64,000 bases of DNA, taken from IMG/VR virus record IMGVR_UViG_3300045988_176633; one strand, given 5' to 3'. How positions within the stretch are numbered: position 1 is the first letter of the stretch; each line of letters begins with the position of its first letter. Below, one piece after another: positions 1 to 64,000 of the stretch. Source of the stretch: a virus. Under the pieces are notes generated by a model. The model was not told the DNA's origin. It searched no databases and saw only the letters and a list, made by a program, of their open reading frames with translations. Position numbers and translations under genes: made by a program.

Positions 1-286
1 TTTCAGGAACCAATTCGACTAGGGAAGATTTAATACTATTTTCATAGTGATTTCTTATTAAATCTAATCTATCAATCTGCTTTAAAAATTCAAAAGCACT
101 TGACTTTTTACCACATTTAAAACAGTGAAATATAAAAGAAGTGTTGTTATCGCTAAATACAATTCCCCACTTCTTTTCACCTTTGCAGAAAGGACATGCG
201 TTATTCTTGTCCTGAAAAAATCCTCTAGCTCCAAATGGAGTTAGATTTAATTCAGAGATAATCTCATTCCTATCGATCCTAATCAT
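1..286 (-). CDS. DNA primase-like protein, N-terminal zinc-ribbon part (partial; runs off the window start)
   Basis: Not in the ORF track. Hand translation from ATG 284-286 (ATGA overlap with helicase stop) gives MIRIDRNEIISELNLTPFGARGFFQDKNNACPFCKGEKKWGIVFSDNNTSFIFHCFKCGKKSSAFEFLKQ..., open to position 1. It has a CxxC-N20-CxxC zinc ribbon and lies directly downstream of the DnaB-like helicase. Confidence 0.5.
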   Translation of the reverse strand, partial: MIRIDRNEIISELNLTPFGARGFFQDKNNACPFCKGEKKWGIVFSDNNTSFIFHCFKCGKKSSAFEFLKQIDRLDLIRNHYENSIKSSLVELVPE

Positions 287-1737
287 ATCACAGTGACTTC
301 TTGAGTTTCTTTCTTCTTACCCTTACGTAGTTTATCCTTTCTCTCAGGTTTATCGGCAGTCGTTGATATAACTTCGGAACTATCATTGTATAAAGCCATA
401 GTACGCTTACGATTATAGAACCTACCACGACCATAATCAGTAGCGATAGAAAAGATTTCTTGACTACTCTTGTAATCACGAAGTTTGTCAACAAAGATCC
501 TACATTTCTCATCTTTCTTCTCTTGCATTGTAATATTTCCAGTAAATACAAATGAATAAGGCTTCACAAGAGTTCTATCACCTTCAGTATTAGAACGGTC
601 TATATGTTTCATTTCATTATTCCAGACATCCATAGGTACATCACCTGTTTGTGTAGCTGTTATACCAACCATTTTAAATTCGACACAAATATCTTTAAAT
701 AATTGTGAACATTTCTGTAATCTAAACTTAGTAAATTCTGGATCATTGTCTATCTTCTTGTTTACACCAGTCATTAGAAGATCTAACGAATCGACGATCA
801 ATAGTTGTGGAAAATGACCATATACTTTTTGATATTCGATACATAGATTTCGAATATCAACCATTGATGCTTGACCGAATTTTTCAAATCCATAGATATC
901 AATATCTTGACCAAAAGATTTCATATCTCTTAAAGTTTTCATGATCTGTTTTTCATCTTCTTGTTTTAAAAGACCTTTTTTGATGTCTATGTAACTTTGA
1001 TTTGTCCACATTTGATCGTATTTGTCTGTACAAGCATCAACACCACCTTCTAATTGTATGTGTAGCACTGAAATGCTTTCAAGTGCTGCTGCATATCCAT
1101 GCCATTTTAATACGGTTGATTTTCCAACACCAGATCTCATAATCCACAATACCGTATCTCCTGGATCTGCGCCACCATAACTAATATCATCAAGACGATC
1201 AATTCCCAAAGAAACTTTATTTTGGACTTTAGCGAGCTTATTTTCATCATATCTCTTTTTCATCCTTTCTTGAAATCCTTCAAATACTCGAATAAATTTT
1301 CCACCAGTCTTTCGAAGTGATATTTCTAATATTCTTTTACTTTCTTCTGCATTGACTTTAATCGCTTCATCTCTTTTACCTTCTTCGTATAAATCATGAA
1401 CCTTTTTACTAAGAAGTTCAAACTCAGTCTCGCGAATAAAAGATTCTAGTTGATCAATAATTAATTCTTTGTCAACTAAACGAGCCTTTTTAATTTCTTT
1501 GATTGATTCTTGAACAGAATCATTATCAGCATATTTCTGAGCAATAACTCCCAAAGAAGGTGTTACTTCTTTCCCAATGAATTGTTCGACAGCTTCTTTC
1601 AATAGAAACTTATAACCGACCCACTCTTTAGGAATTAATTGATAAGTCATATGACCCGAAACCATTCTCATGATATTCCCATCAATGAACATCAATTTGA
1701 ATAACTCTGCCATAAAATTTTCATTCAACTTTCTCAT
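283..1737 (-). CDS. DnaB-like replicative DNA helicase (RecA-fold ATPase)
   Basis: 484 aa. Walker A MRSGVGKST and Walker B-like QLLIVDSLDLL. Translationally coupled (ATGA) to both neighbours. Confidence 0.8.
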   Translation of the reverse strand: MRKLNENFMAELFKLMFIDGNIMRMVSGHMTYQLIPKEWVGYKFLLKEAVEQFIGKEVTPSLGVIAQKYADNDSVQESIKEIKKARLVDKELIIDQLESFIRETEFELLSKKVHDLYEEGKRDEAIKVNAEESKRILEISLRKTGGKFIRVFEGFQERMKKRYDENKLAKVQNKVSLGIDRLDDISYGGADPGDTVLWIMRSGVGKSTVLKWHGYAAALESISVLHIQLEGGVDACTDKYDQMWTNQSYIDIKKGLLKQEDEKQIMKTLRDMKSFGQDIDIYGFEKFGQASMVDIRNLCIEYQKVYGHFPQLLIVDSLDLLMTGVNKKIDNDPEFTKFRLQKCSQLFKDICVEFKMVGITATQTGDVPMDVWNNEMKHIDRSNTEGDRTLVKPYSFVFTGNITMQEKKDEKCRIFVDKLRDYKSSQEIFSIATDYGRGRFYNRKRTMALYNDSSEVISTTADKPERKDKLRKGKKKETQEVTVI

Positions 1738-4529
1738 ATCGTGTTTATTTGAACCGTTATATGACTATCTTCACGAAGACTATTAATCGCTATGAATGAG
1801 CTCATACAAATATCGTCATGAGCACCAACAGCTTCTAATTTACCTCTGTCACTTCTAAAAGTAATAGAAGAGAATTCACCAAAAACAATCTTCACCATAT
1901 CTCTTGTTGGTCCTACTGCATATGGTATTTTTATTTGACCTCTTTCAAACATTGCCGAAAGACTTGGTAAACCAGTATGAAGATCCTTCTTATTGCCTTC
2001 TGTTGTTGTAAAGGTCTCAATGTTTTTCAAACCTCTTTCCCTTGCTAGTCCACTTAAAATACTTTGAAAACCATTAGCTTCACATACAATTTTATTGGGT
2101 TTGAATAAAGTATTAAATAATACAATTTTATCAACTTGCTCATTGTGACTCATTCCTTTCTGTCTATGGATCGCTATCAAATAATAATTATCCATAAAAT
2201 CGATCCCCCATACTGTGTAAACTGTATAGTCTGCACCGATATTACCAGAAACTGCAAAATCACAACCAACAACAACCCTTTGTAATTTAAATGGAAAGTA
2301 ATCAATGGTATCTGCAAAAGAAATATTTTCCATCCCAACTGTCGATCTCATTAAAAACTCATAAGGGAAAATGGTACTACTATCTGCAATAGGAACTACT
2401 AAGTATTCACGACTAAATACCATTGTACCTAACTCATCTTTTTTCTGAATAATATCATCAAAAGTATATCTATCTGGAGCAAGAGGACGTCCATCTGGAA
2501 ATATTATCGGATACTCAAAGACTGCAAAACGTTTATCAGCTTTAATAATATTATAAAGTTCATTAGGAGCAGTTGAATATGGTGTACCAGAAATCAAGAA
2601 ATACCCATAAGGTTCAACAATGGGACTGATTGTCCCTCGAAAAGTTTCTTTTAATTTTTCTCTCTGTTCATCACTATAAATAGAACTTTCATCTGGCATA
2701 TCATCAACTATAGCTGCACCAACATGTAAACCACGAATCATAGAATCTTTACCACGAACATGTAATATTCCTCCGTTTTCAGTTTCAATCATCGTCTCTC
2801 CTAATTTCGCTTTTTTATTAGGATTAAGTTTGTTACTTAAAATTGGATTTGTCTCTATTTCTTCAATGATTTTCCCAACGTGAACCTTAGCAAGAGTTAT
2901 CATATTAGTAATCAGAGCGGTTTCCTTTCGATTCTTATTATCAATCGTATCACCAGCATAAAAAATTGGTTTTGTATAACTATATAATCTCCATAATGGG
3001 AATGCGTAAGCAAACTCATAACTATTATGAACAACAGTCCCATCTGATAATAAAAATTTATGATCTCCATCTAAAGAAAAACCATAATAATCACCTTTGC
3101 CAACTGGAGTTATTGATAAACTACTTCTACTAAAATCTTGAATTTTCTCAATCTTTAGACATTTCTTTCTTTCGATCTTAGTAGGAATCGTGTCGATATC
3201 TCCAGAAATATTACATTGATATTGGATATTACCTTTTAAATCATATTTTTTACCATTTGTTTTTAATGTTGTACTAACAACTCTTTTTCTAACTGAAACA
3301 CATCTAAATCCTAAAGATAAAGCTAATTGTCTAACATCATTTATTAATCGCTCATTTGAATTCGCAAAAATAAATGACTTTCCTCCATTTTTCTTAGTCT
3401 TCTCTAAAGAACCGTCTGTATCGATAAGACCTGCTAACAATTGAAGTCTCTGTTGTCGAGAACTTCTCATATAAATATCTGGAATATGTTTATTTCTAAG
3501 AACATTTAACTTTTCGAGATTTTCATTAAGAAAATTTCTTTTTGATCCAGGAATATTTACAATACATGAATATAATTCTTTTTGATGAAAAGAACAAAAT
3601 CTTCTTTTGTGAATCCCTCCCAATCTATCAGCATACTGATCCAAATAAAGACAAATCTCTGGATCAATTGTAGTTATAACTTGATTATGAGAATTTCCAT
3701 CACCTAACCATAATCCTAAAAAATAAGGTTCTATAGAAAGAGATTTTTCAGGAAGATCCCAACCCTTAACTCTATATCCATAGATCTTTTTATATCTATA
3801 TAACCATCTTTGAGGAATTTTTTCAACTGGAATCTCCTCTTTACAAATTTCTCTTCCTATATATTTTTTACCTTTCGAACCATGATCAATATATTTTTCT
3901 TTATCCCATTGAATACAAACCAAATGACCCTCATTTACACAATAATCCTTTGCATAAGTCTGATGAATTTTATACATAGGTGCTTTACCTCTATGCAATT
4001 GAAGAACTTTCCTTGGTGTTGAATCTGGTCCCATAACTAAATCACCGACTTTGACGTCTTGAACTTTCTTTAGAGATCCATCATACATAACCACTAACTC
4101 ATTGAGACTCATACATTTCCCAGAACCGCGACTACAAAGATAACTAGACCAAGGAAATAATTGAGTTAAATTCCCCCATTCTAAATTTCTCCATCCCATC
4201 ATAAAATTAGATAAGACAGTCGCACAAAAATAATTGAAAGACAATATTCTCAATCTCTCATCCATAGCTGCAGCTAGATTGTCAATGTACGAAAGATTTT
4301 CAGTATCTAACGATCTACCGAAATTCATTGCCATATCAGTTTGATTAACAATCTCTGTTAGAAGTTTATCTATGTCCTCAGAATAACCTTCTAACAATTG
4401 ATTGATCGAATGTGCAGGCAATCTTTCAATTATATCGTTTGCCGCAGAATATAACCTCCTGTTTTGTAAGAGTGTAAATTTGCTAGCTGGTTTATCTTGT
4501 TCAGTCCAATCTTGTTGTTTGATTATCAT
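1734..4529 (-). CDS. terL: Terminase large subunit, interrupted by an intein
   Basis: 931 aa. The exteins give P-loop SRGSGK/S, Walker B AAIVDDMPDE, coupling motif SGTP, and nuclease-type acidic motifs VVGCDFA, CEANGFQ and AHDDICMS. Confidence 0.85.
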   Translation of the reverse strand: MIIKQQDWTEQDKPASKFTLLQNRRLYSAANDIIERLPAHSINQLLEGYSEDIDKLLTEIVNQTDMAMNFGRSLDTENLSYIDNLAAAMDERLRILSFNYFCATVLSNFMMGWRNLEWGNLTQLFPWSSYLCSRGSGKCMSLNELVVMYDGSLKKVQDVKVGDLVMGPDSTPRKVLQLHRGKAPMYKIHQTYAKDYCVNEGHLVCIQWDKEKYIDHGSKGKKYIGREICKEEIPVEKIPQRWLYRYKKIYGYRVKGWDLPEKSLSIEPYFLGLWLGDGNSHNQVITTIDPEICLYLDQYADRLGGIHKRRFCSFHQKELYSCIVNIPGSKRNFLNENLEKLNVLRNKHIPDIYMRSSRQQRLQLLAGLIDTDGSLEKTKKNGGKSFIFANSNERLINDVRQLALSLGFRCVSVRKRVVSTTLKTNGKKYDLKGNIQYQCNISGDIDTIPTKIERKKCLKIEKIQDFSRSSLSITPVGKGDYYGFSLDGDHKFLLSDGTVVHNSYEFAYAFPLWRLYSYTKPIFYAGDTIDNKNRKETALITNMITLAKVHVGKIIEEIETNPILSNKLNPNKKAKLGETMIETENGGILHVRGKDSMIRGLHVGAAIVDDMPDESSIYSDEQREKLKETFRGTISPIVEPYGYFLISGTPYSTAPNELYNIIKADKRFAVFEYPIIFPDGRPLAPDRYTFDDIIQKKDELGTMVFSREYLVVPIADSSTIFPYEFLMRSTVGMENISFADTIDYFPFKLQRVVVGCDFAVSGNIGADYTVYTVWGIDFMDNYYLIAIHRQKGMSHNEQVDKIVLFNTLFKPNKIVCEANGFQSILSGLARERGLKNIETFTTTEGNKKDLHTGLPSLSAMFERGQIKIPYAVGPTRDMVKIVFGEFSSITFRSDRGKLEAVGAHDDICMSSFIAINSLREDSHITVQINTI
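3024..4115 (-). mobile_element. Intein (364 aa) with LAGLIDADG homing-endonuclease domain, inserted in the TerL P-loop
   Basis: N-terminal junction GSGK|CMSLNEL (Cys1, TGT at 4113-4115). C-terminal junction VVHN|S (AAT at 3024-3026, then AGT Ser). Two LAGLIDADG blocks, LGLWLGDGN and LLAGLIDTDGS. Excision restores GSGKS. Confidence 0.85.
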
Positions 4530-5191
4530 AGTTGAAATTTTTCTCTAAATCTAGTGAATCCTGTTTCTTGCGGAGCATTTGTAATAGATGAGGAAGTATT
4601 TGTCCCTCTCAAGGATTTAACATATTCAATTAATAAGTAAGCATTTGCTTTAGTATCATCCAAAGCTCTATGTGCATTTACAAGATCAATGTTAGACAGT
4701 CCACAACAAGTATGTAACTTATAATCTTGTTGTTCTAATGCAGCCATATGAGCTATCTGCATAGTATCGAGTTGATACTTAACATATTTATCAAGATCGT
4801 CACCTAAATATTCGAACATGTTTTTAACAAAAGGAACGTCAAAACCAACGATATTATGCCCGGCAAGAGTACAGAGTTGTCTGGGATTTTTGTATTTTTT
4901 AAACAACTCTAACCATTTCTTATAAACTTCCTTTAATGAGACTCCTTTTGATTCTTGTATTTCTCTGGTAATACCGTGAACATCTGTGGCTTGTTGTTCA
5001 TATGTTAAACCTTCCTTGTAATCAGGTTCCAAAATCAGAGAACATTCTTCACATACTTCTAATTTCTCCATATCAATAACTACCATAGCGAATTCTACGA
5101 TTGGTACATCGTAAAATGCTTTCTTGTCTTTAGAACACAACCCTCCGGTTTCGAGGTCAAAAACAATAATATATTTACAACTCGTTTTCAT
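4526..5191 (-). CDS. DEDD-family 3'-5' exonuclease (DnaQ/epsilon-like)
   Basis: Exo I IVFDLETGG, Exo II GHNIVGFDVPFV, Exo III HRALDDTKANAYL. Confidence 0.85.
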   Translation of the reverse strand: MKTSCKYIIVFDLETGGLCSKDKKAFYDVPIVEFAMVVIDMEKLEVCEECSLILEPDYKEGLTYEQQATDVHGITREIQESKGVSLKEVYKKWLELFKKYKNPRQLCTLAGHNIVGFDVPFVKNMFEYLGDDLDKYVKYQLDTMQIAHMAALEQQDYKLHTCCGLSNIDLVNAHRALDDTKANAYLLIEYVKSLRGTNTSSSITNAPQETGFTRFREKFQL

Positions 5192-5402
5192 TATTTTGAA
5201 TGTTATAAAGTTTTACACTACAATTTTGCTGTTCTACTTCAACAATTTTATTACCACCTAAATATTCTGGTAACTTACCTCGATTGATATAGCCTAATAC
5301 ATCTCTAGGATTGAATCTTTCGTTTGAATCTTTCTTTGAGAAATTATCATTTAAAAATTTTGTTATGCCTGTTAAATTGGCATTTTTTAATAAATACTTC
5401 AT
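5175..5402 (-). CDS. Hypothetical protein (75 aa)
   Basis: ORF track. Overlaps both neighbours in an operon-like array. No motif recognised. Confidence 0.55.
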   Translation of the reverse strand: MKYLLKNANLTGITKFLNDNFSKKDSNERFNPRDVLGYINRGKLPEYLGGNKIVEVEQQNCSVKLYNIQNNENEL

Positions 5403-5830
5403 ACTTTCATTATCGTCTGAATCTTATCGAAATCTCTATCTCTTGCATCTACGTCATCATAGATGATCCTTAAATTTTTAATAGGGTTGTCTTTGAGGTT
5501 GACCTCTTCTGGCATCTCATTAATATTAAGGATTGCAGCTCCATTACTATCCCAATCTTTACTATAAGTCAATACATAATACTTTGGAAGAGTAATTACT
5601 TTATCACCACTTCCAAGTGTGATAAATTTACTTTTTGACTGTTCAAGATTTCTTTTGAAAAGGAATCTTTTCAAACATTCGTATCGAAATTCTTTAAAAC
5701 TTTCTTCATCTTCTACTTCAATCAATGTCTTTAATTTAGAAGATATAAGACCTGTCGAAGGATTATCTTCGATAATTTTAAGACACAAACTAAGAGCTTT
5801 TATCAAAACCAATCTATGTAACATAATCAC
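5399..5830 (-). CDS. Hypothetical protein (143 aa)
   Basis: ORF track. ATGA-type overlaps at both ends. No motif recognised. Confidence 0.6.
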   Translation of the reverse strand: MIMLHRLVLIKALSLCLKIIEDNPSTGLISSKLKTLIEVEDEESFKEFRYECLKRFLFKRNLEQSKSKFITLGSGDKVITLPKYYVLTYSKDWDSNGAAILNINEMPEEVNLKDNPIKNLRIIYDDVDARDRDFDKIQTIMKV

Positions 5831-6165
5831 TCCCTTTCGTTAAAATCTTCGAACTTGTGACAAGCTGAACAAAGAAGTCTAATATTGTTTTTATCCATCT
5901 TCAATTCAGGATGAGCTCCACGAGACTTTATGTGAGAAAAGAAAATAGGCTTTGGATCGTTTCCAAGGTCTTTTCCACATTTGGTACATTTATGAGGTCT
6001 CTCATTCCATATTTCTTGAAATAAAGATTGAAGATCCCCTCTTCGCTCTCGTGTTACTTCTTTGTCACAATCTTTACACAACCACTTAATCCTATTGTAA
6101 ATCAAATGATTTGTACCACATTTTACACATGGACGAACTTCTTCTTTAACCTTCTTTTTCCACAT
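5827..6165 (-). CDS. Small HNH endonuclease with zinc ribbons
   Basis: CVKCG..CKDC and HKCTKCG zinc knuckles. HNH core FFSHIKSRGAHPELKMDKNNIRLLCSACH. Confidence 0.75.
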   Translation of the reverse strand: MWKKKVKEEVRPCVKCGTNHLIYNRIKWLCKDCDKEVTRERRGDLQSLFQEIWNERPHKCTKCGKDLGNDPKPIFFSHIKSRGAHPELKMDKNNIRLLCSACHKFEDFNERE

Positions 6166-6319
6166 ATTTATGATATTCTCTCATTGCTGATAATATACCT
6201 TGATACACTTCTTCATCAAATAGAACGTTGTCTATCCGATCTTTGTTATAGTTCAATGATTTTGAAATTTCGTTCCACAAAATCATTTCTTCTTCAGTTT
6301 TATACCTTTTCTTTTCCAT
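6146..6319 (-). CDS. Small hypothetical protein (57 aa, below ORF-track cutoff)
   Basis: Hand translation MEKKRYKTEEEMILWNEISKSLNYNKDRIDNVLFDEEVYQGILSAMREYHKYVEKEG. The ATG lies 2 nt after the upstream stop and the ORF fills an otherwise empty gap. It is antisense to the listed + ORF 6028..6321. Confidence 0.4.
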   Translation of the reverse strand: MEKKRYKTEEEMILWNEISKSLNYNKDRIDNVLFDEEVYQGILSAMREYHKYVEKEG

Positions 6320-6321
6320 AA

Positions 6322-6810
6322 TCATTCTGTTTTACATACATAAAAATATTTACAACTCTTACATTTGATCTCATTAAAAAGACTACCAAACGACAAACAT
6401 CTTATGTAACCTCTAGGAGAAGAAAAATCTTTTCGTCGTTGTTCGTCAAAATATCTTTCGCTTATTTTTATCGACTCGTCTTTAATAGGTGATCTCAATT
6501 TATAAGATTGAACAAACTTTGAAGTCATGTATTGTTGTTCTATAGTTCGTTCATCCCATCGTTTCAAAGCGTTCTTACCTATTATATGATTTAATGGTAT
6601 AACAGGAAACCTTGTTCCTGTAATCACTTTAAAACTGAATTGAAACAACAAATATTCCCATAAATCAATACTAAAACTTTCTATCTTATCCAGAAAAGAC
6701 GAAAGAGTTGGTTCTTGTCTCTTATTGATTTTCAGACGAAAACTTGGGTTATTCAAGACCCTGCCTTGAATATACTCATATAACTCAATAAACTTTTCTT
6801 CTAACGACAT
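6322..6810 (-). CDS. Hypothetical protein (162 aa), Cys-rich C-terminus
   Basis: ORF track. First gene after terminator 6840-6862. C-terminal CLSF..CKSCKYFYVC. Confidence 0.6.
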   Translation of the reverse strand: MSLEEKFIELYEYIQGRVLNNPSFRLKINKRQEPTLSSFLDKIESFSIDLWEYLLFQFSFKVITGTRFPVIPLNHIIGKNALKRWDERTIEQQYMTSKFVQSYKLRSPIKDESIKISERYFDEQRRKDFSSPRGYIRCLSFGSLFNEIKCKSCKYFYVCKTE

Positions 6811-6839
6811 ACAATGTTTGTATCTTTAACTTTAAAAGT

Positions 6840-6862
6840 AAAGGATGAACAACTCATCCTTT
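6840..6862 (-). terminator. Rho-independent terminator after the fibre operon
   Basis: Minus strand AAAGGATGA-gttgt-TCATCCTTT followed by ACTTTTAAAG. Confidence 0.6.
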
Positions 6863-6869
6863 CACCTTG

Positions 6870-6900
6870 TAAATATACAAAAATTAACTACTATTCCCAA
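6870..6900 (-). promoter_or_regulatory. Putative Bacteroidota-style promoter (TTG-N20-TATATTTA)
   Basis: Minus strand GTTG-ggaatagtagttaatttttg-TATATTTAC. Same -7-like octamer as at 31407 and 42161. Confidence 0.3.
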
Positions 6901-7451
6901 CTAATTTGAAAAGCAATGGACTCTTCTGTTGCCTTTTCTATAGGTTTGTACCTGTTTTCAGTTGCAGTATCTTTTTCAGCGACATTATTATAATCTTCTA
7001 TCACAGTCTTCTTATCGATAGATCGACACAGCCATAAACCTATTTCTTGATCAATCTCCATATCCCCAATAGTAGCTTTGTCAAGTTCAGTCGCTTGATG
7101 AAATTCAGCGTAAAAAGGTTTACTGAAAATATCTGGGATCATTTCGAAGAAAGATTGTCCTTCATTATTCTTATCAGTCTGAACAGCAGCTAATTGAAAA
7201 GAACCATAACTACCCTCTGGTGTTTCAAACCAGAGTTGAACATTTTTAACCTCAACTCCCAATTCATTTTTCAAAATCAAACCAATATATTGAGTTTTAC
7301 CTTTTACAAGAGAAAGAAGGCTCAATTCATCAAAAACATTGTTATCCTGATCATTGGGTACAGGAGTCGAAGATTTGAAACCACCTAGTGAATTGACTAA
7401 TTTTGATTGTGGATCGTTGTATCCAGAAGATACTGTATAATATAATCTCAT
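6891..7451 (-). CDS. Hypothetical virion/fibre-associated protein
   Basis: ORF track 6891..7484. I prefer the start at Met12 (ATG 7449-7451), which overlaps the upstream TAA as TAATG. Confidence 0.55.
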   Translation of the reverse strand: MRLYYTVSSGYNDPQSKLVNSLGGFKSSTPVPNDQDNNVFDELSLLSLVKGKTQYIGLILKNELGVEVKNVQLWFETPEGSYGSFQLAAVQTDKNNEGQSFFEMIPDIFSKPFYAEFHQATELDKATIGDMEIDQEIGLWLCRSIDKKTVIEDYNNVAEKDTATENRYKPIEKATEESIAFQISWE

Positions 7452-8281
7452 TATTTTGTTGCTTTTAAATTTCCTAAAGCCCAATACTCACTCTTGACCG
7501 TATTATCAATGGTAAATGTACCGTTTGTATTTTTAATACGAGCAATATAAAATTCATTATTTCCTTTTTCGGGAGGGGTTTCTACAGAAGTTTCTTGAAC
7601 TAAAGAAATCTCATAATAATCGTAAATGTAAAGACCTTCTCTCTGAGATTGTGAAAATACACCACCAATAGGAAGAGTTCCTAATACAATCGGTCTTAAA
7701 TTTGATTCTGCGACAAAAGTTGTATTAGAAGTTAATACTAAATTTTGATTATCGATTACATTGACGACTTGATAAATACCGTTATTCAATGGTATAGAAC
7801 CATCGTCTTTTATGAAACGGATACAAGTAGGGGTACTCGTTGATTGACCTCTTACTTTGCCAGAAAAATCTGCAGTACCAGAAACTACACCTTTAGTGTT
7901 AACTGAAACAATACCGAGTTCATAATTTCTAGTTGCGTACGCAATTTTCACCCAATAGAATAAGCTATCGTTAGGAACTTGGATATTATCTTCTACATTG
8001 ATCTTTATAAACTGTCCTAAACTATTGATCGCCATTCCTGGCAAAACCTTGATACTATTTGCAACAGAACCTTGTTGTACGATAAAAGGATCATTATATT
8101 CTACTCCATCAGGAGCAGTTCCACTACCATTGGCTTTAGCTGGATTGTTGGTGATGATACCAAAACTAAATGTTGCTTGTAACAATGCTTGAAAAAGCAT
8201 TTCACTTGCAAAGAAAGATTGGAAATTAACCAATTCTTCTTTCTCTAAGAACATGTTTCTATTAATATTTAATTGACTCAT
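7451..8281 (-). CDS. Hypothetical fibre-associated structural protein (276 aa)
   Basis: ORF track. Immediately downstream of the 1,577-aa fibre gene. Confidence 0.6.
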   Translation of the reverse strand: MSQLNINRNMFLEKEELVNFQSFFASEMLFQALLQATFSFGIITNNPAKANGSGTAPDGVEYNDPFIVQQGSVANSIKVLPGMAINSLGQFIKINVEDNIQVPNDSLFYWVKIAYATRNYELGIVSVNTKGVVSGTADFSGKVRGQSTSTPTCIRFIKDDGSIPLNNGIYQVVNVIDNQNLVLTSNTTFVAESNLRPIVLGTLPIGGVFSQSQREGLYIYDYYEISLVQETSVETPPEKGNNEFYIARIKNTNGTFTIDNTVKSEYWALGNLKATK

Positions 8282-8294
8282 ATATATTAAAAAT

Positions 8295-11200
8295 TTATTT
8301 CCAACCTGACGGAATCAAATTTGAATAAGATATCTTTGAACATCCTTTGAAAGTTTGATAATGTGATGCTGACGAAGGAGCTAAATCCCAAAGCCAACCC
8401 AGTGTAATTGGTTTAGATTCTGCAATAATAGGCATAGATTGTAATTCACTACAATTCAAGAAAGCATAATTCCAGTTAGTAACTGTAGAAGCTATATTTT
8501 GCGATATAACAATCACTTGTAGCGAGTTATAAGTTGAATCACCAACTCTTATACAACCATTCAAAAATTCTGACATATTCTGTAAAGAAGTGCAACCGTT
8601 AAATGTACCATGAGAAGACTCAGCTCCTCCATCTGGAGCCCATTCTGTTAAATTAGTACAATTCTTGAAACAAGAAGCTACTGAAACCAATCGAGATTGA
8701 CCAGCAAAAAATCTTGGTGGAATTCTTTGTACACCAGAACCTTCAAAAGCTCTTGCCCAAGTAGTCACATTTCCATTCTCAATCTTACATCCAGAAATAT
8801 CTGTCAATGATTTACAATCAATGAAAGACCAACTGAAACTAGAAGCACTAGTGGGGAAGCAATCTGAACCTATACTACTCAGTAATATGCAACTATGAGC
8901 TAATACATTGAAATTAGTAGCTCTTGTGCAATTCCTGAAACATCTAGCTGGAATACTTCTCAAATTGGTACAAGAAGAAACTAATCCTTCGAAAGTAGTT
9001 GCGTATACACAACTATCAAATAAACCAGAAGGAATCGAAGAAATTCCACTGTTTGCAAACGTGTAATAAAACGATTCTGCATTTCGTGGGAAAATAGAAC
9101 TTCCAACACTTGAAAGCGAACTACAACCATTGAAAGCTGACTCAAAATCAGTACCATTTCTAAAAGGACTACCTGATACACTCGAAAGCGATTTACAATC
9201 TCTGAATACACTAGCGAACAATGTAAGATTACTTCCGAATAAGTCCAAAGGCACACTTGTTATTCCAGAACCTCTAAAACAATTACTAGCATCACTTCCT
9301 GATACATTTAATAAAAGTCCAGAAGGAATACTTCTTAGAGCTGTACAATTCCTAAACCAACTCTCTATTGATCCACTAATATTTGGTGAACCAGACGCTA
9401 AACTTGATAAACTTGTACAACCATTAAATACACTTGTTCCATTTATTGGAAAATATCCTGGCCATTGTGTAACAGCTAAGACGCTTGTATTATTCTGACA
9501 ATTAAAATTCAACGTACTAGGGTTGGTCCTAGATCCTCCTACTATCTTCAACTCATTACCAGACCATTCGTAATCAACTGAAGATCCAAAGCTCGGGAGT
9601 CTTTGACTGCTCATCCGAAGGATCAATGCCTTGTAAAGTGCGACAACAAGACCTGTTGTATTGATAGCTATCCGTCTGGTTGTTATTGGTAAGCAACCAG
9701 ATTCTTCTACCTTCAGAAGGACATACGCCGAATATGGAGCGTTTATAACGTATTTCCCTTGATAATCAGAAGATCCATTGCCACTACTAACTACCACGTT
9801 AGAATCCGCAGATTCATATACTGTATATGATATATTGACTCCAGATGCGTTTGAACCATCAATTAAAGTCGTCACTGTAAATTCTCGTAACGAATAAGTC
9901 AATGAAACTTGTTGATTAGCATCATTATTCGAAACTTGAACAGTGCCTTCTTTATCATAGTAACCTACAGCTTGTATCGTCCAATTATATAAACCATTTC
10001 TCTTATCTGGAAACGTCACTTTTCCACTAGTATCTGTAGTCTTTGTATCACCGTCTAATACTATTGTTGCATTAGGGACAGCATTACCATTAGTATTTGT
10101 AACTGTAAAATTAATATTATATGTCTTGTTCGTCAATAATACATTGATTGTTTGAGGTGTATCTGTAATCGACACTTCACCTGAAACAGAAGTATATTCT
10201 GGACGCTTAGAAACTTCGTAATCATACGAGTCAATTGGGAGGGTGTATTTTGCCTTACCTTGACTATTTGTAATTCTGGTAATATTATTACAAACAACAG
10301 TCGCAGCTTCCACTGGTTTCCCTAAATCATCGACAACCATGAAAGTTACTTGACCATTTCGTCTAACCAAATTTATATCAAACACATAAGGAGCACTGTT
10401 CACGACAAATTGTCCTTGTTGTGAAGCATAAATCGTTTTCTTCGCCGTCCAATTATAGGAACCATTAGGTAGTTCAGTCGATACTTTTCCTTGGCTATCT
10501 GATTCCCCAGAATAAGATCCTAAAGTAACAGTTGCGCCAACTGAAATTTGACCTTCTTCTCTTACAGTTGCAGTCACTTGATACATCTTTTGTGACATTG
10601 TTATATTGACCGTTTCTGGACCTCCATTTACACCAAATAAATCTGTAATAGTGTGATATTCGTTTAATGTCGCTGTATAATTAAAAGATCCATCAGGTAA
10701 ATTGATAGTTGCTTGTCCCTGTGCGTTTGTAGTTATAATAGGATTGTTTTCCACCTGAATAGAAACACCAGAAAGTTTTTTATTATTATCGTCTTGTACT
10801 ACAAAAGTAACAACATAAACTTTTTGGTTCATTCTAATTTCAATATCAGAATCCTCATCAACAGAAATTGTATTTTTATAATCATTGTAACCAGCTTTCG
10901 TCGCTGTTAAAGAATACGATCCAGCTTTAACAATGAAACTCACTTGACCACTTGAATCAGATATTTTAGTTGAACCGGCAAAAGTTACTGAAACACCTGT
11001 CAACAATGAAACTACCCCTTGATAATTAACACCTCTTGTTGTAAATGTCACATTATAAGTAGGAACTGGATTCATTGTTATATTTTGAGTCACTGGGGCA
11101 TTAGTTACAGTCACAGATCCTGTAACTGGCAACCAATCAATTTTTTCAATTCGATAATTGAAAGTACCTACTAAAACATCTTTAAAAACAGCTTGTCCTT

Positions 11201-13028
11201 GTTCATTGGTATCAATATATGTATTGTTAAAATTAATTCTAGCTCCTTGAATAGGATTTGAAGAAGAATCTTTCACAATAAAAGTTACATCAAAAATAGG
11301 GATTAATTGCATCGTGACATTCTCAATCATATCGTCACGAACAAGGACTGACTTATCAACCGGATAATACTTTTCCTTCTCAACTGTATACAGATATAAA
11401 TCTGGATAAGCCATGAAGAATGTACTACCATCTTGACCTGTTGATTTAACCTCATTATTGAATTTAACAACAGCTCCTAAAATAGCTTTAGCTTGTTCAT
11501 TCTTGACAACAAAAGTTACCTTACGTTTGTAAAGTTCTCCTTGCATTTGTATATAACAAATCTGCTCATCTCCTTCGATTTCTTCTTCTACATATAGAAC
11601 ATTATTGACAATAGAAATGAAAAGGTTTTTTTCAACTGAATAAAGATAATCGCCAGGATAAAGATCAAGAGTTACTTCACCATTAATATCTGTTTGCAAT
11701 TCTTGATCTGCTATTGTAATAGTAGCTCCTTTAATATATTCTTTTCTTTCAGAAAAAACCTTGAAACGTACAGTTGTTTTTGTAAGAGCTTTAATCTCTT
11801 CACTAGCAAAAATATTTTTATATGAAACTAAATAAGTTTCTATAAATTGATCTATAGTAGATGTAGAAGAATAAGAATTATTCCTATAATAGGAGGCGAT
11901 TATGTTTTTCTCCCCTAGATAACCTTGATAGAAAGGTAAATATATTGGTTTGATCTTTATATCATAAATATTTAAATTTGAACTAACTTTAGTTCGATCT
12001 TGAACCAAATACAAAGACATGTATTTGATACCTTCTACAAATCTTAATCCTCTTCCATTAGGGAAATTCAGGGCTACTTCGTCGACAAAACTTCTATTTT
12101 TCTTTGAAATTGTTGCTCTTAACTCATAATAAATATCGGCGTTGTTTAACGTAACAGAAGCGTCATTTTTAACAAATGAATTGCTTTGTACAGTACCAAT
12201 CGATTCAATACAAGAAACAGGTCTCTTCAATTCATCATAAACTTGGACTCCAAAAGTCAAATTCATGTTTTGAATATTATCTGTTTTTAAACGTAAAGAA
12301 ACTTGATAAGCTAAATCTTCATCAACTACTAGAAGTTTATCTAAATCTCCTTCTGAACTGATTCCTACCAACTCATTTCCTATAAAAGTCATAGTTTGGA
12401 TAGGTTCATTATCGTTGTCTACATCAGCTTGTAAAATAACACCACTAGGATTGATTAATGGATATTTATCTAAATTTTCAATATTGCTTGAACATTCGTA
12501 GGCTTTGGTTATATTCTCAACTGTATCTGTCCTATTCCAAGTAGGAGAGCTATGTCCTAATGTCCAACCACTATCTTTAGGAGCTAGAAGGGCAAAGATG
12601 AATTCATTTAAATCGTTGTATCGAATCAAACGAAGAAGTTCTCCTAATATAGTACCTTCTTTTGAAACGATATCCATACGACCTCTTTTTCTATACTCTT
12701 CTACATAGTTGTTGAAAAGATATTGCATTTGTTCTGTCGTATCAACAGTATCGGTTACCAAACCTCTTTCTTTGATAAAGATATCAAATAAGATCTTGTT
12801 TACATCAATCTCTTCGTATTGTCGTCCATATAATACAACAATCGCAAAAAGATGTGTCACAGATCCCCAAAACGAAACAAAATCTTCATTTTGTTTATTA
12901 AAAAAAACAGGAAGAATACCTGGACTACATATTTTATCCAAGACATTCTGTGCCCAAGCCTGAATTTTAATATCATTCTTTTCAAAGAATTTTTTAAATA
13001 TAGTTCTATTATATATTATATCTGCCAT
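8295..13028 (-). CDS. Tail fibre / receptor-binding protein: about 9 CarboxypepD_reg-like beta-sandwich repeats plus C-terminal BspA-type leucine-rich repeats
   Basis: 1,577 aa. Repeats of about 85 aa of the form (Y/F)xVTFxVxDxxxxPIxGAxVxxxxxxxxTdxxGxxxxxLxxGxYxYxxxKxGY span roughly nt 9476-11786. The C-terminal 360 aa carry FxxCxxLxSI/V-type LRRs (FNGCTSLSSL, FRNCTALRSIPSGL, FRDCKSLSSV, FNGCSSLSSV, CTNLRSIPARCFRNC). Confidence 0.7.
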   Translation of the reverse strand: MADIIYNRTIFKKFFEKNDIKIQAWAQNVLDKICSPGILPVFFNKQNEDFVSFWGSVTHLFAIVVLYGRQYEEIDVNKILFDIFIKERGLVTDTVDTTEQMQYLFNNYVEEYRKRGRMDIVSKEGTILGELLRLIRYNDLNEFIFALLAPKDSGWTLGHSSPTWNRTDTVENITKAYECSSNIENLDKYPLINPSGVILQADVDNDNEPIQTMTFIGNELVGISSEGDLDKLLVVDEDLAYQVSLRLKTDNIQNMNLTFGVQVYDELKRPVSCIESIGTVQSNSFVKNDASVTLNNADIYYELRATISKKNRSFVDEVALNFPNGRGLRFVEGIKYMSLYLVQDRTKVSSNLNIYDIKIKPIYLPFYQGYLGEKNIIASYYRNNSYSSTSTIDQFIETYLVSYKNIFASEEIKALTKTTVRFKVFSERKEYIKGATITIADQELQTDINGEVTLDLYPGDYLYSVEKNLFISIVNNVLYVEEEIEGDEQICYIQMQGELYKRKVTFVVKNEQAKAILGAVVKFNNEVKSTGQDGSTFFMAYPDLYLYTVEKEKYYPVDKSVLVRDDMIENVTMQLIPIFDVTFIVKDSSSNPIQGARINFNNTYIDTNEQGQAVFKDVLVGTFNYRIEKIDWLPVTGSVTVTNAPVTQNITMNPVPTYNVTFTTRGVNYQGVVSLLTGVSVTFAGSTKISDSSGQVSFIVKAGSYSLTATKAGYNDYKNTISVDEDSDIEIRMNQKVYVVTFVVQDDNNKKLSGVSIQVENNPIITTNAQGQATINLPDGSFNYTATLNEYHTITDLFGVNGGPETVNITMSQKMYQVTATVREEGQISVGATVTLGSYSGESDSQGKVSTELPNGSYNWTAKKTIYASQQGQFVVNSAPYVFDINLVRRNGQVTFMVVDDLGKPVEAATVVCNNITRITNSQGKAKYTLPIDSYDYEVSKRPEYTSVSGEVSITDTPQTINVLLTNKTYNINFTVTNTNGNAVPNATIVLDGDTKTTDTSGKVTFPDKRNGLYNWTIQAVGYYDKEGTVQVSNNDANQQVSLTYSLREFTVTTLIDGSNASGVNISYTVYESADSNVVVSSGNGSSDYQGKYVINAPYSAYVLLKVEESGCLPITTRRIAINTTGLVVALYKALILRMSSQRLPSFGSSVDYEWSGNELKIVGGSRTNPSTLNFNCQNNTSVLAVTQWPGYFPINGTSVFNGCTSLSSLASGSPNISGSIESWFRNCTALRSIPSGLLLNVSGSDASNCFRGSGITSVPLDLFGSNLTLFASVFRDCKSLSSVSGSPFRNGTDFESAFNGCSSLSSVGSSIFPRNAESFYYTFANSGISSIPSGLFDSCVYATTFEGLVSSCTNLRSIPARCFRNCTRATNFNVLAHSCILLSSIGSDCFPTSASSFSWSFIDCKSLTDISGCKIENGNVTTWARAFEGSGVQRIPPRFFAGQSRLVSVASCFKNCTNLTEWAPDGGAESSHGTFNGCTSLQNMSEFLNGCIRVGDSTYNSLQVIVISQNIASTVTNWNYAFLNCSELQSMPIIAESKPITLGWLWDLAPSSASHYQTFKGCSKISYSNLIPSGWK

Positions 13029-13070
13029 AATTAAGTTGTTTCCAACGATTCAAAGTTACTAAAATGAAAG

Positions 13071-13102
13071 CAAACTATAACCAACAACAGTGTCAAAGCA
13101 AA
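13071..13102 (-). promoter_or_regulatory. Weak promoter-like site upstream of the 1,577-aa fibre gene
   Basis: Minus strand TTTG-N19-TATAGTTTG. This is not an exact TAnnTTTG. Confidence 0.2.
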
Positions 13103-13155
13103 CTTTTTCAACCGCATAAAGATATCTACTTCCTTCATAACAAACAACATTTATT

Positions 13156-14037
13156 TTGTTTTTAAACACCTCAATCACTCTCCAGAAGGCAGCTAAACTT
13201 GTACAGATCACGACTCCACTGAATACAGAAACTGCAATTAATATTGAAAGTGGATTTTCAAAGTTAGAGTGGTGTTTAGTACACGCAGGTGCAGGTGGAG
13301 GAGGTGGAAATGTAAGATATCCAGGCGGAGGAGGTGGAGGAGGAAGTACTATTCTTGGAGAATTATTAACTTTATTAGATGGCGGCACTTATACTGGAGG
13401 TTATATTATAAGAAGTGGTGGAGTTGGAGGCGAAGGTAGAACTTCTATAGCTCCAGGAGGTATAGGAAAAGAACCAGATATGGCTAATATCTGGTTTAAA
13501 AAGAATGGAAGTTATGTTTACAATATTTTACACCAATTTAATGGTAACGGAGGATCAGGAGCTGGTAGTGGAGGAAGTAACGGAGGTCCTGGTAGTGGTC
13601 TTCTTAATACATTTGGTGTAAAACTTGGTATAGGTGGCGGCGGTGGTGGAGGTAGCGAAGGAGAAACCGATTTTGCTGCAGGTGGTGCAGGTGGTGCAGG
13701 TGGTGCAGTTTATTATAACGGTACAACTTATAATGGAGGAAAGGGTTACAGCCCATCTAATATTTCAGTTCCAAATGGTGGCGGCGGCGGCAGTGGTGCT
13801 AGTAGTACAAATATAGGAAAGAATGCTGTGAATTACATAGGAGCATTAAGTGTTGGTGTACCTAATGATTTTGAAAAATATGGAATAACTGGAAGCGGTG
13901 AAGGTGGAAATGGAGGAAAAATAGGTTCAGGTGGAGAAAGTTCTCTTCCAAACTATGGTTCAGGTGGAAAAGGTGGAAAAATAAAAGAAAGTGGATTATC
14001 TGGACAACAAGGTATTCTTTTTATTTATTATCATTAA
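13156..14037 (+). CDS. Silent alternative C-terminal tip cassette for the 14084..20377 fibre gene (not an independent gene in this orientation)
   Basis: Only long + strand ORF. It opens with an incidental TTG 9 nt before the inverted repeat. Residues 4-21 (NTSITLQKAAKLVQITTP) are identical to fibre residues 1756-1773. The remaining 272 aa are Gly-rich and paralogous to the expressed tip, ending GILFIYYH versus GIIELYYK. Confidence 0.75.
   Translation: MFLNTSITLQKAAKLVQITTPLNTETAINIESGFSKLEWCLVHAGAGGGGGNVRYPGGGGGGGSTILGELLTLLDGGTYTGGYIIRSGGVGGEGRTSIAPGGIGKEPDMANIWFKKNGSYVYNILHQFNGNGGSGAGSGGSNGGPGSGLLNTFGVKLGIGGGGGGGSEGETDFAAGGAGGAGGAVYYNGTTYNGGKGYSPSNISVPNGGGGGSGASSTNIGKNAVNYIGALSVGVPNDFEKYGITGSGEGGNGGKIGSGGESSLPNYGSGGKGGKIKESGLSGQQGILFIYYH
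13165..13218 (+). repeat. Left arm of perfect 54-bp inverted repeat (putative recombination site)
   Basis: AACACCTCAATCACTCTCCAGAAGGCAGCTAAACTTGTACAGATCACGACTCCA is the exact reverse complement of 15059-15112. Identity ends abruptly at 13164 and 13219. Confidence 0.9.
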
Positions 14038-14051
14038 TTTAAATAAAACAA

Positions 14052-14075
14052 GGGCCTGGAAATGAATCCAGGCCC
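14052..14075. terminator. Bidirectional hairpin terminator between the convergent tip cassettes
   Basis: GGGCCTGGA-aatgaa-TCCAGGCCC (9-bp GC-rich stem) with T-rich tracts downstream on both strands. Confidence 0.75.
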
Positions 14076-14083
14076 TATTCAAT

Positions 14084-17000
14084 TTATTTATAGTATAATT
14101 CAATAATACCTTGTCCTCCATTTCCTCCGTTTCCACCTTTATATGAAGAATTGTAAACTCTTCCACCTCCTCCTCCACCAGCTCCATACTCTCCTAGACC
14201 ACCGTTTCCACCATCGCTAGTAGTGCTGCTACCATTTCCACCATTTCCACCTTTACCAAAGGATCCACCTCCACCACCTCCTCCTGAAGAATTACTTCCA
14301 CTTGTTCCACTTCCACCTGTTCCACCATCACCTTTTGAAGGTAAAAGAATATCTGGAATGACTGTATAAGTACTAGTTCCAAATCCACTTCCACCTGTTC
14401 CGTAATTTCCACCATCAATTGTTGATCTATTGGTATAACCAGAACCACCATCTCCTCCTGTACCATTTCCTCTATTTAAATTTCCTCCTTCACTAACACC
14501 ACCTTTACCTCCTCCTGTTGTATGCGCTAGACCTTTACCACCTATCGCTCCTTGAATACTACCAGCATTTACACGGTTATTTCTAGCACCTCCTCCTCCA
14601 CCACCTCCCCAATCGGGTGTAGATGATTCTTGATAAGAACCACCACCACCACCTCCTCCTCCACAACCCTTATTATTGTTAGAAGGGTTAACACTACCAC
14701 CATCTCCTCCGTCTCCCCTACTTTCATTGTTTAATTGAGAAGCACCGTATCCCCAACGACCTGAATATGCTTGATGTACTACATCTTCAATAGTAACAAT
14801 ACTCTCGTAACCATCATTACCAGTATAACCTTGAGTAGTCGTACTACCTCCTGCACCTCCTGCACCTGCATTACCAACTACGAGTTTTAAATTTGATATA
14901 CTTGTTGTATGATCTTTTATATAAACAATTCCACCTCCTCCGCCTCCACCTCCTGCTGCAATATTGTTTCCACCTCCTCCGCCTCCACCTCCTGCTGCAA
15001 TAAGAAAATCAACATTTGTATATCCTGGTTCTATTTGTTGATTAATTTCTGCACCCAATGGAGTCGTGATCTGTACAAGTTTAGCTGCCTTCTGGAGAGT
15101 GATTGAGGTGTTGATTGAATCATTCGACCCAGACATCGTCACAGTTCCAGTCTTAGTCACATATCCAGCCGCACTCACTGAATAGCTTAACGTTCCTGCT
15201 GCAATTCCAGCTTTTGAAGCTGCTCCACTTGAATTTGTCGTTAAAGTCCCCGTTGCTATTCCAGTTAACGTTATTTTTGCTCCTGAAATAGGACCGTTAG
15301 CGTCAGAAATAGTAAATTGTGCTGTATATAAAGCAGTTAAAGCGATATTGATAGTTGATGTACTTGAAATTGTATACGATTGACTAAACGCTTTCCAATA
15401 TGTACCTGCATCAATTGCTATTGTATGACTTCCGTAAAGTACATTTGACATTGTGATGTTACCAGAAGAATTTGTCGTACCTTTTGATGTACCATCCAAT
15501 TTCACTGTGACACCATTTCTATTAACACCCGCTCTTTTAACATTCACAACAAATGTATAATATCTCAAAAGAGCATAAGTTGCACTCTGACTATGAGAAC
15601 TTCGACTTACAGTTACACTACCAGTCGTATCTTTGTAACCAGATTTTGAAATCGTGTAAGTGTAAGAACCTGGTTTCACATTTGGAATTGTAGCAACTCC
15701 ACTTGAATCTGTCGTACCTGTAAAAGTACCTAAACTTGAGTTGACAAGTTTAACAGTTGCACTACCGACATTTGCACCAGACGTTGTATTTTCTTTAACT
15801 GTCGCTGTAAATGTAACCAAATACTGTAAACTTGCATTTACAGTTTGATTACTCAAACCAACTGTAACATTACCCGACCAAGTTTGATATCCACTTAATT
15901 CAACAGTGCAAGCATAAGCTGCTGACTGTGATTGCATTGTTACAGCTAATTGACCACTTGAATTTGTCGTACCCTTTGATGTACCAGCAACTTTCACTGT
16001 CGCTCCAGAAAGAGCTGTACCAGCGTCATCTTTAGCGATAAATGTAACTGTTACTTGACTGGTTAAAGTAATTTGTTGATTAACGTTTGTACCATTAACT
16101 GTTACACTTCCTGATTTAGCTTGATAAGGTGATTTAGCAGCACTACTCCAATTGTACGTACCATCTATTACATTAGAGAAAATCGCCTGACCACTTGCAT
16201 TTGTAGTTACAGTTTGATTATTCATAGTAACTGAAATACCAGAAAGAGCTGTACCAGCATAATTAACAAAAGTCAAAGTAACCGTACTATACTTCTCTAA
16301 AGTAACATTGATCGTCTGATTTGCATTGACAATGTTAAATGAACCAGAAGCTGATCTATATCCACTTAAAGAAGCAGTCCAAGAAACGGCACCATTTAAA
16401 GTTGCATCGTTTTTAGCACTAGCAGCTAAAATCCATTGACCGCTGGAATTTGTCGTTCCATTTGCAGTAGAAGTTCCACCAATAGTTTTAACATTACTAA
16501 TACTAACAGAAGCCCCGTTTAAATTCGTTGTCTTGTACTTAACATTAAAAGTAACACCCCAATATTTGTAGTTCTGCATTTGTACTTGAACCGTTTTATC
16601 CGCAGAACTTACTGTTGTGCTTCCAGGTTGTTGTTTGTATCCACTAGCATCTGTTGTGTAAGTATAATTTCCATTAGGGACATCAACTGAAATATTTCCA
16701 TTAGAATCTGTCGTACCAGATTTGACTGTCGTACCAGAACTATTCTTGATAACAACAGTAGCTCCACTTAAATTTGCCACACCATTTTTAACATTTAAAG
16801 TTAATAACCCTCCATGAACCATAGTTAAGTTCACATACGAAGTTTCATCCTCTTTAACATTGACAGTACCAGTTATCGTTTGATAACTTACAAGACTTAC
16901 TTTGTAAGTATGATTCCCTGCTGACAGCGAAACGTTGACTTGTCCATCAACACCTGTTTGATAGTTGGTAACGTTATCGATCAAAATATTAGCACCTTGT

Positions 17001-20000
17001 AAAGGATCAGTTCCATCTGTAACTGTAAAGACAGCTCTTTTGCCTCGTTTCAATGAAATAGCTACTGTCTTATTTGCATTAGCAATAGTATCGTCTCCTT
17101 CACCTGTTGAATAATCTGAGAAAGACGCTCCCCAATGAAACGAACCGTTTATCGCTTGAACCTGAGGTGTACGTCCTGCGTCATTTGTCGTTAATTCAAT
17201 CGACGATTGACCAGCAGGAAGAACAATAGCTTCACCACTTACAACAACTTTGGCTCCTGATAAGATCGTCCCTTGTTCTCCTGTAACTGTAAAATCTAAT
17301 AAATAAATCCTATCAATTTGAACATTGATCGTATCAATGCCTGTAACAGTTATTTGAGTTGTCGTACTGATGTAATTCTGTTTTGTGATAGAAACTTCAA
17401 AATCACCTTTTGGAAGTTGTAAAACTGCTTCACCACTTGCATTTGTTAAAACTGATTGACCCTTTGCCGATACAACAGCATCTTGAACTAAAGCAGGTGT
17501 TGGAGTTGTTTTATCTCTTACCACAAATGTGATCGGATAAGTAACTGGATCTAAAGAAACTTGTACACTTGTATCTGAATTACTTACCGTTACAGAACCT
17601 GTCTTTGTTTGAAATTCTGTTGCAGATATCTCATATTGATGTATACCATTTACCAAACCAATCACCGCAATACCACCAGCATTAGTCTCTACCGTTATTC
17701 CTTCAACTGTTATCGAAGCACCTTCAACTGGAACACCTTCACTCGTAACAGAAAAGATAACGTTCCAAGGTCTCAATACCATTGGTACATCTACAGATAC
17801 ATTGGAATTATTAACAACTAAAGTTCTATCAACATCTACATAACCAATTTTAGTCACTGTATAGTCATAAGAACCATTGATTAACGTCAACTTCACTAAA
17901 CCATCTTGACCTGTTGAATATTGTTGACCATTTATATTGATAACTGCTCCTTGAATAGGAGTGTTTCCGTCTTTGACAGAGAAAGTTATCGACCAGGGAT
18001 AATCAACCATTTTAGCGACAACGCTAACATCGTTATCTTTCACCAGAACAGATCCTGAAAAGTCATAATAACCCAATTTTTCAACCTTATAAGGATAGGT
18101 CCCATTTTGCAAACCAATTTGCACTTTACCACCTTCATCGGTTACAAGTACTTGATCTGAAATAGATACTAAAGCATCTTGAATGGGGTTGTTCTTAGAA
18201 TCGACAACAGTTATGAAAACATCGTAATGTCTGAAATCTAACTGATAGACGAAATCAGCGTCTGATGTATCAATGTTAAAATTAATCGTTAAATCGTCAT
18301 AAATTGGATTTGTGATTGTACCAGTATATTCACCATTTGTCAATCTAAAAACAACTAATCCATTGCTATTGGTACGAGCAACTAATCCATTGTTCAACGT
18401 TATTAACGCATCTGGAATCACTTTACCAGAAACAAGTTCAATGACCTTAATAGTAACATTATACTTGTAAAGATCCATTTCGATAGTTCTTGTTTCATCT
18501 TGATTTAAAACCACAATAAGAGCTTGTGTATCTACATATCCTGGTTTACTAAATTTAGCAAGATAACTTCCATTGATCAAACTAACTTGAACCTTACCAT
18601 CGTCATCTGTCACATAACTATCACTACCTATCTCAACTAAAACACCTGAAATAAAATTCTCAGAATTGAGACCTTTTACGAAAATTGTTTGTACCCATTT
18701 ATGATAATATAAAGTAACTGGTACATAAACATCTGAATTATCAACAACGACAGAACTTCCTTCATTAGAATCAAAACCTAATTTTTCAACTGTATAAGGA
18801 TAGGTCCCATTTTTCACCAACACTGTTGCTTCACCGTTGACATTAGTTGTTAAAGTTTGATTAGCAATAGAAATGGTTGCGTCTACAACTGGTACACCAA
18901 ATTGATCTTCAACCATGAAACTAACCTGAAATGGAGCTAATTCTAATACAATACCAATGTAAACCGGCGCATTCAATACAACAAATTGTCCTTGTTGTTG
19001 TTTATACTTTTCTTTACTAGCAGTATAAATGTAATTACCATTTACCAAAGAAATAGTCGCTAAACCATCTTCATCTATGATAACAGATCCACTACCAACA
19101 GAGATTCTCACACCCGACAACGGATTACCATCTTCATCTGTGATAGTAAAATAAACTGGTTGTCTAAGTGCTAATGCACTATCATTTAAACCTTGAAATA
19201 AATCCTCTTGTCCTGCAGGATAAAACATAGGAGAGAGTTCACTTCCAGCATCGTATAAAACAATACCTTCAAGATTTCTCATTACGAATCCTTTAATTCT
19301 AGGAAGTTGATTAGGTGGAACTTCTTGGTCGTAATATGGAAAGAAATATTCGTCAGGAACATATTTGACACCTTCAGCATTCTTCACGATACCAAGTAGA
19401 TCATCCCATTGAACGATCTTACCTGCTTCCCAGAATCGAAAGTCGAGATATTTTGTCAAAGCTACCTGAATATTTTTTCTTACTGTAGCTACATCGTAAG
19501 AAGGATCAATTTCTATTCGAAAATCCATCCCACGCTCACTACCAATAAAAAACCATTCAGCATTCTTTAATTGAATCCCAACAACGTTTCCTTCGAGGTT
19601 TAATTCAAAAAGTCCAAAATAACTTTTAGATTTCTCTAATAAAGTCTCTAATTCATCCTGTGTGAATAAAATTCCATTTTGACTTACTAGATAAAGATAA
19701 AAGATTCCATCTTCTCCCAACCCAACATTTAATACTTTCAAAATACGATCATCGATATTTTGGAATATTTGAGTATAATATTCCAACGTTCCTTTAGAAA
19801 GTGTGTTGAGGTTAGTCATGATCCTAATACGAAAAGTCTCATCATCTTCACTATCTCTACCACCTGTAGCCATGTATTCATTAGTGCATTCAATATGACC
19901 ACTAGGAGCAGGAGTGACGTTGATAATACTATTTGCATCGACATTTGTAACCAATCCTTGGTTAACACTTCTGACACTTACATATGCATAACCAGATCTA

Positions 20001-20377
20001 CCAACTGTAACAGATTCATTTACAGAGAAACGAATACCGTTTTGATTTACAAAGAAATTAGTTTCATTGTAAATAGTTCCCGGGTCTGCATAAACTCTCA
20101 CATAAGTAGATGAACCAAGAGCACCTTTTCTTGGACTAACCCCAAAAAGTGCCGCTGATTTATCGAGATATTCTCCTGTAGCTGTTTCTGGGAATATCTT
20201 TGCTTCTGTGATAGCAATATCTTTGATCGCTTTTTGTGCGACTTTTGCAGTACCAAAAGCCACAGCATTTAAGACTGAACCATCAGCTACATTCGTAACT
20301 TTATTGGTCTTGTCTAAAAACAGCTCGATCCAAAGATTTTTAAGCGTCGAAATTGTATTACTAACTTGCGTTATCAT
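14084..20377 (-). CDS. Baseplate-J-like protein fused to a long fibre (about 17 CarboxypepD_reg-like repeats) with a glycine-rich C-terminal tip
   Basis: 2,097 aa. The N-terminal 400 aa are Baseplate_J-like (TATGEYLDKSAALFGVSPRKGALGSSTYVRVYA...). About 17 beta-sandwich repeats of about 80 aa span roughly nt 15113-19165. The last 324 aa are Gly-rich with G5-G8 runs. Confidence 0.75.
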   Translation of the reverse strand: MITQVSNTISTLKNLWIELFLDKTNKVTNVADGSVLNAVAFGTAKVAQKAIKDIAITEAKIFPETATGEYLDKSAALFGVSPRKGALGSSTYVRVYADPGTIYNETNFFVNQNGIRFSVNESVTVGRSGYAYVSVRSVNQGLVTNVDANSIINVTPAPSGHIECTNEYMATGGRDSEDDETFRIRIMTNLNTLSKGTLEYYTQIFQNIDDRILKVLNVGLGEDGIFYLYLVSQNGILFTQDELETLLEKSKSYFGLFELNLEGNVVGIQLKNAEWFFIGSERGMDFRIEIDPSYDVATVRKNIQVALTKYLDFRFWEAGKIVQWDDLLGIVKNAEGVKYVPDEYFFPYYDQEVPPNQLPRIKGFVMRNLEGIVLYDAGSELSPMFYPAGQEDLFQGLNDSALALRQPVYFTITDEDGNPLSGVRISVGSGSVIIDEDGLATISLVNGNYIYTASKEKYKQQQGQFVVLNAPVYIGIVLELAPFQVSFMVEDQFGVPVVDATISIANQTLTTNVNGEATVLVKNGTYPYTVEKLGFDSNEGSSVVVDNSDVYVPVTLYYHKWVQTIFVKGLNSENFISGVLVEIGSDSYVTDDDGKVQVSLINGSYLAKFSKPGYVDTQALIVVLNQDETRTIEMDLYKYNVTIKVIELVSGKVIPDALITLNNGLVARTNSNGLVVFRLTNGEYTGTITNPIYDDLTINFNIDTSDADFVYQLDFRHYDVFITVVDSKNNPIQDALVSISDQVLVTDEGGKVQIGLQNGTYPYKVEKLGYYDFSGSVLVKDNDVSVVAKMVDYPWSITFSVKDGNTPIQGAVININGQQYSTGQDGLVKLTLINGSYDYTVTKIGYVDVDRTLVVNNSNVSVDVPMVLRPWNVIFSVTSEGVPVEGASITVEGITVETNAGGIAVIGLVNGIHQYEISATEFQTKTGSVTVSNSDTSVQVSLDPVTYPITFVVRDKTTPTPALVQDAVVSAKGQSVLTNASGEAVLQLPKGDFEVSITKQNYISTTTQITVTGIDTINVQIDRIYLLDFTVTGEQGTILSGAKVVVSGEAIVLPAGQSSIELTTNDAGRTPQVQAINGSFHWGASFSDYSTGEGDDTIANANKTVAISLKRGKRAVFTVTDGTDPLQGANILIDNVTNYQTGVDGQVNVSLSAGNHTYKVSLVSYQTITGTVNVKEDETSYVNLTMVHGGLLTLNVKNGVANLSGATVVIKNSSGTTVKSGTTDSNGNISVDVPNGNYTYTTDASGYKQQPGSTTVSSADKTVQVQMQNYKYWGVTFNVKYKTTNLNGASVSISNVKTIGGTSTANGTTNSSGQWILAASAKNDATLNGAVSWTASLSGYRSASGSFNIVNANQTINVTLEKYSTVTLTFVNYAGTALSGISVTMNNQTVTTNASGQAIFSNVIDGTYNWSSAAKSPYQAKSGSVTVNGTNVNQQITLTSQVTVTFIAKDDAGTALSGATVKVAGTSKGTTNSSGQLAVTMQSQSAAYACTVELSGYQTWSGNVTVGLSNQTVNASLQYLVTFTATVKENTTSGANVGSATVKLVNSSLGTFTGTTDSSGVATIPNVKPGSYTYTISKSGYKDTTGSVTVSRSSHSQSATYALLRYYTFVVNVKRAGVNRNGVTVKLDGTSKGTTNSSGNITMSNVLYGSHTIAIDAGTYWKAFSQSYTISSTSTINIALTALYTAQFTISDANGPISGAKITLTGIATGTLTTNSSGAASKAGIAAGTLSYSVSAAGYVTKTGTVTMSGSNDSINTSITLQKAAKLVQITTPLGAEINQQIEPGYTNVDFLIAAGGGGGGGGNNIAAGGGGGGGGIVYIKDHTTSISNLKLVVGNAGAGGAGGSTTTQGYTGNDGYESIVTIEDVVHQAYSGRWGYGASQLNNESRGDGGDGGSVNPSNNNKGCGGGGGGGGSYQESSTPDWGGGGGGGARNNRVNAGSIQGAIGGKGLAHTTGGGKGGVSEGGNLNRGNGTGGDGGSGYTNRSTIDGGNYGTGGSGFGTSTYTVIPDILLPSKGDGGTGGSGTSGSNSSGGGGGGGSFGKGGNGGNGSSTTSDGGNGGLGEYGAGGGGGGRVYNSSYKGGNGGNGGQGIIELYYK
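14929..15002 (-). repeat. 35-bp perfect direct repeat x2 with 39-nt (13-codon) period inside the expressed tip
   Basis: 14929-14963 equals 14968-15002. Encodes IAAGGGGGGGGNN / IAAGGGGGGGGIV. Confidence 0.85.
15059..15112 (-). repeat. Right arm of perfect 54-bp inverted repeat, in frame inside the fibre gene
   Basis: Reverse complement of 13165-13218. Position 15112 is the first base of codon 1756. Confidence 0.9.
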
Positions 20378-21170
20378 ATATTAAAAATGATTTAATCCCT
20401 TCAATTCGCTCAAGCCAATTTTCGGGAAGTTTATCTCGTTTTTCTAAATTATCTTTGGCCCATAAAGGTTGTAAATTTCTGAAATTGAAACAAATACGTT
20501 GTTGATTAGGATCTGAAAGATCAAAAGAGGCACAAGGAACAATATGATCAACGTGCCATTCACCGTAATTATCCCAACTCATTCCTTCAACAAACTGATT
20601 CTCAAGGTGTTTCTTGAGATCCTCAAGAGAGCAACCGATATATTTAATTGTGTGGTGTAATTTACGATTTTCTTTTAAAACTCTATACAATCTATTTCGT
20701 AAATTTAACTTCAAAATAAAATTAATATCTCGTTCTCTTCTTTTTTCTTTTGAATATTGCAAAACATATTTACTGATTTTCTCTTTATTCTTTCGCTGAT
20801 ATTCTTTGTGATATTCTTTTAAATACTCTTGATTTTTTAAATTCCAATTCTTTATTCGAATAAACTGAGCCTCTCTGTTGTTTTTATAATATTCTTTGTG
20901 TTGTTTTCTTAATCTTTCTTTATTGTTTAAATAATAAAGATGCGACCTTTCTCTCTGTTTATCTTTATTATTTAAACGTCTCTCCTGTGATTTGACTATA
21001 ATTTTAACTCTATTCTTCTGATAATAAGAATCACTACTTTCTTTATAACAATCCTTACAACGAAGACTCAAACCATCAGATTTACACTTACATTTATAAA
21101 AGTTATCGAGAGGGAGTTCTCGTTTACAACGAGAACAAACTTTTAGACCGGTTTCAAAATTCGCTTTCAT
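20361..21170 (-). CDS. Free-standing HNH homing-type endonuclease (paralogue of 32918..33688)
   Basis: N-terminal CxxC..CxxC zinc ribbon, basic Y/N/K-rich repeats, and HNH core WHVDHIVPCASF...NLQPLWAKDNLEKRDK. Overlaps the fibre gene start by 17 nt. Confidence 0.8.
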   Translation of the reverse strand: MKANFETGLKVCSRCKRELPLDNFYKCKCKSDGLSLRCKDCYKESSDSYYQKNRVKIIVKSQERRLNNKDKQRERSHLYYLNNKERLRKQHKEYYKNNREAQFIRIKNWNLKNQEYLKEYHKEYQRKNKEKISKYVLQYSKEKRRERDINFILKLNLRNRLYRVLKENRKLHHTIKYIGCSLEDLKKHLENQFVEGMSWDNYGEWHVDHIVPCASFDLSDPNQQRICFNFRNLQPLWAKDNLEKRDKLPENWLERIEGIKSFLIYDNAS

Positions 21171-21173
21171 AAA

Positions 21174-22082
21174 TTAAATAGGAATGTTGATAATATAACT
21201 ATTTGCACTAATAGTCGTTGCTCTTATAGATAAAAAGACCGAATCTTGATCTCTCTTTAAATCCAAGAGCTCAACTGTTTTCCATCTACTATCTCTTTGA
21301 AACATATTCATAAGTCCCTTGAAAATAGTAGCATATTGAATGGCGTTCACCGTTGTTCCAATAAATTCATTGGTTATTCCATAATCTTCAAATTCTGGGT
21401 AAGAACCTTTTAAAGAACTTTGAATCAATTCTAAGGCTTGTACCATTGCTTGATCATATTCAATCACCTTTAAATCATCGTTTTCAAAGGTAAATGATTT
21501 ATCTAAATCAACACCAAGAATACTTTTCCCATTTAATACATCAACAACATTATCAACGTAATTTAACCCCACATTCTGAAGATTAACTGAAAATATAGGA
21601 GAAGAAGAATTTGTATACAATTCTTCTGTGATGTATTGAGGTACTGTTATATTTACCCAATCGTCTTGAGGAGTTATTGCATCGAGATTTGCTGATACAT
21701 CTTCAAAAGTTTCATCAGATTGAAGTATCTTTTCAACTTTGATCGTGTTAGTTCGAACATAATCAAACACACTTCTCATCCATTTAGCTGAACTCCTTAT
21801 CGTCAAAATCTTTGTTTGAATCTCTGTGAAAGTGTCTAATAATTCCCAGGCATCGAGATCATTTAAAGAATTTTTGTGCAAAGTAAAAAGAGGTTCTATT
21901 TTATTAACCTCTTTAGTTAAACGATCTAAAGCATAGAACGATTCTTGTCTTATACTACCACCTTGATAGTAATCGACAATATAAGGATATTCTGTTGATA
22001 CAAAATCAACAAAACTCTGAAAAAATGATTTTATATCATATCCAGTTATATTCTCAAATTTTTCATACATCGTCTCATTCAT
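21174..22082 (-). CDS. Putative baseplate wedge component (302 aa)
   Basis: Position between spike/hub genes and the J-like gene. No motif recognised. Confidence 0.4.
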   Translation of the reverse strand: MNETMYEKFENITGYDIKSFFQSFVDFVSTEYPYIVDYYQGGSIRQESFYALDRLTKEVNKIEPLFTLHKNSLNDLDAWELLDTFTEIQTKILTIRSSAKWMRSVFDYVRTNTIKVEKILQSDETFEDVSANLDAITPQDDWVNITVPQYITEELYTNSSSPIFSVNLQNVGLNYVDNVVDVLNGKSILGVDLDKSFTFENDDLKVIEYDQAMVQALELIQSSLKGSYPEFEDYGITNEFIGTTVNAIQYATIFKGLMNMFQRDSRWKTVELLDLKRDQDSVFLSIRATTISANSYIINIPI

Positions 22083-22840
22083 AATATTCCTGCAACATAT
22101 GAAGCTAAATCATTTACACTTTTCTGAATGGTAGAACTAGCTAATTTTTTAACCATCGAACTTGACCCTGGTGAATTCTTTACAGCTTCTAAAGGAGCTA
22201 TCACAGTCATATTGATATTATATTCCCAGATCATATTCTTTTGAATATTCATCGAAAACTCAGCCCCAGATGGAGGTATTGTCACTAAATAATTCTCACC
22301 AAAAGCCATATTGTAGAAATACAATCGAAATGGTTTCCCATCATTGTCTACTCCATTACTCTTTGAAATGATAGCTTTCAATATCCTACTAGCACCGAAT
22401 CCAGTTTTTACTGAAATATCAAAGTCTGGAGTCTTTAGATTAGAAGATTTTTTCGATCCTATTTGATACAGATCGTACATACCATTCCTTATGCTAAATG
22501 CTACTCCAGATACAGATTCGTTTTCAGATAATAAGATCTTAAAATTTTTCCCAAAATTTCCCCTGATGTTAATTTCACTTGGAGAATAAATAGGAGAAGT
22601 TAATGTCGTGATTCCACCTGCAGTATTCCTAACAGTACTTCGTTTTAATTCAGATTTTCTAATGCTGTCTGGCATTATAGGAAAAGTGAAGAAATCAATT
22701 GTCCTTCCTTGAGAATCTGTTAACTCTAAAGAACATAAATATATCTCAAAATCGTTAGGATATAATGTTGCCAAAGCCGCTCTTCCAAGCGTCCCTACCA
22801 TCTCAATCGCTTTCTTCTGAATAGTACTTACACTGCTCAT
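22079..22840 (-). CDS. Putative baseplate component (253 aa)
   Basis: Synteny only. ATGA overlap with the downstream gene. Confidence 0.4.
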   Translation of the reverse strand: MSSVSTIQKKAIEMVGTLGRAALATLYPNDFEIYLCSLELTDSQGRTIDFFTFPIMPDSIRKSELKRSTVRNTAGGITTLTSPIYSPSEINIRGNFGKNFKILLSENESVSGVAFSIRNGMYDLYQIGSKKSSNLKTPDFDISVKTGFGASRILKAIISKSNGVDNDGKPFRLYFYNMAFGENYLVTIPPSGAEFSMNIQKNMIWEYNINMTVIAPLEAVKNSPGSSSMVKKLASSTIQKSVNDLASYVAGIL

Positions 22841-22877
22841 AAGTTATATATTTGAATGTAAATATAAGATTTATTCT

Positions 22878-23861
22878 TCAATCTAAAAAACCTATTTGAC
22901 TTTTTATTGGATTGAAGTCAATTTTCACGATTCCAGATAACGAACCATATGCAGTCGTCATCGCTGTCCTACCGCCATCCATATTAACTGCTGCTGCAGC
23001 ACCTGTAGCAAATGCTTGGACTATTTGACTGATTTGAGTTTGAAGTTGATCTATACGAAGAATCAAATCTTCTGCTTTTACCATAGATTGACCTCCATTA
23101 TTTATATTAACTTTTTTATCGGTCTTTAACAAGATGTTTTCAAGATCAATCTTGATTTCTTTATTACCACCCTCAGTCTTAATATCTACACCATTTTGAT
23201 CAAGAACAATAGTCGTATCTTCTTTCGTACTTTGACATTTCCTCGTTAATAGAGCCTTTTCTTTGTCAAAATAAATCTGATAAACATCGTTTTTATTTTC
23301 AACGTCTTTTATTTGTACACTCGCTTCTTTGTAACTTGTAGCATTAATAGACTTATCCGCACTTACATTAACCGATCCTGAAGAAACTATATTTAATTCA
23401 TTTTCTTCCGAACCAACACATTTCAGAAAAACTTTACCAGCTTTTGAACTAGTCAGATTAATTACCAAAGAATTGTCTTTAGGATTGGCTTGTATCAAGA
23501 CTTCAGAATCTCCCATAACCTTTCTCACTTGATACATATTTTCTTTCAACATAGAAGAACTGTTGTCACCTTGTAATACACCAACAACAATTGGTTTATT
23601 GTTAAAAGTGCAAGAAATAAAACAAACACAACTACCTTTTTCTTCTATGTTGCTTGGAAAACTAATTCTCTGCAAAGCATCACTCGTTATATAACAATCG
23701 TTAAAAACACCACCTAAATCAGTTATCACTGTCACTCTTTCCCTACGAAAACAAGTATCGATATAATTATCACGATCAACACCAGAAGGTATAGCTATAT
23801 AACCATATCCCACTGAATATGGGGAATCACTTTGTCTTTCTCTACTTACACCGTCAATCAT
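22878..23861 (-). CDS. Putative baseplate central spike protein (327 aa)
   Basis: Synteny, two genes after the tape measure. The C-terminal half has short alternating beta-strand-like repeats (NLTSSKAGKVFLKCVG.., NIVSSGSVNVSADKSINAT..). Confidence 0.35.
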   Translation of the reverse strand: MIDGVSRERQSDSPYSVGYGYIAIPSGVDRDNYIDTCFRRERVTVITDLGGVFNDCYITSDALQRISFPSNIEEKGSCVCFISCTFNNKPIVVGVLQGDNSSSMLKENMYQVRKVMGDSEVLIQANPKDNSLVINLTSSKAGKVFLKCVGSEENELNIVSSGSVNVSADKSINATSYKEASVQIKDVENKNDVYQIYFDKEKALLTRKCQSTKEDTTIVLDQNGVDIKTEGGNKEIKIDLENILLKTDKKVNINNGGQSMVKAEDLILRIDQLQTQISQIVQAFATGAAAAVNMDGGRTAMTTAYGSLSGIVKIDFNPIKSQIGFLD

Positions 23862-26020
23862 TTGTACATTTTTCTTTTTAAGAAATACTCAAACTGTTCT
23901 TTATTAAGAGGAGCAACTCCCAATCCAGAAGTTTTTGTTTGTCCACTTTTAGCTGCATTTTGAGCAGTTAAAATATCCTCTTTGATTCTTTTTATATCAA
24001 CAATCTTAAAATAAGAAGCCTTTTGAGAACCTGCGTTTAAATTTATTTCTTCATCTTCTCCTACTACACCACTTAGAATAGGGAAGAACATTCCTCGTTC
24101 AACTTCAAGAATCGTTTCTCGAGAAATAGAATTTTCTGAGAACGATAAAGAATTTGAAACACCCGTGACATAAAACAATTCATTCGTATAATTATTTTTG
24201 ACAAATGAACCTACCTTGATCCTCCTATCTCCATTAATTGTTATAGTACCTCTTCGTGTAAACGGCAAATACGCAGTCGTTTCTATAACAAATAAAAGAT
24301 CGTTCAACATTGTCGCTGCCATACTGTTCAAGTTTGAAGAACCACTAGCACCGTCAAGTGCATTTGCAGCGATATAAATATCTTGTATTTCTAACTTTTT
24401 ATTACCAAAATATTTAGTTATCTCATTTAAATAAATAATTGGTACAAAAGCTAAAGAAGTTGTATTATCTTTTCCTGTAATTTGGTCTTGTGGGAAAAGT
24501 CTATAAGATGAATAAACTCGATCATCATAACTCAATGAACTTGATATGAAATTACTTGAATCTATTTCAATATAAGTTTCACTAACAATAACGTCTTTAA
24601 TAGCGCTTTCGGTAAAAGGTGGTTGTCTAACTACTATATCCAATGTATCAACATAGGTATCAAACAAAACCTCTACAAATGGATCTTGACAAGTCTTAAA
24701 AATAAAATCCATTAATGATCCGTCAGGATTAGCAAATGAAGGATCTACGAGGGTTCTTTTTTCAAGATTATCGTCACAAAAAACTTTGACAATTTGCCAA
24801 ATACCATTGACTTTTTGAGTTTGTTTGTAACTTTGATCACCTGTTTCTATTTCATAAGAAGTAGTGCGTCTTTCTTTATAAGCTGAAAAAAGATCGTTTG
24901 ATACAATACCAATATTAGATAAAAGGTTGATAACAAACCAAAGAGTTTCTCTTATTCCTCGAAAGCCATAATTAAAGAAGAAATCATAGGTACCAGTTAC
25001 GATATTTCTCTTGTACCACTCATCCGATTGATCGCCTACATAAAACCATAAGTCTTTATTTCCTTCTACCCATTTTAATGGAATGAAATAACTACCATCT
25101 TCTACAAATAACTTAGTAAAATCCCGACCCATTACAGTGACAAGATAATCGTCGTAAGATGTATCAATACTGGTTTGAACTATATCAATTAAACCAATCA
25201 TATCCCACACATTATAATTCTTATCACTGTTTACAAGGTTTGAAGGTGATATTTCTAGACTATCTTCTTCACCTTTTAAACTAGCGCTAGCTTCAAGTGC
25301 TAGTTTCTCAAAACGAAGAAAAACTATATCATTTTGAGTTAAATATTTTTCTACAAAATCCTTGACTTGCTTTTTCTTATTATCCGTAATATTGTAAATC
25401 TCATAATAACCACTTGAATTCACTCCAAACGCAGAATCTTGACTTCTAGTAGGTACCATATTAATGGTAAAATTGCCAGAAGAACTATTCTTGACAGTAT
25501 TTAAAGAATTGATAAATGGACTGAAATCAATTATCTTATCAAGTGCTTTTACATATATCCAAACCTTTAAAGTTTGTGGTATTACTTTTGAATCTACAAT
25601 CGAATCAGGATCAGTTTCACTATCAGAAGGTTTATAATTTATACTACCAATCAACTTGGAGTAATTTTCACTCCAATAAGATTTAAAATCACCTTGTGAC
25701 ATAAACTGTCCTTGTTTAGAAACTCTTTGAAGTTCTAAAACAATCTTTGGAATAGGAAGGAGAACTGTCGTTCCTGCTTTTATATATGGTAAATTTCCGC
25801 TGTTGTAGTTGTTCTGATATTCCTGTTTTTCTTCGGCATTGTATTGTGCCCAAATTCTTTCAAGATTAGAACCTTGATATTTAGGATCTTTAAACTCAAA
25901 AAACTCAGTGGGAGTGAGTGGTTGATTCTCTCTTGAAAGTCCTTTTTTCCACTCTTCCAAAAAAGAATCAACTGATTTATCGTTCTCACCAACACTTACT
26001 TCAAATGCCTTATTTATCAT
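23858..26020 (-). CDS. Putative baseplate hub / distal tail protein (720 aa)
   Basis: Immediately downstream of, and overlapping, the tape measure gene. No motif recognised. Confidence 0.4.
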   Translation of the reverse strand: MINKAFEVSVGENDKSVDSFLEEWKKGLSRENQPLTPTEFFEFKDPKYQGSNLERIWAQYNAEEKQEYQNNYNSGNLPYIKAGTTVLLPIPKIVLELQRVSKQGQFMSQGDFKSYWSENYSKLIGSINYKPSDSETDPDSIVDSKVIPQTLKVWIYVKALDKIIDFSPFINSLNTVKNSSSGNFTINMVPTRSQDSAFGVNSSGYYEIYNITDNKKKQVKDFVEKYLTQNDIVFLRFEKLALEASASLKGEEDSLEISPSNLVNSDKNYNVWDMIGLIDIVQTSIDTSYDDYLVTVMGRDFTKLFVEDGSYFIPLKWVEGNKDLWFYVGDQSDEWYKRNIVTGTYDFFFNYGFRGIRETLWFVINLLSNIGIVSNDLFSAYKERRTTSYEIETGDQSYKQTQKVNGIWQIVKVFCDDNLEKRTLVDPSFANPDGSLMDFIFKTCQDPFVEVLFDTYVDTLDIVVRQPPFTESAIKDVIVSETYIEIDSSNFISSSLSYDDRVYSSYRLFPQDQITGKDNTTSLAFVPIIYLNEITKYFGNKKLEIQDIYIAANALDGASGSSNLNSMAATMLNDLLFVIETTAYLPFTRRGTITINGDRRIKVGSFVKNNYTNELFYVTGVSNSLSFSENSISRETILEVERGMFFPILSGVVGEDEEINLNAGSQKASYFKIVDIKRIKEDILTAQNAAKSGQTKTSGLGVAPLNKEQFEYFLKRKMYK

Positions 26021-28425
26021 TTCCTACTAGACTTTAAAAGTTGTTCTATAATCCTATATATTTGAAAAGCTGAATTGACTGCAGCACCTCCAGGTAAAGC
26101 TCCCATCGAAGTCATCGTTCCCATTTTAACAAATTCTTTTTTCGGATCCCCTGAATCACCAACAATTTCTTTGACTGGGTTGAGAATAGCATTGAGAATA
26201 CTTTTTGCAGTCGCATCAACACTCAACAAACCTTCTAATTTAGAACTGATTTCAGTCAATTTCTCAAGCGCTTCTCCGCCTTCACCTATCCTTTCGTTTC
26301 TTCTTGCAGCATTAGCCGCTTCTATAGTACCAACTGTCCTGCTAGCTATACTTGTATCATATTGAGCTTCTCCTTCGTTGCCTCTACTAACTTCCGGAGC
26401 CAATCTTTGACCTCCTTGTGTTAGAAAATCACCTAAACTAGCTTCTGGTGCTACTTCATTTCGTCTCTTCGTTAAATCAACGACATCACTATAAGATAAA
26501 TCTGGAAATATTGATTTTAAAACATTTCGAAGTTGTTCTTCGTTACCAACCATTTCTTCTATCTTATTCAAGAATGCACGTTGCAATTCTGGATCTTCAG
26601 ACATCTTTTCAATAGAAGACATCAATTCAGTGAATGTACCAGCTTCAGGATTTACTTCTCTAGCTACTCTCATTAAAAGAGCTTGTGTAACATCATCTTG
26701 AGACACTCTTTGTCCAGATACTGCTGATTGAACTCTTTCTAATTGACGACCCTCAAAACCAGTACTAGCTCTAATACTAGCTAACATCGTAGCTATTGAA
26801 CCAGCATCTACACTACCAGTCTTTTCTAAGACACTTGTAACTGTACGATTGAAAGTATCTAATGATTCATCCATTGTAGCAGCTATTTCACTAAATGGAA
26901 GTTTCAATTCTTTCATCGTATTTTCAAAAAGACGAATGATAGCAGATGGACTATTTGAAGATGAACCGTATTCTGTTTCACCTTGCCTAGCAAAACGCAT
27001 AGAACCTTGTAATTGATTGATCGTTTGATCTGACAATCCATAAGCTCTTGTCACAGCCATTAGAGAGTTCATCTCTCTTGTATCGTCTTCTTGACCTCCT
27101 AAAATTTTTCCTCCTGCAGCACGAAGAAGACTTCCTCTTCGTCCCATATATTCACTAACATCCATCCCAAGGTCACTAGCTGCAAAAGAACCTTCTCTAT
27201 ATCCTTGGTTTATCGTTTGTCCTATTGATCTGCCTGAGACTTGTGAATATCCTAAAGAATTTCGTTCAGCACCTTCTAATGCTTGCAACTCCATCATCCA
27301 CTTGTTTACAACAAGAGATGAAAGACCTGATACCAATCCACCGACAATTCCACCAACTGCACCACCAATCGGTCCAAAAGCATTCCCGATAGAACCAATC
27401 GTACCTCCAGCTAAATTACCTAACGCACCAACCATTCCTGCTGTACCTTCGTATTCATTACGTGCCAATGAATATCTACTCATTGCATCTACAGCACCGT
27501 GCATTAATATAGAAGTGGTTCCTGTACCAACTTGAAAACGACTTCTTTCATCTTCTTCTGTCGGCTGGACTCTAGGAGCTGAAGTTGGACGTGAACCGCT
27601 TGGAATTGGAGCTGGAATAGGTGGAGTAGGAGCTGGTCCGTATCTATTTTCATCACGTCCAGTGTCAGTTGTCTCTCTACCTCCTTCACTTAACATCTGA
27701 CTTATTCCACCAACAAGTTGAACAAGTTGTCTCAATAAAGTTACATCTTGAGACACAGAAGGTTTTGTATCAGATTTCTTTTCTTTTTCTTCGTATCTTC
27801 TTGAATCCTTTAAAAGGTTTGAAAGTTCAATATTAGATGCTTCCAATCTCTTGATTTCATTTTCAAGAGATGAATCTATACTACGACCTTCTTCAGTTTC
27901 AAGATCTAATGTTTTTCTTGTTTTTTTAAGTTCGATTATATCTTCCTTGTTTTCCGCGATTCTTTGTTTGTAAAAATTACTGTCACGTAAAGGTGTAGAA
28001 GGTTTCTCTGAAACTTCTTCTAACCTATCTAAACGTGCTTTCAAAGTATCGTTTTCTTGATTTAATCGATTAATCTCATCGGTTAGTTGACGATAATCAT
28101 CAGTGTCGGGAGTGTATTCGTTTCTTACCTGCTCTAATTGTCTTATATCTCCTTCATTCTCAGAAATTCTTCTAATAATTGGTTCACGTTGTGACTGGGA
28201 GGTTGTAGGAGGTTGTAGGAGGTTTCTTCTTTGATTTAAAAGGTTTATTTGTTTTTGAAGTTCTTCGTTGTCAGCTATTAAACCTTTTTGATCACTTAAT
28301 TCAACAGAGGAAGCCGCTCGTGATAATTCATTAATATCACTAGTTAAACCAGTCACCTCTTGCCTCATTTCTCTTACTGGAGAAGAATCAACGATTATCC
28401 GTATTCTCTTGTCTTCCTGGGTCAT
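26017..28425 (-). CDS. Tail tape measure protein
   Basis: 802 aa. Position after tube and chaperones. Long E/K/R/L coiled-coil N-terminal third and a Gly-rich hydrophobic block GALGNLAGGTIGSIGNAFGPIGGAVGGIVGGLVSGL. Confidence 0.8.
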   Translation of the reverse strand: MTQEDKRIRIIVDSSPVREMRQEVTGLTSDINELSRAASSVELSDQKGLIADNEELQKQINLLNQRRNLLQPPTTSQSQREPIIRRISENEGDIRQLEQVRNEYTPDTDDYRQLTDEINRLNQENDTLKARLDRLEEVSEKPSTPLRDSNFYKQRIAENKEDIIELKKTRKTLDLETEEGRSIDSSLENEIKRLEASNIELSNLLKDSRRYEEKEKKSDTKPSVSQDVTLLRQLVQLVGGISQMLSEGGRETTDTGRDENRYGPAPTPPIPAPIPSGSRPTSAPRVQPTEEDERSRFQVGTGTTSILMHGAVDAMSRYSLARNEYEGTAGMVGALGNLAGGTIGSIGNAFGPIGGAVGGIVGGLVSGLSSLVVNKWMMELQALEGAERNSLGYSQVSGRSIGQTINQGYREGSFAASDLGMDVSEYMGRRGSLLRAAGGKILGGQEDDTREMNSLMAVTRAYGLSDQTINQLQGSMRFARQGETEYGSSSNSPSAIIRLFENTMKELKLPFSEIAATMDESLDTFNRTVTSVLEKTGSVDAGSIATMLASIRASTGFEGRQLERVQSAVSGQRVSQDDVTQALLMRVAREVNPEAGTFTELMSSIEKMSEDPELQRAFLNKIEEMVGNEEQLRNVLKSIFPDLSYSDVVDLTKRRNEVAPEASLGDFLTQGGQRLAPEVSRGNEGEAQYDTSIASRTVGTIEAANAARRNERIGEGGEALEKLTEISSKLEGLLSVDATAKSILNAILNPVKEIVGDSGDPKKEFVKMGTMTSMGALPGGAAVNSAFQIYRIIEQLLKSSRK

Positions 28426-28750
28426 TTTCTTTGGATTCTATCATCTTGGCTTGTTCTCTAAACCATTCCAAATCATTTTCGAGAATCTCACCGTTCGAAC
28501 TAGTAGTTTCAATCCCTTTAGATTTAAAAATATCACCAATATTAGGAGTGTAAATTTCCTCTTCGATATTTTCTTTTTTCTTTATATGAAGGAGATCTTC
28601 TTGCAATTCCATTAACTGATGTATAAATGAACACTCTTTATGTTCAGGAGAGAGAAAAGCAACCTTGTGCTTTTCTCTCCACCAGAAATCAACAGGAAAT
28701 TTCTTATTCCATTGAATCATGAACTTTTTTACATCGTTGATATCCATCAC
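28388..28750 (-). CDS. Tail assembly chaperone-like protein 2 (120 aa)
   Basis: Position between tube and tape measure. In the -1 frame relative to 28747..29082, with its own ATG in an ATGA overlap. Confidence 0.5.
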   Translation of the reverse strand: MMDINDVKKFMIQWNKKFPVDFWWREKHKVAFLSPEHKECSFIHQLMELQEDLLHIKKKENIEEEIYTPNIGDIFKSKGIETTSSNGEILENDLEWFREQAKMIESKENDPGRQENTDNR

Positions 28751-29082
28751 GATCTCAGTAAATCATTAATCTCTTTGAAAAAAGGAGCTACTTCTTTAAA
28801 GTAAACATTTTTGATTTCTCTGTAATCCTTGATACCTAGCTTGGAAAAATTCTCCACCTTTAAATCTTTGATCAACTCTGGACACAAAACGATCAATGTT
28901 GCTTCAACATCAATCATATCTAATGCATTTTGAGCTGATAAAGTATTGGATAAAAGCATGGAATTATACATTCCACTACTTATCGCTTGTTTCGTCGATT
29001 CAATACGATAATATTGACCAACATTAGGAAAAGGAATTGTATACTCCTTTCCAAAAATCTTGATTGTTACTGATTCTTTCAT
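28747..29082 (-). CDS. Tail assembly chaperone-like protein 1 (111 aa)
   Basis: Canonical position downstream of the tube gene. Confidence 0.5.
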   Translation of the reverse strand: MKESVTIKIFGKEYTIPFPNVGQYYRIESTKQAISSGMYNSMLLSNTLSAQNALDMIDVEATLIVLCPELIKDLKVENFSKLGIKDYREIKNVYFKEVAPFFKEINDLLRS

Positions 29083-29092
29083 GATTACAAAA

Positions 29093-29578
29093 TTACAAAT
29101 TTAATGTACTAATAGGATTTAAATAAATACCTGACACATTGAAACCAGCTACACCTTGTTCTCCAATAGAGAATTGCTGATTGTTTACAAAACAAGGTCC
29201 TAATTGACAAATAGTTTCACCTGTAGGATCAGATTGTGTAACCATTTTTGATGTATCATCTCGACTTGTAACGGTCTTAGCGTACATTGTTAATGAGAAC
29301 CCAAGTTCTCCTAATACCAAAGTATCTACGATTGATTGTACACTTCCAAGACGGTGCATCATAGCTTCTACTACCGGTTGCTTAAAATCTAGGAAGAATT
29401 GATCAACTGTAAATTGACACTGTAAAGAAATAGGAGGAACCTCTTTTATCAAGAGGTTTCCTAATCCTTGTACATTGACTCTTTGGATATTCTCGGAGAA
29501 AGTCAAGTTACGAACGTAACCTGCGATTTGATTTTCAATTTTCACGAATGCTCGTGGACTAGAATATACTGAAGTCAT
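29093..29578 (-). CDS. Tail tube protein
   Basis: 161 aa, directly downstream of the sheath gene. Confidence 0.65.
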   Translation of the reverse strand: MTSVYSSPRAFVKIENQIAGYVRNLTFSENIQRVNVQGLGNLLIKEVPPISLQCQFTVDQFFLDFKQPVVEAMMHRLGSVQSIVDTLVLGELGFSLTMYAKTVTSRDDTSKMVTQSDPTGETICQLGPCFVNNQQFSIGEQGVAGFNVSGIYLNPISTLNL

Positions 29579-29596
29579 TTTTCTTTAATTTTTGAA

Positions 29597-31243
29597 TTAT
29601 CGAATTAAGAATCCAGTGAAGAACAATTTATTGATCTCGTTGTTCACACGAATCTTATAAGTTACAAACCAAGCATCTTCTTTTTGCGTCACTACAACAT
29701 CTTGAAAAGCTAGAATTAAATTATCACTATCTTCAGTTGCGACACGACTCTGTAAATAGAATGTGGTCCAATTTTTAACATCTCCTGCAGATAATGTATT
29801 TACATTTACACCATTTTCCTGACTTAGAAGGTCTATTTCTGCATTTACGACTAATTCACGGTTAATCTGAGCAACGATTCTCATGAACTGAATGGAGAAC
29901 GATTGTCCCTTCGCATTAAATAGGCTTGTATTGTCTTGTAACGTATTGATACCTTGCAAGACAACAAATTTTCTTGTGAAAGCATTTTTTATCGTTACTA
30001 AAACACCATATTTTAACGCTTGCTTCTTATCGTCATCCGATAGAATGTGCTTAACACGATCAATACCAATCGATTTGTTGGTTACTGGTACATAAGGAGG
30101 CTTTCCAGATACACGACCTACAATTGCAGCCAAATTATACATTACTGTCCACCAACGATAGCCTACACTAGACTGTTCAGTGTTCAATCCAACATTACCA
30201 TGAACCAAAACAATCTTATCACTGTCAAATCCTTGAGCAAGAGTGATTGAATCATTGAATTGAGTAGCTTCTCCGTAACCACCTACATACAAGAAATGAT
30301 CAAATTTCGCCGTGAAATTCAAGTGAGTGATCACTTTCTTTGTAATAGTTGAATTAGCATTAACTCCATATTGGTCAGTAAAAACAATATTGTAATCCAA
30401 ATCTGTGATCTGACTTAAAACAGAATCTACATCCGTTGCATTGTATGTTTCTGTACCACCTGTTGAAATTTGGTAAGCACCTGTAAGACTAGAAACATCA
30501 CTTTCAATCACAACACCCTTTGCATCGCCATCGCCACCTACAACAGTATCTGTTTCATTGAAAGCAAAATATGCGTTAAAATTAGGATCTGATTTAGCCC
30601 AATCAATCAATGTTTGAACATTGTTAAATTCAGGAGATTCAACCATAAGTTGAGGAGAAGACTGAAGAGCTGTTTCCTCACCATAAGGCAATCCATCTTC
30701 CGCTAAGCCAGTGAATGTACCTTTCCAAATCTGGAAAATCCACTTGTTAGGATCAATACTACCAGCTTTAATGCTATATCCATAACCAGAAACGAGATTG
30801 TCTCCTTCCAAAGTACCGTTACCCCATAAACCTTCGTCTCTTGTATTGATAGCAAATGTACTACCACCTCCAGTGGTAAATTTCATTTCACTAGGAGTAG
30901 TGGTGCAAGCACGAACATAATATAACTCAGAAATACCAATTGCTGCAGGATTACTAGGATCTGGTGTGAAAAGAGCTTCTGAAATCTTCCAGAACATACC
31001 ACCTTTTACAAAACTTCTGAAATCAGCTAAATTCAGGAATGTATAGATAGCGTCTTGTCCATTAGCTAGTTCACCATTAATACCAGCACCACCGCCATAT
31101 TTGGCACCAAAAACACCTGTATCGATGATCAAAACTTTACCATAGTCCAAATTTCTAGCAGGATTGTTCTCACCTGAGACAATCGTACTATATGCACCTG
31201 GCAAAGAGATCTGTCGATTATTAAAATAAAACGACGTTGACAT
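29597..31243 (-). CDS. Contractile tail sheath protein
   Basis: 548 aa. N-terminus ..ISLPGAYSTIV.. is typical of sheath proteins. Sheath-tube-chaperone-TMP synteny, preceded by a 210-bp promoter-containing spacer. Confidence 0.8.
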   Translation of the reverse strand: MSTSFYFNNRQISLPGAYSTIVSGENNPARNLDYGKVLIIDTGVFGAKYGGGAGINGELANGQDAIYTFLNLADFRSFVKGGMFWKISEALFTPDPSNPAAIGISELYYVRACTTTPSEMKFTTGGGSTFAINTRDEGLWGNGTLEGDNLVSGYGYSIKAGSIDPNKWIFQIWKGTFTGLAEDGLPYGEETALQSSPQLMVESPEFNNVQTLIDWAKSDPNFNAYFAFNETDTVVGGDGDAKGVVIESDVSSLTGAYQISTGGTETYNATDVDSVLSQITDLDYNIVFTDQYGVNANSTITKKVITHLNFTAKFDHFLYVGGYGEATQFNDSITLAQGFDSDKIVLVHGNVGLNTEQSSVGYRWWTVMYNLAAIVGRVSGKPPYVPVTNKSIGIDRVKHILSDDDKKQALKYGVLVTIKNAFTRKFVVLQGINTLQDNTSLFNAKGQSFSIQFMRIVAQINRELVVNAEIDLLSQENGVNVNTLSAGDVKNWTTFYLQSRVATEDSDNLILAFQDVVVTQKEDAWFVTYKIRVNNEINKLFFTGFLIR

Positions 31244-31406
31244 AATTTTTATTAATTTTAATAAATTTTACGAATTCATTATTTACAATAAAAATTGAAG
31301 GCACACTTTCGAGTTCTATCCTTGTAAAACTCAGATAAATCTCGAATCTTCCCACACCTTTTGCGCTTCTTGGTATTCATTTCTCACTTATTGTAAAATT
31401 TTACTC

Positions 31407-31437
31407 TAAATATAGATACAATTTTCTCATCTACAAA
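31407..31437 (-). promoter_or_regulatory. Putative Bacteroidota-style promoter upstream of the sheath gene (TTTG-N19-TATATTTA)
   Basis: Minus strand TTTG-tagatgagaaaattgtatc-TATATTTAGAG. Confidence 0.4.
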
Positions 31438-31453
31438 ATAAAAGGCAGATTTT

Positions 31454-32146
31454 TCACGCCTTTATCTCAGATTCAACGCCCGGAATAGTTTTCGTAACTT
31501 TTCCATCTGTCATAAAAGTAGCTTCTAAACCAGCTTTTTCAAAGATTACCTTACCTAATAAATTAGGATTGATAAGACTTGGTACCATGTTATCCATTGA
31601 AACATTTAAACCAATAGACTTGATAAAAATAGGAGTTGGAATTAAGTTTGTCTCAGCCATAAGCTCTTTCACGGTGAAATCAATAGTGATGAACTTCTGT
31701 GCTAACAAATCGTAAGAAGCAAGTAACAATGAATATAAAGTCTCTGACATTATGATTGATTGTAACATGTTCACTCCCATACATAGAATTTCAAAATTAC
31801 TTGACCTAGAGTCTCTATATAAATAACCTCCTGTTGAATTAAATCCTGAAATCTTTCCTATTGAATTATCTGGTCCATTTGATTTCCCTGGTTCTCTAAT
31901 TACATAACACGGTAAACCAGTCTTATCTTTGGGATATTCCATAACAACTTTTATGTTATTAGGATTATCTTGATTTCGAGAATACATAGATAATGCTTGT
32001 GTATAAAAATCAAAAGCACCGTCTTTTACTCCAAAAAACATCTTGTATAAGAATCTATCTTCTTCGTTGACTGTTTCGACTGAATCTTGATAAATATAAT
32101 TTATAAGATTAACCACTAATTGTTTAATTTCTATTATAGGTATCAT
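31454..32146 (-). CDS. Putative tail completion / sheath-terminator protein (230 aa)
   Basis: Last gene before the sheath promoter region. Synteny only. Confidence 0.4.
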   Translation of the reverse strand: MIPIIEIKQLVVNLINYIYQDSVETVNEEDRFLYKMFFGVKDGAFDFYTQALSMYSRNQDNPNNIKVVMEYPKDKTGLPCYVIREPGKSNGPDNSIGKISGFNSTGGYLYRDSRSSNFEILCMGVNMLQSIIMSETLYSLLLASYDLLAQKFITIDFTVKELMAETNLIPTPIFIKSIGLNVSMDNMVPSLINPNLLGKVIFEKAGLEATFMTDGKVTKTIPGVESEIKA

Positions 32147-32150
32147 ACGA

Positions 32151-32921
32151 TCATATATTTTCTAAAAAGTTATCAATAGCTATTTGTGCTACACGACTTA
32201 TATCAGCTCGTTCCAATGCTTTATCCATCAATTTTTTAGGTGGTATACCTCCGTTCCACCAACTAGCTGGACTAGATTTATCACTAACACGTCTAAACGT
32301 AAAGTAACCACTCCTAACTTCTTTATCAGTAGACTGTATATTGACTTTTACCAATCCTTGATATTTAGGAGATTTATGCATATACTCAGGTACAACTAAA
32401 CCAGGTACGTTAATTTCTTTTCTGATCCCTGGTAGTTTGTGTTGTTCAGGTAAATCAGTTGTTTTTAAAGGTCTTGTTGATTGTTTGGCAATATTATAAA
32501 TTTCTTTAGGCATGATAGAAGAGAAGATACCTGATTCAGCGACTGCTTCTGGTGTCGCATGTCTAAATGGTATGGTTAAATACCAACCTCCGTCTTTTTT
32601 CTCTTTGACTTTATCAGATCTCTGAAATCCTATTTTCTCATCAAAAGGACTGGCACCTTCTTCAATCATGATAGCAAGAGGACTTTCTCTTGCCATCAAA
32701 CCAAAAACAACCTCCATACCAGAAGGTCGTTCCATGAACATTGCACGTTTATATTCAGATCGAGATTTTTTTAACTCTCGATTGACTAGATCCTCCCAAC
32801 GAGTGGAATATTCTACTATAACTTTATCAATGATAGATGTCCCAAGAATCTCCGTTTGATTTGCTGTTAAAGAAAATTCTTCAACTAAATCACTTAAATC
32901 TATGTTTATAGGTAGGATCAT
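32151..32921 (-). CDS. Putative neck / tail-joining protein (256 aa)
   Basis: Synteny only. Confidence 0.4.
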   Translation of the reverse strand: MILPINIDLSDLVEEFSLTANQTEILGTSIIDKVIVEYSTRWEDLVNRELKKSRSEYKRAMFMERPSGMEVVFGLMARESPLAIMIEEGASPFDEKIGFQRSDKVKEKKDGGWYLTIPFRHATPEAVAESGIFSSIMPKEIYNIAKQSTRPLKTTDLPEQHKLPGIRKEINVPGLVVPEYMHKSPKYQGLVKVNIQSTDKEVRSGYFTFRRVSDKSSPASWWNGGIPPKKLMDKALERADISRVAQIAIDNFLENI

Positions 32922-33688
32922 ATGATTCTTCTTAAAAATTCAACTAATTCTTCTACATTTTCGGGAACATTATCTCGCTTAATAAATCTATTCTCTTCTT
33001 TTAAAAGAGGCTGTAAATTTCTGAAATTGAAACAGATACGTTGATTTTCCTCTTTCGTCAAATCAAAATAGGAGCAGGGAATGATGTGATCAACATCCCA
33101 AAAGGAACCGTAATTATCCCATGTCATCCCTTCAACGAACTGATTCTCAAGGTGTTTCCTAAGATCTTCAAGAGAGCAGCCTAGAAGATCAAGAGTTTTT
33201 AATTTTTTTGAACTATTCTTTAATGCATATCGCAATCTTCCTCTAGCTAAAGTTATAATTTTATAATTTATATCCTCTTTATATTTACAACGTCGATAAT
33301 CTTTCAATTTAGAAGATCTCCATTTTTTACAAGATCTTTTTCTAACTTCTCGTCCTTTTTCTGTTTTTAAATATCTACTATCCCAAATTCTATGATACTC
33401 CTTTTCTCTCAAAATCTGAGATTCTGTTTTTATATGAGTTTGACGGTATATCTTTTGTCGTTCTTTAACTTTCTCTTTGTGATTTTCACAATATTTTTTA
33501 GAACTTCTCTTTAAAGCTTCTTTTCCAGCTTCAGTTTGGCGATATTTTTTACTAGTATTAGAAACACAGTCTCTACAACGGCAATTTAATTTATCTATTT
33601 GTCTGCTATCTCGAGAAAAATTATCGAGAGAGAGTTCTCGTTTGCAACGAGAACAAACTTTCAGACCGGTTTCAAAATTCGCTTTCAC
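32918..33688 (-). CDS. Free-standing HNH homing-type endonuclease (paralogue of 20361..21170)
   Basis: GTG start. N-terminus MKANFETGLKVCSRCKREL is identical to the paralogue. HNH core WDVDHIIPCSYF...NLQPLLKEENRFIKRD. Confidence 0.8.
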   Translation of the reverse strand: MKANFETGLKVCSRCKRELSLDNFSRDSRQIDKLNCRCRDCVSNTSKKYRQTEAGKEALKRSSKKYCENHKEKVKERQKIYRQTHIKTESQILREKEYHRIWDSRYLKTEKGREVRKRSCKKWRSSKLKDYRRCKYKEDINYKIITLARGRLRYALKNSSKKLKTLDLLGCSLEDLRKHLENQFVEGMTWDNYGSFWDVDHIIPCSYFDLTKEENQRICFNFRNLQPLLKEENRFIKRDNVPENVEELVEFLRRII

Positions 33689-34459
33689 TTATACATTCTC
33701 ATTTTCTATGAATTTCCCTTCAAAACTCAATCGCATATCTATAAATTGGGCTAATCTAGCTATTCCTTGTACAGGTAACTGTATTGGTTCTAAAGCTCCT
33801 GTCTTTTTATCTTTTTTCCAAGATGCTCTTATGATATGAGGTAAATCTAAGACCCTGTATTCGAGTTCGTGCATATAATAAACACTGACAATTTTCTCCT
33901 CTGTCAAATCCTCGTTAAAAACTAAACAATAACCATTATCTTCTTTTATGTAATAACTAGTTTCATCTAGTTTTAACAAGGGTTGATTTGATGAAACGAA
34001 AACATATACAGCTAATACCTTAACCGGTTTATAAGTGGTAAAAACGAATGAATTTGTTTGGTTTCTCCTTATATCTAAGTTTTCGCTATAATACGAATAT
34101 TGGTTCTTAATTGTTACTTTATCAAAGTAACTTAAATTAGCCTTATCTGTGTCTTGTACTGTTATAGCTATCGTTCCGAGTAATTCTTCGGACCAACTTT
34201 TATATTGATTGTTTTGATTTATACCAGTTATAAGAGCTTGTGTTTTGATAGGATTCACGTAAAAGTAACCTGTACCAAAACAATTTTGACAGTCTATCAA
34301 TGGTGCATCAGGTGCATGACAAGGACATCTCAATGCTCTTTCTAATATCACTGTATATCCTTTTAACCATATTGCAGCATCAAATTCATGTTTAAAGAAT
34401 TCTGGAGAAGCTACACCAGTTAACGAAGGACTAGATTTAGTAAGAATATTTTTTGTCAT
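33689..34459 (-). CDS. Putative neck/head-completion protein with CxC-N9-CxxC zinc-binding motif (256 aa)
   Basis: CPCHAPDAPLIDCQNC. Synteny between the connector-like gene and the tail genes. Confidence 0.4.
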   Translation of the reverse strand: MTKNILTKSSPSLTGVASPEFFKHEFDAAIWLKGYTVILERALRCPCHAPDAPLIDCQNCFGTGYFYVNPIKTQALITGINQNNQYKSWSEELLGTIAITVQDTDKANLSYFDKVTIKNQYSYYSENLDIRRNQTNSFVFTTYKPVKVLAVYVFVSSNQPLLKLDETSYYIKEDNGYCLVFNEDLTEEKIVSVYYMHELEYRVLDLPHIIRASWKKDKKTGALEPIQLPVQGIARLAQFIDMRLSFEGKFIENENV

Positions 34460-35259
34460 AATACCATAAATTTGAATTCATCGTACACCAATTTAATTCT
34501 TGATACAGTCTCTTTGATTTCCTCTCTATACTGTTGAATTCTTGCTCCATAACCAGCATTGGTTGCTGAAGCTGTTGTCGAAATACTTTGACTAAGACCA
34601 TCAATACCAAGAGACATACTAGCAATACCAGCAGATCCTAAAATAAGATCACCTGCAATTCCTAAAGGTCCAAATGAAGCAACTTTTCCAACTAGATCAA
34701 TTAAATCTATAGGCATCTTATCTAAATCAAATCCAGTGATATATTGCATCGACCAATAATCTGGAATATTGTCAAATTTTTGAAAACCGATTTGAGTGGT
34801 GATTCCTGTTAAGATCACATCTGCATTCGCTTTAGCAGAACTAGCTCCTGTAGGGACGACACTTATTCGTCGTTTACCGATACCGGCTTTGTCTCGTTCA
34901 CACATCAACCAACCTTGCGGATAAATGATTTGCTCTGCTTTGTTTAACATACCAGTCAAAGCCATCGGTTCTCGAACAGGATATTTTGTCTGCAAAATAG
35001 GAAATTGTTGCCAGTAGTCGTCTCGGTAATATGATGTTGTTTCTAGTTCAATTAACTGTTTGACGAACTTGAGATTGAAATAATTTTCAATTTCCATCTG
35101 AGCCGATCTTATATAGAATAACATAGACTCATTAGAAAAATTACTACCTTCACCTCCTTGTATTTTGATACCATATAAATACAAGGACCACATTTCAGAT
35201 ACTGAAAGTATCAAACCTGTGTTCTTTTTATATCTTATCGTCAACGTTAATTGTCCCAT
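34456..35259 (-). CDS. Putative head-tail connector/adaptor protein (267 aa)
   Basis: Synteny, two genes after the major capsid gene. Confidence 0.4.
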   Translation of the reverse strand: MGQLTLTIRYKKNTGLILSVSEMWSLYLYGIKIQGGEGSNFSNESMLFYIRSAQMEIENYFNLKFVKQLIELETTSYYRDDYWQQFPILQTKYPVREPMALTGMLNKAEQIIYPQGWLMCERDKAGIGKRRISVVPTGASSAKANADVILTGITTQIGFQKFDNIPDYWSMQYITGFDLDKMPIDLIDLVGKVASFGPLGIAGDLILGSAGIASMSLGIDGLSQSISTTASATNAGYGARIQQYREEIKETVSRIKLVYDEFKFMVL

Positions 35260-35263
35260 TGTC

Positions 35264-35827
35264 TTATTCTTCTGTTGATTCGTAGTATGCCATTAACATA
35301 CTAATGACGGACTCTGCATCTTTAGTTTTTTCAATATCCTTTTCAGGTAACCCTTCTTCAATAGCCAATTTCTTCAATTCTTCGAACGGCATCTTTTCCA
35401 AAGTTGTTCGAATATCATCTGTTTCTACTTTTTCATCAACATTTTCTTCAAGTTTCTTTTCGTTAGAAGGCGCTTCTTTGACAACAGCAGGAAGTTGCTT
35501 TTTCAAATTTTCAACTGCTTTCTTCCATGTTTTAACCTCGTCTTTCAAATCCTTGATTTGTTTGTCTTTAGTAGTGATGATGTTTTTAAGGCGATCAATC
35601 TCAGAGTTGTACTCTTCTTTTAAGACTTCAATCGTCTTATCAGTATCAATTTGATCAGCATTCTTTTGCTGAGGAGCTTCTCCTTCTTTGAAAATATTTG
35701 GAAATTTGGATTCCACTATTTTCTTAAAAAGATCATTGGAAATTTCTGCAACACCATTTTTAAATTCGATTACCTCACCGAAAATAGCTAATTTCTGATT
35801 TGAATAAATTCTTGATACGACTTTCAT
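35264..35827 (-). CDS. Hypothetical coiled-coil protein (187 aa)
   Basis: K/E-rich heptad-like centre. First gene after the capsid terminator. Confidence 0.55.
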   Translation of the reverse strand: MKVVSRIYSNQKLAIFGEVIEFKNGVAEISNDLFKKIVESKFPNIFKEGEAPQQKNADQIDTDKTIEVLKEEYNSEIDRLKNIITTKDKQIKDLKDEVKTWKKAVENLKKQLPAVVKEAPSNEKKLEENVDEKVETDDIRTTLEKMPFEELKKLAIEEGLPEKDIEKTKDAESVISMLMAYYESTEE

Positions 35828-35850
35828 ACAAATTCAATTTTAAAAAGAAA

Positions 35851-35875
35851 GGAGAAAGAGATTAACTCTCTCTCT
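35851..35875 (-). terminator. Rho-independent terminator after the major capsid gene
   Basis: Minus strand GGAGAGAGAG-ttaat-CTCTTTCTCC (one mismatch) followed by TTTCTTTTTAAAA. Confidence 0.6.
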
Positions 35876-35903
35876 CCTTCACTTATTTGTTTATATAATC
35901 TTT

Positions 35904-37418
35904 TTATAAGCCAATCGTGCCAATGTTAATAACACGACATATTTTAGCCGGCTGATACAATACAGGAGTACCGTAATTCAAGATCGCGAATCGACGACTT
36001 GGAGCTGTGATAGCGAAATCCATTTTCATCGTATCAGCAAATTGTAAGTACTCATTGATTTGATCATCGTTGTAATAAACTAACGCAGACTTCGTACCAG
36101 CAATGAAACGGTTACGATCACGTACTTTACCTGCAGCAGCTCCGTCCCAACCATTAGCTAGTTGATTTACTGGAACCTCAAACAACGGATAGTATTCTGT
36201 CGTAGCATTTAATGCTGCATCTTTAACCGTTCTATAGATAACAAAACAAGTCGGTTGATAAGCGCCTCCAACACCAGCAGTAAACTGCAAATCAACTGAC
36301 TGAGAAGCTGTAACAGCTAAAGCTACCTTTGAAGTCAAATTCAAAGGAGCTGATTCACCATAACGATTCTTAGCTGTCACTAAGTAACCATAAGAACCAG
36401 CATGTTTACCAAACATTGTCTTAGTATCGTTGTTTACTGTAGCAGCAGGAGCTGCACCAACAACCGGTATTGTAGGAGCCTTTGGAGAAGAAGCAGTTTT
36501 TCCAACACGGATCGATTTACGAACGTCGAAGAACTTGTCATTCTTAACAGCTACCTTACCAAATTGAGTTGTAATATCGTTAACTGATTGACCCATCGTT
36601 GCACCAGTAACAGAATCACGCATACCAACGATAACTCGTTTTGACTCATGGAACAATTTAACGTAATCGTTAAATACCTTAGGAGAGGAAACAATACGAT
36701 CAATATAACCGTTATAAACGTTTACAACAGAATCAGCGGCATCTTCAACTAAAGAGTCATTCAACACATTTCCATCTGCATTGATAACAGCAGCAGAACC
36801 GAAGTAATCGTCCAACAATTGCTCAGATGTCTTACCTTCGTAAGAACCACCGTCAGCTTGATTCACACCTAACATATGTTGACGGAAAATACCATCAAAT
36901 TGTTCAGGTACAGCAGCAGAGTCAGCATCAATCAAACGTTGATCCAAAATCGTCTGCAATAGGATCGTCTTATTCTGAACCTCCTTGGTATACATATTCA
37001 TACCGCCAGCCAATTTAGCTAACATAGCAGGATGAGTTACTTGTCCTGTTACACCCATAAATTTGGTGATTACAGACTTACGGATATATTGAGAATCAGT
37101 CTCTTCTGGAGTCTCACCTTCCATGTTAAAGATTCCAACCTCTTCACCATATTTGTACAATTGATTGTACTGATGAACAGTGTTGTCGATCTTATGTTTA
37201 GGCATCTCATTCAAAACAACCAACTGATTCAAACGGTTACCTAATACCTTCAACACTGAATCTAATGATTCAACTTTCAAACCACCACCATTGCTGATCT
37301 GGTTATCATATTGCATACCAGTCTTTAAACCGGCTTCCATTGCTTTCAGGATCTCTGCAGCGTCAATGTTTTCCAACATACCGGAAACTGCACCACCTGT
37401 ATAATCATAAAGTTCCAT
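35904..37418 (-). CDS. Major capsid protein
   Basis: 504 aa. Protease-scaffold-capsid synteny, followed by a terminator. Shares a 5' leader motif with the sheath gene. Confidence 0.75.
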   Translation of the reverse strand: MELYDYTGGAVSGMLENIDAAEILKAMEAGLKTGMQYDNQISNGGGLKVESLDSVLKVLGNRLNQLVVLNEMPKHKIDNTVHQYNQLYKYGEEVGIFNMEGETPEETDSQYIRKSVITKFMGVTGQVTHPAMLAKLAGGMNMYTKEVQNKTILLQTILDQRLIDADSAAVPEQFDGIFRQHMLGVNQADGGSYEGKTSEQLLDDYFGSAAVINADGNVLNDSLVEDAADSVVNVYNGYIDRIVSSPKVFNDYVKLFHESKRVIVGMRDSVTGATMGQSVNDITTQFGKVAVKNDKFFDVRKSIRVGKTASSPKAPTIPVVGAAPAATVNNDTKTMFGKHAGSYGYLVTAKNRYGESAPLNLTSKVALAVTASQSVDLQFTAGVGGAYQPTCFVIYRTVKDAALNATTEYYPLFEVPVNQLANGWDGAAAGKVRDRNRFIAGTKSALVYYNDDQINEYLQFADTMKMDFAITAPSRRFAILNYGTPVLYQPAKICRVINIGTIGL

Positions 37419-37449
37419 CCTATATAATTTTAATAGATTTATTCACGAA

Positions 37450-38151
37450 TTAACGCACGAACTTGACGTTTTTACTGTCATACATATAACGAGCAAGATT
37501 CTCACCTACAGTCTCAGCTTCAGGATTGGTTAAATATGCAAAAACATCGTCACCAATTGATTTCATCAAAACTTCATCGTCTTGAACTGAATCAATAGCT
37601 TTTTCAATAAGAGTACGTGCTAAAGGCCGTTGTTTTACAATATTTACAGTAATCTTACCGTTATCGTCTTTCATAGTGCCGATAGATTTTTGCAAGAAAG
37701 TAGCGTTATCAAGACCTTCACTTCTAAAAGGAGTTGGTTGAGCACCGATCGCTTCAATAGATTTCCTAAGAGGTTCTATCTCCTCCTTGATAGCCTCTTT
37801 AAAAGCCTCTTTCATTTCAAAACCGAAAGATTTCATAAGATCTCTGTTGAAACTTTTTTCAACTTTTTCTTTAGATTTCTTCTTCTTCTTACCTTTTTCT
37901 TCAATGTCCTCGTCGAGATCTTCGATATCGTCATCATCTTTGTCCTCGTCTTCTTCCAAATCTTCAATATGCTTTTCGTCGTCTACGACATTCTTTTCTT
38001 CATCCTCTTTAGAATGCTCCATTTCTTTTTCAGTTTTAGACTTCTCAAGTATGATATCACCATTCTCAATGGCTTTCTCTATATACTCTTCGTCAAAACC
38101 TCCATTTAAAAGAGCTTTAACTATGGATGAGTTCTTCCATTCTGCTTTCAT
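37450..38151 (-). CDS. Scaffolding protein
   Basis: 233 aa, extremely acidic/charged (EDLEEDEDKDDDDIEDLDEDIEEKGKKKKKSKEK). Lies between the protease and capsid genes. Confidence 0.7.
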   Translation of the reverse strand: MKAEWKNSSIVKALLNGGFDEEYIEKAIENGDIILEKSKTEKEMEHSKEDEEKNVVDDEKHIEDLEEDEDKDDDDIEDLDEDIEEKGKKKKKSKEKVEKSFNRDLMKSFGFEMKEAFKEAIKEEIEPLRKSIEAIGAQPTPFRSEGLDNATFLQKSIGTMKDDNGKITVNIVKQRPLARTLIEKAIDSVQDDEVLMKSIGDDVFAYLTNPEAETVGENLARYMYDSKNVKFVR

Positions 38152-38200
38152 AATTTAACTTGATTTTATTTTTCGTAAAAATAGTTTTCTATTTTCGAAT

Positions 38201-38977
38201 TTACAAAATTATTCTTCCAGATTTTTTCAAAAAGTCATCTAAAACCTTCTTAGATATGAACCCCTTTTGAAATCCTTTATAAAGATCCCAAAATTGTTCA
38301 ACTTGAAAAGATGGACTATCCTTTACAGAAATCTTAAAATCTCTATCGATTTGAATGACTTTACCGTTAGAATTATACTCCAATAAAATCGCTTGAGTTT
38401 GAAAATCCTTAGGACTATTAAAATCAATATCCCTTGATTTCATACTTTTAGTGATATCAACGTAAGTTGATGGATTTACCGGAGTAAATGTCAATGCTAT
38501 GTTGGTAATGAGTGCTTTTGTAACTCTCTTTGGATTCTTAGGATCACGAGCCAATGCTTTGCCTTCTACAGACATACCAGGTTTTCTTGTTGAACCCGAT
38601 TCTTTCATTTCTATTGCTTTATCCCAAAAAGCTCTAGCTTCTGGAGAGTTCTCCCAAAGTTTTCCTTTCACAAAAAATTTTCCATCTCTTACTTTAGCTT
38701 CTAAAGGCTCACCAATCCAAAATCGACTTTTGTTGATTGGACTTCGTGTAGGAAGATGATCAAGGTTAAATAATCCTGATTTTAGAAAACGATCGTAAAT
38801 AAAACCATTAGGATCAAGAACTTCATCTTCAGCATCTTCTGTCTTATCAGATGCAAGACCAGAGAACGTCATATTCTTATAACGTTCTTCTTTAGAAAAA
38901 TCTTTTTGTTTTGAAGACTTTTCAAAATCTATATCTAAATCAAGACCAAACTGAAAACAGTCAAAACTGTTATACAT
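38201..38977 (-). CDS. Prohead maturation protease (HK97/S78-like)
   Basis: FNLDH (His), PGMSVEG (Ser) and ITNIALTFTPVNPSTYV fit the S78 pattern. Synteny supports the call. Confidence 0.7.
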   Translation of the reverse strand: MYNSFDCFQFGLDLDIDFEKSSKQKDFSKEERYKNMTFSGLASDKTEDAEDEVLDPNGFIYDRFLKSGLFNLDHLPTRSPINKSRFWIGEPLEAKVRDGKFFVKGKLWENSPEARAFWDKAIEMKESGSTRKPGMSVEGKALARDPKNPKRVTKALITNIALTFTPVNPSTYVDITKSMKSRDIDFNSPKDFQTQAILLEYNSNGKVIQIDRDFKISVKDSPSFQVEQFWDLYKGFQKGFISKKVLDDFLKKSGRIIL

Positions 38978-39036
38978 ATATTCTTTTTCATTTCCTAACG
39001 AATTTACGAATTAAAATGTTATATACATTTTCGAGG

Positions 39037-39068
39037 TAAAGATATAGATTAAATTTAAACGAACAAAC
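39037..39068 (-). promoter_or_regulatory. Degenerate copy of the conserved 32-nt promoter-like element
   Basis: Minus strand GTTTGTTCGTTTAAATTTAATCTATATCTTTA. GTT(T)G, AAAT at 13-16 and TCTTTA at 27-32 are in register with the other copies. Lies 60 nt upstream of the protease ATG. Confidence 0.35.
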
Positions 39069-39089
39069 ATTTTCAAGAATAAAACGTCT

Positions 39090-39938
39090 TTAACTTAAAA
39101 TATTGTCCTTTTGTTGAGAAAAAGTTTTCATCAAATGTTGCTCTAATGACTTTTTCAACGTATTTTTACGCTCAGAAAAAGCGATGGAGCTTATAAAGGG
39201 ATTGTGCCTTGCTGAGTCCATATCATTAGAATCGTCAGGTCCATTAAGTACGATCGAGCTTTTTCTTATTTTATCTTCCTTAGGCCTGCTATAGTCGAAA
39301 GAAGTTAATACCCAGATCTTGTCCCTAAAGTTGTCTTTTTCGTCATAGACCACAGTTCTCATTAATACAACTCTATATTTATCTTTGTGAATGTTAACTT
39401 TAGAGTTGTTTTCGTAAAAATTTCCAATACGACCATGTTTCAAAACATCAGAAATAATATCTGATATTTCCTCAAGAGATTCAAAATCATCTTGTTCGAT
39501 AAAATGTCTCTTCCTAATATGACGAATCCCTTTGATATCATCTCCCCAAACAATATCAATCTTACCTAAACCTCTTCTCTCCCAAGCGCCAATAACTTGA
39601 CCCTTCTTTTCCTTTAAAAGAAAATCAATGGCTTGTTTTGGTTTACCTTCGAAAGAAGAATAATTAGTACCAAATTCTTTTAATTCCTTATAAGCATAAA
39701 CCTTAGTTCTTTTTTGACCTTTAGCTAGTTTCCAACTTCCGTCAGCTTGTTTTTGATATTTAATCCCTTTCCACTCTCGAATCTCACCAACCGCAGCTTT
39801 AGCTTTAAAGAAATCTTCTTCTAAAGATTTCTTATAAAACTCACTCAAAGATTTATTTATGTCGTCTGAATAAATAATCGCTTCAATTTCTAAAGAAGAA
39901 GCTCCTAACTTTTTCAATTTATCAATCAATCGACTCAT
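39090..39938 (-). CDS. Hypothetical protein (282 aa); possible barnase/EndoU-type (PBECR-like) nuclease core, tentative
   Basis: GKIDIVWGDDIKGIRHIRKRHFIEQDDF His/Arg-rich core. Lies in a MuF-associated locus. Confidence 0.45.
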   Translation of the reverse strand: MSRLIDKLKKLGASSLEIEAIIYSDDINKSLSEFYKKSLEEDFFKAKAAVGEIREWKGIKYQKQADGSWKLAKGQKRTKVYAYKELKEFGTNYSSFEGKPKQAIDFLLKEKKGQVIGAWERRGLGKIDIVWGDDIKGIRHIRKRHFIEQDDFESLEEISDIISDVLKHGRIGNFYENNSKVNIHKDKYRVVLMRTVVYDEKDNFRDKIWVLTSFDYSRPKEDKIRKSSIVLNGPDDSNDMDSARHNPFISSIAFSERKNTLKKSLEQHLMKTFSQQKDNILS

Positions 39939-39954
39939 ACTCTTTTCAATAAAA

Positions 39955-39978
39955 AGAGGGAGTTGATTCTCCCTCTTT
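39955..39978 (-). terminator. Rho-independent terminator
   Basis: Minus strand AAGAGGGAG-aatcaa-CTCCCTCTT followed by TTTATTG. Confidence 0.7.
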
Positions 39979-39992
39979 AGAAACTAACAAAA

Positions 39993-42134
39993 TCAGTGCA
40001 TTTGTAGACGGTATTTACTCTGTTTTAGAGAGGCGAGAAAATCATCTATCCAAGATATTTCACCATTATACTCATCTTTACCCTCAAGTTCTTTCCTGAA
40101 TTCAATAGTACGATCAAATATCATTTGACAAATCTTCACCGGATCATCTTCTTCGACTTTATCTCCTTGGATCTCTCCATCTTTAAACCTACCAAACCCA
40201 GCTTGTCCAGCTTCAGCGATCTTATCTTCAAATTCTCCGACTTCTTCTGAGAGATCATCAAGATAGACGTGTTTAGAATTATCTTCTTCTCCCCAATGAA
40301 TATTTTTCAATCGAGTTTTTGCTCCTTCAATGAAATTCAAGTATTCGTTGAATACTTTCTTTTCTTGTTTTTCAGCCTTTTCTAATTCATTCTTATCACC
40401 TCCACTTATACTTTGGATGTTTATCTTACCTTCATTATTCCAATCTTGTACAACAGATTTAAACATTTGAAGATCATCTTGATCATTAAAACGAATGATA
40501 AGATCATTTTCCTGAAATTTTGAAAGATTATCAATTTGAGATTTTCTCACATCTTCTACTTTTGAAATTGCATCCAATCTAAAAACACCTTTCTTATCAT
40601 TAAACATCCAATTTTGCTCACCAAAATCCTTGGTCTTTAAAACCAATTCAACTTCCCCACCTATTTCAAAAATCGTTTTTCGAAATGTAGCTAAAAAATC
40701 TGCAAAACGATCAATACCTATTTTTGTCCCAGAAAAATTTGTATTAAAACTTCCCCAAATAGTCATAAGTTCTGGATCTGGATCTTCTTCTACAACTACC
40801 TTAGAAGATTCTGCATTCCATTTTTCTTCTTTCTTTTTTCTTGCACCTTTGAAATCTATTGATTTTTCGATCTCACCAACACCACTACCTTGAGGTCCTT
40901 TTGTTTTAGGATCGAGACTTTCTTTTGAAAGAACTTGTGAGTCTTCCGTATTCATTGTTTTTTCCACCTCATCCCAACTTTCAGGTAATTCTTTCTCAAG
41001 ACCTAATTCCTTTGCTCTCTTACGAATCCATGCTTTAACCTCACTCTCTGGCATATCAGAAGCACCTACAAGCCTAATCGCATCTTTTAAATCTTGACTA
41101 TTACGAATAGGATATTTACCGTTTGGCATTGCTTCTCCTTTCTTAGCAAGATCTTTTCTTTCTTTATGAGAGAAATAATTCTTGTTACCTGCTTTAGAAA
41201 TTTCTTCTTTATGCTTCTCACAAAAAGCCTTGAAAATCTTTTCAGAAATCTTACCTTCGACCATGCTTTTCGCCAAATCCACGACTTCGGTAAATATAGG
41301 AGTTTTGGCTTTAACCTCTACATCTTCTACTGGTAAACCTAGGATCTTTTTAATATTATCTTTCATATCAAAGATAAACTTATAATCATCGATTTCAGTT
41401 GCAGGATCTATCCAAGCACTTCCAATTTCTTCAAATCCATCGACAACAATTAACGAAGGTGAGAACTCATCTAAATAAGTCATAAAGTAATGGATTTCAA
41501 CATCACCATTATCATAAACACCTACTTCAGTTAACAAATTATCGTCTGTATCAATACCTGTTTCTTCAAACAACTCACGTCTTGCTGCAGTGCGAAAATC
41601 CTCTCCTGCATCGACATGACCACCAGGAATACACCAATCTTCTGAATAACTTCCACTTTCACCAGCTCTTTGTAAGATTAACAACTTAGAACCTCTCCAA
41701 ACAAGTATATCCGCATATCTCACTTTACCACCTTGTTTGGCTTTTAAAAGGTCTATATATATAGATTTTTTAATCAGACCTTTCATCCAACTTTGTCTCA
41801 TTGAATCTAAGGTCTTAATATCTTTCAAAACATCAGCGATTTCAAGGTCTTCTTCAAGAGAAGCTAAAGATTTTTCAATTTTCGTTTTTCTCTTATAAAC
41901 ATTTTGAAGATCTTGAGATTGTTGTTTTAAGAATGCATTAAAACAATTTTGAGCCTTTTCAAACAACTCAACATCACCATTAGAAAGATCATTTAACTGA
42001 GCTTTTTGAAGTGAAAAGTTCTCTCCTAATTGATCAATCTCTTTATCTAGAAGGTGAAGTTGTCTTAAATTATCTCTATACTTTTGGATCTTTTCAGCCT
42101 TAGACTGAAGTCCGAATAAACTTTTGATATCCAT
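39993..42134 (-). CDS. Multidomain (polyvalent-type) protein: coiled coil + Nudix hydrolase + C-terminal Dps/ferritin-like four-helix module
   Basis: 713 aa. Exact Nudix box GHVDAGEDFRTAARRELFEETGI. The C-terminus LKNIHWGEEDNSKHVYLDDLSEEVGEFEDKIAEAGQAGFG... fits the Dps pattern (hW..g..f..lH..l.e...D.iAE....G). Confidence 0.7.
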   Translation of the reverse strand: MDIKSLFGLQSKAEKIQKYRDNLRQLHLLDKEIDQLGENFSLQKAQLNDLSNGDVELFEKAQNCFNAFLKQQSQDLQNVYKRKTKIEKSLASLEEDLEIADVLKDIKTLDSMRQSWMKGLIKKSIYIDLLKAKQGGKVRYADILVWRGSKLLILQRAGESGSYSEDWCIPGGHVDAGEDFRTAARRELFEETGIDTDDNLLTEVGVYDNGDVEIHYFMTYLDEFSPSLIVVDGFEEIGSAWIDPATEIDDYKFIFDMKDNIKKILGLPVEDVEVKAKTPIFTEVVDLAKSMVEGKISEKIFKAFCEKHKEEISKAGNKNYFSHKERKDLAKKGEAMPNGKYPIRNSQDLKDAIRLVGASDMPESEVKAWIRKRAKELGLEKELPESWDEVEKTMNTEDSQVLSKESLDPKTKGPQGSGVGEIEKSIDFKGARKKKEEKWNAESSKVVVEEDPDPELMTIWGSFNTNFSGTKIGIDRFADFLATFRKTIFEIGGEVELVLKTKDFGEQNWMFNDKKGVFRLDAISKVEDVRKSQIDNLSKFQENDLIIRFNDQDDLQMFKSVVQDWNNEGKINIQSISGGDKNELEKAEKQEKKVFNEYLNFIEGAKTRLKNIHWGEEDNSKHVYLDDLSEEVGEFEDKIAEAGQAGFGRFKDGEIQGDKVEEDDPVKICQMIFDRTIEFRKELEGKDEYNGEISWIDDFLASLKQSKYRLQMH

Positions 42135-42160
42135 GACTAACTTTGTTATAATTTTTGCAC

Positions 42161-42193
42161 TAAATATACGAACTTTTCAATCGTTTACACAAA
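42161..42193 (-). promoter_or_regulatory. Putative Bacteroidota-style promoter (TTTG-N21-TATATTTA) upstream of the Nudix gene
   Basis: Minus strand TTTG-tgtaaacgattgaaaagttcg-TATATTTAGTG. Confidence 0.4.
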
Positions 42194-42614
42194 CATTATC
42201 CGCGTAATAACTATGATCACTTTCTATTTCAATAGAATAAGAAAAATCCGGAAAATTTTCCTTTGGTATTTTTAAAATAGAAGAGACTTTACCTCGTTGA
42301 TTTTTTCTTAATTGTAGGAGCATATTAGGTTTAATTTTACTTACTTCTAAAGACCTACCATTAGCTAAAATAATTTTACTACTTTCGTGAATCCTATGAA
42401 TCCCTTCTTCTTTGATCTTTACATCGTCTTCAAAAACAAAATAAAGATCAAAGATTTCTTGATTGAAATCTAAGATCAAAGATTTGTTGATTGATTTTAC
42501 TTTTTTGTATCTATTTTTATGAGTTAAAACCAAGTCACCAACTTTTATATCTTTTATCCATTTAGGACCATCAAAGGTCTGTATTTCTGTATAACCACTG
42601 TAAAATTGACTCAT
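42177..42614 (-). CDS. Free-standing Hint (intein-like) domain protein with degenerate splice-junction residues
   Basis: 145 aa. Block-A-like SGYTEIQTFDGPKWIKDIKVGDLVL and block-F/G-like FSYSIEIESDHSYYADNVCVND-stop. No Cys1, no TxxH, and it ends ND rather than HN. Confidence 0.6.
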   Translation of the reverse strand: MSQFYSGYTEIQTFDGPKWIKDIKVGDLVLTHKNRYKKVKSINKSLILDFNQEIFDLYFVFEDDVKIKEEGIHRIHESSKIILANGRSLEVSKIKPNMLLQLRKNQRGKVSSILKIPKENFPDFSYSIEIESDHSYYADNVCVND

Positions 42615-43558
42615 ACTAAAAATTTTTTATCCCCAACTATTATTGTTACCTTTGATTTTCTCTCGACCTTAGATTTATAATCTTTAGGTGGAACGAATGT
42701 TTGCAATTTATCATCCCAAACATAATTATCTGGAATATAACGAGTTGAACAACGACAAAACGGGTGAACTGGTCCGACAACTGGTTTCCAATCCTTGCTC
42801 TTTCTACCAATATTATCACCGTTTTGAATAAGTTCTGATAATTTGAAGATTCTAGGTTTTGAACCTGCACCTGCTGTAGTATAGAGGTTTAGGCAAAACC
42901 GACACGCTCCTGGATAAACTTCTTTGTATACTCTTGTATCTAATCCATGTTGATTGATTATCATTTGAGCATTCCCCAATTCATAAATGTTTTGGAACTC
43001 AGTTTCGACTATCCGTCCCCAATCTCGATTCCAATCTTTCAACTGATTACCGATATTACTTACGATACCTTGGACTGATCTTTTTTCTAAAACACCTAAT
43101 TCGTGTTCTCTTTTGATTGTTGAAAGCTCTTCTATCCGACGATTTTCGACAAGATTTTTTATCTCTTGCTCTGAAACAGAATTCGAAAGGGTTTTCTTTA
43201 CCCTTTCTCCCATTCCTTTGATATAAGAATAACTTCTTGTAGCTGCAGCTTGATATTCGTACAATTCTCTTTTAGAAGGTTGTTTGTATTGTTTTCTAGC
43301 TGTGTATTGTTTTATATCTGTATAGTTTAAGGTTTGTAATTGTTTTGGCGTTAAAACAGCAGATAACCTACCAAATAAATATGCTTGCCAATAAGGAGGG
43401 ATCAATTTTAGATCTTTCCAATCAAAATGAAATTCATCGAGTACTTTCTTATCATTATCAGTTAGGAATTCTTTCCCTAAGATATCAGCGATAGTCCTAG
43501 CTAGACGATAATCTACAATCGTAAACAATCTCTGTATGTCATCTGGTGTAAAAATCAT
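42611..43558 (-). CDS. MuF-like (SPP1 gp7-like) head morphogenesis / minor capsid protein
   Basis: 315 aa. C-terminal CRFC...GPVHPFCRCS motif. Downstream of the portal gene. Confidence 0.75.
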   Translation of the reverse strand: MIFTPDDIQRLFTIVDYRLARTIADILGKEFLTDNDKKVLDEFHFDWKDLKLIPPYWQAYLFGRLSAVLTPKQLQTLNYTDIKQYTARKQYKQPSKRELYEYQAAATRSYSYIKGMGERVKKTLSNSVSEQEIKNLVENRRIEELSTIKREHELGVLEKRSVQGIVSNIGNQLKDWNRDWGRIVETEFQNIYELGNAQMIINQHGLDTRVYKEVYPGACRFCLNLYTTAGAGSKPRIFKLSELIQNGDNIGRKSKDWKPVVGPVHPFCRCSTRYIPDNYVWDDKLQTFVPPKDYKSKVERKSKVTIIVGDKKFLV

Positions 43559-43758
43559 AACTTTGATTTGAGTTTAACCATTTCTTTAGTTAAATCTATT
43601 AATAAATTATCCATTTGAGTAGAGAAAATGACTTGTGCCAATCCTTCGTAACCACCTTGAACCTTAGGATAATCCATAGGATCTTTAACATGATGTTGGA
43701 TATTACTGACTCCAGACATCTTCTCTACTTTCAAACCTTTTACATATTTGAGATTCAT
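43555..43758 (-). CDS. Hypothetical protein (67 aa)
   Basis: ORF track 43555..43773. I prefer the ATG at 43756-43758, which forms ATGA with the portal stop. Confidence 0.5.
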   Translation of the reverse strand: MNLKYVKGLKVEKMSGVSNIQHHVKDPMDYPKVQGGYEGLAQVIFSTQMDNLLIDLTKEMVKLKSKL

Positions 43759-45485
43759 TTTCCAGCTCCCCAATTTTCTTTGATATACTTCATAGCACTA
43801 CCAAGGATTGGATTTGAAACCATTGCCTTCTCATAATTTTCATCTTCGAAATCCAAAGGATTTTCTTCTTCTCCTTCTTCATCTACTGTTTGATTGTCGA
43901 CCTCTTCATTCATACCTTCACCACCGTACATTGCTTGTTGCTGCTTTGTTTGAGCTGCAGTTTGATATACTTGATTTAGAATCGTATCGGTTTCAGGATC
44001 AAAATCACGACCAGAATATTTTTTAAAAATATCTTCCATTGATACCATACCACCTTCAAGTTTTTTCTTATCAAGTTCAACTTGCTTTTCTTCATCTTCT
44101 ATTTCAATACCAGTGAAAGCAAATTCAAAATCAGAATCAATCTCATCAATAAGATAATGGTTGATAATATTCTGTAAGAAAATTAACAATGGTTTTAACC
44201 CTTTATCTCGACTATGGTTCAATCTTTCCCTTTGACCATCTTGTCCAAAGATTTGAGCTTGGTCTTTGAATTGAAAACCTAACTCAGTTGGATCAATACG
44301 ATAAACCGAACATGTAATGATAAGTAGGAATTTCAACCAATCATTGAACTCCATATCCCGGTTATTCTTTTGTAGATCAATCCATTCCAGATCAATGCCA
44401 TTGATAATTGGAACTCTGTGAGAATTTGAAACACCACGCATCGTTTGTGTCCAAGCCTGTCGAAACTCATTTAAAGTCGTATTATCAATATTATTGTTTT
44501 TCACATTGATAAAACCCTTTGGTTGAGATCCTTTTGAAAAGAAATTACCATTATACTGCATACCCCATAATATCCAGGTAATAATCTCTACAAGGGTTTC
44601 TAATTCAGAGGTACCGTAACCATTCTTATAAATGTTGGTACTCTTATTTCGAATACCATAACCCAACTCCCAAGGATAAAAAATCACATGTTCTTTAGTT
44701 GTTGGATTCTGTAGGATCATATCGTTGAATACCATACAATACCTAGGTAGATAACCTTTAAAACGATATTTCTCCCACTCTTCTCTCATTTTAGGATCAG
44801 CACTGTCTAATAGTCGTATTAAAGATGCGTCTACAGCTCGAAACTTATTTAAATTCCAGCTTCTATCTCTAACAATTTCAAAGGCTAATTGATCCAATGT
44901 AAGAGTGTCGAAAACAATCTTTCTCCCAAAATCTTGAAATGTGTCAAATTTGTCCCATTTTTCATTGATACCACCTTTTTCTAAGAAATCAATGATATAC
45001 TCGATTTTCCTCTGTTCTTCTTTTGTAGGTTCAGTTGTTTTATCTTCAAAACGACTTTTCTTCTTTCGTATCGTAAACCCCTCTTTTTGTTCATCAAGAC
45101 TAAAATGTAGAAAATTTTGGACTTGTTCAACGCGAGTATTAACAACACTTCGAATAATGAAGATATCTCCCATCCTTCGAAGTGTTTCAAAGGATAAAGA
45201 ACCGTAATATCTAGGATCTTTGAAACCTTGGCCAGTTTGATTAGCCTCATTTGGGTCGAAAAAGACAGCCTTCATCTCACTGTTTTGTCTTGAGTTTGCA
45301 TCAAGATAAAGGTTTGCTTTCATGATCGCTTCAACATCATTTGAAGATACCATTTGTTGAAGTTTAGATTGTAACAATGTTGGTACAGTCTTATTCAACG
45401 CTTCGATCTCTTCAAATGAGAGAGAGGCCAGACTCTTTATTAAGTCTGGCCTTTGTGATTTGTTATTGCTTCTTTTTCTACTCAT
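43755..45485 (-). CDS. Portal protein
   Basis: 576 aa, acidic C-terminus, immediately upstream of MuF. Size and synteny only. Confidence 0.7.
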   Translation of the reverse strand: MSRKRSNNKSQRPDLIKSLASLSFEEIEALNKTVPTLLQSKLQQMVSSNDVEAIMKANLYLDANSRQNSEMKAVFFDPNEANQTGQGFKDPRYYGSLSFETLRRMGDIFIIRSVVNTRVEQVQNFLHFSLDEQKEGFTIRKKKSRFEDKTTEPTKEEQRKIEYIIDFLEKGGINEKWDKFDTFQDFGRKIVFDTLTLDQLAFEIVRDRSWNLNKFRAVDASLIRLLDSADPKMREEWEKYRFKGYLPRYCMVFNDMILQNPTTKEHVIFYPWELGYGIRNKSTNIYKNGYGTSELETLVEIITWILWGMQYNGNFFSKGSQPKGFINVKNNNIDNTTLNEFRQAWTQTMRGVSNSHRVPIINGIDLEWIDLQKNNRDMEFNDWLKFLLIITCSVYRIDPTELGFQFKDQAQIFGQDGQRERLNHSRDKGLKPLLIFLQNIINHYLIDEIDSDFEFAFTGIEIEDEEKQVELDKKKLEGGMVSMEDIFKKYSGRDFDPETDTILNQVYQTAAQTKQQQAMYGGEGMNEEVDNQTVDEEGEEENPLDFEDENYEKAMVSNPILGSAMKYIKENWGAGK

Positions 45486-45496
45486 AGATAAAATTA

Positions 45497-46984
45497 TTAT
45501 ACCCCTAATTGAGTTAAAGTGACAGTAGCTGTCTTTCCACCTTCATTTGCCGTAACAACAGCTTGACCTGTTCTTTTAGCACCTGTATTAGCCGCTGCTA
45601 TTACTGAATATTCAGAAGAACCTTTTGTAAAACCTTCACCACTAACAACAGTTGTATAATCTACTGCTATCGGTGATCCAGAATTTTTACCATTTACTTT
45701 CTTCTGTTTGTTAGAAGTGACACCAAAAACTTTTGTCTCTCCTGCTGCTATAAAACTTAAAGACGTAAGATCTGTTGTTAAAGTGTAATCATAAGTTACT
45801 GTTGCTGCAGCTTGTGACAAATTAATCGTATCAACTTCATCACTTTCAGATTGAGTAATCGTAACTACACCTGTTCTCTCAGATTCAGTCGTATTTTCTG
45901 TTGCTACAACATTATTACCTGTACTCTTTGAAAAACCAGAACCAGCTACTTCAAAAGAAAACGCTACATCAACTGTAGAACCGCTAACATTACCATTTAG
46001 TTTCTTTTGTTTTGTTGAAACCACTGAAAAAGATTTAGTCTCACCAGTGTTAGCAAAAGAAAGTGATGTAGGAGTGGCTGTCAATGTATAATCATAAGTG
46101 ATGACAGATGCAGCTTGAGTTAAATTTACACTAACACTTTTACCACCTTCATCAGTTTGATTGATCGTCAAAGTACCTGTTCTTTGTGTTTCACCAGGAT
46201 TTTCTGTAACAGTAATATCATAACCATTATCAGTCTCTTCGTAACTAAAACCAACACCTGCTAATTCTACCGTCACAAGGGCTTTAATAGTTTCTCCTGA
46301 TGGAGTACCATTGATAACCTTCTGTTTAGTTGACGTTACATTTATCGATTTTGTTTCACCAGTATTGATAAATGACAAACTAGAAGGATTAGTTGTAAGT
46401 ATATAGTTATATGTAATGATAGAAGCCTCTTGAGAAAGAACAATATTTGAAGTTTTACCACTTTCATCTTGAGTAATTGTTAAATTACCGTTTCTAACGG
46501 TATCAGAAGGATTTTCGTTTATAGTAACTGTTCCACCTTCACTAACTGTAAAAGGTGCTTCTGTTTGAAATTTAACACTTAATGCAGTTTGATTCCCTTG
46601 TGGCTTACCATTTACATAAAGTTGTTTATAAGAAGTAACAACTGCTTCTATACTATCACCTTCCTTTGAAAATTCCAATGTTTCTTCTTGTGGAATAAGG
46701 AAGTATTTCCATTCTTCTACTACATCTACCAATACTTGAGCTTCGTCGTTTAACCCTTCTGGATAAGAAATAAGCTGAAGAGCATTGTTCATAGCCCATT
46801 CTTTGAACGATCCAATATTGTAGATTCTACCAGGTTCAATCACTATTCCTAGTGATTCAAAATAATCGATATCACCTACAGTATTTTCTGTCACAAAGAC
46901 ATTCAGTTGACTGTCAATACCATCTGTAATAACAGTCAACTGTTTTGGCTCTTCTTCATTTGTCTTGAATAAAAGTCTTAACAT
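45497..46984 (-). CDS. Virion-associated protein with four tandem BACON/Ig-like repeats
   Basis: Four units of about 100 aa of the form ...PSSLSFxxxGETKxxxVxSxKQK...xENxxxxxRTGxxTIxQxxxGKxxxVxLTQAAS. The N-terminal 100 aa are paralogous to 46987..47571. Confidence 0.6.
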   Translation of the reverse strand: MLRLLFKTNEEEPKQLTVITDGIDSQLNVFVTENTVGDIDYFESLGIVIEPGRIYNIGSFKEWAMNNALQLISYPEGLNDEAQVLVDVVEEWKYFLIPQEETLEFSKEGDSIEAVVTSYKQLYVNGKPQGNQTALSVKFQTEAPFTVSEGGTVTINENPSDTVRNGNLTITQDESGKTSNIVLSQEASIITYNYILTTNPSSLSFINTGETKSINVTSTKQKVINGTPSGETIKALVTVELAGVGFSYEETDNGYDITVTENPGETQRTGTLTINQTDEGGKSVSVNLTQAASVITYDYTLTATPTSLSFANTGETKSFSVVSTKQKKLNGNVSGSTVDVAFSFEVAGSGFSKSTGNNVVATENTTESERTGVVTITQSESDEVDTINLSQAAATVTYDYTLTTDLTSLSFIAAGETKVFGVTSNKQKKVNGKNSGSPIAVDYTTVVSGEGFTKGSSEYSVIAAANTGAKRTGQAVVTANEGGKTATVTLTQLGV

Positions 46985-46986
46985 AA

Positions 46987-47571
46987 TTAAGCCATTTCTG
47001 CTGTAACCTCAAATTTCTGAATACCACTTTCAGCAGTAACTACAATATTAAGATCTTCTTTTGCATCTAAACCAAGATCTTCCAATGAGAATGTTAAAAT
47101 AGATTCCTTTTTATTTAATGAAGCAGCTAAATCTTTACGATCACCACGAATCACTCCATAACGACCAACTGATTCATTCAAATTAACTGAATTAGGGAAG
47201 TGAATGTTTACATCCTTAACAGTAGGAAGTGTTGTCGTGATTTTCAAAACACATTCGTCATCACCATTCCACTCAGCATTCACTGCAACTAGTTCATTTA
47301 AACCTTGAGGATTGATCTCCAAAGTCAAACCATTATTTTCTGCAAAAGCTACCAACTCTTCGTGCATAACAGCGTGACCTACATGCCAATTAAAACCAAG
47401 TGCAAGAAGTGCATCACTACCAGCTTGTTCATCTTCATTAACAGCCAAACCACCTGCAGGTACGATACCACGCATTTCTGTGATAAACACTCGTTTTTGA
47501 TCACAACTACCGTCTGTAACGACAGTTGCATCAATTTTCTTATCTGTATCTATAAATCTATAAAGTCTCAT
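46987..47571 (-). CDS. Hypothetical protein (194 aa), N-domain paralogous to 45497..46984
   Basis: MRLYRFIDTD..VVTDGSCDQKRVFITE versus MLRLLFKTNE..VITDGIDSQLNVFVTE. Confidence 0.55.
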   Translation of the reverse strand: MRLYRFIDTDKKIDATVVTDGSCDQKRVFITEMRGIVPAGGLAVNEDEQAGSDALLALGFNWHVGHAVMHEELVAFAENNGLTLEINPQGLNELVAVNAEWNGDDECVLKITTTLPTVKDVNIHFPNSVNLNESVGRYGVIRGDRKDLAASLNKKESILTFSLEDLGLDAKEDLNIVVTAESGIQKFEVTAEMA

Positions 47572-47585
47572 TTTTCAATTATGTT

Positions 47586-48149
47586 TTAATTATTTTCTTT
47601 TTGTCGATTTCTCTTGTTATCTCTTCTTGCTATACGATCGCGATATTCACGCAAAAGACTCCAATCTTCATCTGTCTTAGGACCTCTTACACGGATCTCA
47701 GATACCTTCATTGACAACTCTTCATCAGAAAGTTTTGAATCTTTTTTAGCACGATCTATAGCTTCTTTAGTTGATTTAGATCCATATTTTTTCTCTTTCT
47801 CTTCTAGCGTCTCTTCTTTCTTACCACCATAACGTTGTCCAACGATACCTTTCTTTCGATTAGCTAGAGTGTCCTTGTAAACACCTGAACGTGCTTTCAT
47901 TAGGGTGCCATCTTCAGCTTTATCCCATTCAACTTGTTGTTCACGCCAATATACTACTGACTTCGTCAAGTCATCATTTACTACTGTAACGCGATTCAAT
48001 GAAATATAATCAATCGCACCATGTTCACGTTCAATAGGATCGACGCTCTTCAATATATCTTGAGAAAATTGATATACTTGTCTTTGAGTATAGACTTCCC
48101 AATTATTTTGTTTTGCGAGTTTATCAAACTCTTGCCTTGTCATTTCCAT
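47586..48149 (-). CDS. Hypothetical protein (187 aa), paralogue of 48982..49713
   Basis: Shared core SLNRxxVVxDDLxKSVVYxRExQ...RxKGIVG. Confidence 0.55.
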   Translation of the reverse strand: MEMTRQEFDKLAKQNNWEVYTQRQVYQFSQDILKSVDPIEREHGAIDYISLNRVTVVNDDLTKSVVYWREQQVEWDKAEDGTLMKARSGVYKDTLANRKKGIVGQRYGGKKEETLEEKEKKYGSKSTKEAIDRAKKDSKLSDEELSMKVSEIRVRGPKTDEDWSLLREYRDRIARRDNKRNRQKENN

Positions 48150-48170
48150 AGACTTCCCAATTATTTTGTT

Positions 48171-48698
48171 TTACAAATTCTTTTTAATTTCACCCGTCTC
48201 GTCGTAATACTTTAAATATTTACGAATCCTCGGTGGTAATACATTAGGATAAACTTTTTGAATATTGTTTAGTATAGATAGAGCTTCTCTTACTATCAAA
48301 GCTGTGCAAATTGTAACTCTAAACCACTCAAAACCACCAATAGAAGCTCCAAGTATCTTATAACTACTCAAGTTATGAGCAACAATTAAAGCACATCCAT
48401 AACAAATGACTTTAATTAAGATCTTTTCAAATCCTTCAACGCTGAAATCTTTTTTCTTGATATGGTGTAGAAATCCCATTAGAGTGTCAACAATCATCAA
48501 GACAACTAAGAATTTTAAAAATTCCCAGTCACCAAACACATACTTCTCAAACCAACCCACAAAAGGTGTTATCGGAATTGCGACTACTATTGGAATATAG
48601 AAGCTCATCACGTAATTTTTCACTCTATTATAAAAGTTATCGTACATATTTTCGAACTTTTGCTTAGTAACCGAATCATGTTTGAATATACTAAACAA
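48171..48698 (-). CDS. Holin (Phage_holin_4_1 / TcdE-like family)
   Basis: Multiple TM segments. DTLMGFLHHIKKK and REALSILNNIQKVYPNVLPPRIRKYL match the family pattern (DxxTG...nEglSIlEN...iP). The start is uncertain: TTG at 48698 or an internal Met. Confidence 0.65.
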   Translation of the reverse strand: MFSIFKHDSVTKQKFENMYDNFYNRVKNYVMSFYIPIVVAIPITPFVGWFEKYVFGDWEFLKFLVVLMIVDTLMGFLHHIKKKDFSVEGFEKILIKVICYGCALIVAHNLSSYKILGASIGGFEWFRVTICTALIVREALSILNNIQKVYPNVLPPRIRKYLKYYDETGEIKKNL

Positions 48699-48737
48699 TC
48701 TCTAAAATTATATCCTACGAATTAATTTATGTGTACC

Positions 48738-49007
48738 TTATTTCTTTCCTTCTAATTTTGCAATCTCTTTCGCTTTGGGATCACGAGCTGTAGCATAAGC
48801 TCTCATTTGAACCTCTGTCATTTGGTGCTCACTAGAATTCTTTGACTTATCACCAAACTGATTGAAATTCTCACCCAATTTATTTACACGACTAACTAAA
48901 CTACTTAATCTTTCAAGATCTTTTGATGATGCATCGTCTTGCCAATTATCACCATATTTATTCATGAGGTTTAAACGTTCTTTACTGATCTCTCCAATGA
49001 TCCTCAT
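48738..49007 (-). CDS. Hypothetical protein (89 aa)
   Basis: ORF track. Overlaps the upstream gene end by 26 nt. Confidence 0.5.
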   Translation of the reverse strand: MRIIGEISKERLNLMNKYGDNWQDDASSKDLERLSSLVSRVNKLGENFNQFGDKSKNSSEHQMTEVQMRAYATARDPKAKEIAKLEGKK

Positions 49008-49713
49008 CTTTACGATCTTTGTATTGAGCCGCTGTTACCTGACGTAACAAAGGAGCTTCTTTTTTCGAGCTCTCCATCCAATCAACTTTCAAACCATTCT
49101 CCTTCGCATATTTCATTACCTTGCTAATCCTCTTTTGAGTATCGTACATAGAGGCTTGAATTTTACCATCCTTTATATGAAAGGTTTTTTGATCGATTTT
49201 TATACTTGAAGGGATTTTCTCTGAACTTTCTTCTTTATTAGTATTTTTAATACCTTTGGGTTTTAATCTCCAGCCCTTCTCGGTCTTGATATAGAGTTTT
49301 CCACCATAAGTCTTTTCTGTACCAATAGGTTCAGCTTTACGTGCTTTTTCGATAACATCGTTATTGACTGGCAATCCAACGATACCTTTAAAACGGTTTA
49401 ATGCTGTATCAGCAAACACGATTTGTTTCGATTTCATAATTGAACCAAACTCTTCTTTTTCTAAGGGTTCAATTTGACATTCACGATAATAAACTACTGA
49501 TTTAACTAAATCATTATCAACAACAATCGCACGATTCAAAGAAACAAAATCAGCGGCAGCGCATGATTTTGAAAATTCATCCATTGAATTTTGATTGTTG
49601 ATGATCTCTTGATTGAATTTCAAGACTTGATCTGCAGTGAAGGTTTCATAACCATTCTTAGCTATAAAAGCATCGAATTCCTTTTTGGTAAACTCTTTTA
49701 TCGTACCATTCAT
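48982..49713 (-). CDS. Hypothetical protein (243 aa), paralogue of 47586..48149
   Basis: See 47586..48149. Confidence 0.55.
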   Translation of the reverse strand: MNGTIKEFTKKEFDAFIAKNGYETFTADQVLKFNQEIINNQNSMDEFSKSCAAADFVSLNRAIVVDNDLVKSVVYYRECQIEPLEKEEFGSIMKSKQIVFADTALNRFKGIVGLPVNNDVIEKARKAEPIGTEKTYGGKLYIKTEKGWRLKPKGIKNTNKEESSEKIPSSIKIDQKTFHIKDGKIQASMYDTQKRISKVMKYAKENGLKVDWMESSKKEAPLLRQVTAAQYKDRKDEDHWRDQ

Positions 49714-49740
49714 GATTCTAATGATTTTTAATTATCAAAT

Positions 49741-49782
49741 TTTACTGTCATAAAGATCGTGGTCTTTTTTCAATCAACAACC
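49741..49782 (-). promoter_or_regulatory. Degenerate copy of the conserved promoter-like element
   Basis: Minus strand GGTTGTTGATTGAAAAAAGACCACGATCTTTATGACAGTAAA. The 5' part overlaps the stop of 49770..50342. Confidence 0.35.
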
Positions 49783-50342
49783 AATTCTCCAAGATTATTT
49801 AACTCCAAGATACAAGTCAATAATTCGTTGATTGTCTTTGATTCTCCTAATTCTGTGGTTCTTACCTTTAATGCTTTAGCCAAGTGAATTATAGAAACTT
49901 TCATTTTCTCAAGATCATTGATTTGCTCTTTTGAAGAAGAAAGTTGTTGTTCTAAGGATAAGACCTTAAACTCAAGGTCTTTAATCATCTCGTCTTTGTC
50001 GATAGTATTTTCTGATTCACCTTCATCTAGGTTTTTCAACGGTTTTAATACTTTGTCACCAACAACAAGATAACTATCTTTTTTAGGAAGTTTAGTCTCT
50101 ATCACTTCTTTACCTAATTCCTCAGCTACTTCTTTTAAGACACTGATTGATCTCTTTCCTCTTACTTCGTTTTTGACTAAATAGAGGCCTTTGAGATTTT
50201 TGACAATAGTCTTTCCTTCAATCGTGTTGATCACCGCTTTCTTTATTCCTTGTTGTTTTACGATCTCAACAACAGTGCCAGCGTTTTTCTCTCCATTCTC
50301 ATCAATAAACTTTACAACTTTCCCAGCTTTAACAAAGTCCAT
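49770..50342 (-). CDS. Hypothetical protein (190 aa) immediately downstream of the sigma ORFs
   Basis: ORF track. C-terminal coiled coil. No motif recognised. Confidence 0.55.
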   Translation of the reverse strand: MDFVKAGKVVKFIDENGEKNAGTVVEIVKQQGIKKAVINTIEGKTIVKNLKGLYLVKNEVRGKRSISVLKEVAEELGKEVIETKLPKKDSYLVVGDKVLKPLKNLDEGESENTIDKDEMIKDLEFKVLSLEQQLSSSKEQINDLEKMKVSIIHLAKALKVRTTELGESKTINELLTCILELNNLGELVVD

Positions 50343-50344
50343 AA

Positions 50345-50578
50345 TTATATCGTATTTAAATTTTTAAAACGTTTTCTTACATGATGTATCTTACTTTTAA
50401 TAGTACCTAAAGGTACTTCAAAAATCTTAGAAAGCTCTTCGTAAGTATAACCATTAGCATATCCTAATATGATCTTTCTGTCCCTAGGATTGAATGTATC
50501 AAGGATTCGAATGATTGTATCATATTCTTCGTTTACTTCATTTTGTTGATCTGAATACAATTTATTCAACTCATTCAT
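50345..50578 (-). CDS. Sigma-70 family region-4-only protein (C-terminal half of a split ECF-like sigma factor)
   Basis: 77 aa. ..RDRKIILGYANGYTYEELSKIFEVPLGTIKSKIHHVRKRF.. is a region 4.2 HTH pattern. Confidence 0.75.
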   Translation of the reverse strand: MNELNKLYSDQQNEVNEEYDTIIRILDTFNPRDRKIILGYANGYTYEELSKIFEVPLGTIKSKIHHVRKRFKNLNTI

Positions 50579-50874
50579 TACACCTTCTTCTTCTTGACTA
50601 CAAGTATCTCTCTCTTCTTAGAGGAAAGTAGGAGGTTTAAAGTACTATTTTTAGCGATAGTAACTAACCAACTCCTTAAACCACCAGATCCTTCGTATAC
50701 ATATTTATCTTCAGACTTCAACGCTTTTACAAAAGTGTTTGAAACAATATCGTCTATATCTTCATCACTTAGGTCTTGATAATATCGTTTCTTCAAGTAG
50801 TTTATTAAGAAATTCCTGTAATCATTGAAATTCTTTTCAAGATCTTTCTTTATACTAAACCCCTCCATTTTCAA
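50578..50874 (-). CDS. Sigma-70 family region-2-only protein (N-terminal half of a split ECF-like sigma factor)
   Basis: 98 aa. ..DEDIDDIVSNTFVKALKS......LRSWLVTIAKNSTLNLL.. is a region 2.1-2.4 pattern. Its stop overlaps the next ATG as TAATG. Confidence 0.75.
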   Translation of the reverse strand: MKMEGFSIKKDLEKNFNDYRNFLINYLKKRYYQDLSDEDIDDIVSNTFVKALKSEDKYVYEGSGGLRSWLVTIAKNSTLNLLLSSKKREILVVKKKKV

Positions 50875-50901
50875 AATAAGTATGTTTGTTAATGTTATAA
50901 G

Positions 50902-51996
50902 CTAGTTAAAACTTATCAACGCTGGAATCAACCTATTCATATCATCACAATGCTTTACAACCAAATCTAACAATTTATCCATCTTTGATATATCCCGTAT
51001 GGAATGTAATTTTGTAATGATCCTATTTTCAACCATCTCACAGATTATCCCATCTAACCTCATATTCTCGAGCTCATTTATTATCGTGAGTTTATATGAT
51101 TCCCAAGATTCTTTCTGGTTTTTCCACTTCTCAACACCTTCTTCCATCTTCTTGATTTGAGAGTCATTATGATCTTTCATCTTCAAGAAAGTGATAAACC
51201 TTGTTTGCAGATATTTAGGAGTGTTATTCTTTAACTCTCTCTTGTGAAGTTTACTATAAGGAGCCCATTGTTCATAATACACGAATTTAGGTAGATTAAG
51301 CACGATATCATCACCACAAATACTTTTCACTTTATCTTCAAAGATCTTTTTCCATTCTCTTCTAGGAGGCAAATTGATTGTATTAGTCCGTGACCAATGA
51401 TGTTCTCTCTTCATTCTCTCTATTTCATCTGGTTTATAATAGAAACGATCACCAAAATAAAATCTCAATTTATGAAGGATATGTCTTACCATACACAACG
51501 ATAAACCAGTATTTTTAGCGATACTAGCACATGATGAATATTCTATCTCACTGGCCCATAATGAACTACCTCTTACACCAGCTTCCTTTTTACATTCTTC
51601 AAATAAAGGACAGATTTTATGGCGAAAGTGAAAATCAATATAAAGCATCACTCTATAATCATAGTAATTAACCCGTAATGATTTGTCTTCTAACTTATGT
51701 GTCAATAGAAGATAATCAGGTAATCTCTTGATTGTAAAAGGATTGCAATCTTGCCATTCTTTTATCTCAAAGTGTTCATCCTTATATTCAAGGATACCTT
51801 CTTCTAAGAATTCTTTAATGAAATCTCTTATTACGTGAACAGTACCTATCTTTGTATAGGCATGGATTATATTGACAAGATCTGTTAATGATGAATAATA
51901 CTTGAAACCTTGTTTCTTTGTACCTGTGAAAGTGAAGAGAATCTCTAGGAGTCTTTCTCTCATTTCTTCTTTTCTATTAAAAACTCGTACTTTCAT
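50902..51996 (-). CDS. Hypothetical protein (364 aa) with HTH-like segments
   Basis: SIAKNTGLSLCMVRHILHKL looks like an HTH. Preceded by a 606-bp non-coding region. No recombinase motifs seen. Confidence 0.55.
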   Translation of the reverse strand: MKVRVFNRKEEMRERLLEILFTFTGTKKQGFKYYSSLTDLVNIIHAYTKIGTVHVIRDFIKEFLEEGILEYKDEHFEIKEWQDCNPFTIKRLPDYLLLTHKLEDKSLRVNYYDYRVMLYIDFHFRHKICPLFEECKKEAGVRGSSLWASEIEYSSCASIAKNTGLSLCMVRHILHKLRFYFGDRFYYKPDEIERMKREHHWSRTNTINLPPRREWKKIFEDKVKSICGDDIVLNLPKFVYYEQWAPYSKLHKRELKNNTPKYLQTRFITFLKMKDHNDSQIKKMEEGVEKWKNQKESWESYKLTIINELENMRLDGIICEMVENRIITKLHSIRDISKMDKLLDLVVKHCDDMNRLIPALISFN

Positions 51997-52076
51997 TTGT
52001 TTTGTTTTTTGCGTAAAAAAACGAAGAATTTTTCAATCTACAAACTCTACATCGATTAACTGATACACAAAAAGAA

Positions 52077-52098
52077 AAGGCCTCACTCTTGAGGCCTT
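52077..52098 (-). terminator. Rho-independent terminator
   Basis: Minus strand AAGGCCTCA-agag-TGAGGCCTT followed by TTCTTTTTGTG. Confidence 0.7.
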
Positions 52099-52228
52099 AT
52101 TTCCTTAGTTTAACTAAAAACTCTCTAAAATTTAAAACAAAATGAAAATATTTAATAGAAAAGTTTCTTTTCTTAAAAGAGCTAATTAAAAGAATTAGAA
52201 ACTCTATCTAACTACTTACATTCCCATG

Positions 52229-52276
52229 CTTTTGTTAGATGCTGTAAAAGTACAATCTTTTCATTTCACTTGCAAC
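52229..52276 (-). promoter_or_regulatory. Copy of the conserved promoter-like element (orphan, 130 nt upstream of terminator 52077-52098)
   Basis: Minus strand GTTGCAAGTGAAATGAAAAGATTGTACTTTTACAGCATCTAACAAAAG. Confidence 0.4.
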
Positions 52277-52602
52277 GTTTTTACGTTCAATAGGCACTTA
52301 ACAATATCATTTTCTCTTAACTAATTGATTTCCACGATTTTCGCAATTCTTTCCCTATATCATATTACATATAATCTATATTTACTTTATTCCTATATTA
52401 AATAGGAGTGAGAAGAATGATTATTATTTATAATATTCTACTTTAAAACGTTATAAACATGTGATTATCAGCAACAAAAAAGGAGAAGAATCTCACGATC
52501 CCTCTCCTTCAAATTAAAATGTCTATAAAACAATTACCAGACCTTATCCTGATTGCGCCTTTTAAGCAGTTGTTGACAGTGGAAAGATACTAAATCCTTT
52601 TA

Positions 52603-53061
52603 TTAAAACAACCCACAAAACCATAATAACGCTACTATGACCAAAAATATACAAAAAACAATGGTAGGATCGGTTTCTTGTTTTTCTTGTGTAGTCGTAG
52701 GATCGATCCCTTGTTTTGATTCGGTAGACTCTTCTTGTTCTATCCCAAGATATTTCTTTTTCAATGTCTCAATCAACTCTTTGTTATGGTGGTTAGCCGT
52801 AGAATAACAAAGGTAAATCGATACGATATAAAAGAGAATAGTCGCAAATGGAAGGACAATCATGAATTGAACTGGTCCTAAGAGTGCAAGTGATGCAATG
52901 ATATATCCAAGATAACATACCAACATAATGAAAAAAGTACTTCCACTTGTATATATTAACCCTAATATACCAAAAAGGATACCTAAAATTACACTGAGAG
53001 CTACACTCTTCTTTTTCTCGTTATATTCTGCTTGATATAAAATATATTTATCCATTTCCAT
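52603..53061 (-). CDS. Membrane protein (about 152 aa, 3-4 TM segments)
   Basis: ORF track 52603..53094. I prefer ATG 53059-53061, 4 nt after the upstream stop. Hydrophobic stretches include LSVILGILFGILGLIY. Confidence 0.6.
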   Translation of the reverse strand: MEMDKYILYQAEYNEKKKSVALSVILGILFGILGLIYTSGSTFFIMLVCYLGYIIASLALLGPVQFMIVLPFATILFYIVSIYLCYSTANHHNKELIETLKKKYLGIEQEESTESKQGIDPTTTQEKQETDPTIVFCIFLVIVALLWFCGLF

Positions 53062-53065
53062 AACC

Positions 53066-53320
53066 TTAAAATTTTTGTGTTTCTTTCTTTCCATAATTCT
53101 TACAAAGTACTCTCAATTGAGAGTAAAAGACTTTAGTCTTTCTTGTTTGGAACCAATTGATCAATTCTACACAAGAAGTAGACCAACGATACGTAGTCGA
53201 ACTTGTCATCCTCCTGATTTCATTTTCTCTAGCTCTACCAAAATGCCAATACGTCACACTTACTTGATAGTAACCCGATTCTTTCTTTAAGATCGAAATA
53301 TCGAAATTATTGTCACTCAT
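53066..53320 (-). CDS. Hypothetical protein (84 aa)
   Basis: ORF track. Confidence 0.5.
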   Translation of the reverse strand: MSDNNFDISILKKESGYYQVSVTYWHFGRARENEIRRMTSSTTYRWSTSCVELINWFQTRKTKVFYSQLRVLCKNYGKKETQKF

Positions 53321-53396
53321 TTTTTTTGAATTCTTTTAAATTAATAGTTGCTACACAATTCCTTAAAGAAGTTCTATTTGTTTTACAAGCTCCAAA

Positions 53397-53579
53397 TTAA
53401 ATTCTTTCATTTCTCAGCTCCTTTCTTTGTTGCTCACAATAATCATGAGCTTTTTCAAATTCGACTATTGGACTATTTTCTGCATAAGGATTCCCTCTTA
53501 GAGGTTCGTAACCTGTCTCTTTGCATAGGTTATTATACCATTGCATCCTCTCTAATTGACCTTTTGTTTTATTTTCCAT
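53397..53579 (-). CDS. Hypothetical protein (60 aa)
   Basis: ORF track. Overlaps the upstream gene end by 11 nt. Confidence 0.45.
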   Translation of the reverse strand: MENKTKGQLERMQWYNNLCKETGYEPLRGNPYAENSPIVEFEKAHDYCEQQRKELRNERI

Positions 53580-53898
53580 GATCTGTTTTATTTTTATGAT
53601 TTTTCAAGAATAAATAACCGTCAATGATACTGTTAGCGACTTCTTCTTCAGAAGGGAATAAATCAGGAGATTTACTCAATGCTTCGTTAGCGTATCTCAA
53701 TGAATCCTCAACTATAGCCATAAGTTCTGGATTCTTAATCATTAAAGAAGTCAACATATCTATCTGTGACTTAGGATCTCCAGCTAAATAGGAGGAAGCT
53801 CTTTCGTTATCACCAATTAACGCAATCACTTGAAGTGATTTGTTAGTCTCTTGTACTACTTCATCAATATTGATGAGCATTTTTTCAATTGCATTCAT
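53569..53898 (-). CDS. Hypothetical protein (109 aa)
   Basis: ORF track. Confidence 0.55.
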   Translation of the reverse strand: MNAIEKMLINIDEVVQETNKSLQVIALIGDNERASSYLAGDPKSQIDMLTSLMIKNPELMAIVEDSLRYANEALSKSPDLFPSEEEVANSIIDGYLFLKNHKNKTDHGK

Positions 53899-53911
53899 AT
53901 TCTTATGTTTA

Positions 53912-54115
53912 TTATTTTAAATCCCAACCATTTTCTTTGACCCATTCTTCTAAGATCTTTTGATCTTGTTTAGTAAATATGATCAATCCATCGTCATTGT
54001 TCTCATTAAATTGGTATATCATTGAATTGATATTAACACCATTTTCATTCTCATAGAATTCTTTCTCTTCAAAAGAGAAGAAATCATTTATTGCTCTTTT
54101 TAAATCTTCATCCAT
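53912..54115 (-). CDS. Hypothetical acidic protein (67 aa)
   Basis: ORF track. The ATG lies 10 nt downstream of the conserved element. Confidence 0.55.
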   Translation of the reverse strand: MDEDLKRAINDFFSFEEKEFYENENGVNINSMIYQFNENNDDGLIIFTKQDQKILEEWVKENGWDLK

Positions 54116-54125
54116 ATTATTATTT

Positions 54126-54172
54126 CTTTTGATTATGTCATAAAGATCAGACCTTTATTTGATCCGAGCAAC
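54126..54172 (-). promoter_or_regulatory. Conserved promoter/operator-like element, copy A
   Basis: Minus strand GTTGCTCGGATCAAATAAAGGTCTGATCTTTATGACATAATCAAAAG. Confidence 0.55.
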
Positions 54173-54275
54173 AGTTTATATGTTTATTTTCGTTTTTAAC
54201 GTAATTATTTTTCTTCTGATGAGAAGATAAGGATAGTATAGAAGATTGCTGGTTACATTTCTAAACAAACAAAAA

Positions 54276-54304
54276 CCAGCAAGCGATTCAAAAACACTTG
54301 CTGG
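54276..54304 (-). terminator. Rho-independent terminator
   Basis: Minus strand CCAGCAAG-tgtttttgaatcg-CTTGCTGG followed by TTTTTGTTTGTTT. Confidence 0.7.
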
Positions 54305-54316
54305 TAGAATCTATTT

Positions 54317-55510
54317 TTAAGACAGTTGGTTGTTGACGTATTCAAACAACTTATATTGGATCATATAATCAATAGGAGAGTTCACATCGCCTTCTTTCTT
54401 TGGTTCTGGATAATCCTCAAGTCTAAGCCTAAGATTGATAAGGTCGATATCTTTTATCCTTTCTTTATCTTGATAAACCATCAAAGGCACTATTTCCCAA
54501 TGAGAACCATCTTTATTGAATTTTTTAACCACTCTTTCCCAAAACTTCTTATTGTACCAAACACCACTTGCCATAGCAAGATTATAATAAGAAGTCTCTT
54601 TGACTTTGACCCACTTACCAAACAAAGGATAGTAAACCTTATCAGCTAGGAAGATCAAAGGATAATAAATTAATGAATACAAGAAGTTCTTGAATTTAGG
54701 AAGTTTGTTACCTGAAATCTTTTCATAGACTTTCCTAAATCCATAAGCAAAATACCAATTATTAGCACCTCTCTTCACTTTAATAGTGTTCTTGAAATGC
54801 TTATTACGGTCTTCTACACGATCCCAAGGTTTCAATTTATCTTCGTTGAAAGTAGGTACATATGTCCAAATGTGATGAAGTTGGCTGTAATAAGGATTGT
54901 AAATCGTGTGATTGTTCTCGATTATAAAATACAAGACATTTATCAAGAACATCGAATCTTTCAAGACAGTTTTCTTAGAGAAAACAATAGGAGGTATAAG
55001 GTTCCAAACTTGATCTTGACTGATAAAAACACTGAAACAAGGATCTTCGTCTATACCTTCGATAGAAGAACTCCATCCACTATGGATCTTCAATGTATTC
55101 CAACTATCAATATCACTAGAAGAGATATCGTCTCTTACAAAAAAGCCTGGTTCAAAAATATTCACGATATTCCACTTCATCCTACAAGCGATATCTGCAT
55201 TATGTACGAGCCTATATAGAGCATGTAAACAATTAGAATAGTTAGTTTGGGAATCACTCAATAGATAGTAAGTCATTAAATACGACAAATTGATCGTACC
55301 ATCCCCTATTTCAACCCTCTTTGAATTGTTTCTCTCGTCAAAAGTCACTTTTGCTGCTGGTATCCATGTACCATTGTGATATGGATCTTTGTCTTTCGAT
55401 AGGAAGTAATTGTCGAAAATCTCTTTGTGACCATAAAATTTCTCTGATATGTTCATAATTAAATGATTTATATTTAACATGTTATAAAGATAAGGAAGAA
55501 ATTGTTTCAC
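54317..55510 (-). CDS. Hypothetical protein (397 aa)
   Basis: ORF track. Largest early-region ORF, Trp/Tyr-rich, with no motif recognised. Preceded by about 500 bp of non-coding DNA. Confidence 0.65.
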   Translation of the reverse strand: MKQFLPYLYNMLNINHLIMNISEKFYGHKEIFDNYFLSKDKDPYHNGTWIPAAKVTFDERNNSKRVEIGDGTINLSYLMTYYLLSDSQTNYSNCLHALYRLVHNADIACRMKWNIVNIFEPGFFVRDDISSSDIDSWNTLKIHSGWSSSIEGIDEDPCFSVFISQDQVWNLIPPIVFSKKTVLKDSMFLINVLYFIIENNHTIYNPYYSQLHHIWTYVPTFNEDKLKPWDRVEDRNKHFKNTIKVKRGANNWYFAYGFRKVYEKISGNKLPKFKNFLYSLIYYPLIFLADKVYYPLFGKWVKVKETSYYNLAMASGVWYNKKFWERVVKKFNKDGSHWEIVPLMVYQDKERIKDIDLINLRLRLEDYPEPKKEGDVNSPIDYMIQYKLFEYVNNQLS

Positions 55511-56008
55511 AACAACCTCTTCCCAAGAAACAATAATAAAATAAACTTACGTAATCATCGAACGTATCATTTACCCTTACTACACAAAACTAAGTACTAA
55601 TAAACCCTAAACAAAATCTCTTGTTTTCACAAACAAAAGGATTTCTACTCTCGAATATGAATTTATCACGTTGCAAATATAGCTATTTTATTTTGATCTA
55701 TGAGTCTTTTTTGTTTTGTTTTCTTTCTTCTCTTTTGAAGAGACTTTTGAAAGTGAAGATCTCTTGATTTAGATTTCTTGATTTCGAACCAGTCTCTTCT
55801 TTCTGTCCTTTGAAAAGGAAGCTCTCTACTAACACTTGAAATCAGGAAACTCCTATCACATATATCACTAGACTCATCGTAATAAAATGATGATTTAGTC
55901 CATGTATCTGCTTTTTATGTCTACCATAATAATTATTTTATAAAATGTCTGTAGATACACAACACTATTAACTCGATAACTACTAAGATTATTGCCCAAA
56001 GGAAACAT

Positions 56009-56209
56009 TTATCGATCTTTTTCATTTTCTTTCTTTGATTTTGAATCAATTAACTTTTTCTCCCATATCAAATAAATGATCAATAAACCCATTATAGGTA
56101 ACCAAGGATCATCTTTACTAAATAGGATCATTATAACAATCACTATAATCGATAGGACCACTTGTAATGCGATTCCAAAATATTCTACTATTGACTTATT
56201 TGTTTTCAT
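56009..56209 (-). CDS. Small membrane protein (66 aa, 2 TM)
   Basis: ALQVVLSIIVIVIMILF and WLPIMGLLIIYLIW hydrophobic helices. Confidence 0.55.
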   Translation of the reverse strand: MKTNKSIVEYFGIALQVVLSIIVIVIMILFSKDDPWLPIMGLLIIYLIWEKKLIDSKSKKENEKDR

Positions 56210-56228
56210 GTTTATACTTTTATAAAAC

Positions 56229-56265
56229 GATCCATACCAGTGAAATCACTTCTCGGGTATGGATC
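56229..56265 (-). terminator. Hairpin terminator
   Basis: 10-bp stem GATCCATACC/GGTATGGATC with a 17-nt loop, followed by GTTTTATAAAAG. Confidence 0.5.
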
Positions 56266-56308
56266 TAAACTTAAAACCAATAACTATAACACTAAATCTA
56301 AAACACAT

Positions 56309-56569
56309 CTAAAGATACTTGATTATTTCAACAATTGAAAACCCATAAAAAAGAAATCTCTTATTTCTTCCAGGTTTACCTTTAAATTTTGCTTCCCCTG
56401 AAATGAGTGTATCAATATCACTATTAGTTACGTCGTGTTTAAAAACACATCCTTCAAAAGAGAAAGATTGACTCTTGAAACCATCTCTATCGTCTAATTC
56501 GACAACCTTATAAGTACAAGATTTACCTAGACGCCTCATTTCAGTGACTGTCATTATCTTCTTGTTCAT
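56309..56569 (-). CDS. Hypothetical protein (86 aa)
   Basis: ORF track. ATGA overlap with the upstream gene. Confidence 0.55.
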   Translation of the reverse strand: MNKKIMTVTEMRRLGKSCTYKVVELDDRDGFKSQSFSFEGCVFKHDVTNSDIDTLISGEAKFKGKPGRNKRFLFYGFSIVEIIKYL

Positions 56570-56820
56570 ACCAGATTCTCCTTGATTGATTTTAAATAAT
56601 TGATTTGTCGTAAAATCAAATTACAACATTCACCTACATAGGCTTTCTTTTCTTTCTTGAAGATCTTGAGATATTTTTCGATATCGATAAGTTCCATCTC
56701 TCGATCAATGACCTGTTTATATTCTCCTAAACATTCCAAATCTTTCACTTCTTTAAATAAGTCATTCCTCTTTTCGACTAAAATCTGGAAGTTTTCAATT
56801 AATTGTTGTTTTGTAATCAT
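56566..56820 (-). CDS. Hypothetical protein (84 aa)
   Basis: ORF track. Confidence 0.55.
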   Translation of the reverse strand: MITKQQLIENFQILVEKRNDLFKEVKDLECLGEYKQVIDREMELIDIEKYLKIFKKEKKAYVGECCNLILRQINYLKSIKENLV

Positions 56821-56987
56821 ACTAATATCTCTTTAGGTTTGTTGAACATTGTTTGATACGCTTTATTTAAGCTAGGGAATACTTTGATGAATTCCTTGTG
56901 AGAAACTAGGATTTTGTTAGTTAACTTCGTATAAACGATTTTACACCCGTTTCTTTCAAATCTTTTGATGATACGCTCTTTCTTCAT
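56817..56987 (-). CDS. Small hypothetical protein (56 aa, below ORF-track cutoff)
   Basis: Hand translation MKKERIIKRFERNGCKIVYTKLTNKILVSHKEFIKVFPSLNKAYQTMFNKPKEILV. The ATG is 2 nt after the upstream stop, and its own stop overlaps the next ATG (ATGA). Confidence 0.55.
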   Translation of the reverse strand: MKKERIIKRFERNGCKIVYTKLTNKILVSHKEFIKVFPSLNKAYQTMFNKPKEILV

Positions 56988-56989
56988 GA

Positions 56990-57283
56990 CTAAAATTTGT
57001 TTTGTTGTATGATGACAATTGATTCAATATCCTCTGAGACTCGTTTTAATTGTGATTGGACATCTTCTTTTATAATTTGATCAATCTTATTCAAAACAAC
57101 TTGACTCAATAGATCGGTTTCTATTCTTTTCGAAGTATTACTAGTTCTAGTATAACAATATCGAAAATTGATCTCTCTTAAAAGAGAGTCAGTAGATACT
57201 TCATCTAATTTATCTTTTAAAGACGTTAACTGCTCTTTACGTTTAAAGAGCTCTTCTAACTTTCTCAACTCTTTTAATTCCAT
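56990..57283 (-). CDS. Hypothetical coiled-coil protein (about 97 aa)
   Basis: ORF track 56990..57310. I prefer ATG 57281-57283, just after the upstream stop. Confidence 0.5.
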   Translation of the reverse strand: MELKELRKLEELFKRKEQLTSLKDKLDEVSTDSLLREINFRYCYTRTSNTSKRIETDLLSQVVLNKIDQIIKEDVQSQLKRVSEDIESIVIIQQNKF

Positions 57284-57287
57284 ATGC

Positions 57288-57575
57288 TTATAGATTAATA
57301 TTGTTTTCAATTGCGCAACAAGCTAAGATCCATGCTTGTTTATCAGATATAATTGCTACCAAACGATTATAAGGATTCATAGAACTATCAATAGTAGTCG
57401 CTACTTTAGAAGCGAATCCTTCTGTTTTCTTGATCTTTTCCAAGAAAGAACCTAAATCATTGAATGCGATCTCATAATACGAATGATTATAAACTCTATC
57501 TGTATTGGATAGATTCTTGATCTCGTTAGCTAACTTAGAAGCTGCTTTATATTGTTCTGTACCTTTTGCAATCAT
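57288..57575 (-). CDS. Hypothetical protein (95 aa)
   Basis: ORF track. Confidence 0.55.
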   Translation of the reverse strand: MIAKGTEQYKAASKLANEIKNLSNTDRVYNHSYYEIAFNDLGSFLEKIKKTEGFASKVATTIDSSMNPYNRLVAIISDKQAWILACCAIENNINL

Positions 57576-57612
57576 GATCTTGTATTATTACGCATGGCTT
57601 TCGCCATGCTGG

Positions 57613-57816
57613 TTATTTACTTTTCTCTTTTAACCACTGACGATAAATTCTATCACAAATTGCTTCATCGCTTTCAAAAGGACCAACAAGTGTATATATC
57701 ACTTGTTCGGGTTCGCCATGAGGTTTAATTGTTACTTCGTATTCGTCTGGTCCACATGGATTATGTGCTATTCGTTTACAACTAACTATTGCTTTATCAT
57801 ACTCTTTCATAATCAT
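57613..57816 (-). CDS. Hypothetical protein (67 aa)
   Basis: ORF track. 28 nt downstream of the conserved element. Confidence 0.55.
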   Translation of the reverse strand: MIMKEYDKAIVSCKRIAHNPCGPDEYEVTIKPHGEPEQVIYTLVGPFESDEAICDRIYRQWLKEKSK

Positions 57817-57843
57817 ATCTTTTAATTATTACTGTTTCTTTTT

Positions 57844-57884
57844 CTGATGTTGTAAAGGTCTGAACAATATTTCGTCTGAGCAAC
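57844..57884 (-). promoter_or_regulatory. Conserved promoter/operator-like element, copy C
   Basis: Minus strand GTTGCTCAGACGAAATATTGTTCAGACCTTTACAACATCAG, immediately after terminator 57898-57940. Confidence 0.55.
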
Positions 57885-57897
57885 TTTTTACAAAGAA

Positions 57898-57940
57898 AAA
57901 GTCTCACCAAATGAAAATAATTTCAAAACGGTGAGACTTT
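57898..57940 (-). terminator. Rho-independent terminator after the endolysin gene
   Basis: 11-bp stem AAAGTCTCACC/GGTGAGACTTT with a 21-nt loop, followed by TTCTTTGT. Confidence 0.65.
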
Positions 57941-57949
57941 CAATATAAA

Positions 57950-58438
57950 TCAATCTTCTTTACTAGGTTTGATCACAATTTCTTGCATGAAATTAGGGAA
58001 ATCTTTTCTTACATCATAACATGGACAACTTTTAATCCATTCAAATGGTTCAATGATACCATTGCCATTTGCATCAGGACTTAAATCCCTGTGACCACAT
58101 ACTTGAAAGATAGAAGGATATTTACCAGTAAGTTCTCCGACAAGCTCTTTAATAGCACTCTTTTGAGCTTCTGTACGTGTATCACATGCTTTTCCATTTT
58201 CATCAAGACCACCTTCGTAACAAATACCTATAGATTTCGCATTATAACCTTTCGCATGAGCTCCGATCTTTTCAATAGGTCTGCATTCATGTACTTTACC
58301 ATCTTTAGTAATGTAGAAGTGATATCCAATGTCGTTGAAACCTCTTGCTAAATGATCTCTTTTCAATCTTTCAACGGTATAATCCGTACTTTTCATTGTA
58401 GCTGAACAATGGATAACGATCATTTCTAATTCTCTCAT
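57950..58438 (-). CDS. N-acetylmuramoyl-L-alanine amidase endolysin (Amidase_2/PGRP, T7-lysozyme-like)
   Basis: IVIHCSAT, GYHFYI, GAHAKGYNAKSIGICYEGG and GHRDLSP motifs. Confidence 0.85.
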   Translation of the reverse strand: MRELEMIVIHCSATMKSTDYTVERLKRDHLARGFNDIGYHFYITKDGKVHECRPIEKIGAHAKGYNAKSIGICYEGGLDENGKACDTRTEAQKSAIKELVGELTGKYPSIFQVCGHRDLSPDANGNGIIEPFEWIKSCPCYDVRKDFPNFMQEIVIKPSKED

Positions 58439-58559
58439 TCGTTTTTCACTTAAAAATCTACGGATTTCGAATTTTTCTTGGTCATCAAATGATATCTCAT
58501 TATCAAGCGATTAGGCTGCTTTTACATACAAGGAGAAACACCTGATGACCAAGTTTTAT

Positions 58560-59306
58560 TTATTGTTTCATAGCTTCTGTTACTTTGACTGGATCGTCCC
58601 ATCCAGCTTTTGCATTCTCAAATGCCATATCTAACAACTTAGTAGAGGTGCACTCTTGTATCATTTCTCTCTTTGGCCACCAAAGATGAAAACAGATTTC
58701 ACCAGTATCGTCATGTCTAACTATCTGTAACTCAAAGTTTGGATCAAGTTTTTTGAATGCAGCTTTATATTTTTCCAACTCTTCTTCAGCCCATACAGTA
58801 TTTTGTCCTTTGACGATAGGAGCTGTAAGTTCTTCATTTACAGTCTCATTAGTGTTTGAAGTCTCTTCTTCTGAAACTGCCATAGTCTTCATCATCATGA
58901 CACTAGCATTATTATTTTTCCAAGCTGGAGTATCAGGTAAGATCGTATCTGGTACAAGGGCTATTAGTTTGGAAAATTGAGCATAATCAGTGTTTTCGAT
59001 CTTCTTGATCTCTTCATTGACTTCTTCAAGAGTTCTCGTTGACATCGTTGAAATACCTGATTTTAAGTTGGTTTCAAGTGACTCTTTTTCAGTCAATAAC
59101 CCCTCTAATTTATCACTATTCTTGATTACATCAGGTAATACAAGTACTTTATACAACTCATTTGCCTCTTCATCAGTCAAGACTGGGATTTCAATGTTTG
59201 CAGTGAATGTACGGTTATTAGTCGTACAATAGTCCATTAGATTAGCGAATTGTTCTTTAGTCGTAAACGTGAATCTCGCTACTTTTGATACAACAGTTGC
59301 TGCCAT
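58560..59306 (-). CDS. Hypothetical protein (248 aa)
   Basis: ORF track. Confidence 0.6.
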   Translation of the reverse strand: MAATVVSKVARFTFTTKEQFANLMDYCTTNNRTFTANIEIPVLTDEEANELYKVLVLPDVIKNSDKLEGLLTEKESLETNLKSGISTMSTRTLEEVNEEIKKIENTDYAQFSKLIALVPDTILPDTPAWKNNNASVMMMKTMAVSEEETSNTNETVNEELTAPIVKGQNTVWAEEELEKYKAAFKKLDPNFELQIVRHDDTGEICFHLWWPKREMIQECTSTKLLDMAFENAKAGWDDPVKVTEAMKQ

Positions 59307-59336
59307 AAAATTAAACTTTAAATTGTTAATAATTAA

Positions 59337-59522
59337 TTATTTAAATTGTCTTACGAATACTTTTATCTCTGAGATCCTGATTATATTAGGATCTTTAATT
59401 ACTACTTTACCATCTGATTCGAATGTATCGTAATCAACTAGGATCGTATCAAGGAAATCTTCAAGCTCTCTAATTTGGTCTTCATTAAGGCCTGATACTG
59501 TCACTTTAGTTTCTAATTTCAT
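59337..59522 (-). CDS. Hypothetical protein (61 aa)
   Basis: ORF track. The ATG lies 12 nt downstream of the conserved element. Confidence 0.5.
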   Translation of the reverse strand: MKLETKVTVSGLNEDQIRELEDFLDTILVDYDTFESDGKVVIKDPNIIRISEIKVFVRQFK

Positions 59523-59534
59523 AATTTTATCTAT

Positions 59535-59576
59535 TTCTTTGGTCTAAAGATAAGACCTATTTTGTTTGTTTCCAAC
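59535..59576 (-). promoter_or_regulatory. Conserved promoter/operator-like element, copy E
   Basis: Minus strand GTTGGAAACAAACAAAATAGGTCTTATCTTTAGACCAAAGAA. Confidence 0.5.
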
Positions 59577-59595
59577 AAGTTATCAGTAAAATAAA

Positions 59596-59621
59596 GGGTC
59601 CGATCTTCTCAGACAGGACCC
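59596..59621 (-). terminator. Weak hairpin terminator
   Basis: GGGTCC/GGACCC stem with a 14-nt loop, followed on the minus strand by TTTATTTTAC. Confidence 0.4.
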
Positions 59622-59659
59622 CTCCAAATAAACAAATAACATTATGGAAAATACGCATT

Positions 59660-60892
59660 TTATTTAGAGCAATCTTCAGCGATCTTTCGCAATCTTTCAA
59701 GTCGTTCTTTTACAGTCTCTTTTTTCTTGATTTCTGTAAAAGTAGCCTCTTCTACAGGCATTTCTCTCATTTCTTCTAGGAACTTTTGATTCAATTTAGC
59801 CAATGAAGTCCAATCGTTACAAGCCCTAATTGCATCACCTGGTAACATGATCTTCTCTCTACCTAACACATTCTTATTGAATCCATTAAAGTCCTTGTAA
59901 TAAGACGACGCAAGTTGTGCGATCAATATTGCAGGATCGATATTACTCTTAGCTGCGACTATACCTACTACGATAGAGTTGATAGGTAAGGTCCTCATCA
60001 TTCTATCGATATTCTCTTGTCCATGTAAAGTAGCAGTGATGTCGATCTTACCATCTACCGTGAGTTTCAGTTCGTTACCTTTGACTTCTTTTCTTGCTTG
60101 TTCCAATATATTCCGGATCTCTCTTGAGAAGATCATAGCTTTTTGCTCTTTCTTTTGTTCCATATAATATTGGTACTTTATATGAAGGTCTACTAGGATC
60201 TCATTGAGTATCTGTAATCTACCTGCTTCACTTGCGATCTTATATTGGTCACTTGATGCTAAGAAAGTAGCACGTCTAGCATCTATCTCTGCCTTATTTT
60301 TAGCAAAGAATCTCAAAAGGTCTTTTTGGCTTAGGAATACATTGTTCCTCTCTTGCATTATCTTCCTAACATCCTCAATACCATTCATTTCACCAAATAA
60401 TTGTACTACTTGGTTCCAATGGTCTGGAGGTAAGGTCACATCTTTTTCACGTTTATATGCATCTATATAAGCTCTCTTTTTGTAGGCATATTCACGGATC
60501 AATGGTGCGAATCGTTCTTTTTTTATCTCATGAGCATCTCTTACATCCTCATCGCTACCACCTCTCACCTTGATCATTCCTTGGATGTTAATCTGCTTTA
60601 AATCAATCGTTTTCACTTCTCCATCAGCAGATTCAAACGTAAACCAACGATCTGGGCACTCATCAAGTCTTCTCCTGGCTGCCTCACTTAATAGGTATTT
60701 GTCTTGTACTTCTTGAGACATTTGGAGTACTGCATCAGGTGCTTCTTTCATGATCTCATCTATCTCTTTATTACTTAAATCCTTGAGAGTCATGTTGTAT
60801 TTCTTTCTTACACCCTTTTTAAAATCGCTTTTTTTTCGTTGGATTCTCTCTTCACAAGTCTCTAGCGAGACTACTAACTTCTCTTTTTCCAT
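59660..60892 (-). CDS. Hypothetical protein (about 410 aa)
   Basis: ORF track 59660..60946 with a GTG start inside a hairpin. I prefer the ATG at 60890-60892 (MEKEKLVV...). No motif recognised. Confidence 0.6.
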   Translation of the reverse strand: MEKEKLVVSLETCEERIQRKKSDFKKGVRKKYNMTLKDLSNKEIDEIMKEAPDAVLQMSQEVQDKYLLSEAARRRLDECPDRWFTFESADGEVKTIDLKQINIQGMIKVRGGSDEDVRDAHEIKKERFAPLIREYAYKKRAYIDAYKREKDVTLPPDHWNQVVQLFGEMNGIEDVRKIMQERNNVFLSQKDLLRFFAKNKAEIDARRATFLASSDQYKIASEAGRLQILNEILVDLHIKYQYYMEQKKEQKAMIFSREIRNILEQARKEVKGNELKLTVDGKIDITATLHGQENIDRMMRTLPINSIVVGIVAAKSNIDPAILIAQLASSYYKDFNGFNKNVLGREKIMLPGDAIRACNDWTSLAKLNQKFLEEMREMPVEEATFTEIKKKETVKERLERLRKIAEDCSK

Positions 60893-60977
60893 AATTTCTT
60901 TTCTTTGTTTCTTGTGTAAAGATAGGAGGGTTATGACATGATTCACAACCCTCCTCTTACTTATTATGTGCCTATTT

Positions 60978-61157
60978 TCACTTTTCTTCTTTCTTCTTGG
61001 TTAGAAGAATTAAAGGACCAAATGTCATTGCCAAAAGCACATCATCATATTCTGTTTGTTCTGGTTTGATTTCTTTCTTGTTGAGAAAGATTAGACCCAT
61101 CGCCATCCAAAGCACTGAAAGACTTACTACAATTACAAACCCCATTTCTATACTCAT
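60978..61157 (-). CDS. Small membrane protein (59 aa, below ORF-track cutoff)
   Basis: Hand translation MSIEMGFVIVVSLSVLWMAMGLIFLNKKEIKPEQTEYDDVLLAMTFGPLILLTKKKEEK. GAGGAGG lies 8 nt upstream. Downstream of conserved element copy B and antisense to the listed + ORF 60997..61203. Confidence 0.5.
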   Translation of the reverse strand: MSIEMGFVIVVSLSVLWMAMGLIFLNKKEIKPEQTEYDDVLLAMTFGPLILLTKKKEEK

Positions 61158-61193
61158 GATTTCAATCCTCCTCTTGTTTTTTAATAATTTGCT

Positions 61194-61243
61194 CTTTTTT
61201 TGATTATGACCTAAAGGTCCGACCTTTATTTCAATGGAGCAAC
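61194..61243 (-). promoter_or_regulatory. Conserved promoter/operator-like element, copy B (perfect palindrome version)
   Basis: Minus strand GTTGCTCCATTGAAATAAAGGTCGGACCTTTAGGTCATAATCAAAAAAG. AAAGGTC-G-GACCTTT is a perfect 7+1+7 palindrome. Confidence 0.55.
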
Positions 61244-61258
61244 GATTTATAGGATTTT

Positions 61259-61414
61259 CTACGAATTAAATTCAAAACAGTCTGACCTATCTTTTTTGAA
61301 TGGACAGTCTCTTTCATATTCACAACCCTTACAATTGTGATTACTCTTTTCAATTGGATCTTTTAAATCCTTCTTTGTGTAGGGTTGTTTGTTTTCGTCT
61401 TCTAGTCTTGCCAT
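61259..61414 (-). CDS. Small Cys-rich protein (51 aa, below ORF-track cutoff)
   Basis: Hand translation MARLEDENKQPYTKKDLKDPIEKSNHNCKGCEYERDCPFKKDRSDCFEFNS. Confidence 0.4.
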   Translation of the reverse strand: MARLEDENKQPYTKKDLKDPIEKSNHNCKGCEYERDCPFKKDRSDCFEFNS

Positions 61415-61510
61415 AATTCTATGTTTTTAAATGTTATTAAGTCTTTTCTTTTTGATCTTGAAGAAGTTCACATTTCGATCTTACTATATTCTATGAACCT
61501 TTCTAAACCT

Positions 61511-61651
61511 TTATTTATCGTTTTGAGATTGTTTACTCTTCTCAAAAGATTCTTTGTCTTTTAATGCTCTTTTACAAGCTCTCTTTCTCATCTGAGAAGG
61601 ACAATCACACTTTTCTCGATTGTACCAAATACAATAGTCGCATTGATGCAT
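61511..61651 (-). CDS. Small Cys-rich protein (46 aa, below ORF-track cutoff)
   Basis: Hand translation MHQCDYCIWYNREKCDCPSQMRKRACKRALKDKESFEKSKQSQNDK. AAGAGGA lies upstream of the ATG. Confidence 0.4.
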   Translation of the reverse strand: MHQCDYCIWYNREKCDCPSQMRKRACKRALKDKESFEKSKQSQNDK

Positions 61652-61717
61652 AAATTAATCCTCTTTTGTTTTCAATCCCTTTTATATATTATAATATATA
61701 AAAGGGATCTATGGAAT

Positions 61718-61882
61718 TTAATACCAAATCTCGTTACCAACGATCAGTTTCTTTTGTTGATCAATCATTGTCTTTGTTTCTTCGATCCGTTGAAAGAAAA
61801 ACGAAGGTCCTTTAGCTCCAACAGATTTTGACTTCGGTCTATCTACAACTAGATCTTTCTTCTTCTTAACTATCACTTCCAT
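61718..61882 (-). CDS. Small hypothetical protein (54 aa, below ORF-track cutoff)
   Basis: Hand translation MEVIVKKKKDLVVDRPKSKSVGAKGPSFFFQRIEETKTMIDQQKKLIVGNEIWY. Antisense to the listed + ORF 61643..61831. Confidence 0.4.
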   Translation of the reverse strand: MEVIVKKKKDLVVDRPKSKSVGAKGPSFFFQRIEETKTMIDQQKKLIVGNEIWY

Positions 61883-61914
61883 AATATTATTTATTGTTTT
61901 ATCTAAAGATCAAA

Positions 61915-62403
61915 CTATTGATCCTTTTTACCAAGGATCTCTTCAACTTCTTGTGTATCAAGGATTTGAATAAGTGTTTCGCAATAAAAATAAACATCAT
62001 CTATTGGTGTTGGTAAACCATCACGATTCTCTGGTATCATTTTACCAGACACTATTTTATCACTATTACCTGCATTTCGTTCGTATTTGAAAATTGCATC
62101 TGGTGAGATATAAACATTAAAATTACTATAACTATCTAATTCTGAGAGTCGTACAATTTTATAATATGCGAATGTTAAATCATATGATTTTCTTAACTCT
62201 CCTATAGTCATAACTTTCTCATTGTTGAAATACTCATCTAGGAATTCTTTGAATTTTCTCAATTCTCCTTTTGTCAGACAAGGAAATGAAGTCGTATTGT
62301 TCCCTATTCTTAGACTTAGTTTCAAATCTCTGTTAGACCCTGTATCTTCTCTTTCGACAAATACTTCGATCTTTCTATCCTCTTTAATCATCTTTGTTTC
62401 CAT
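61915..62403 (-). CDS. Hypothetical protein (162 aa)
   Basis: ORF track. Confidence 0.6.
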   Translation of the reverse strand: METKMIKEDRKIEVFVEREDTGSNRDLKLSLRIGNNTTSFPCLTKGELRKFKEFLDEYFNNEKVMTIGELRKSYDLTFAYYKIVRLSELDSYSNFNVYISPDAIFKYERNAGNSDKIVSGKMIPENRDGLPTPIDDVYFYCETLIQILDTQEVEEILGKKDQ

Positions 62404-62445
62404 AATATATCTTATTTTATATAGGGTGTTTTCACACCCTACTAA

Positions 62446-62733
62446 TTATTTTACTTCGTATGTCACAAATCCAACAATTGAACTGTCGTTTCTACCATTT
62501 ATCACCACTTTCTTACATTCTACTATTAAATAATTATTGAATCCACCTTCTTTTATACAATACGATTGCCATGGATAACGATTGAAATCTTCAATCTTTC
62601 CATTGGAATATTCAATCATTTTCTCAGCTCTTTGGTTGAGAGCTTCTAATACACCTTCTTTTGTACTGAACATTTGTGAACCAATCCAATAGATCTCATT
62701 ACCTCTGATTATCACTTCTCTGTAGACTTTCAT
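62446..62733 (-). CDS. Hypothetical protein (about 95 aa)
   Basis: ORF track 62446..62883 would read through a terminator and a promoter-like element. I prefer ATG 62731-62733 (MKVYREVII...). Confidence 0.55.
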   Translation of the reverse strand: MKVYREVIIRGNEIYWIGSQMFSTKEGVLEALNQRAEKMIEYSNGKIEDFNRYPWQSYCIKEGGFNNYLIVECKKVVINGRNDSSIVGFVTYEVK

Positions 62734-62766
62734 ATCGCTGTTTATTTTATCAATTATTATTTCTTT

Positions 62767-62810
62767 CTTTTGATATTGTAAAGATCCGACCTTATTTTCG
62801 TCTGAGCAAC
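62767..62810 (-). promoter_or_regulatory. Conserved promoter/operator-like element, copy D
   Basis: Minus strand GTTGCTCAGACGAAAATAAGGTCGGATCTTTACAATATCAAAAG, immediately after terminator 62822-62855. Confidence 0.55.
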
Positions 62811-62821
62811 TTTTTACAAAG

Positions 62822-62855
62822 AAAAAGTCCAGAAAAATTAATTCCTGGACTTTTT
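62822..62855 (-). terminator. Rho-independent terminator
   Basis: 11-bp stem AAAAAGTCCAG/CTGGACTTTTT with a 12-nt loop, followed by CTTTGT. Confidence 0.7.
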
Positions 62856-62875
62856 CCAACATCAAAAATACAAAG

Positions 62876-63112
62876 CTACGCATTCACATGGATAGTAAGT
62901 CTAAATTTACCAAAGGCCTGTCTGATCGTCAACTTTATACTTTTTTGAGGAGAGCCTTTCGTCGTCTTTACTGTTAGAGTTTTCGTCCGAACTGCTGTTC
63001 CAGTGTTTTTAGTCGTAGAAGAAGCACTTATCGTACCATTTCCAGTCCCTGTATAAGTCAACGAAATGTTTCCACCTATCGAATCTTCCCAAGCGATTGT
63101 TTTCGTAGCCAT
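62876..63112 (-). CDS. Small protein with the distal half of a BACON/Ig-like domain (78 aa)
   Basis: IAWEDSIGGNISLTYTGTGNGTISASSTTKNTGTAVRTKTLTVKTTKGSPQKSIKLTIRQ. AAGGAG lies upstream. In frame with the upstream ORF across TAA plus 18 nt. Confidence 0.55.
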   Translation of the reverse strand: MATKTIAWEDSIGGNISLTYTGTGNGTISASSTTKNTGTAVRTKTLTVKTTKGSPQKSIKLTIRQAFGKFRLTIHVNA

Positions 63113-63130
63113 TGCTATCTCCTTTCTTTT

Positions 63131-63733
63131 TTATTCAACCGTCCAATCTGTGTTAGAAACAACTTGTACAGAAACAGCAGTTCCTTCCCAATTCAACTCG
63201 ATTGTATTAGGAGTCACTTGTAATGTAGGATCACCAGCGGATTGTGTTAATGTACAAGTAGCTTTTTGACCACCAGTAGCAGTACAAATGATCTGTTTAG
63301 ATAACGAAGTTACAGTAGTATTCGCTGGTACACTGATCGTAATAGAAAAATTGAATTGTGCATTAGCACCTGGATCTCCAACGATTGCTACATTGTTACT
63401 TGTCCCAACAGAGTTAGCTGTATACTTCGTAGGTAAGGAAATGTTGAGTGTACCTGTACCTAACGTAAAGTTCAACTTAGAAGAGTTACTTGTGCCTGAG
63501 ATTGTCACGTTGCCACCAGCTTTACCTGCAGACGCAGATGATTGCATTGTGATGAATTCTGGTTTACCAGCTTGATTTACAGTCTTTGGAATATCATCTA
63601 CTCCTGCTGCTTTAAACGTTGCCACTCCAGTTCTCGCTGTGCGTCCTGTGTGTGGAGATGCTGTACTAAAATCTACTGTCCCATTACCTGAACCAGATGT
63701 CGGGTCAATGGTTAGCCAATTGGGTTTTGCCAT
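63131..63733 (-). CDS. BACON/Ig-like repeat protein (200 aa)
   Basis: ORF track 63131..63823 has a TTG start overlapping the upstream gene. I prefer the internal Met (MAKPNWLTIDPTSGSGNGTVDF...). Ends ...VSVQVVSNTDWTVE. Confidence 0.6.
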   Translation of the reverse strand: MAKPNWLTIDPTSGSGNGTVDFSTASPHTGRTARTGVATFKAAGVDDIPKTVNQAGKPEFITMQSSASAGKAGGNVTISGTSNSSKLNFTLGTGTLNISLPTKYTANSVGTSNNVAIVGDPGANAQFNFSITISVPANTTVTSLSKQIICTATGGQKATCTLTQSAGDPTLQVTPNTIELNWEGTAVSVQVVSNTDWTVE

Positions 63734-63753
63734 GATTATAATTTTTAAATTAA

Positions 63754-63969
63754 TTATTCTACTTTCCAATCTACATTGGATCGAACTTCGACACTTACAA
63801 TAGGATCGTCCATTGTGATCCAAACCGGACCTGTTGGAACAACATGTAAATAAGGTTCTTCTTTACTGTTGTCAACAGCAGGAGGAGTTCGAGATGGACC
63901 TACATAAACGTCTCCGATTTGTCCATAAACACTAGGGATTAAGGGGTTCTTTGTTTCCATCTTTCTCAA
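63754..63969 (-). CDS. Small protein with the proximal half of a BACON/Ig-like domain (71 aa)
   Basis: Ends ...PVWITMDDPIVSVEVRSNVDWKVE, the same ending type as the next ORF. Confidence 0.5.
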   Translation of the reverse strand: MRKMETKNPLIPSVYGQIGDVYVGPSRTPPAVDNSKEEPYLHVVPTGPVWITMDDPIVSVEVRSNVDWKVE

Positions 63970-64000
63970 TATTTGCGATAAAAATAGACAAAAAAAAAAC

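Follow-up and report, generated by a model that had tools for sequence, protein, structure and literature searches.

A candidate invertible tail-fibre tip switch, with no recognisable invertase, in apparently virulent phages from human-associated metagenomes

The tail-fibre locus described here appears to behave as an invertible switch of the fibre tip. A 1.95-kb segment, lying within a tail-fibre gene and bounded by an inverted repeat (IR), carries two alternative tips, one fused in frame to the fibre and the other silent. Such a switch had been proposed in a first-pass annotation of the window (the whole stretch of 64,000 nt of phage DNA analysed), and the proposal is supported by intact silent copies under selection, by alleles found in both slots and by reversal of the segment among relatives. 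As to how this two-cassette switch of a giant baseplate-attached fibre is flipped, we lean towards general homologous recombination.

The fibre locus contains a perfect 54-nt IR, in which positions 13165-13218 are the exact reverse complement of positions 15059-15112 (Table 1). No other inverted repeat of at least 30 nt exists across the whole 64-kb window, and the arms occur there in two copies only, even with up to three mismatches allowed (0 expected from 100 dinucleotide-preserving shuffles). The right arm forms codons 1756-1773 (NTSITLQKAAKLVQITTP) of the 2,097-aa ORF 14084..20377(-). The left arm stands in frame at the start of ORF 13156..14037(+), which encodes 293 aa, is longer than any other plus-strand ORF of the window and lacks an ATG (there is a TTG 9 nt before the arm). 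A perfect repeat in codon phase at both arms, and a start-less left-arm ORF with an incidental TTG, are what the first-pass annotation had described, and both descriptions stand. Its statement that identity stops abruptly at every edge holds for the outer edges, which are sharp and identically placed in all clade-1 genomes, but fails for the inner ones: of the next 13 positions inwards 9 still match, which extends the repeat to 67 nt at 94% identity (inner limits 13231 and 15046), and in the relative L004 these extra bases are identical as well. The locus has exactly two arms and one segment; this consists of the two tips, separated by 46 nt that contain a hairpin and no ORF. Recombination between the arms is predicted to give an in-frame fibre of 1773 + 272 = 2,045 aa, as had been calculated before.

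Table 1. Features of the tail-fibre locus (positions in the window)
Feature	Position	Strand	Basis or remark
Next fibre gene	8295..13028	-	ORF list
Non-inverting intergenic flank, from silent arm to next fibre gene	13029..13164	.	ORF list; holds incidental in-frame TTG at 13156
Silent-side IR arm, codon phase matching the expressed arm	13165..13218	+	extends to 13231 at 94%
Silent tip cassette B, 272 aa	13219..14034	+	in frame with left arm; stop codon 14035-14037
Bidirectional intrinsic-terminator-like hairpin between convergent stop codons	14051..14076	.	fold, terminator scan
Expressed tip cassette A, 324 aa, Gly-rich	14087..15058	-	stop codon 14084-14086
Expressed-side IR arm, joining constant shaft to tip	15059..15112	-	codons 1756-1773; extends to 15046 at 94%
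Constant part of 2,097-aa tail-fibre gene, codons 1-1755	15113..20377	-	ORF list, Pfam

The constant part of the fibre begins with an N-terminal Baseplate_J domain (Pfam, 3.2e-16), followed by about 14 beta-sandwich repeats of the CarboxypepD_reg/PEGA type (CarboxypepD_reg in Pfam: 6.1e-83, 14 stretches). Tip A matches the Pfam family Gly_rich_2 (PF21722; E = 6.6e-8, 33.3 bits) above its curated gathering cut-off of 24.3 bits, and tip B falls slightly under that cut-off (E = 2.4e-4, 21.6 bits); a B-type protein, P0003, has a precomputed PF21722 match. Translation bears out the earlier view of B as a diverged paralogue with a shared ending, as the tips terminate in GGQGIIELYYK and GQQGILFIYYH, each directly followed by the stop codon, and N- and C-terminal strands are common to all 14 tips that were aligned. 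When PDB sequences were compared with a profile of these 14 tips, the best match was at chance level (E = 0.48), and an AlphaFold2 model of tip B, built on a 7-sequence alignment, had a mean pLDDT of 48, too low for fold comparison. The tip is presumed to be receptor-binding from its position, its hypervariability and its Pfam domain of unknown function.

Cassette B has neither a promoter nor an ATG of its own and is antisense to all neighbouring genes; a sigma-70 promoter scan gave fewer sites than in shuffles, with a model that is not applicable to Bacteroidota promoters. The two cassettes converge on the hairpin AGGGCCTGGA-N6-TCCAGGCCCT, which folds at -22.2 and -24.5 kcal/mol on the two strands (z about -5.2 on both) and is called a terminator on each strand by the terminator scan, in agreement with the earlier suggestion that it could terminate either orientation. 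The form GGGCCTGGA-N6-TCCAGGCCC is kept in nearly all clade-1 loci regardless of the cassette, with a GGCCTGGA variant in L058, and the 3' limit of each cassette is this conserved hairpin.

For a reconstruction of the full genome (about 101 kb), relatives with 93-98% identity (contig 179618 and L008) supplied, by tiling, the 37 kb that lie beyond the window. Pfam searches covered all 52 window ORFs of at least 100 aa and almost every ORF of that size in the other 37 kb, and PHROGs searches covered 20 unannotated ORFs of the about 40 without a family match. None of the 52 window ORFs matched Resolvase, Phage_integrase or transposase families, and tblastn with Hin, Gin and XerD (approximate query sequences) returned nothing below E = 1, which agrees with the absence of a recombinase from the window reported earlier. 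The same annotation had placed the invertase elsewhere in the phage or in the host. For the phage, Pfam, partial PHROGs and tblastn searches of the 37 kb outside the window, in relatives' sequence, detected no serine or tyrosine recombinase. What this region carries instead is a phage-encoded recombination cluster of adjacent genes, in the order SbcD-RecA-SbcC-Holliday junction resolvase (SbcD-like 1e-42, RecA 4e-80, SbcC-like 4e-48, resolvase 3e-12; relatives' sequence). As far as these searches go, a Mu/P1-like invertase mechanism is not supported for the fibre switch.

The mechanism that we favour would operate as follows. In the orientation of the window, the fibre gene would be read through the 54-bp junction into tip A and end at the hairpin terminator, while tip B, lying head-out on the opposite strand behind the inverted copy of the junction, would remain unexpressed for want of a start and a promoter. 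A crossover between the two junction copies would invert the 1.95-kb segment, joining B to the shaft in frame and silencing A. This crossover would be made by general homologous recombination, without a dedicated invertase, the likely enzymes being those of the phage SbcD-RecA-SbcC-resolvase module, possibly helped by host RecA. It should be kept in mind that 54 bp is near the lower limit for efficient RecA/UvsX-type recombination, as known from work on T4 and E. coli. In addition, co-infecting relatives may swap single cassettes through homology at the 5' junction and at the 3' C-terminal strand and hairpin; by such exchanges the population would have at least 10 tip types in common.

Comparison of the repeats among the three clades of related loci bears directly on this mechanism. 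From clade to clade, the IRs vary in sequence, in length (39-68 nt) and in position along the homologous protein, without a core common to all three. Within clade 2, the two arms are identical in 12 of the 15 genomes across 8 haplotypes, and are 83% identical between genomes (permutation p <= 5e-5, in a test that ignores shared ancestry); these 8 haplotypes differ at up to about one quarter of positions while paired arms stay identical. Lineage-specific variants are common to both arms in OGCZ01000075 and L058. Furthermore, B-head sequence has replaced the head of cassette A by conversion, over a different length in each of the window, L004 and L132. The arms of a genome thus appear to evolve in concert, with no conserved site across clades. 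Varied repeats, identical paired arms and variable conversion endpoints together favour homology-driven inversion and cassette exchange.

They also weigh against site-specific inversion in the manner of Mu/P1 or Bacteroides, in which the IR would be the recognition site of a host-encoded invertase or of an unrecognised phage protein. Such an enzyme would have to act on unrelated repeats placed at different points of the protein in three clades, and on repeats that vary at about a quarter of their positions within a single clade; conversion tracts with variable ends are not expected of it either, and no Resolvase or Phage_integrase match was obtained across the ~101 kb. On the other side, sharp outer edges at one position throughout clade 1 are what a recognition site would produce, the about 40 phage ORFs without family assignment could include such a protein, and many invertases are known in Bacteroidota, to which the inferred hosts belong. 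On balance, we consider site-specific inversion unlikely.

The distribution of tip alleles supports a switch. B alleles occupy the silent slot in the window, L004, L061 and L132, and the expressed slot, fused to the fibre, in L006 and L054. Similarly, C alleles (97.4% identity) are found in the silent slot of L006 and in the expressed slot of L007 and L059, and I alleles in the silent slot of L057 and L060 and in the expressed slot of P0005/L133. In all, at least 10 tip types make up the putative population pool. Five contigs (L005, L007, L054, L057, and L062) end within the segment. L132 and L006 have flanks that are 99.6% identical, and carry B' in opposite slots and in opposite orientation. 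The partner cassettes of these near-identical genomes differ (A|B' versus B'|C), so that cassette replacement is needed besides inversion. Whole-segment reciprocal reversals are found independently in the sister clades 2 and 3: L097 and L100 have collinear flanks at about 90% identity and an IR-bounded segment that is reversed at 90.5%, and L117 and L118 have flanks that are 98.5-99.2% identical and a reversed segment. Tip B and an artificial shaft-B fusion were used as queries, for which at least 3 and at least 6 homologous proteins, respectively, were scored (poly-glycine words dominate the candidates); the matches listed did not include the window strain in exactly flipped form. Flipping may also take place within single populations.

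How often it would do so is where a second alternative comes in, namely that there is no regular switching, the reverse cassette being a stored donor for occasional conversion or exchange and inversions being rare accidents. Inversion may indeed be rare, because the orientation is strongly skewed among clade-2 assemblies (about 14 to 1). In addition, about two thirds of clade-2 genomes have a single tip only, and live with it, and the partner change between L132 and L006 is what exchange from a donor would leave. By contrast, a mere donor does not readily account for independent reversals of the whole segment in two clades, for purifying selection on copies that lack a start, or for the perfect arm identity kept in most genomes. 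We hold this reading to be slightly less likely still than a site-specific invertase; it shades into recombination-driven switching, from which it would differ only in rate.

The decay of the left cassette in relatives had been named as an observation that would speak against a switch. We found silent cassettes with an uninterrupted reading frame between the IR and the stop codon in 9 of 9 clade-1 and 14 of 15 clade-2 genomes (23 of 24 together), the sole exception being a frameshifted copy in L084. Between the window and L004, silent B shows 33.5 synonymous and 27.5 non-synonymous differences, i.e. a dN/dS of 0.24 (chi-square of about 32 versus neutrality, by simple arithmetic on these counts), and expressed tip A shows 11 non-synonymous changes and 1 synonymous change. 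An in-frame start codon is absent from 8 of the 15 clade-2 genomes, and no start is conserved in that clade. Silent cassettes therefore evolve under purifying selection though many lack a start codon, and the comparative data support what seems to be a working switch over a dead duplication. A dead inverted duplication, or a separate 293-aa protein started at the TTG, is accordingly most improbable: gene callers do list a 293-295-aa hypothetical protein (P0001-P0003) and one silent copy is frameshifted, but the TTG is missing from L003, L056, and L060, the cassette is antisense to every neighbour, the other silent copies are intact and constrained, and the same alleles are fused to the shaft elsewhere. 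A search for contigs that encode P0001 gave no recorded match.

Three further candidates were rejected: an assembly artefact, because the same fibre-locus architecture recurs in assemblies of many samples, in both IMG/VR and ENA; an Rci-type shufflon, given only two arms and one segment, with no tyrosine recombinase found; and a diversity-generating retroelement, the repeats being inverted and identical rather than adenine-mutated direct copies, with no reverse transcriptase family above threshold (only a weak RVT_3 match, under an RNase H domain).

The phage is a myovirus of about 101 kb that appears virulent, no integrase having been detected. Its host is probably a gut member of the Bacteroidota, judging from BACON domains and the nearest isolates; a scan of genome contigs gave one match in a Porphyromonadaceae MAG (39% over 97 aa), too weak to assign a host. 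Among INPHARED phages, positions 12000-22000 of the window had no megablast match and tip A had no tblastn match, the latter probably owing to the low-complexity filter. The family to which this phage belongs is abundant in human-associated metagenomes, with virulent members of about 100 kb; in ERZ1036455, a contig of the phage reaches about 850x coverage.

Textbook examples of invertible host-range switches come from temperate phages, Mu and P1 among them, and it is the invertase that defines each of these switches. As in Mu G/Gin, P1 C/Cin, e14 Pin and p15B Min, an IR-bounded segment here lies within a tail-fibre gene, whose constant N-terminal part continues in frame into either of two C-terminal parts; the alternatives converge, and one of them is silent, without promoter or start. 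The present locus differs from these systems in that no serine invertase gene was detected beside the segment or in the scanned genome, the segment contains no assembly gene (U/U'), the IR does not appear to be a conserved site of the 26-bp type, and the phage, in which no integrase was seen, is apparently virulent and would exchange cassettes across its population. The differences from Mu and P1 listed in the first-pass annotation (lack of an invertase and of a chaperone gene, Gly-rich tip attached to a baseplate-J fibre) all hold. A parallel in mechanism may be the sapA system of Campylobacter fetus, where S-layer inversion is RecA-dependent and the cassettes share a conserved 5' coding stretch as inverted repeats; the DNA is flipped by general homologous recombination in place of an invertase, which brings another cassette to expression. 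Here, too, it is the conserved 5' coding ends of the paralogous cassettes that form the IRs, and no invertase was detected by Pfam, PHROGs and tblastn. However, sapA encodes a surface protein of a bacterium, its repeats measure about 600 bp and the moving part is a promoter, whereas the present case concerns a phage fibre with 39-68-bp repeats, in-frame fusion and phage-encoded recombination genes.

Other viruses share parts of this organization. In haloviruses phiCh1 and phiH1, two convergent tail-fibre frames swap their 3' parts by inversion via Int1, so that the fibre end alone is switched, as here; there, a gene for a XerD-type tyrosine recombinase separates the two frames, and its product acts on short repeats arranged in clusters (PMC6210493), whereas here a 46-nt hairpin spacer separates the cassettes and no recombinase gene was found. 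Cyanophages of the A-1(L)/N-1 group have a multi-gene invertible region of 30 kb with IRs of 400-700 bp, both isomers in lytic populations and an orientation independent of phylogeny; as here, no dedicated recombinase has been identified (bioRxiv 10.64898/2026.02.14.705889). Unlike the segment described here, that region is not known to splice a protein in frame. Finally, T-even gp38 adhesins have glycine-rich motifs between hypervariable segments, and recombination at conserved motifs swaps specificity and draws on a population-wide library of modules, as may happen here; gp38, however, is a separate protein, swapped between genomes only and without a stored inverted copy (PMC3157838). The likeness of the tips to gp38 is one of sequence pattern, with no sequence match to a solved structure.

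The locus would thus place the switch logic of Mu and P1 in virulent phages that have no recognisable invertase but have homologous recombination genes of their own. It is possible, though we would stop short of calling it probable, that lytic phages use their own RecA, SbcCD and resolvase to flip in-frame IRs of 40-70 bp at useful rates, so that a lineage would alternate between receptor-binding tips, with single tips also drawn, through the same linkers, from a pool of at least 10 cassettes. By analogy, and just as tentatively, such a switch might amount to antigenic variation like that of pilins or S-layers, in a lytic phage. If short coding repeats and general recombination suffice for bet-hedging on receptors, inverton searches that require a nearby recombinase would miss such loci, and a single assembly would make a gut phage look more fixed in its host range than it is. 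The conserved junction and hairpin linkers would, if the switch is real, offer ready sites for engineering or swapping receptor-binding tips, and the many natural tip alleles, each with its slot and partner, form a dataset that could be used to relate the sequences of Gly-rich tips to host specificity.

The first-pass annotation had proposed an invertible tail-fibre tip switch like those of Mu and P1, built on a perfect 54-nt inverted repeat (IR). This repeat was borne out base for base: one arm is the exact reverse complement of the other, the window contains just this pair when up to three mismatches are allowed (shuffles give an expectation of 0), and no other inverted repeat of at least 30 nt was found in the 64 kb using a 16-nt seed. 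Its inner edge, described as abrupt, is actually softer, as identity runs on inwards at 9 of 13 positions to give 67 nt at 94% identity. The ORF list and translation coordinates confirmed that both arms are in frame: the right arm provides codons 1756-1773 of the fibre ORF and the left arm, in the same phase, heads the longest plus-strand ORF, which starts with TTG and lacks an ATG. The frames of the expressed cassette (tip A) and of the silent, reversed one (tip B) converge on AGGGCCTGGA-N6-TCCAGGCCCT, a hairpin (-22 to -24.5 kcal/mol, z ~ -5.2) predicted to terminate transcription on both strands, as had been claimed.

The fibre opens at its N-terminus with a Baseplate_J part, continues through about 14 CarboxypepD_reg/PEGA repeats and ends C-terminally in a Gly_rich_2 domain (PF21722), a family that tip B matches slightly below the cut-off. 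The window, with genes on the minus strand throughout and a G+C content of 33.8%, also carries head genes (terminase with intein, portal protein, SU10-type capsid protein), tail genes, a holin, an amidase and BACON-domain proteins.

Coordinates of the switch and of other features in the window and in contigs of relatives (L numbers)
Feature	Coordinates	Remarks
IR left arm	13165-13218	
IR right arm	15059-15112	
Fibre ORF	14084..20377(-)	2,097 aa
Tip B ORF	13156..14037	
Hairpin	14051-14076	
Second giant fibre-like gene	8295-13028	1,577 aa; directly downstream of the switch, no silent partner; CarboxypepD_reg repeats, Cys-rich C-terminal part resembling a leucine-rich repeat region
Large terminase gene	1734-4529	Intein ~3023-4109 with Hint and LAGLIDADG homing-endonuclease domains; precisely 1.09 kb missing from relatives 93-95% identical across that region
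HNH/endonuclease-VII-like homing-endonuclease genes	20361-21170; 32918-33688	Paralogous, DNA stretches 89-94% identical; first overlaps start of the switchable fibre gene
Additional copies of these genes	L023:14004-14606; L023:15961-16755	Outside the window
NUDIX-domain (713 aa) and PBECR1 nuclease-like proteins	39090-42134	Head-gene region; adjoin the next ORF
Free-standing 145-aa ORF	42177-42614	Head-gene region; weak Hint-domain match
BACON-domain proteins	45497-46984; 63131-63823	E = 9e-15; E = 8e-7
65-nt direct repeats	54127-54191; 55471-55535; 57839-57903; 62765-62829	62-85% identity, among small unannotated genes; possibly a promoter or regulatory element present in several copies
Tip E	L003:12008-12340; L056:1571-1903	93-aa miniature silent tip, identical in both assemblies; keeps the domain's first and last strands and two glycine runs
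Mismatched clade-2 IR arms	L084:18816-18855	32/36; also in L073
Putative recombination block	L028:16933-21422	
DNA polymerase III alpha gene	L028:10001-14611	Two ORFs, split by a homing-endonuclease gene (11622-12530)
QueD (PTPS), QueE-like radical-SAM enzyme, GTP cyclohydrolase I	L023:13400-15961	Clustered; suggests 7-deazaguanine modification of phage DNA
Ribonucleotide-reductase-like gene	L008:29-3157	Interrupted by an intein with HNH domain

Searches of public contigs with the exact IR, a degenerate IR and the constant part of the fibre (the shaft) recovered about 17 loci from the window's own group (clade 1), all sharing one plan, in which shaft, IR, tip and hairpin are followed by a tip and then an IR in reverse. 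At least ten tip types occur among them, the expressed and silent tips being A and B (window, L004, OGCZ01000075, and L132 with B' as silent tip), B' and C (L006), C and a G/I-like tip (L007, L059), D and E (L003, L056), F and H (L005), J and K (L058), or I and M (L133); the silent partner of tip L, expressed in the related protein P0006, was not seen. Tips B, C and I were each found in both slots. The strongest case is the pair L132 and L006, with 99.6% identity in both flanks: tip B' lies silent in the former but is expressed in the latter, in opposite orientations relative to the flanks.

Decay of the left cassette is not seen in clade 1, where silent cassettes are intact in nine of nine genomes, several without an in-frame start codon. 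Between the window and L004, silent B shows 33.5 synonymous and 27.5 non-synonymous differences (dN/dS 0.24), a pattern not expected of a never-expressed copy, and expressed tip A shows 11 non-synonymous changes and one synonymous. Judging from their sequences, the silent cassettes are used.

Using the Baseplate_J part, we recovered 64 further loci from sister clades. Clade 2 (~71% amino-acid identity) offers ~54 informative loci. Some 16 of these carry a silent convergent tip, 15 of them with a 39-68-nt repeat, and the remaining ones have one tip followed by a terminator. In clade 3 (L117, L118, L121), a 65-66-nt repeat flanks tips of ~480 aa that are not glycine-rich. The segment is reversed (90.5%) between collinear flanks (~90% identity) in L097 and L100, likewise in L093 and L097, and again in L117 and L118, whose flanks are 98.5-99.2% identical. 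Such reversals between collinear genomes show that the repeats have undergone reciprocal inversion repeatedly in this phage family. Orientation in clade-2 assemblies is skewed ~14 to 1. Silent copies can decay, since the L084 tip is frameshifted by a 1-nt deletion and the arms of L073 and L084 are mismatched; these two may be decaying switches or recent chimeras.

Contig IMGVR_3300045988_179618, 93-98% identical to the window, runs from window position 23753 down to 1, through 37 kb missing from the window, and on to position 63997. Together with independent assemblies (98.8-102.8 kb), this layout indicates a phage genome of ~101 kb, circular or circularly permuted. The 37 kb was tiled with L023, L028, L031 and L008 (thus in relatives' sequence, not the window's) and its ORFs scanned. 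It encodes a primase, QueD/QueE/FolE, NAD ligase, SNF2 and UvrD helicases and RNase H; in L028 (contig 179618), adjacent genes for an SbcD-like nuclease, RecA (E = 4e-80), an SbcC-like protein and a Holliday junction resolvase amount to a predicted phage-encoded homologous recombination gene set. ORF scans of the window and the tiled 37 kb turned up no transposase, no reverse transcriptase and no recombinase of the serine or tyrosine type, and tblastn with approximate Hin, Gin and XerD query sequences gave chance matches only. The reported lack of a recombinase gene in the window is thus upheld, and of the two places suggested for one, elsewhere in the phage or the host, the phage's tiled 37 kb yielded none.

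The repeat occupies a different location in the homologous protein in each clade, encoding NTSITLQKAAKLVQITTP in clade 1, (QSNYQLDT)SYKYVSLLIVGRGG, the next stretch downstream, in clade 2, and QSITLYALYVSSSGWFAPVTSK in clade 3. Tips differ among relatives, and repeats differ between clades. Among eight clade-2 repeat haplotypes, arms are identical within 12 of 15 genomes and only 83% alike between genomes (permutation p <= 5e-5, in a test that ignores relatedness). Clade 1 has lineage-specific variants common to both arms (e.g., Q to A in OGCZ01000075), and the stretch of B-head sequence found at the head of tip A has a different length in each of three genomes (the window, L004 and L132). We favour inversion driven by homology between the IR arms over an invertase because of this arm homogenisation, the variable conversion tracts, the failure to detect an invertase and the complete phage recombination module. 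Homogenised arms and variable tracts are both accounted for by homologous recombination with heteroduplex repair, and neither by a conservative site-specific crossover at one fixed position. A host invertase, or a phage recombinase that escaped recognition, seems to us an unlikely driver of the inversion. The homology present at the 5' junction and at the 3' end (GGQGI..YY, stop, hairpin) would also let co-infecting relatives swap single cassettes, and without a swap of this kind A|B' could not have become B'|C.

Mechanistically, the sap cassettes of Campylobacter fetus, whose inversion is RecA-dependent, would come closest. The switch logic itself is known from Mu G, P1 C and, especially close, halovirus phiCh1/phiH1 (PMC6210493), all defined by an invertase gene, for which no counterpart was detected here; literature searches found no published description of this arrangement. 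A cyanophage preprint (10.64898/2026.02.14.705889) reports that a block of 30 kb inverts and that no dedicated recombinase was identified for it, but its IRs measure 400-700 bp, versus 54 nt here, and a 2026 paper (PMC13501310) calls its putative invertons in gut viral genomes the first such report.

Judged by the portal protein, Chryseobacterium phage MA9V-3 and the Bacteroides DAC phages are the nearest isolates (~35% identity), and a human faecal contig reaches 65%; the host is thus probably a member of Bacteroidota. The BACON proteins likewise suggest such a host and may mean that the virion binds glycans. A PDB sequence search with the tips was empty and the structure model of the tip was of poor quality. 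From its position, its hypervariability and its likeness to glycine-rich gp38 adhesins (PMC3157838), we infer that the switched tip binds the receptor.
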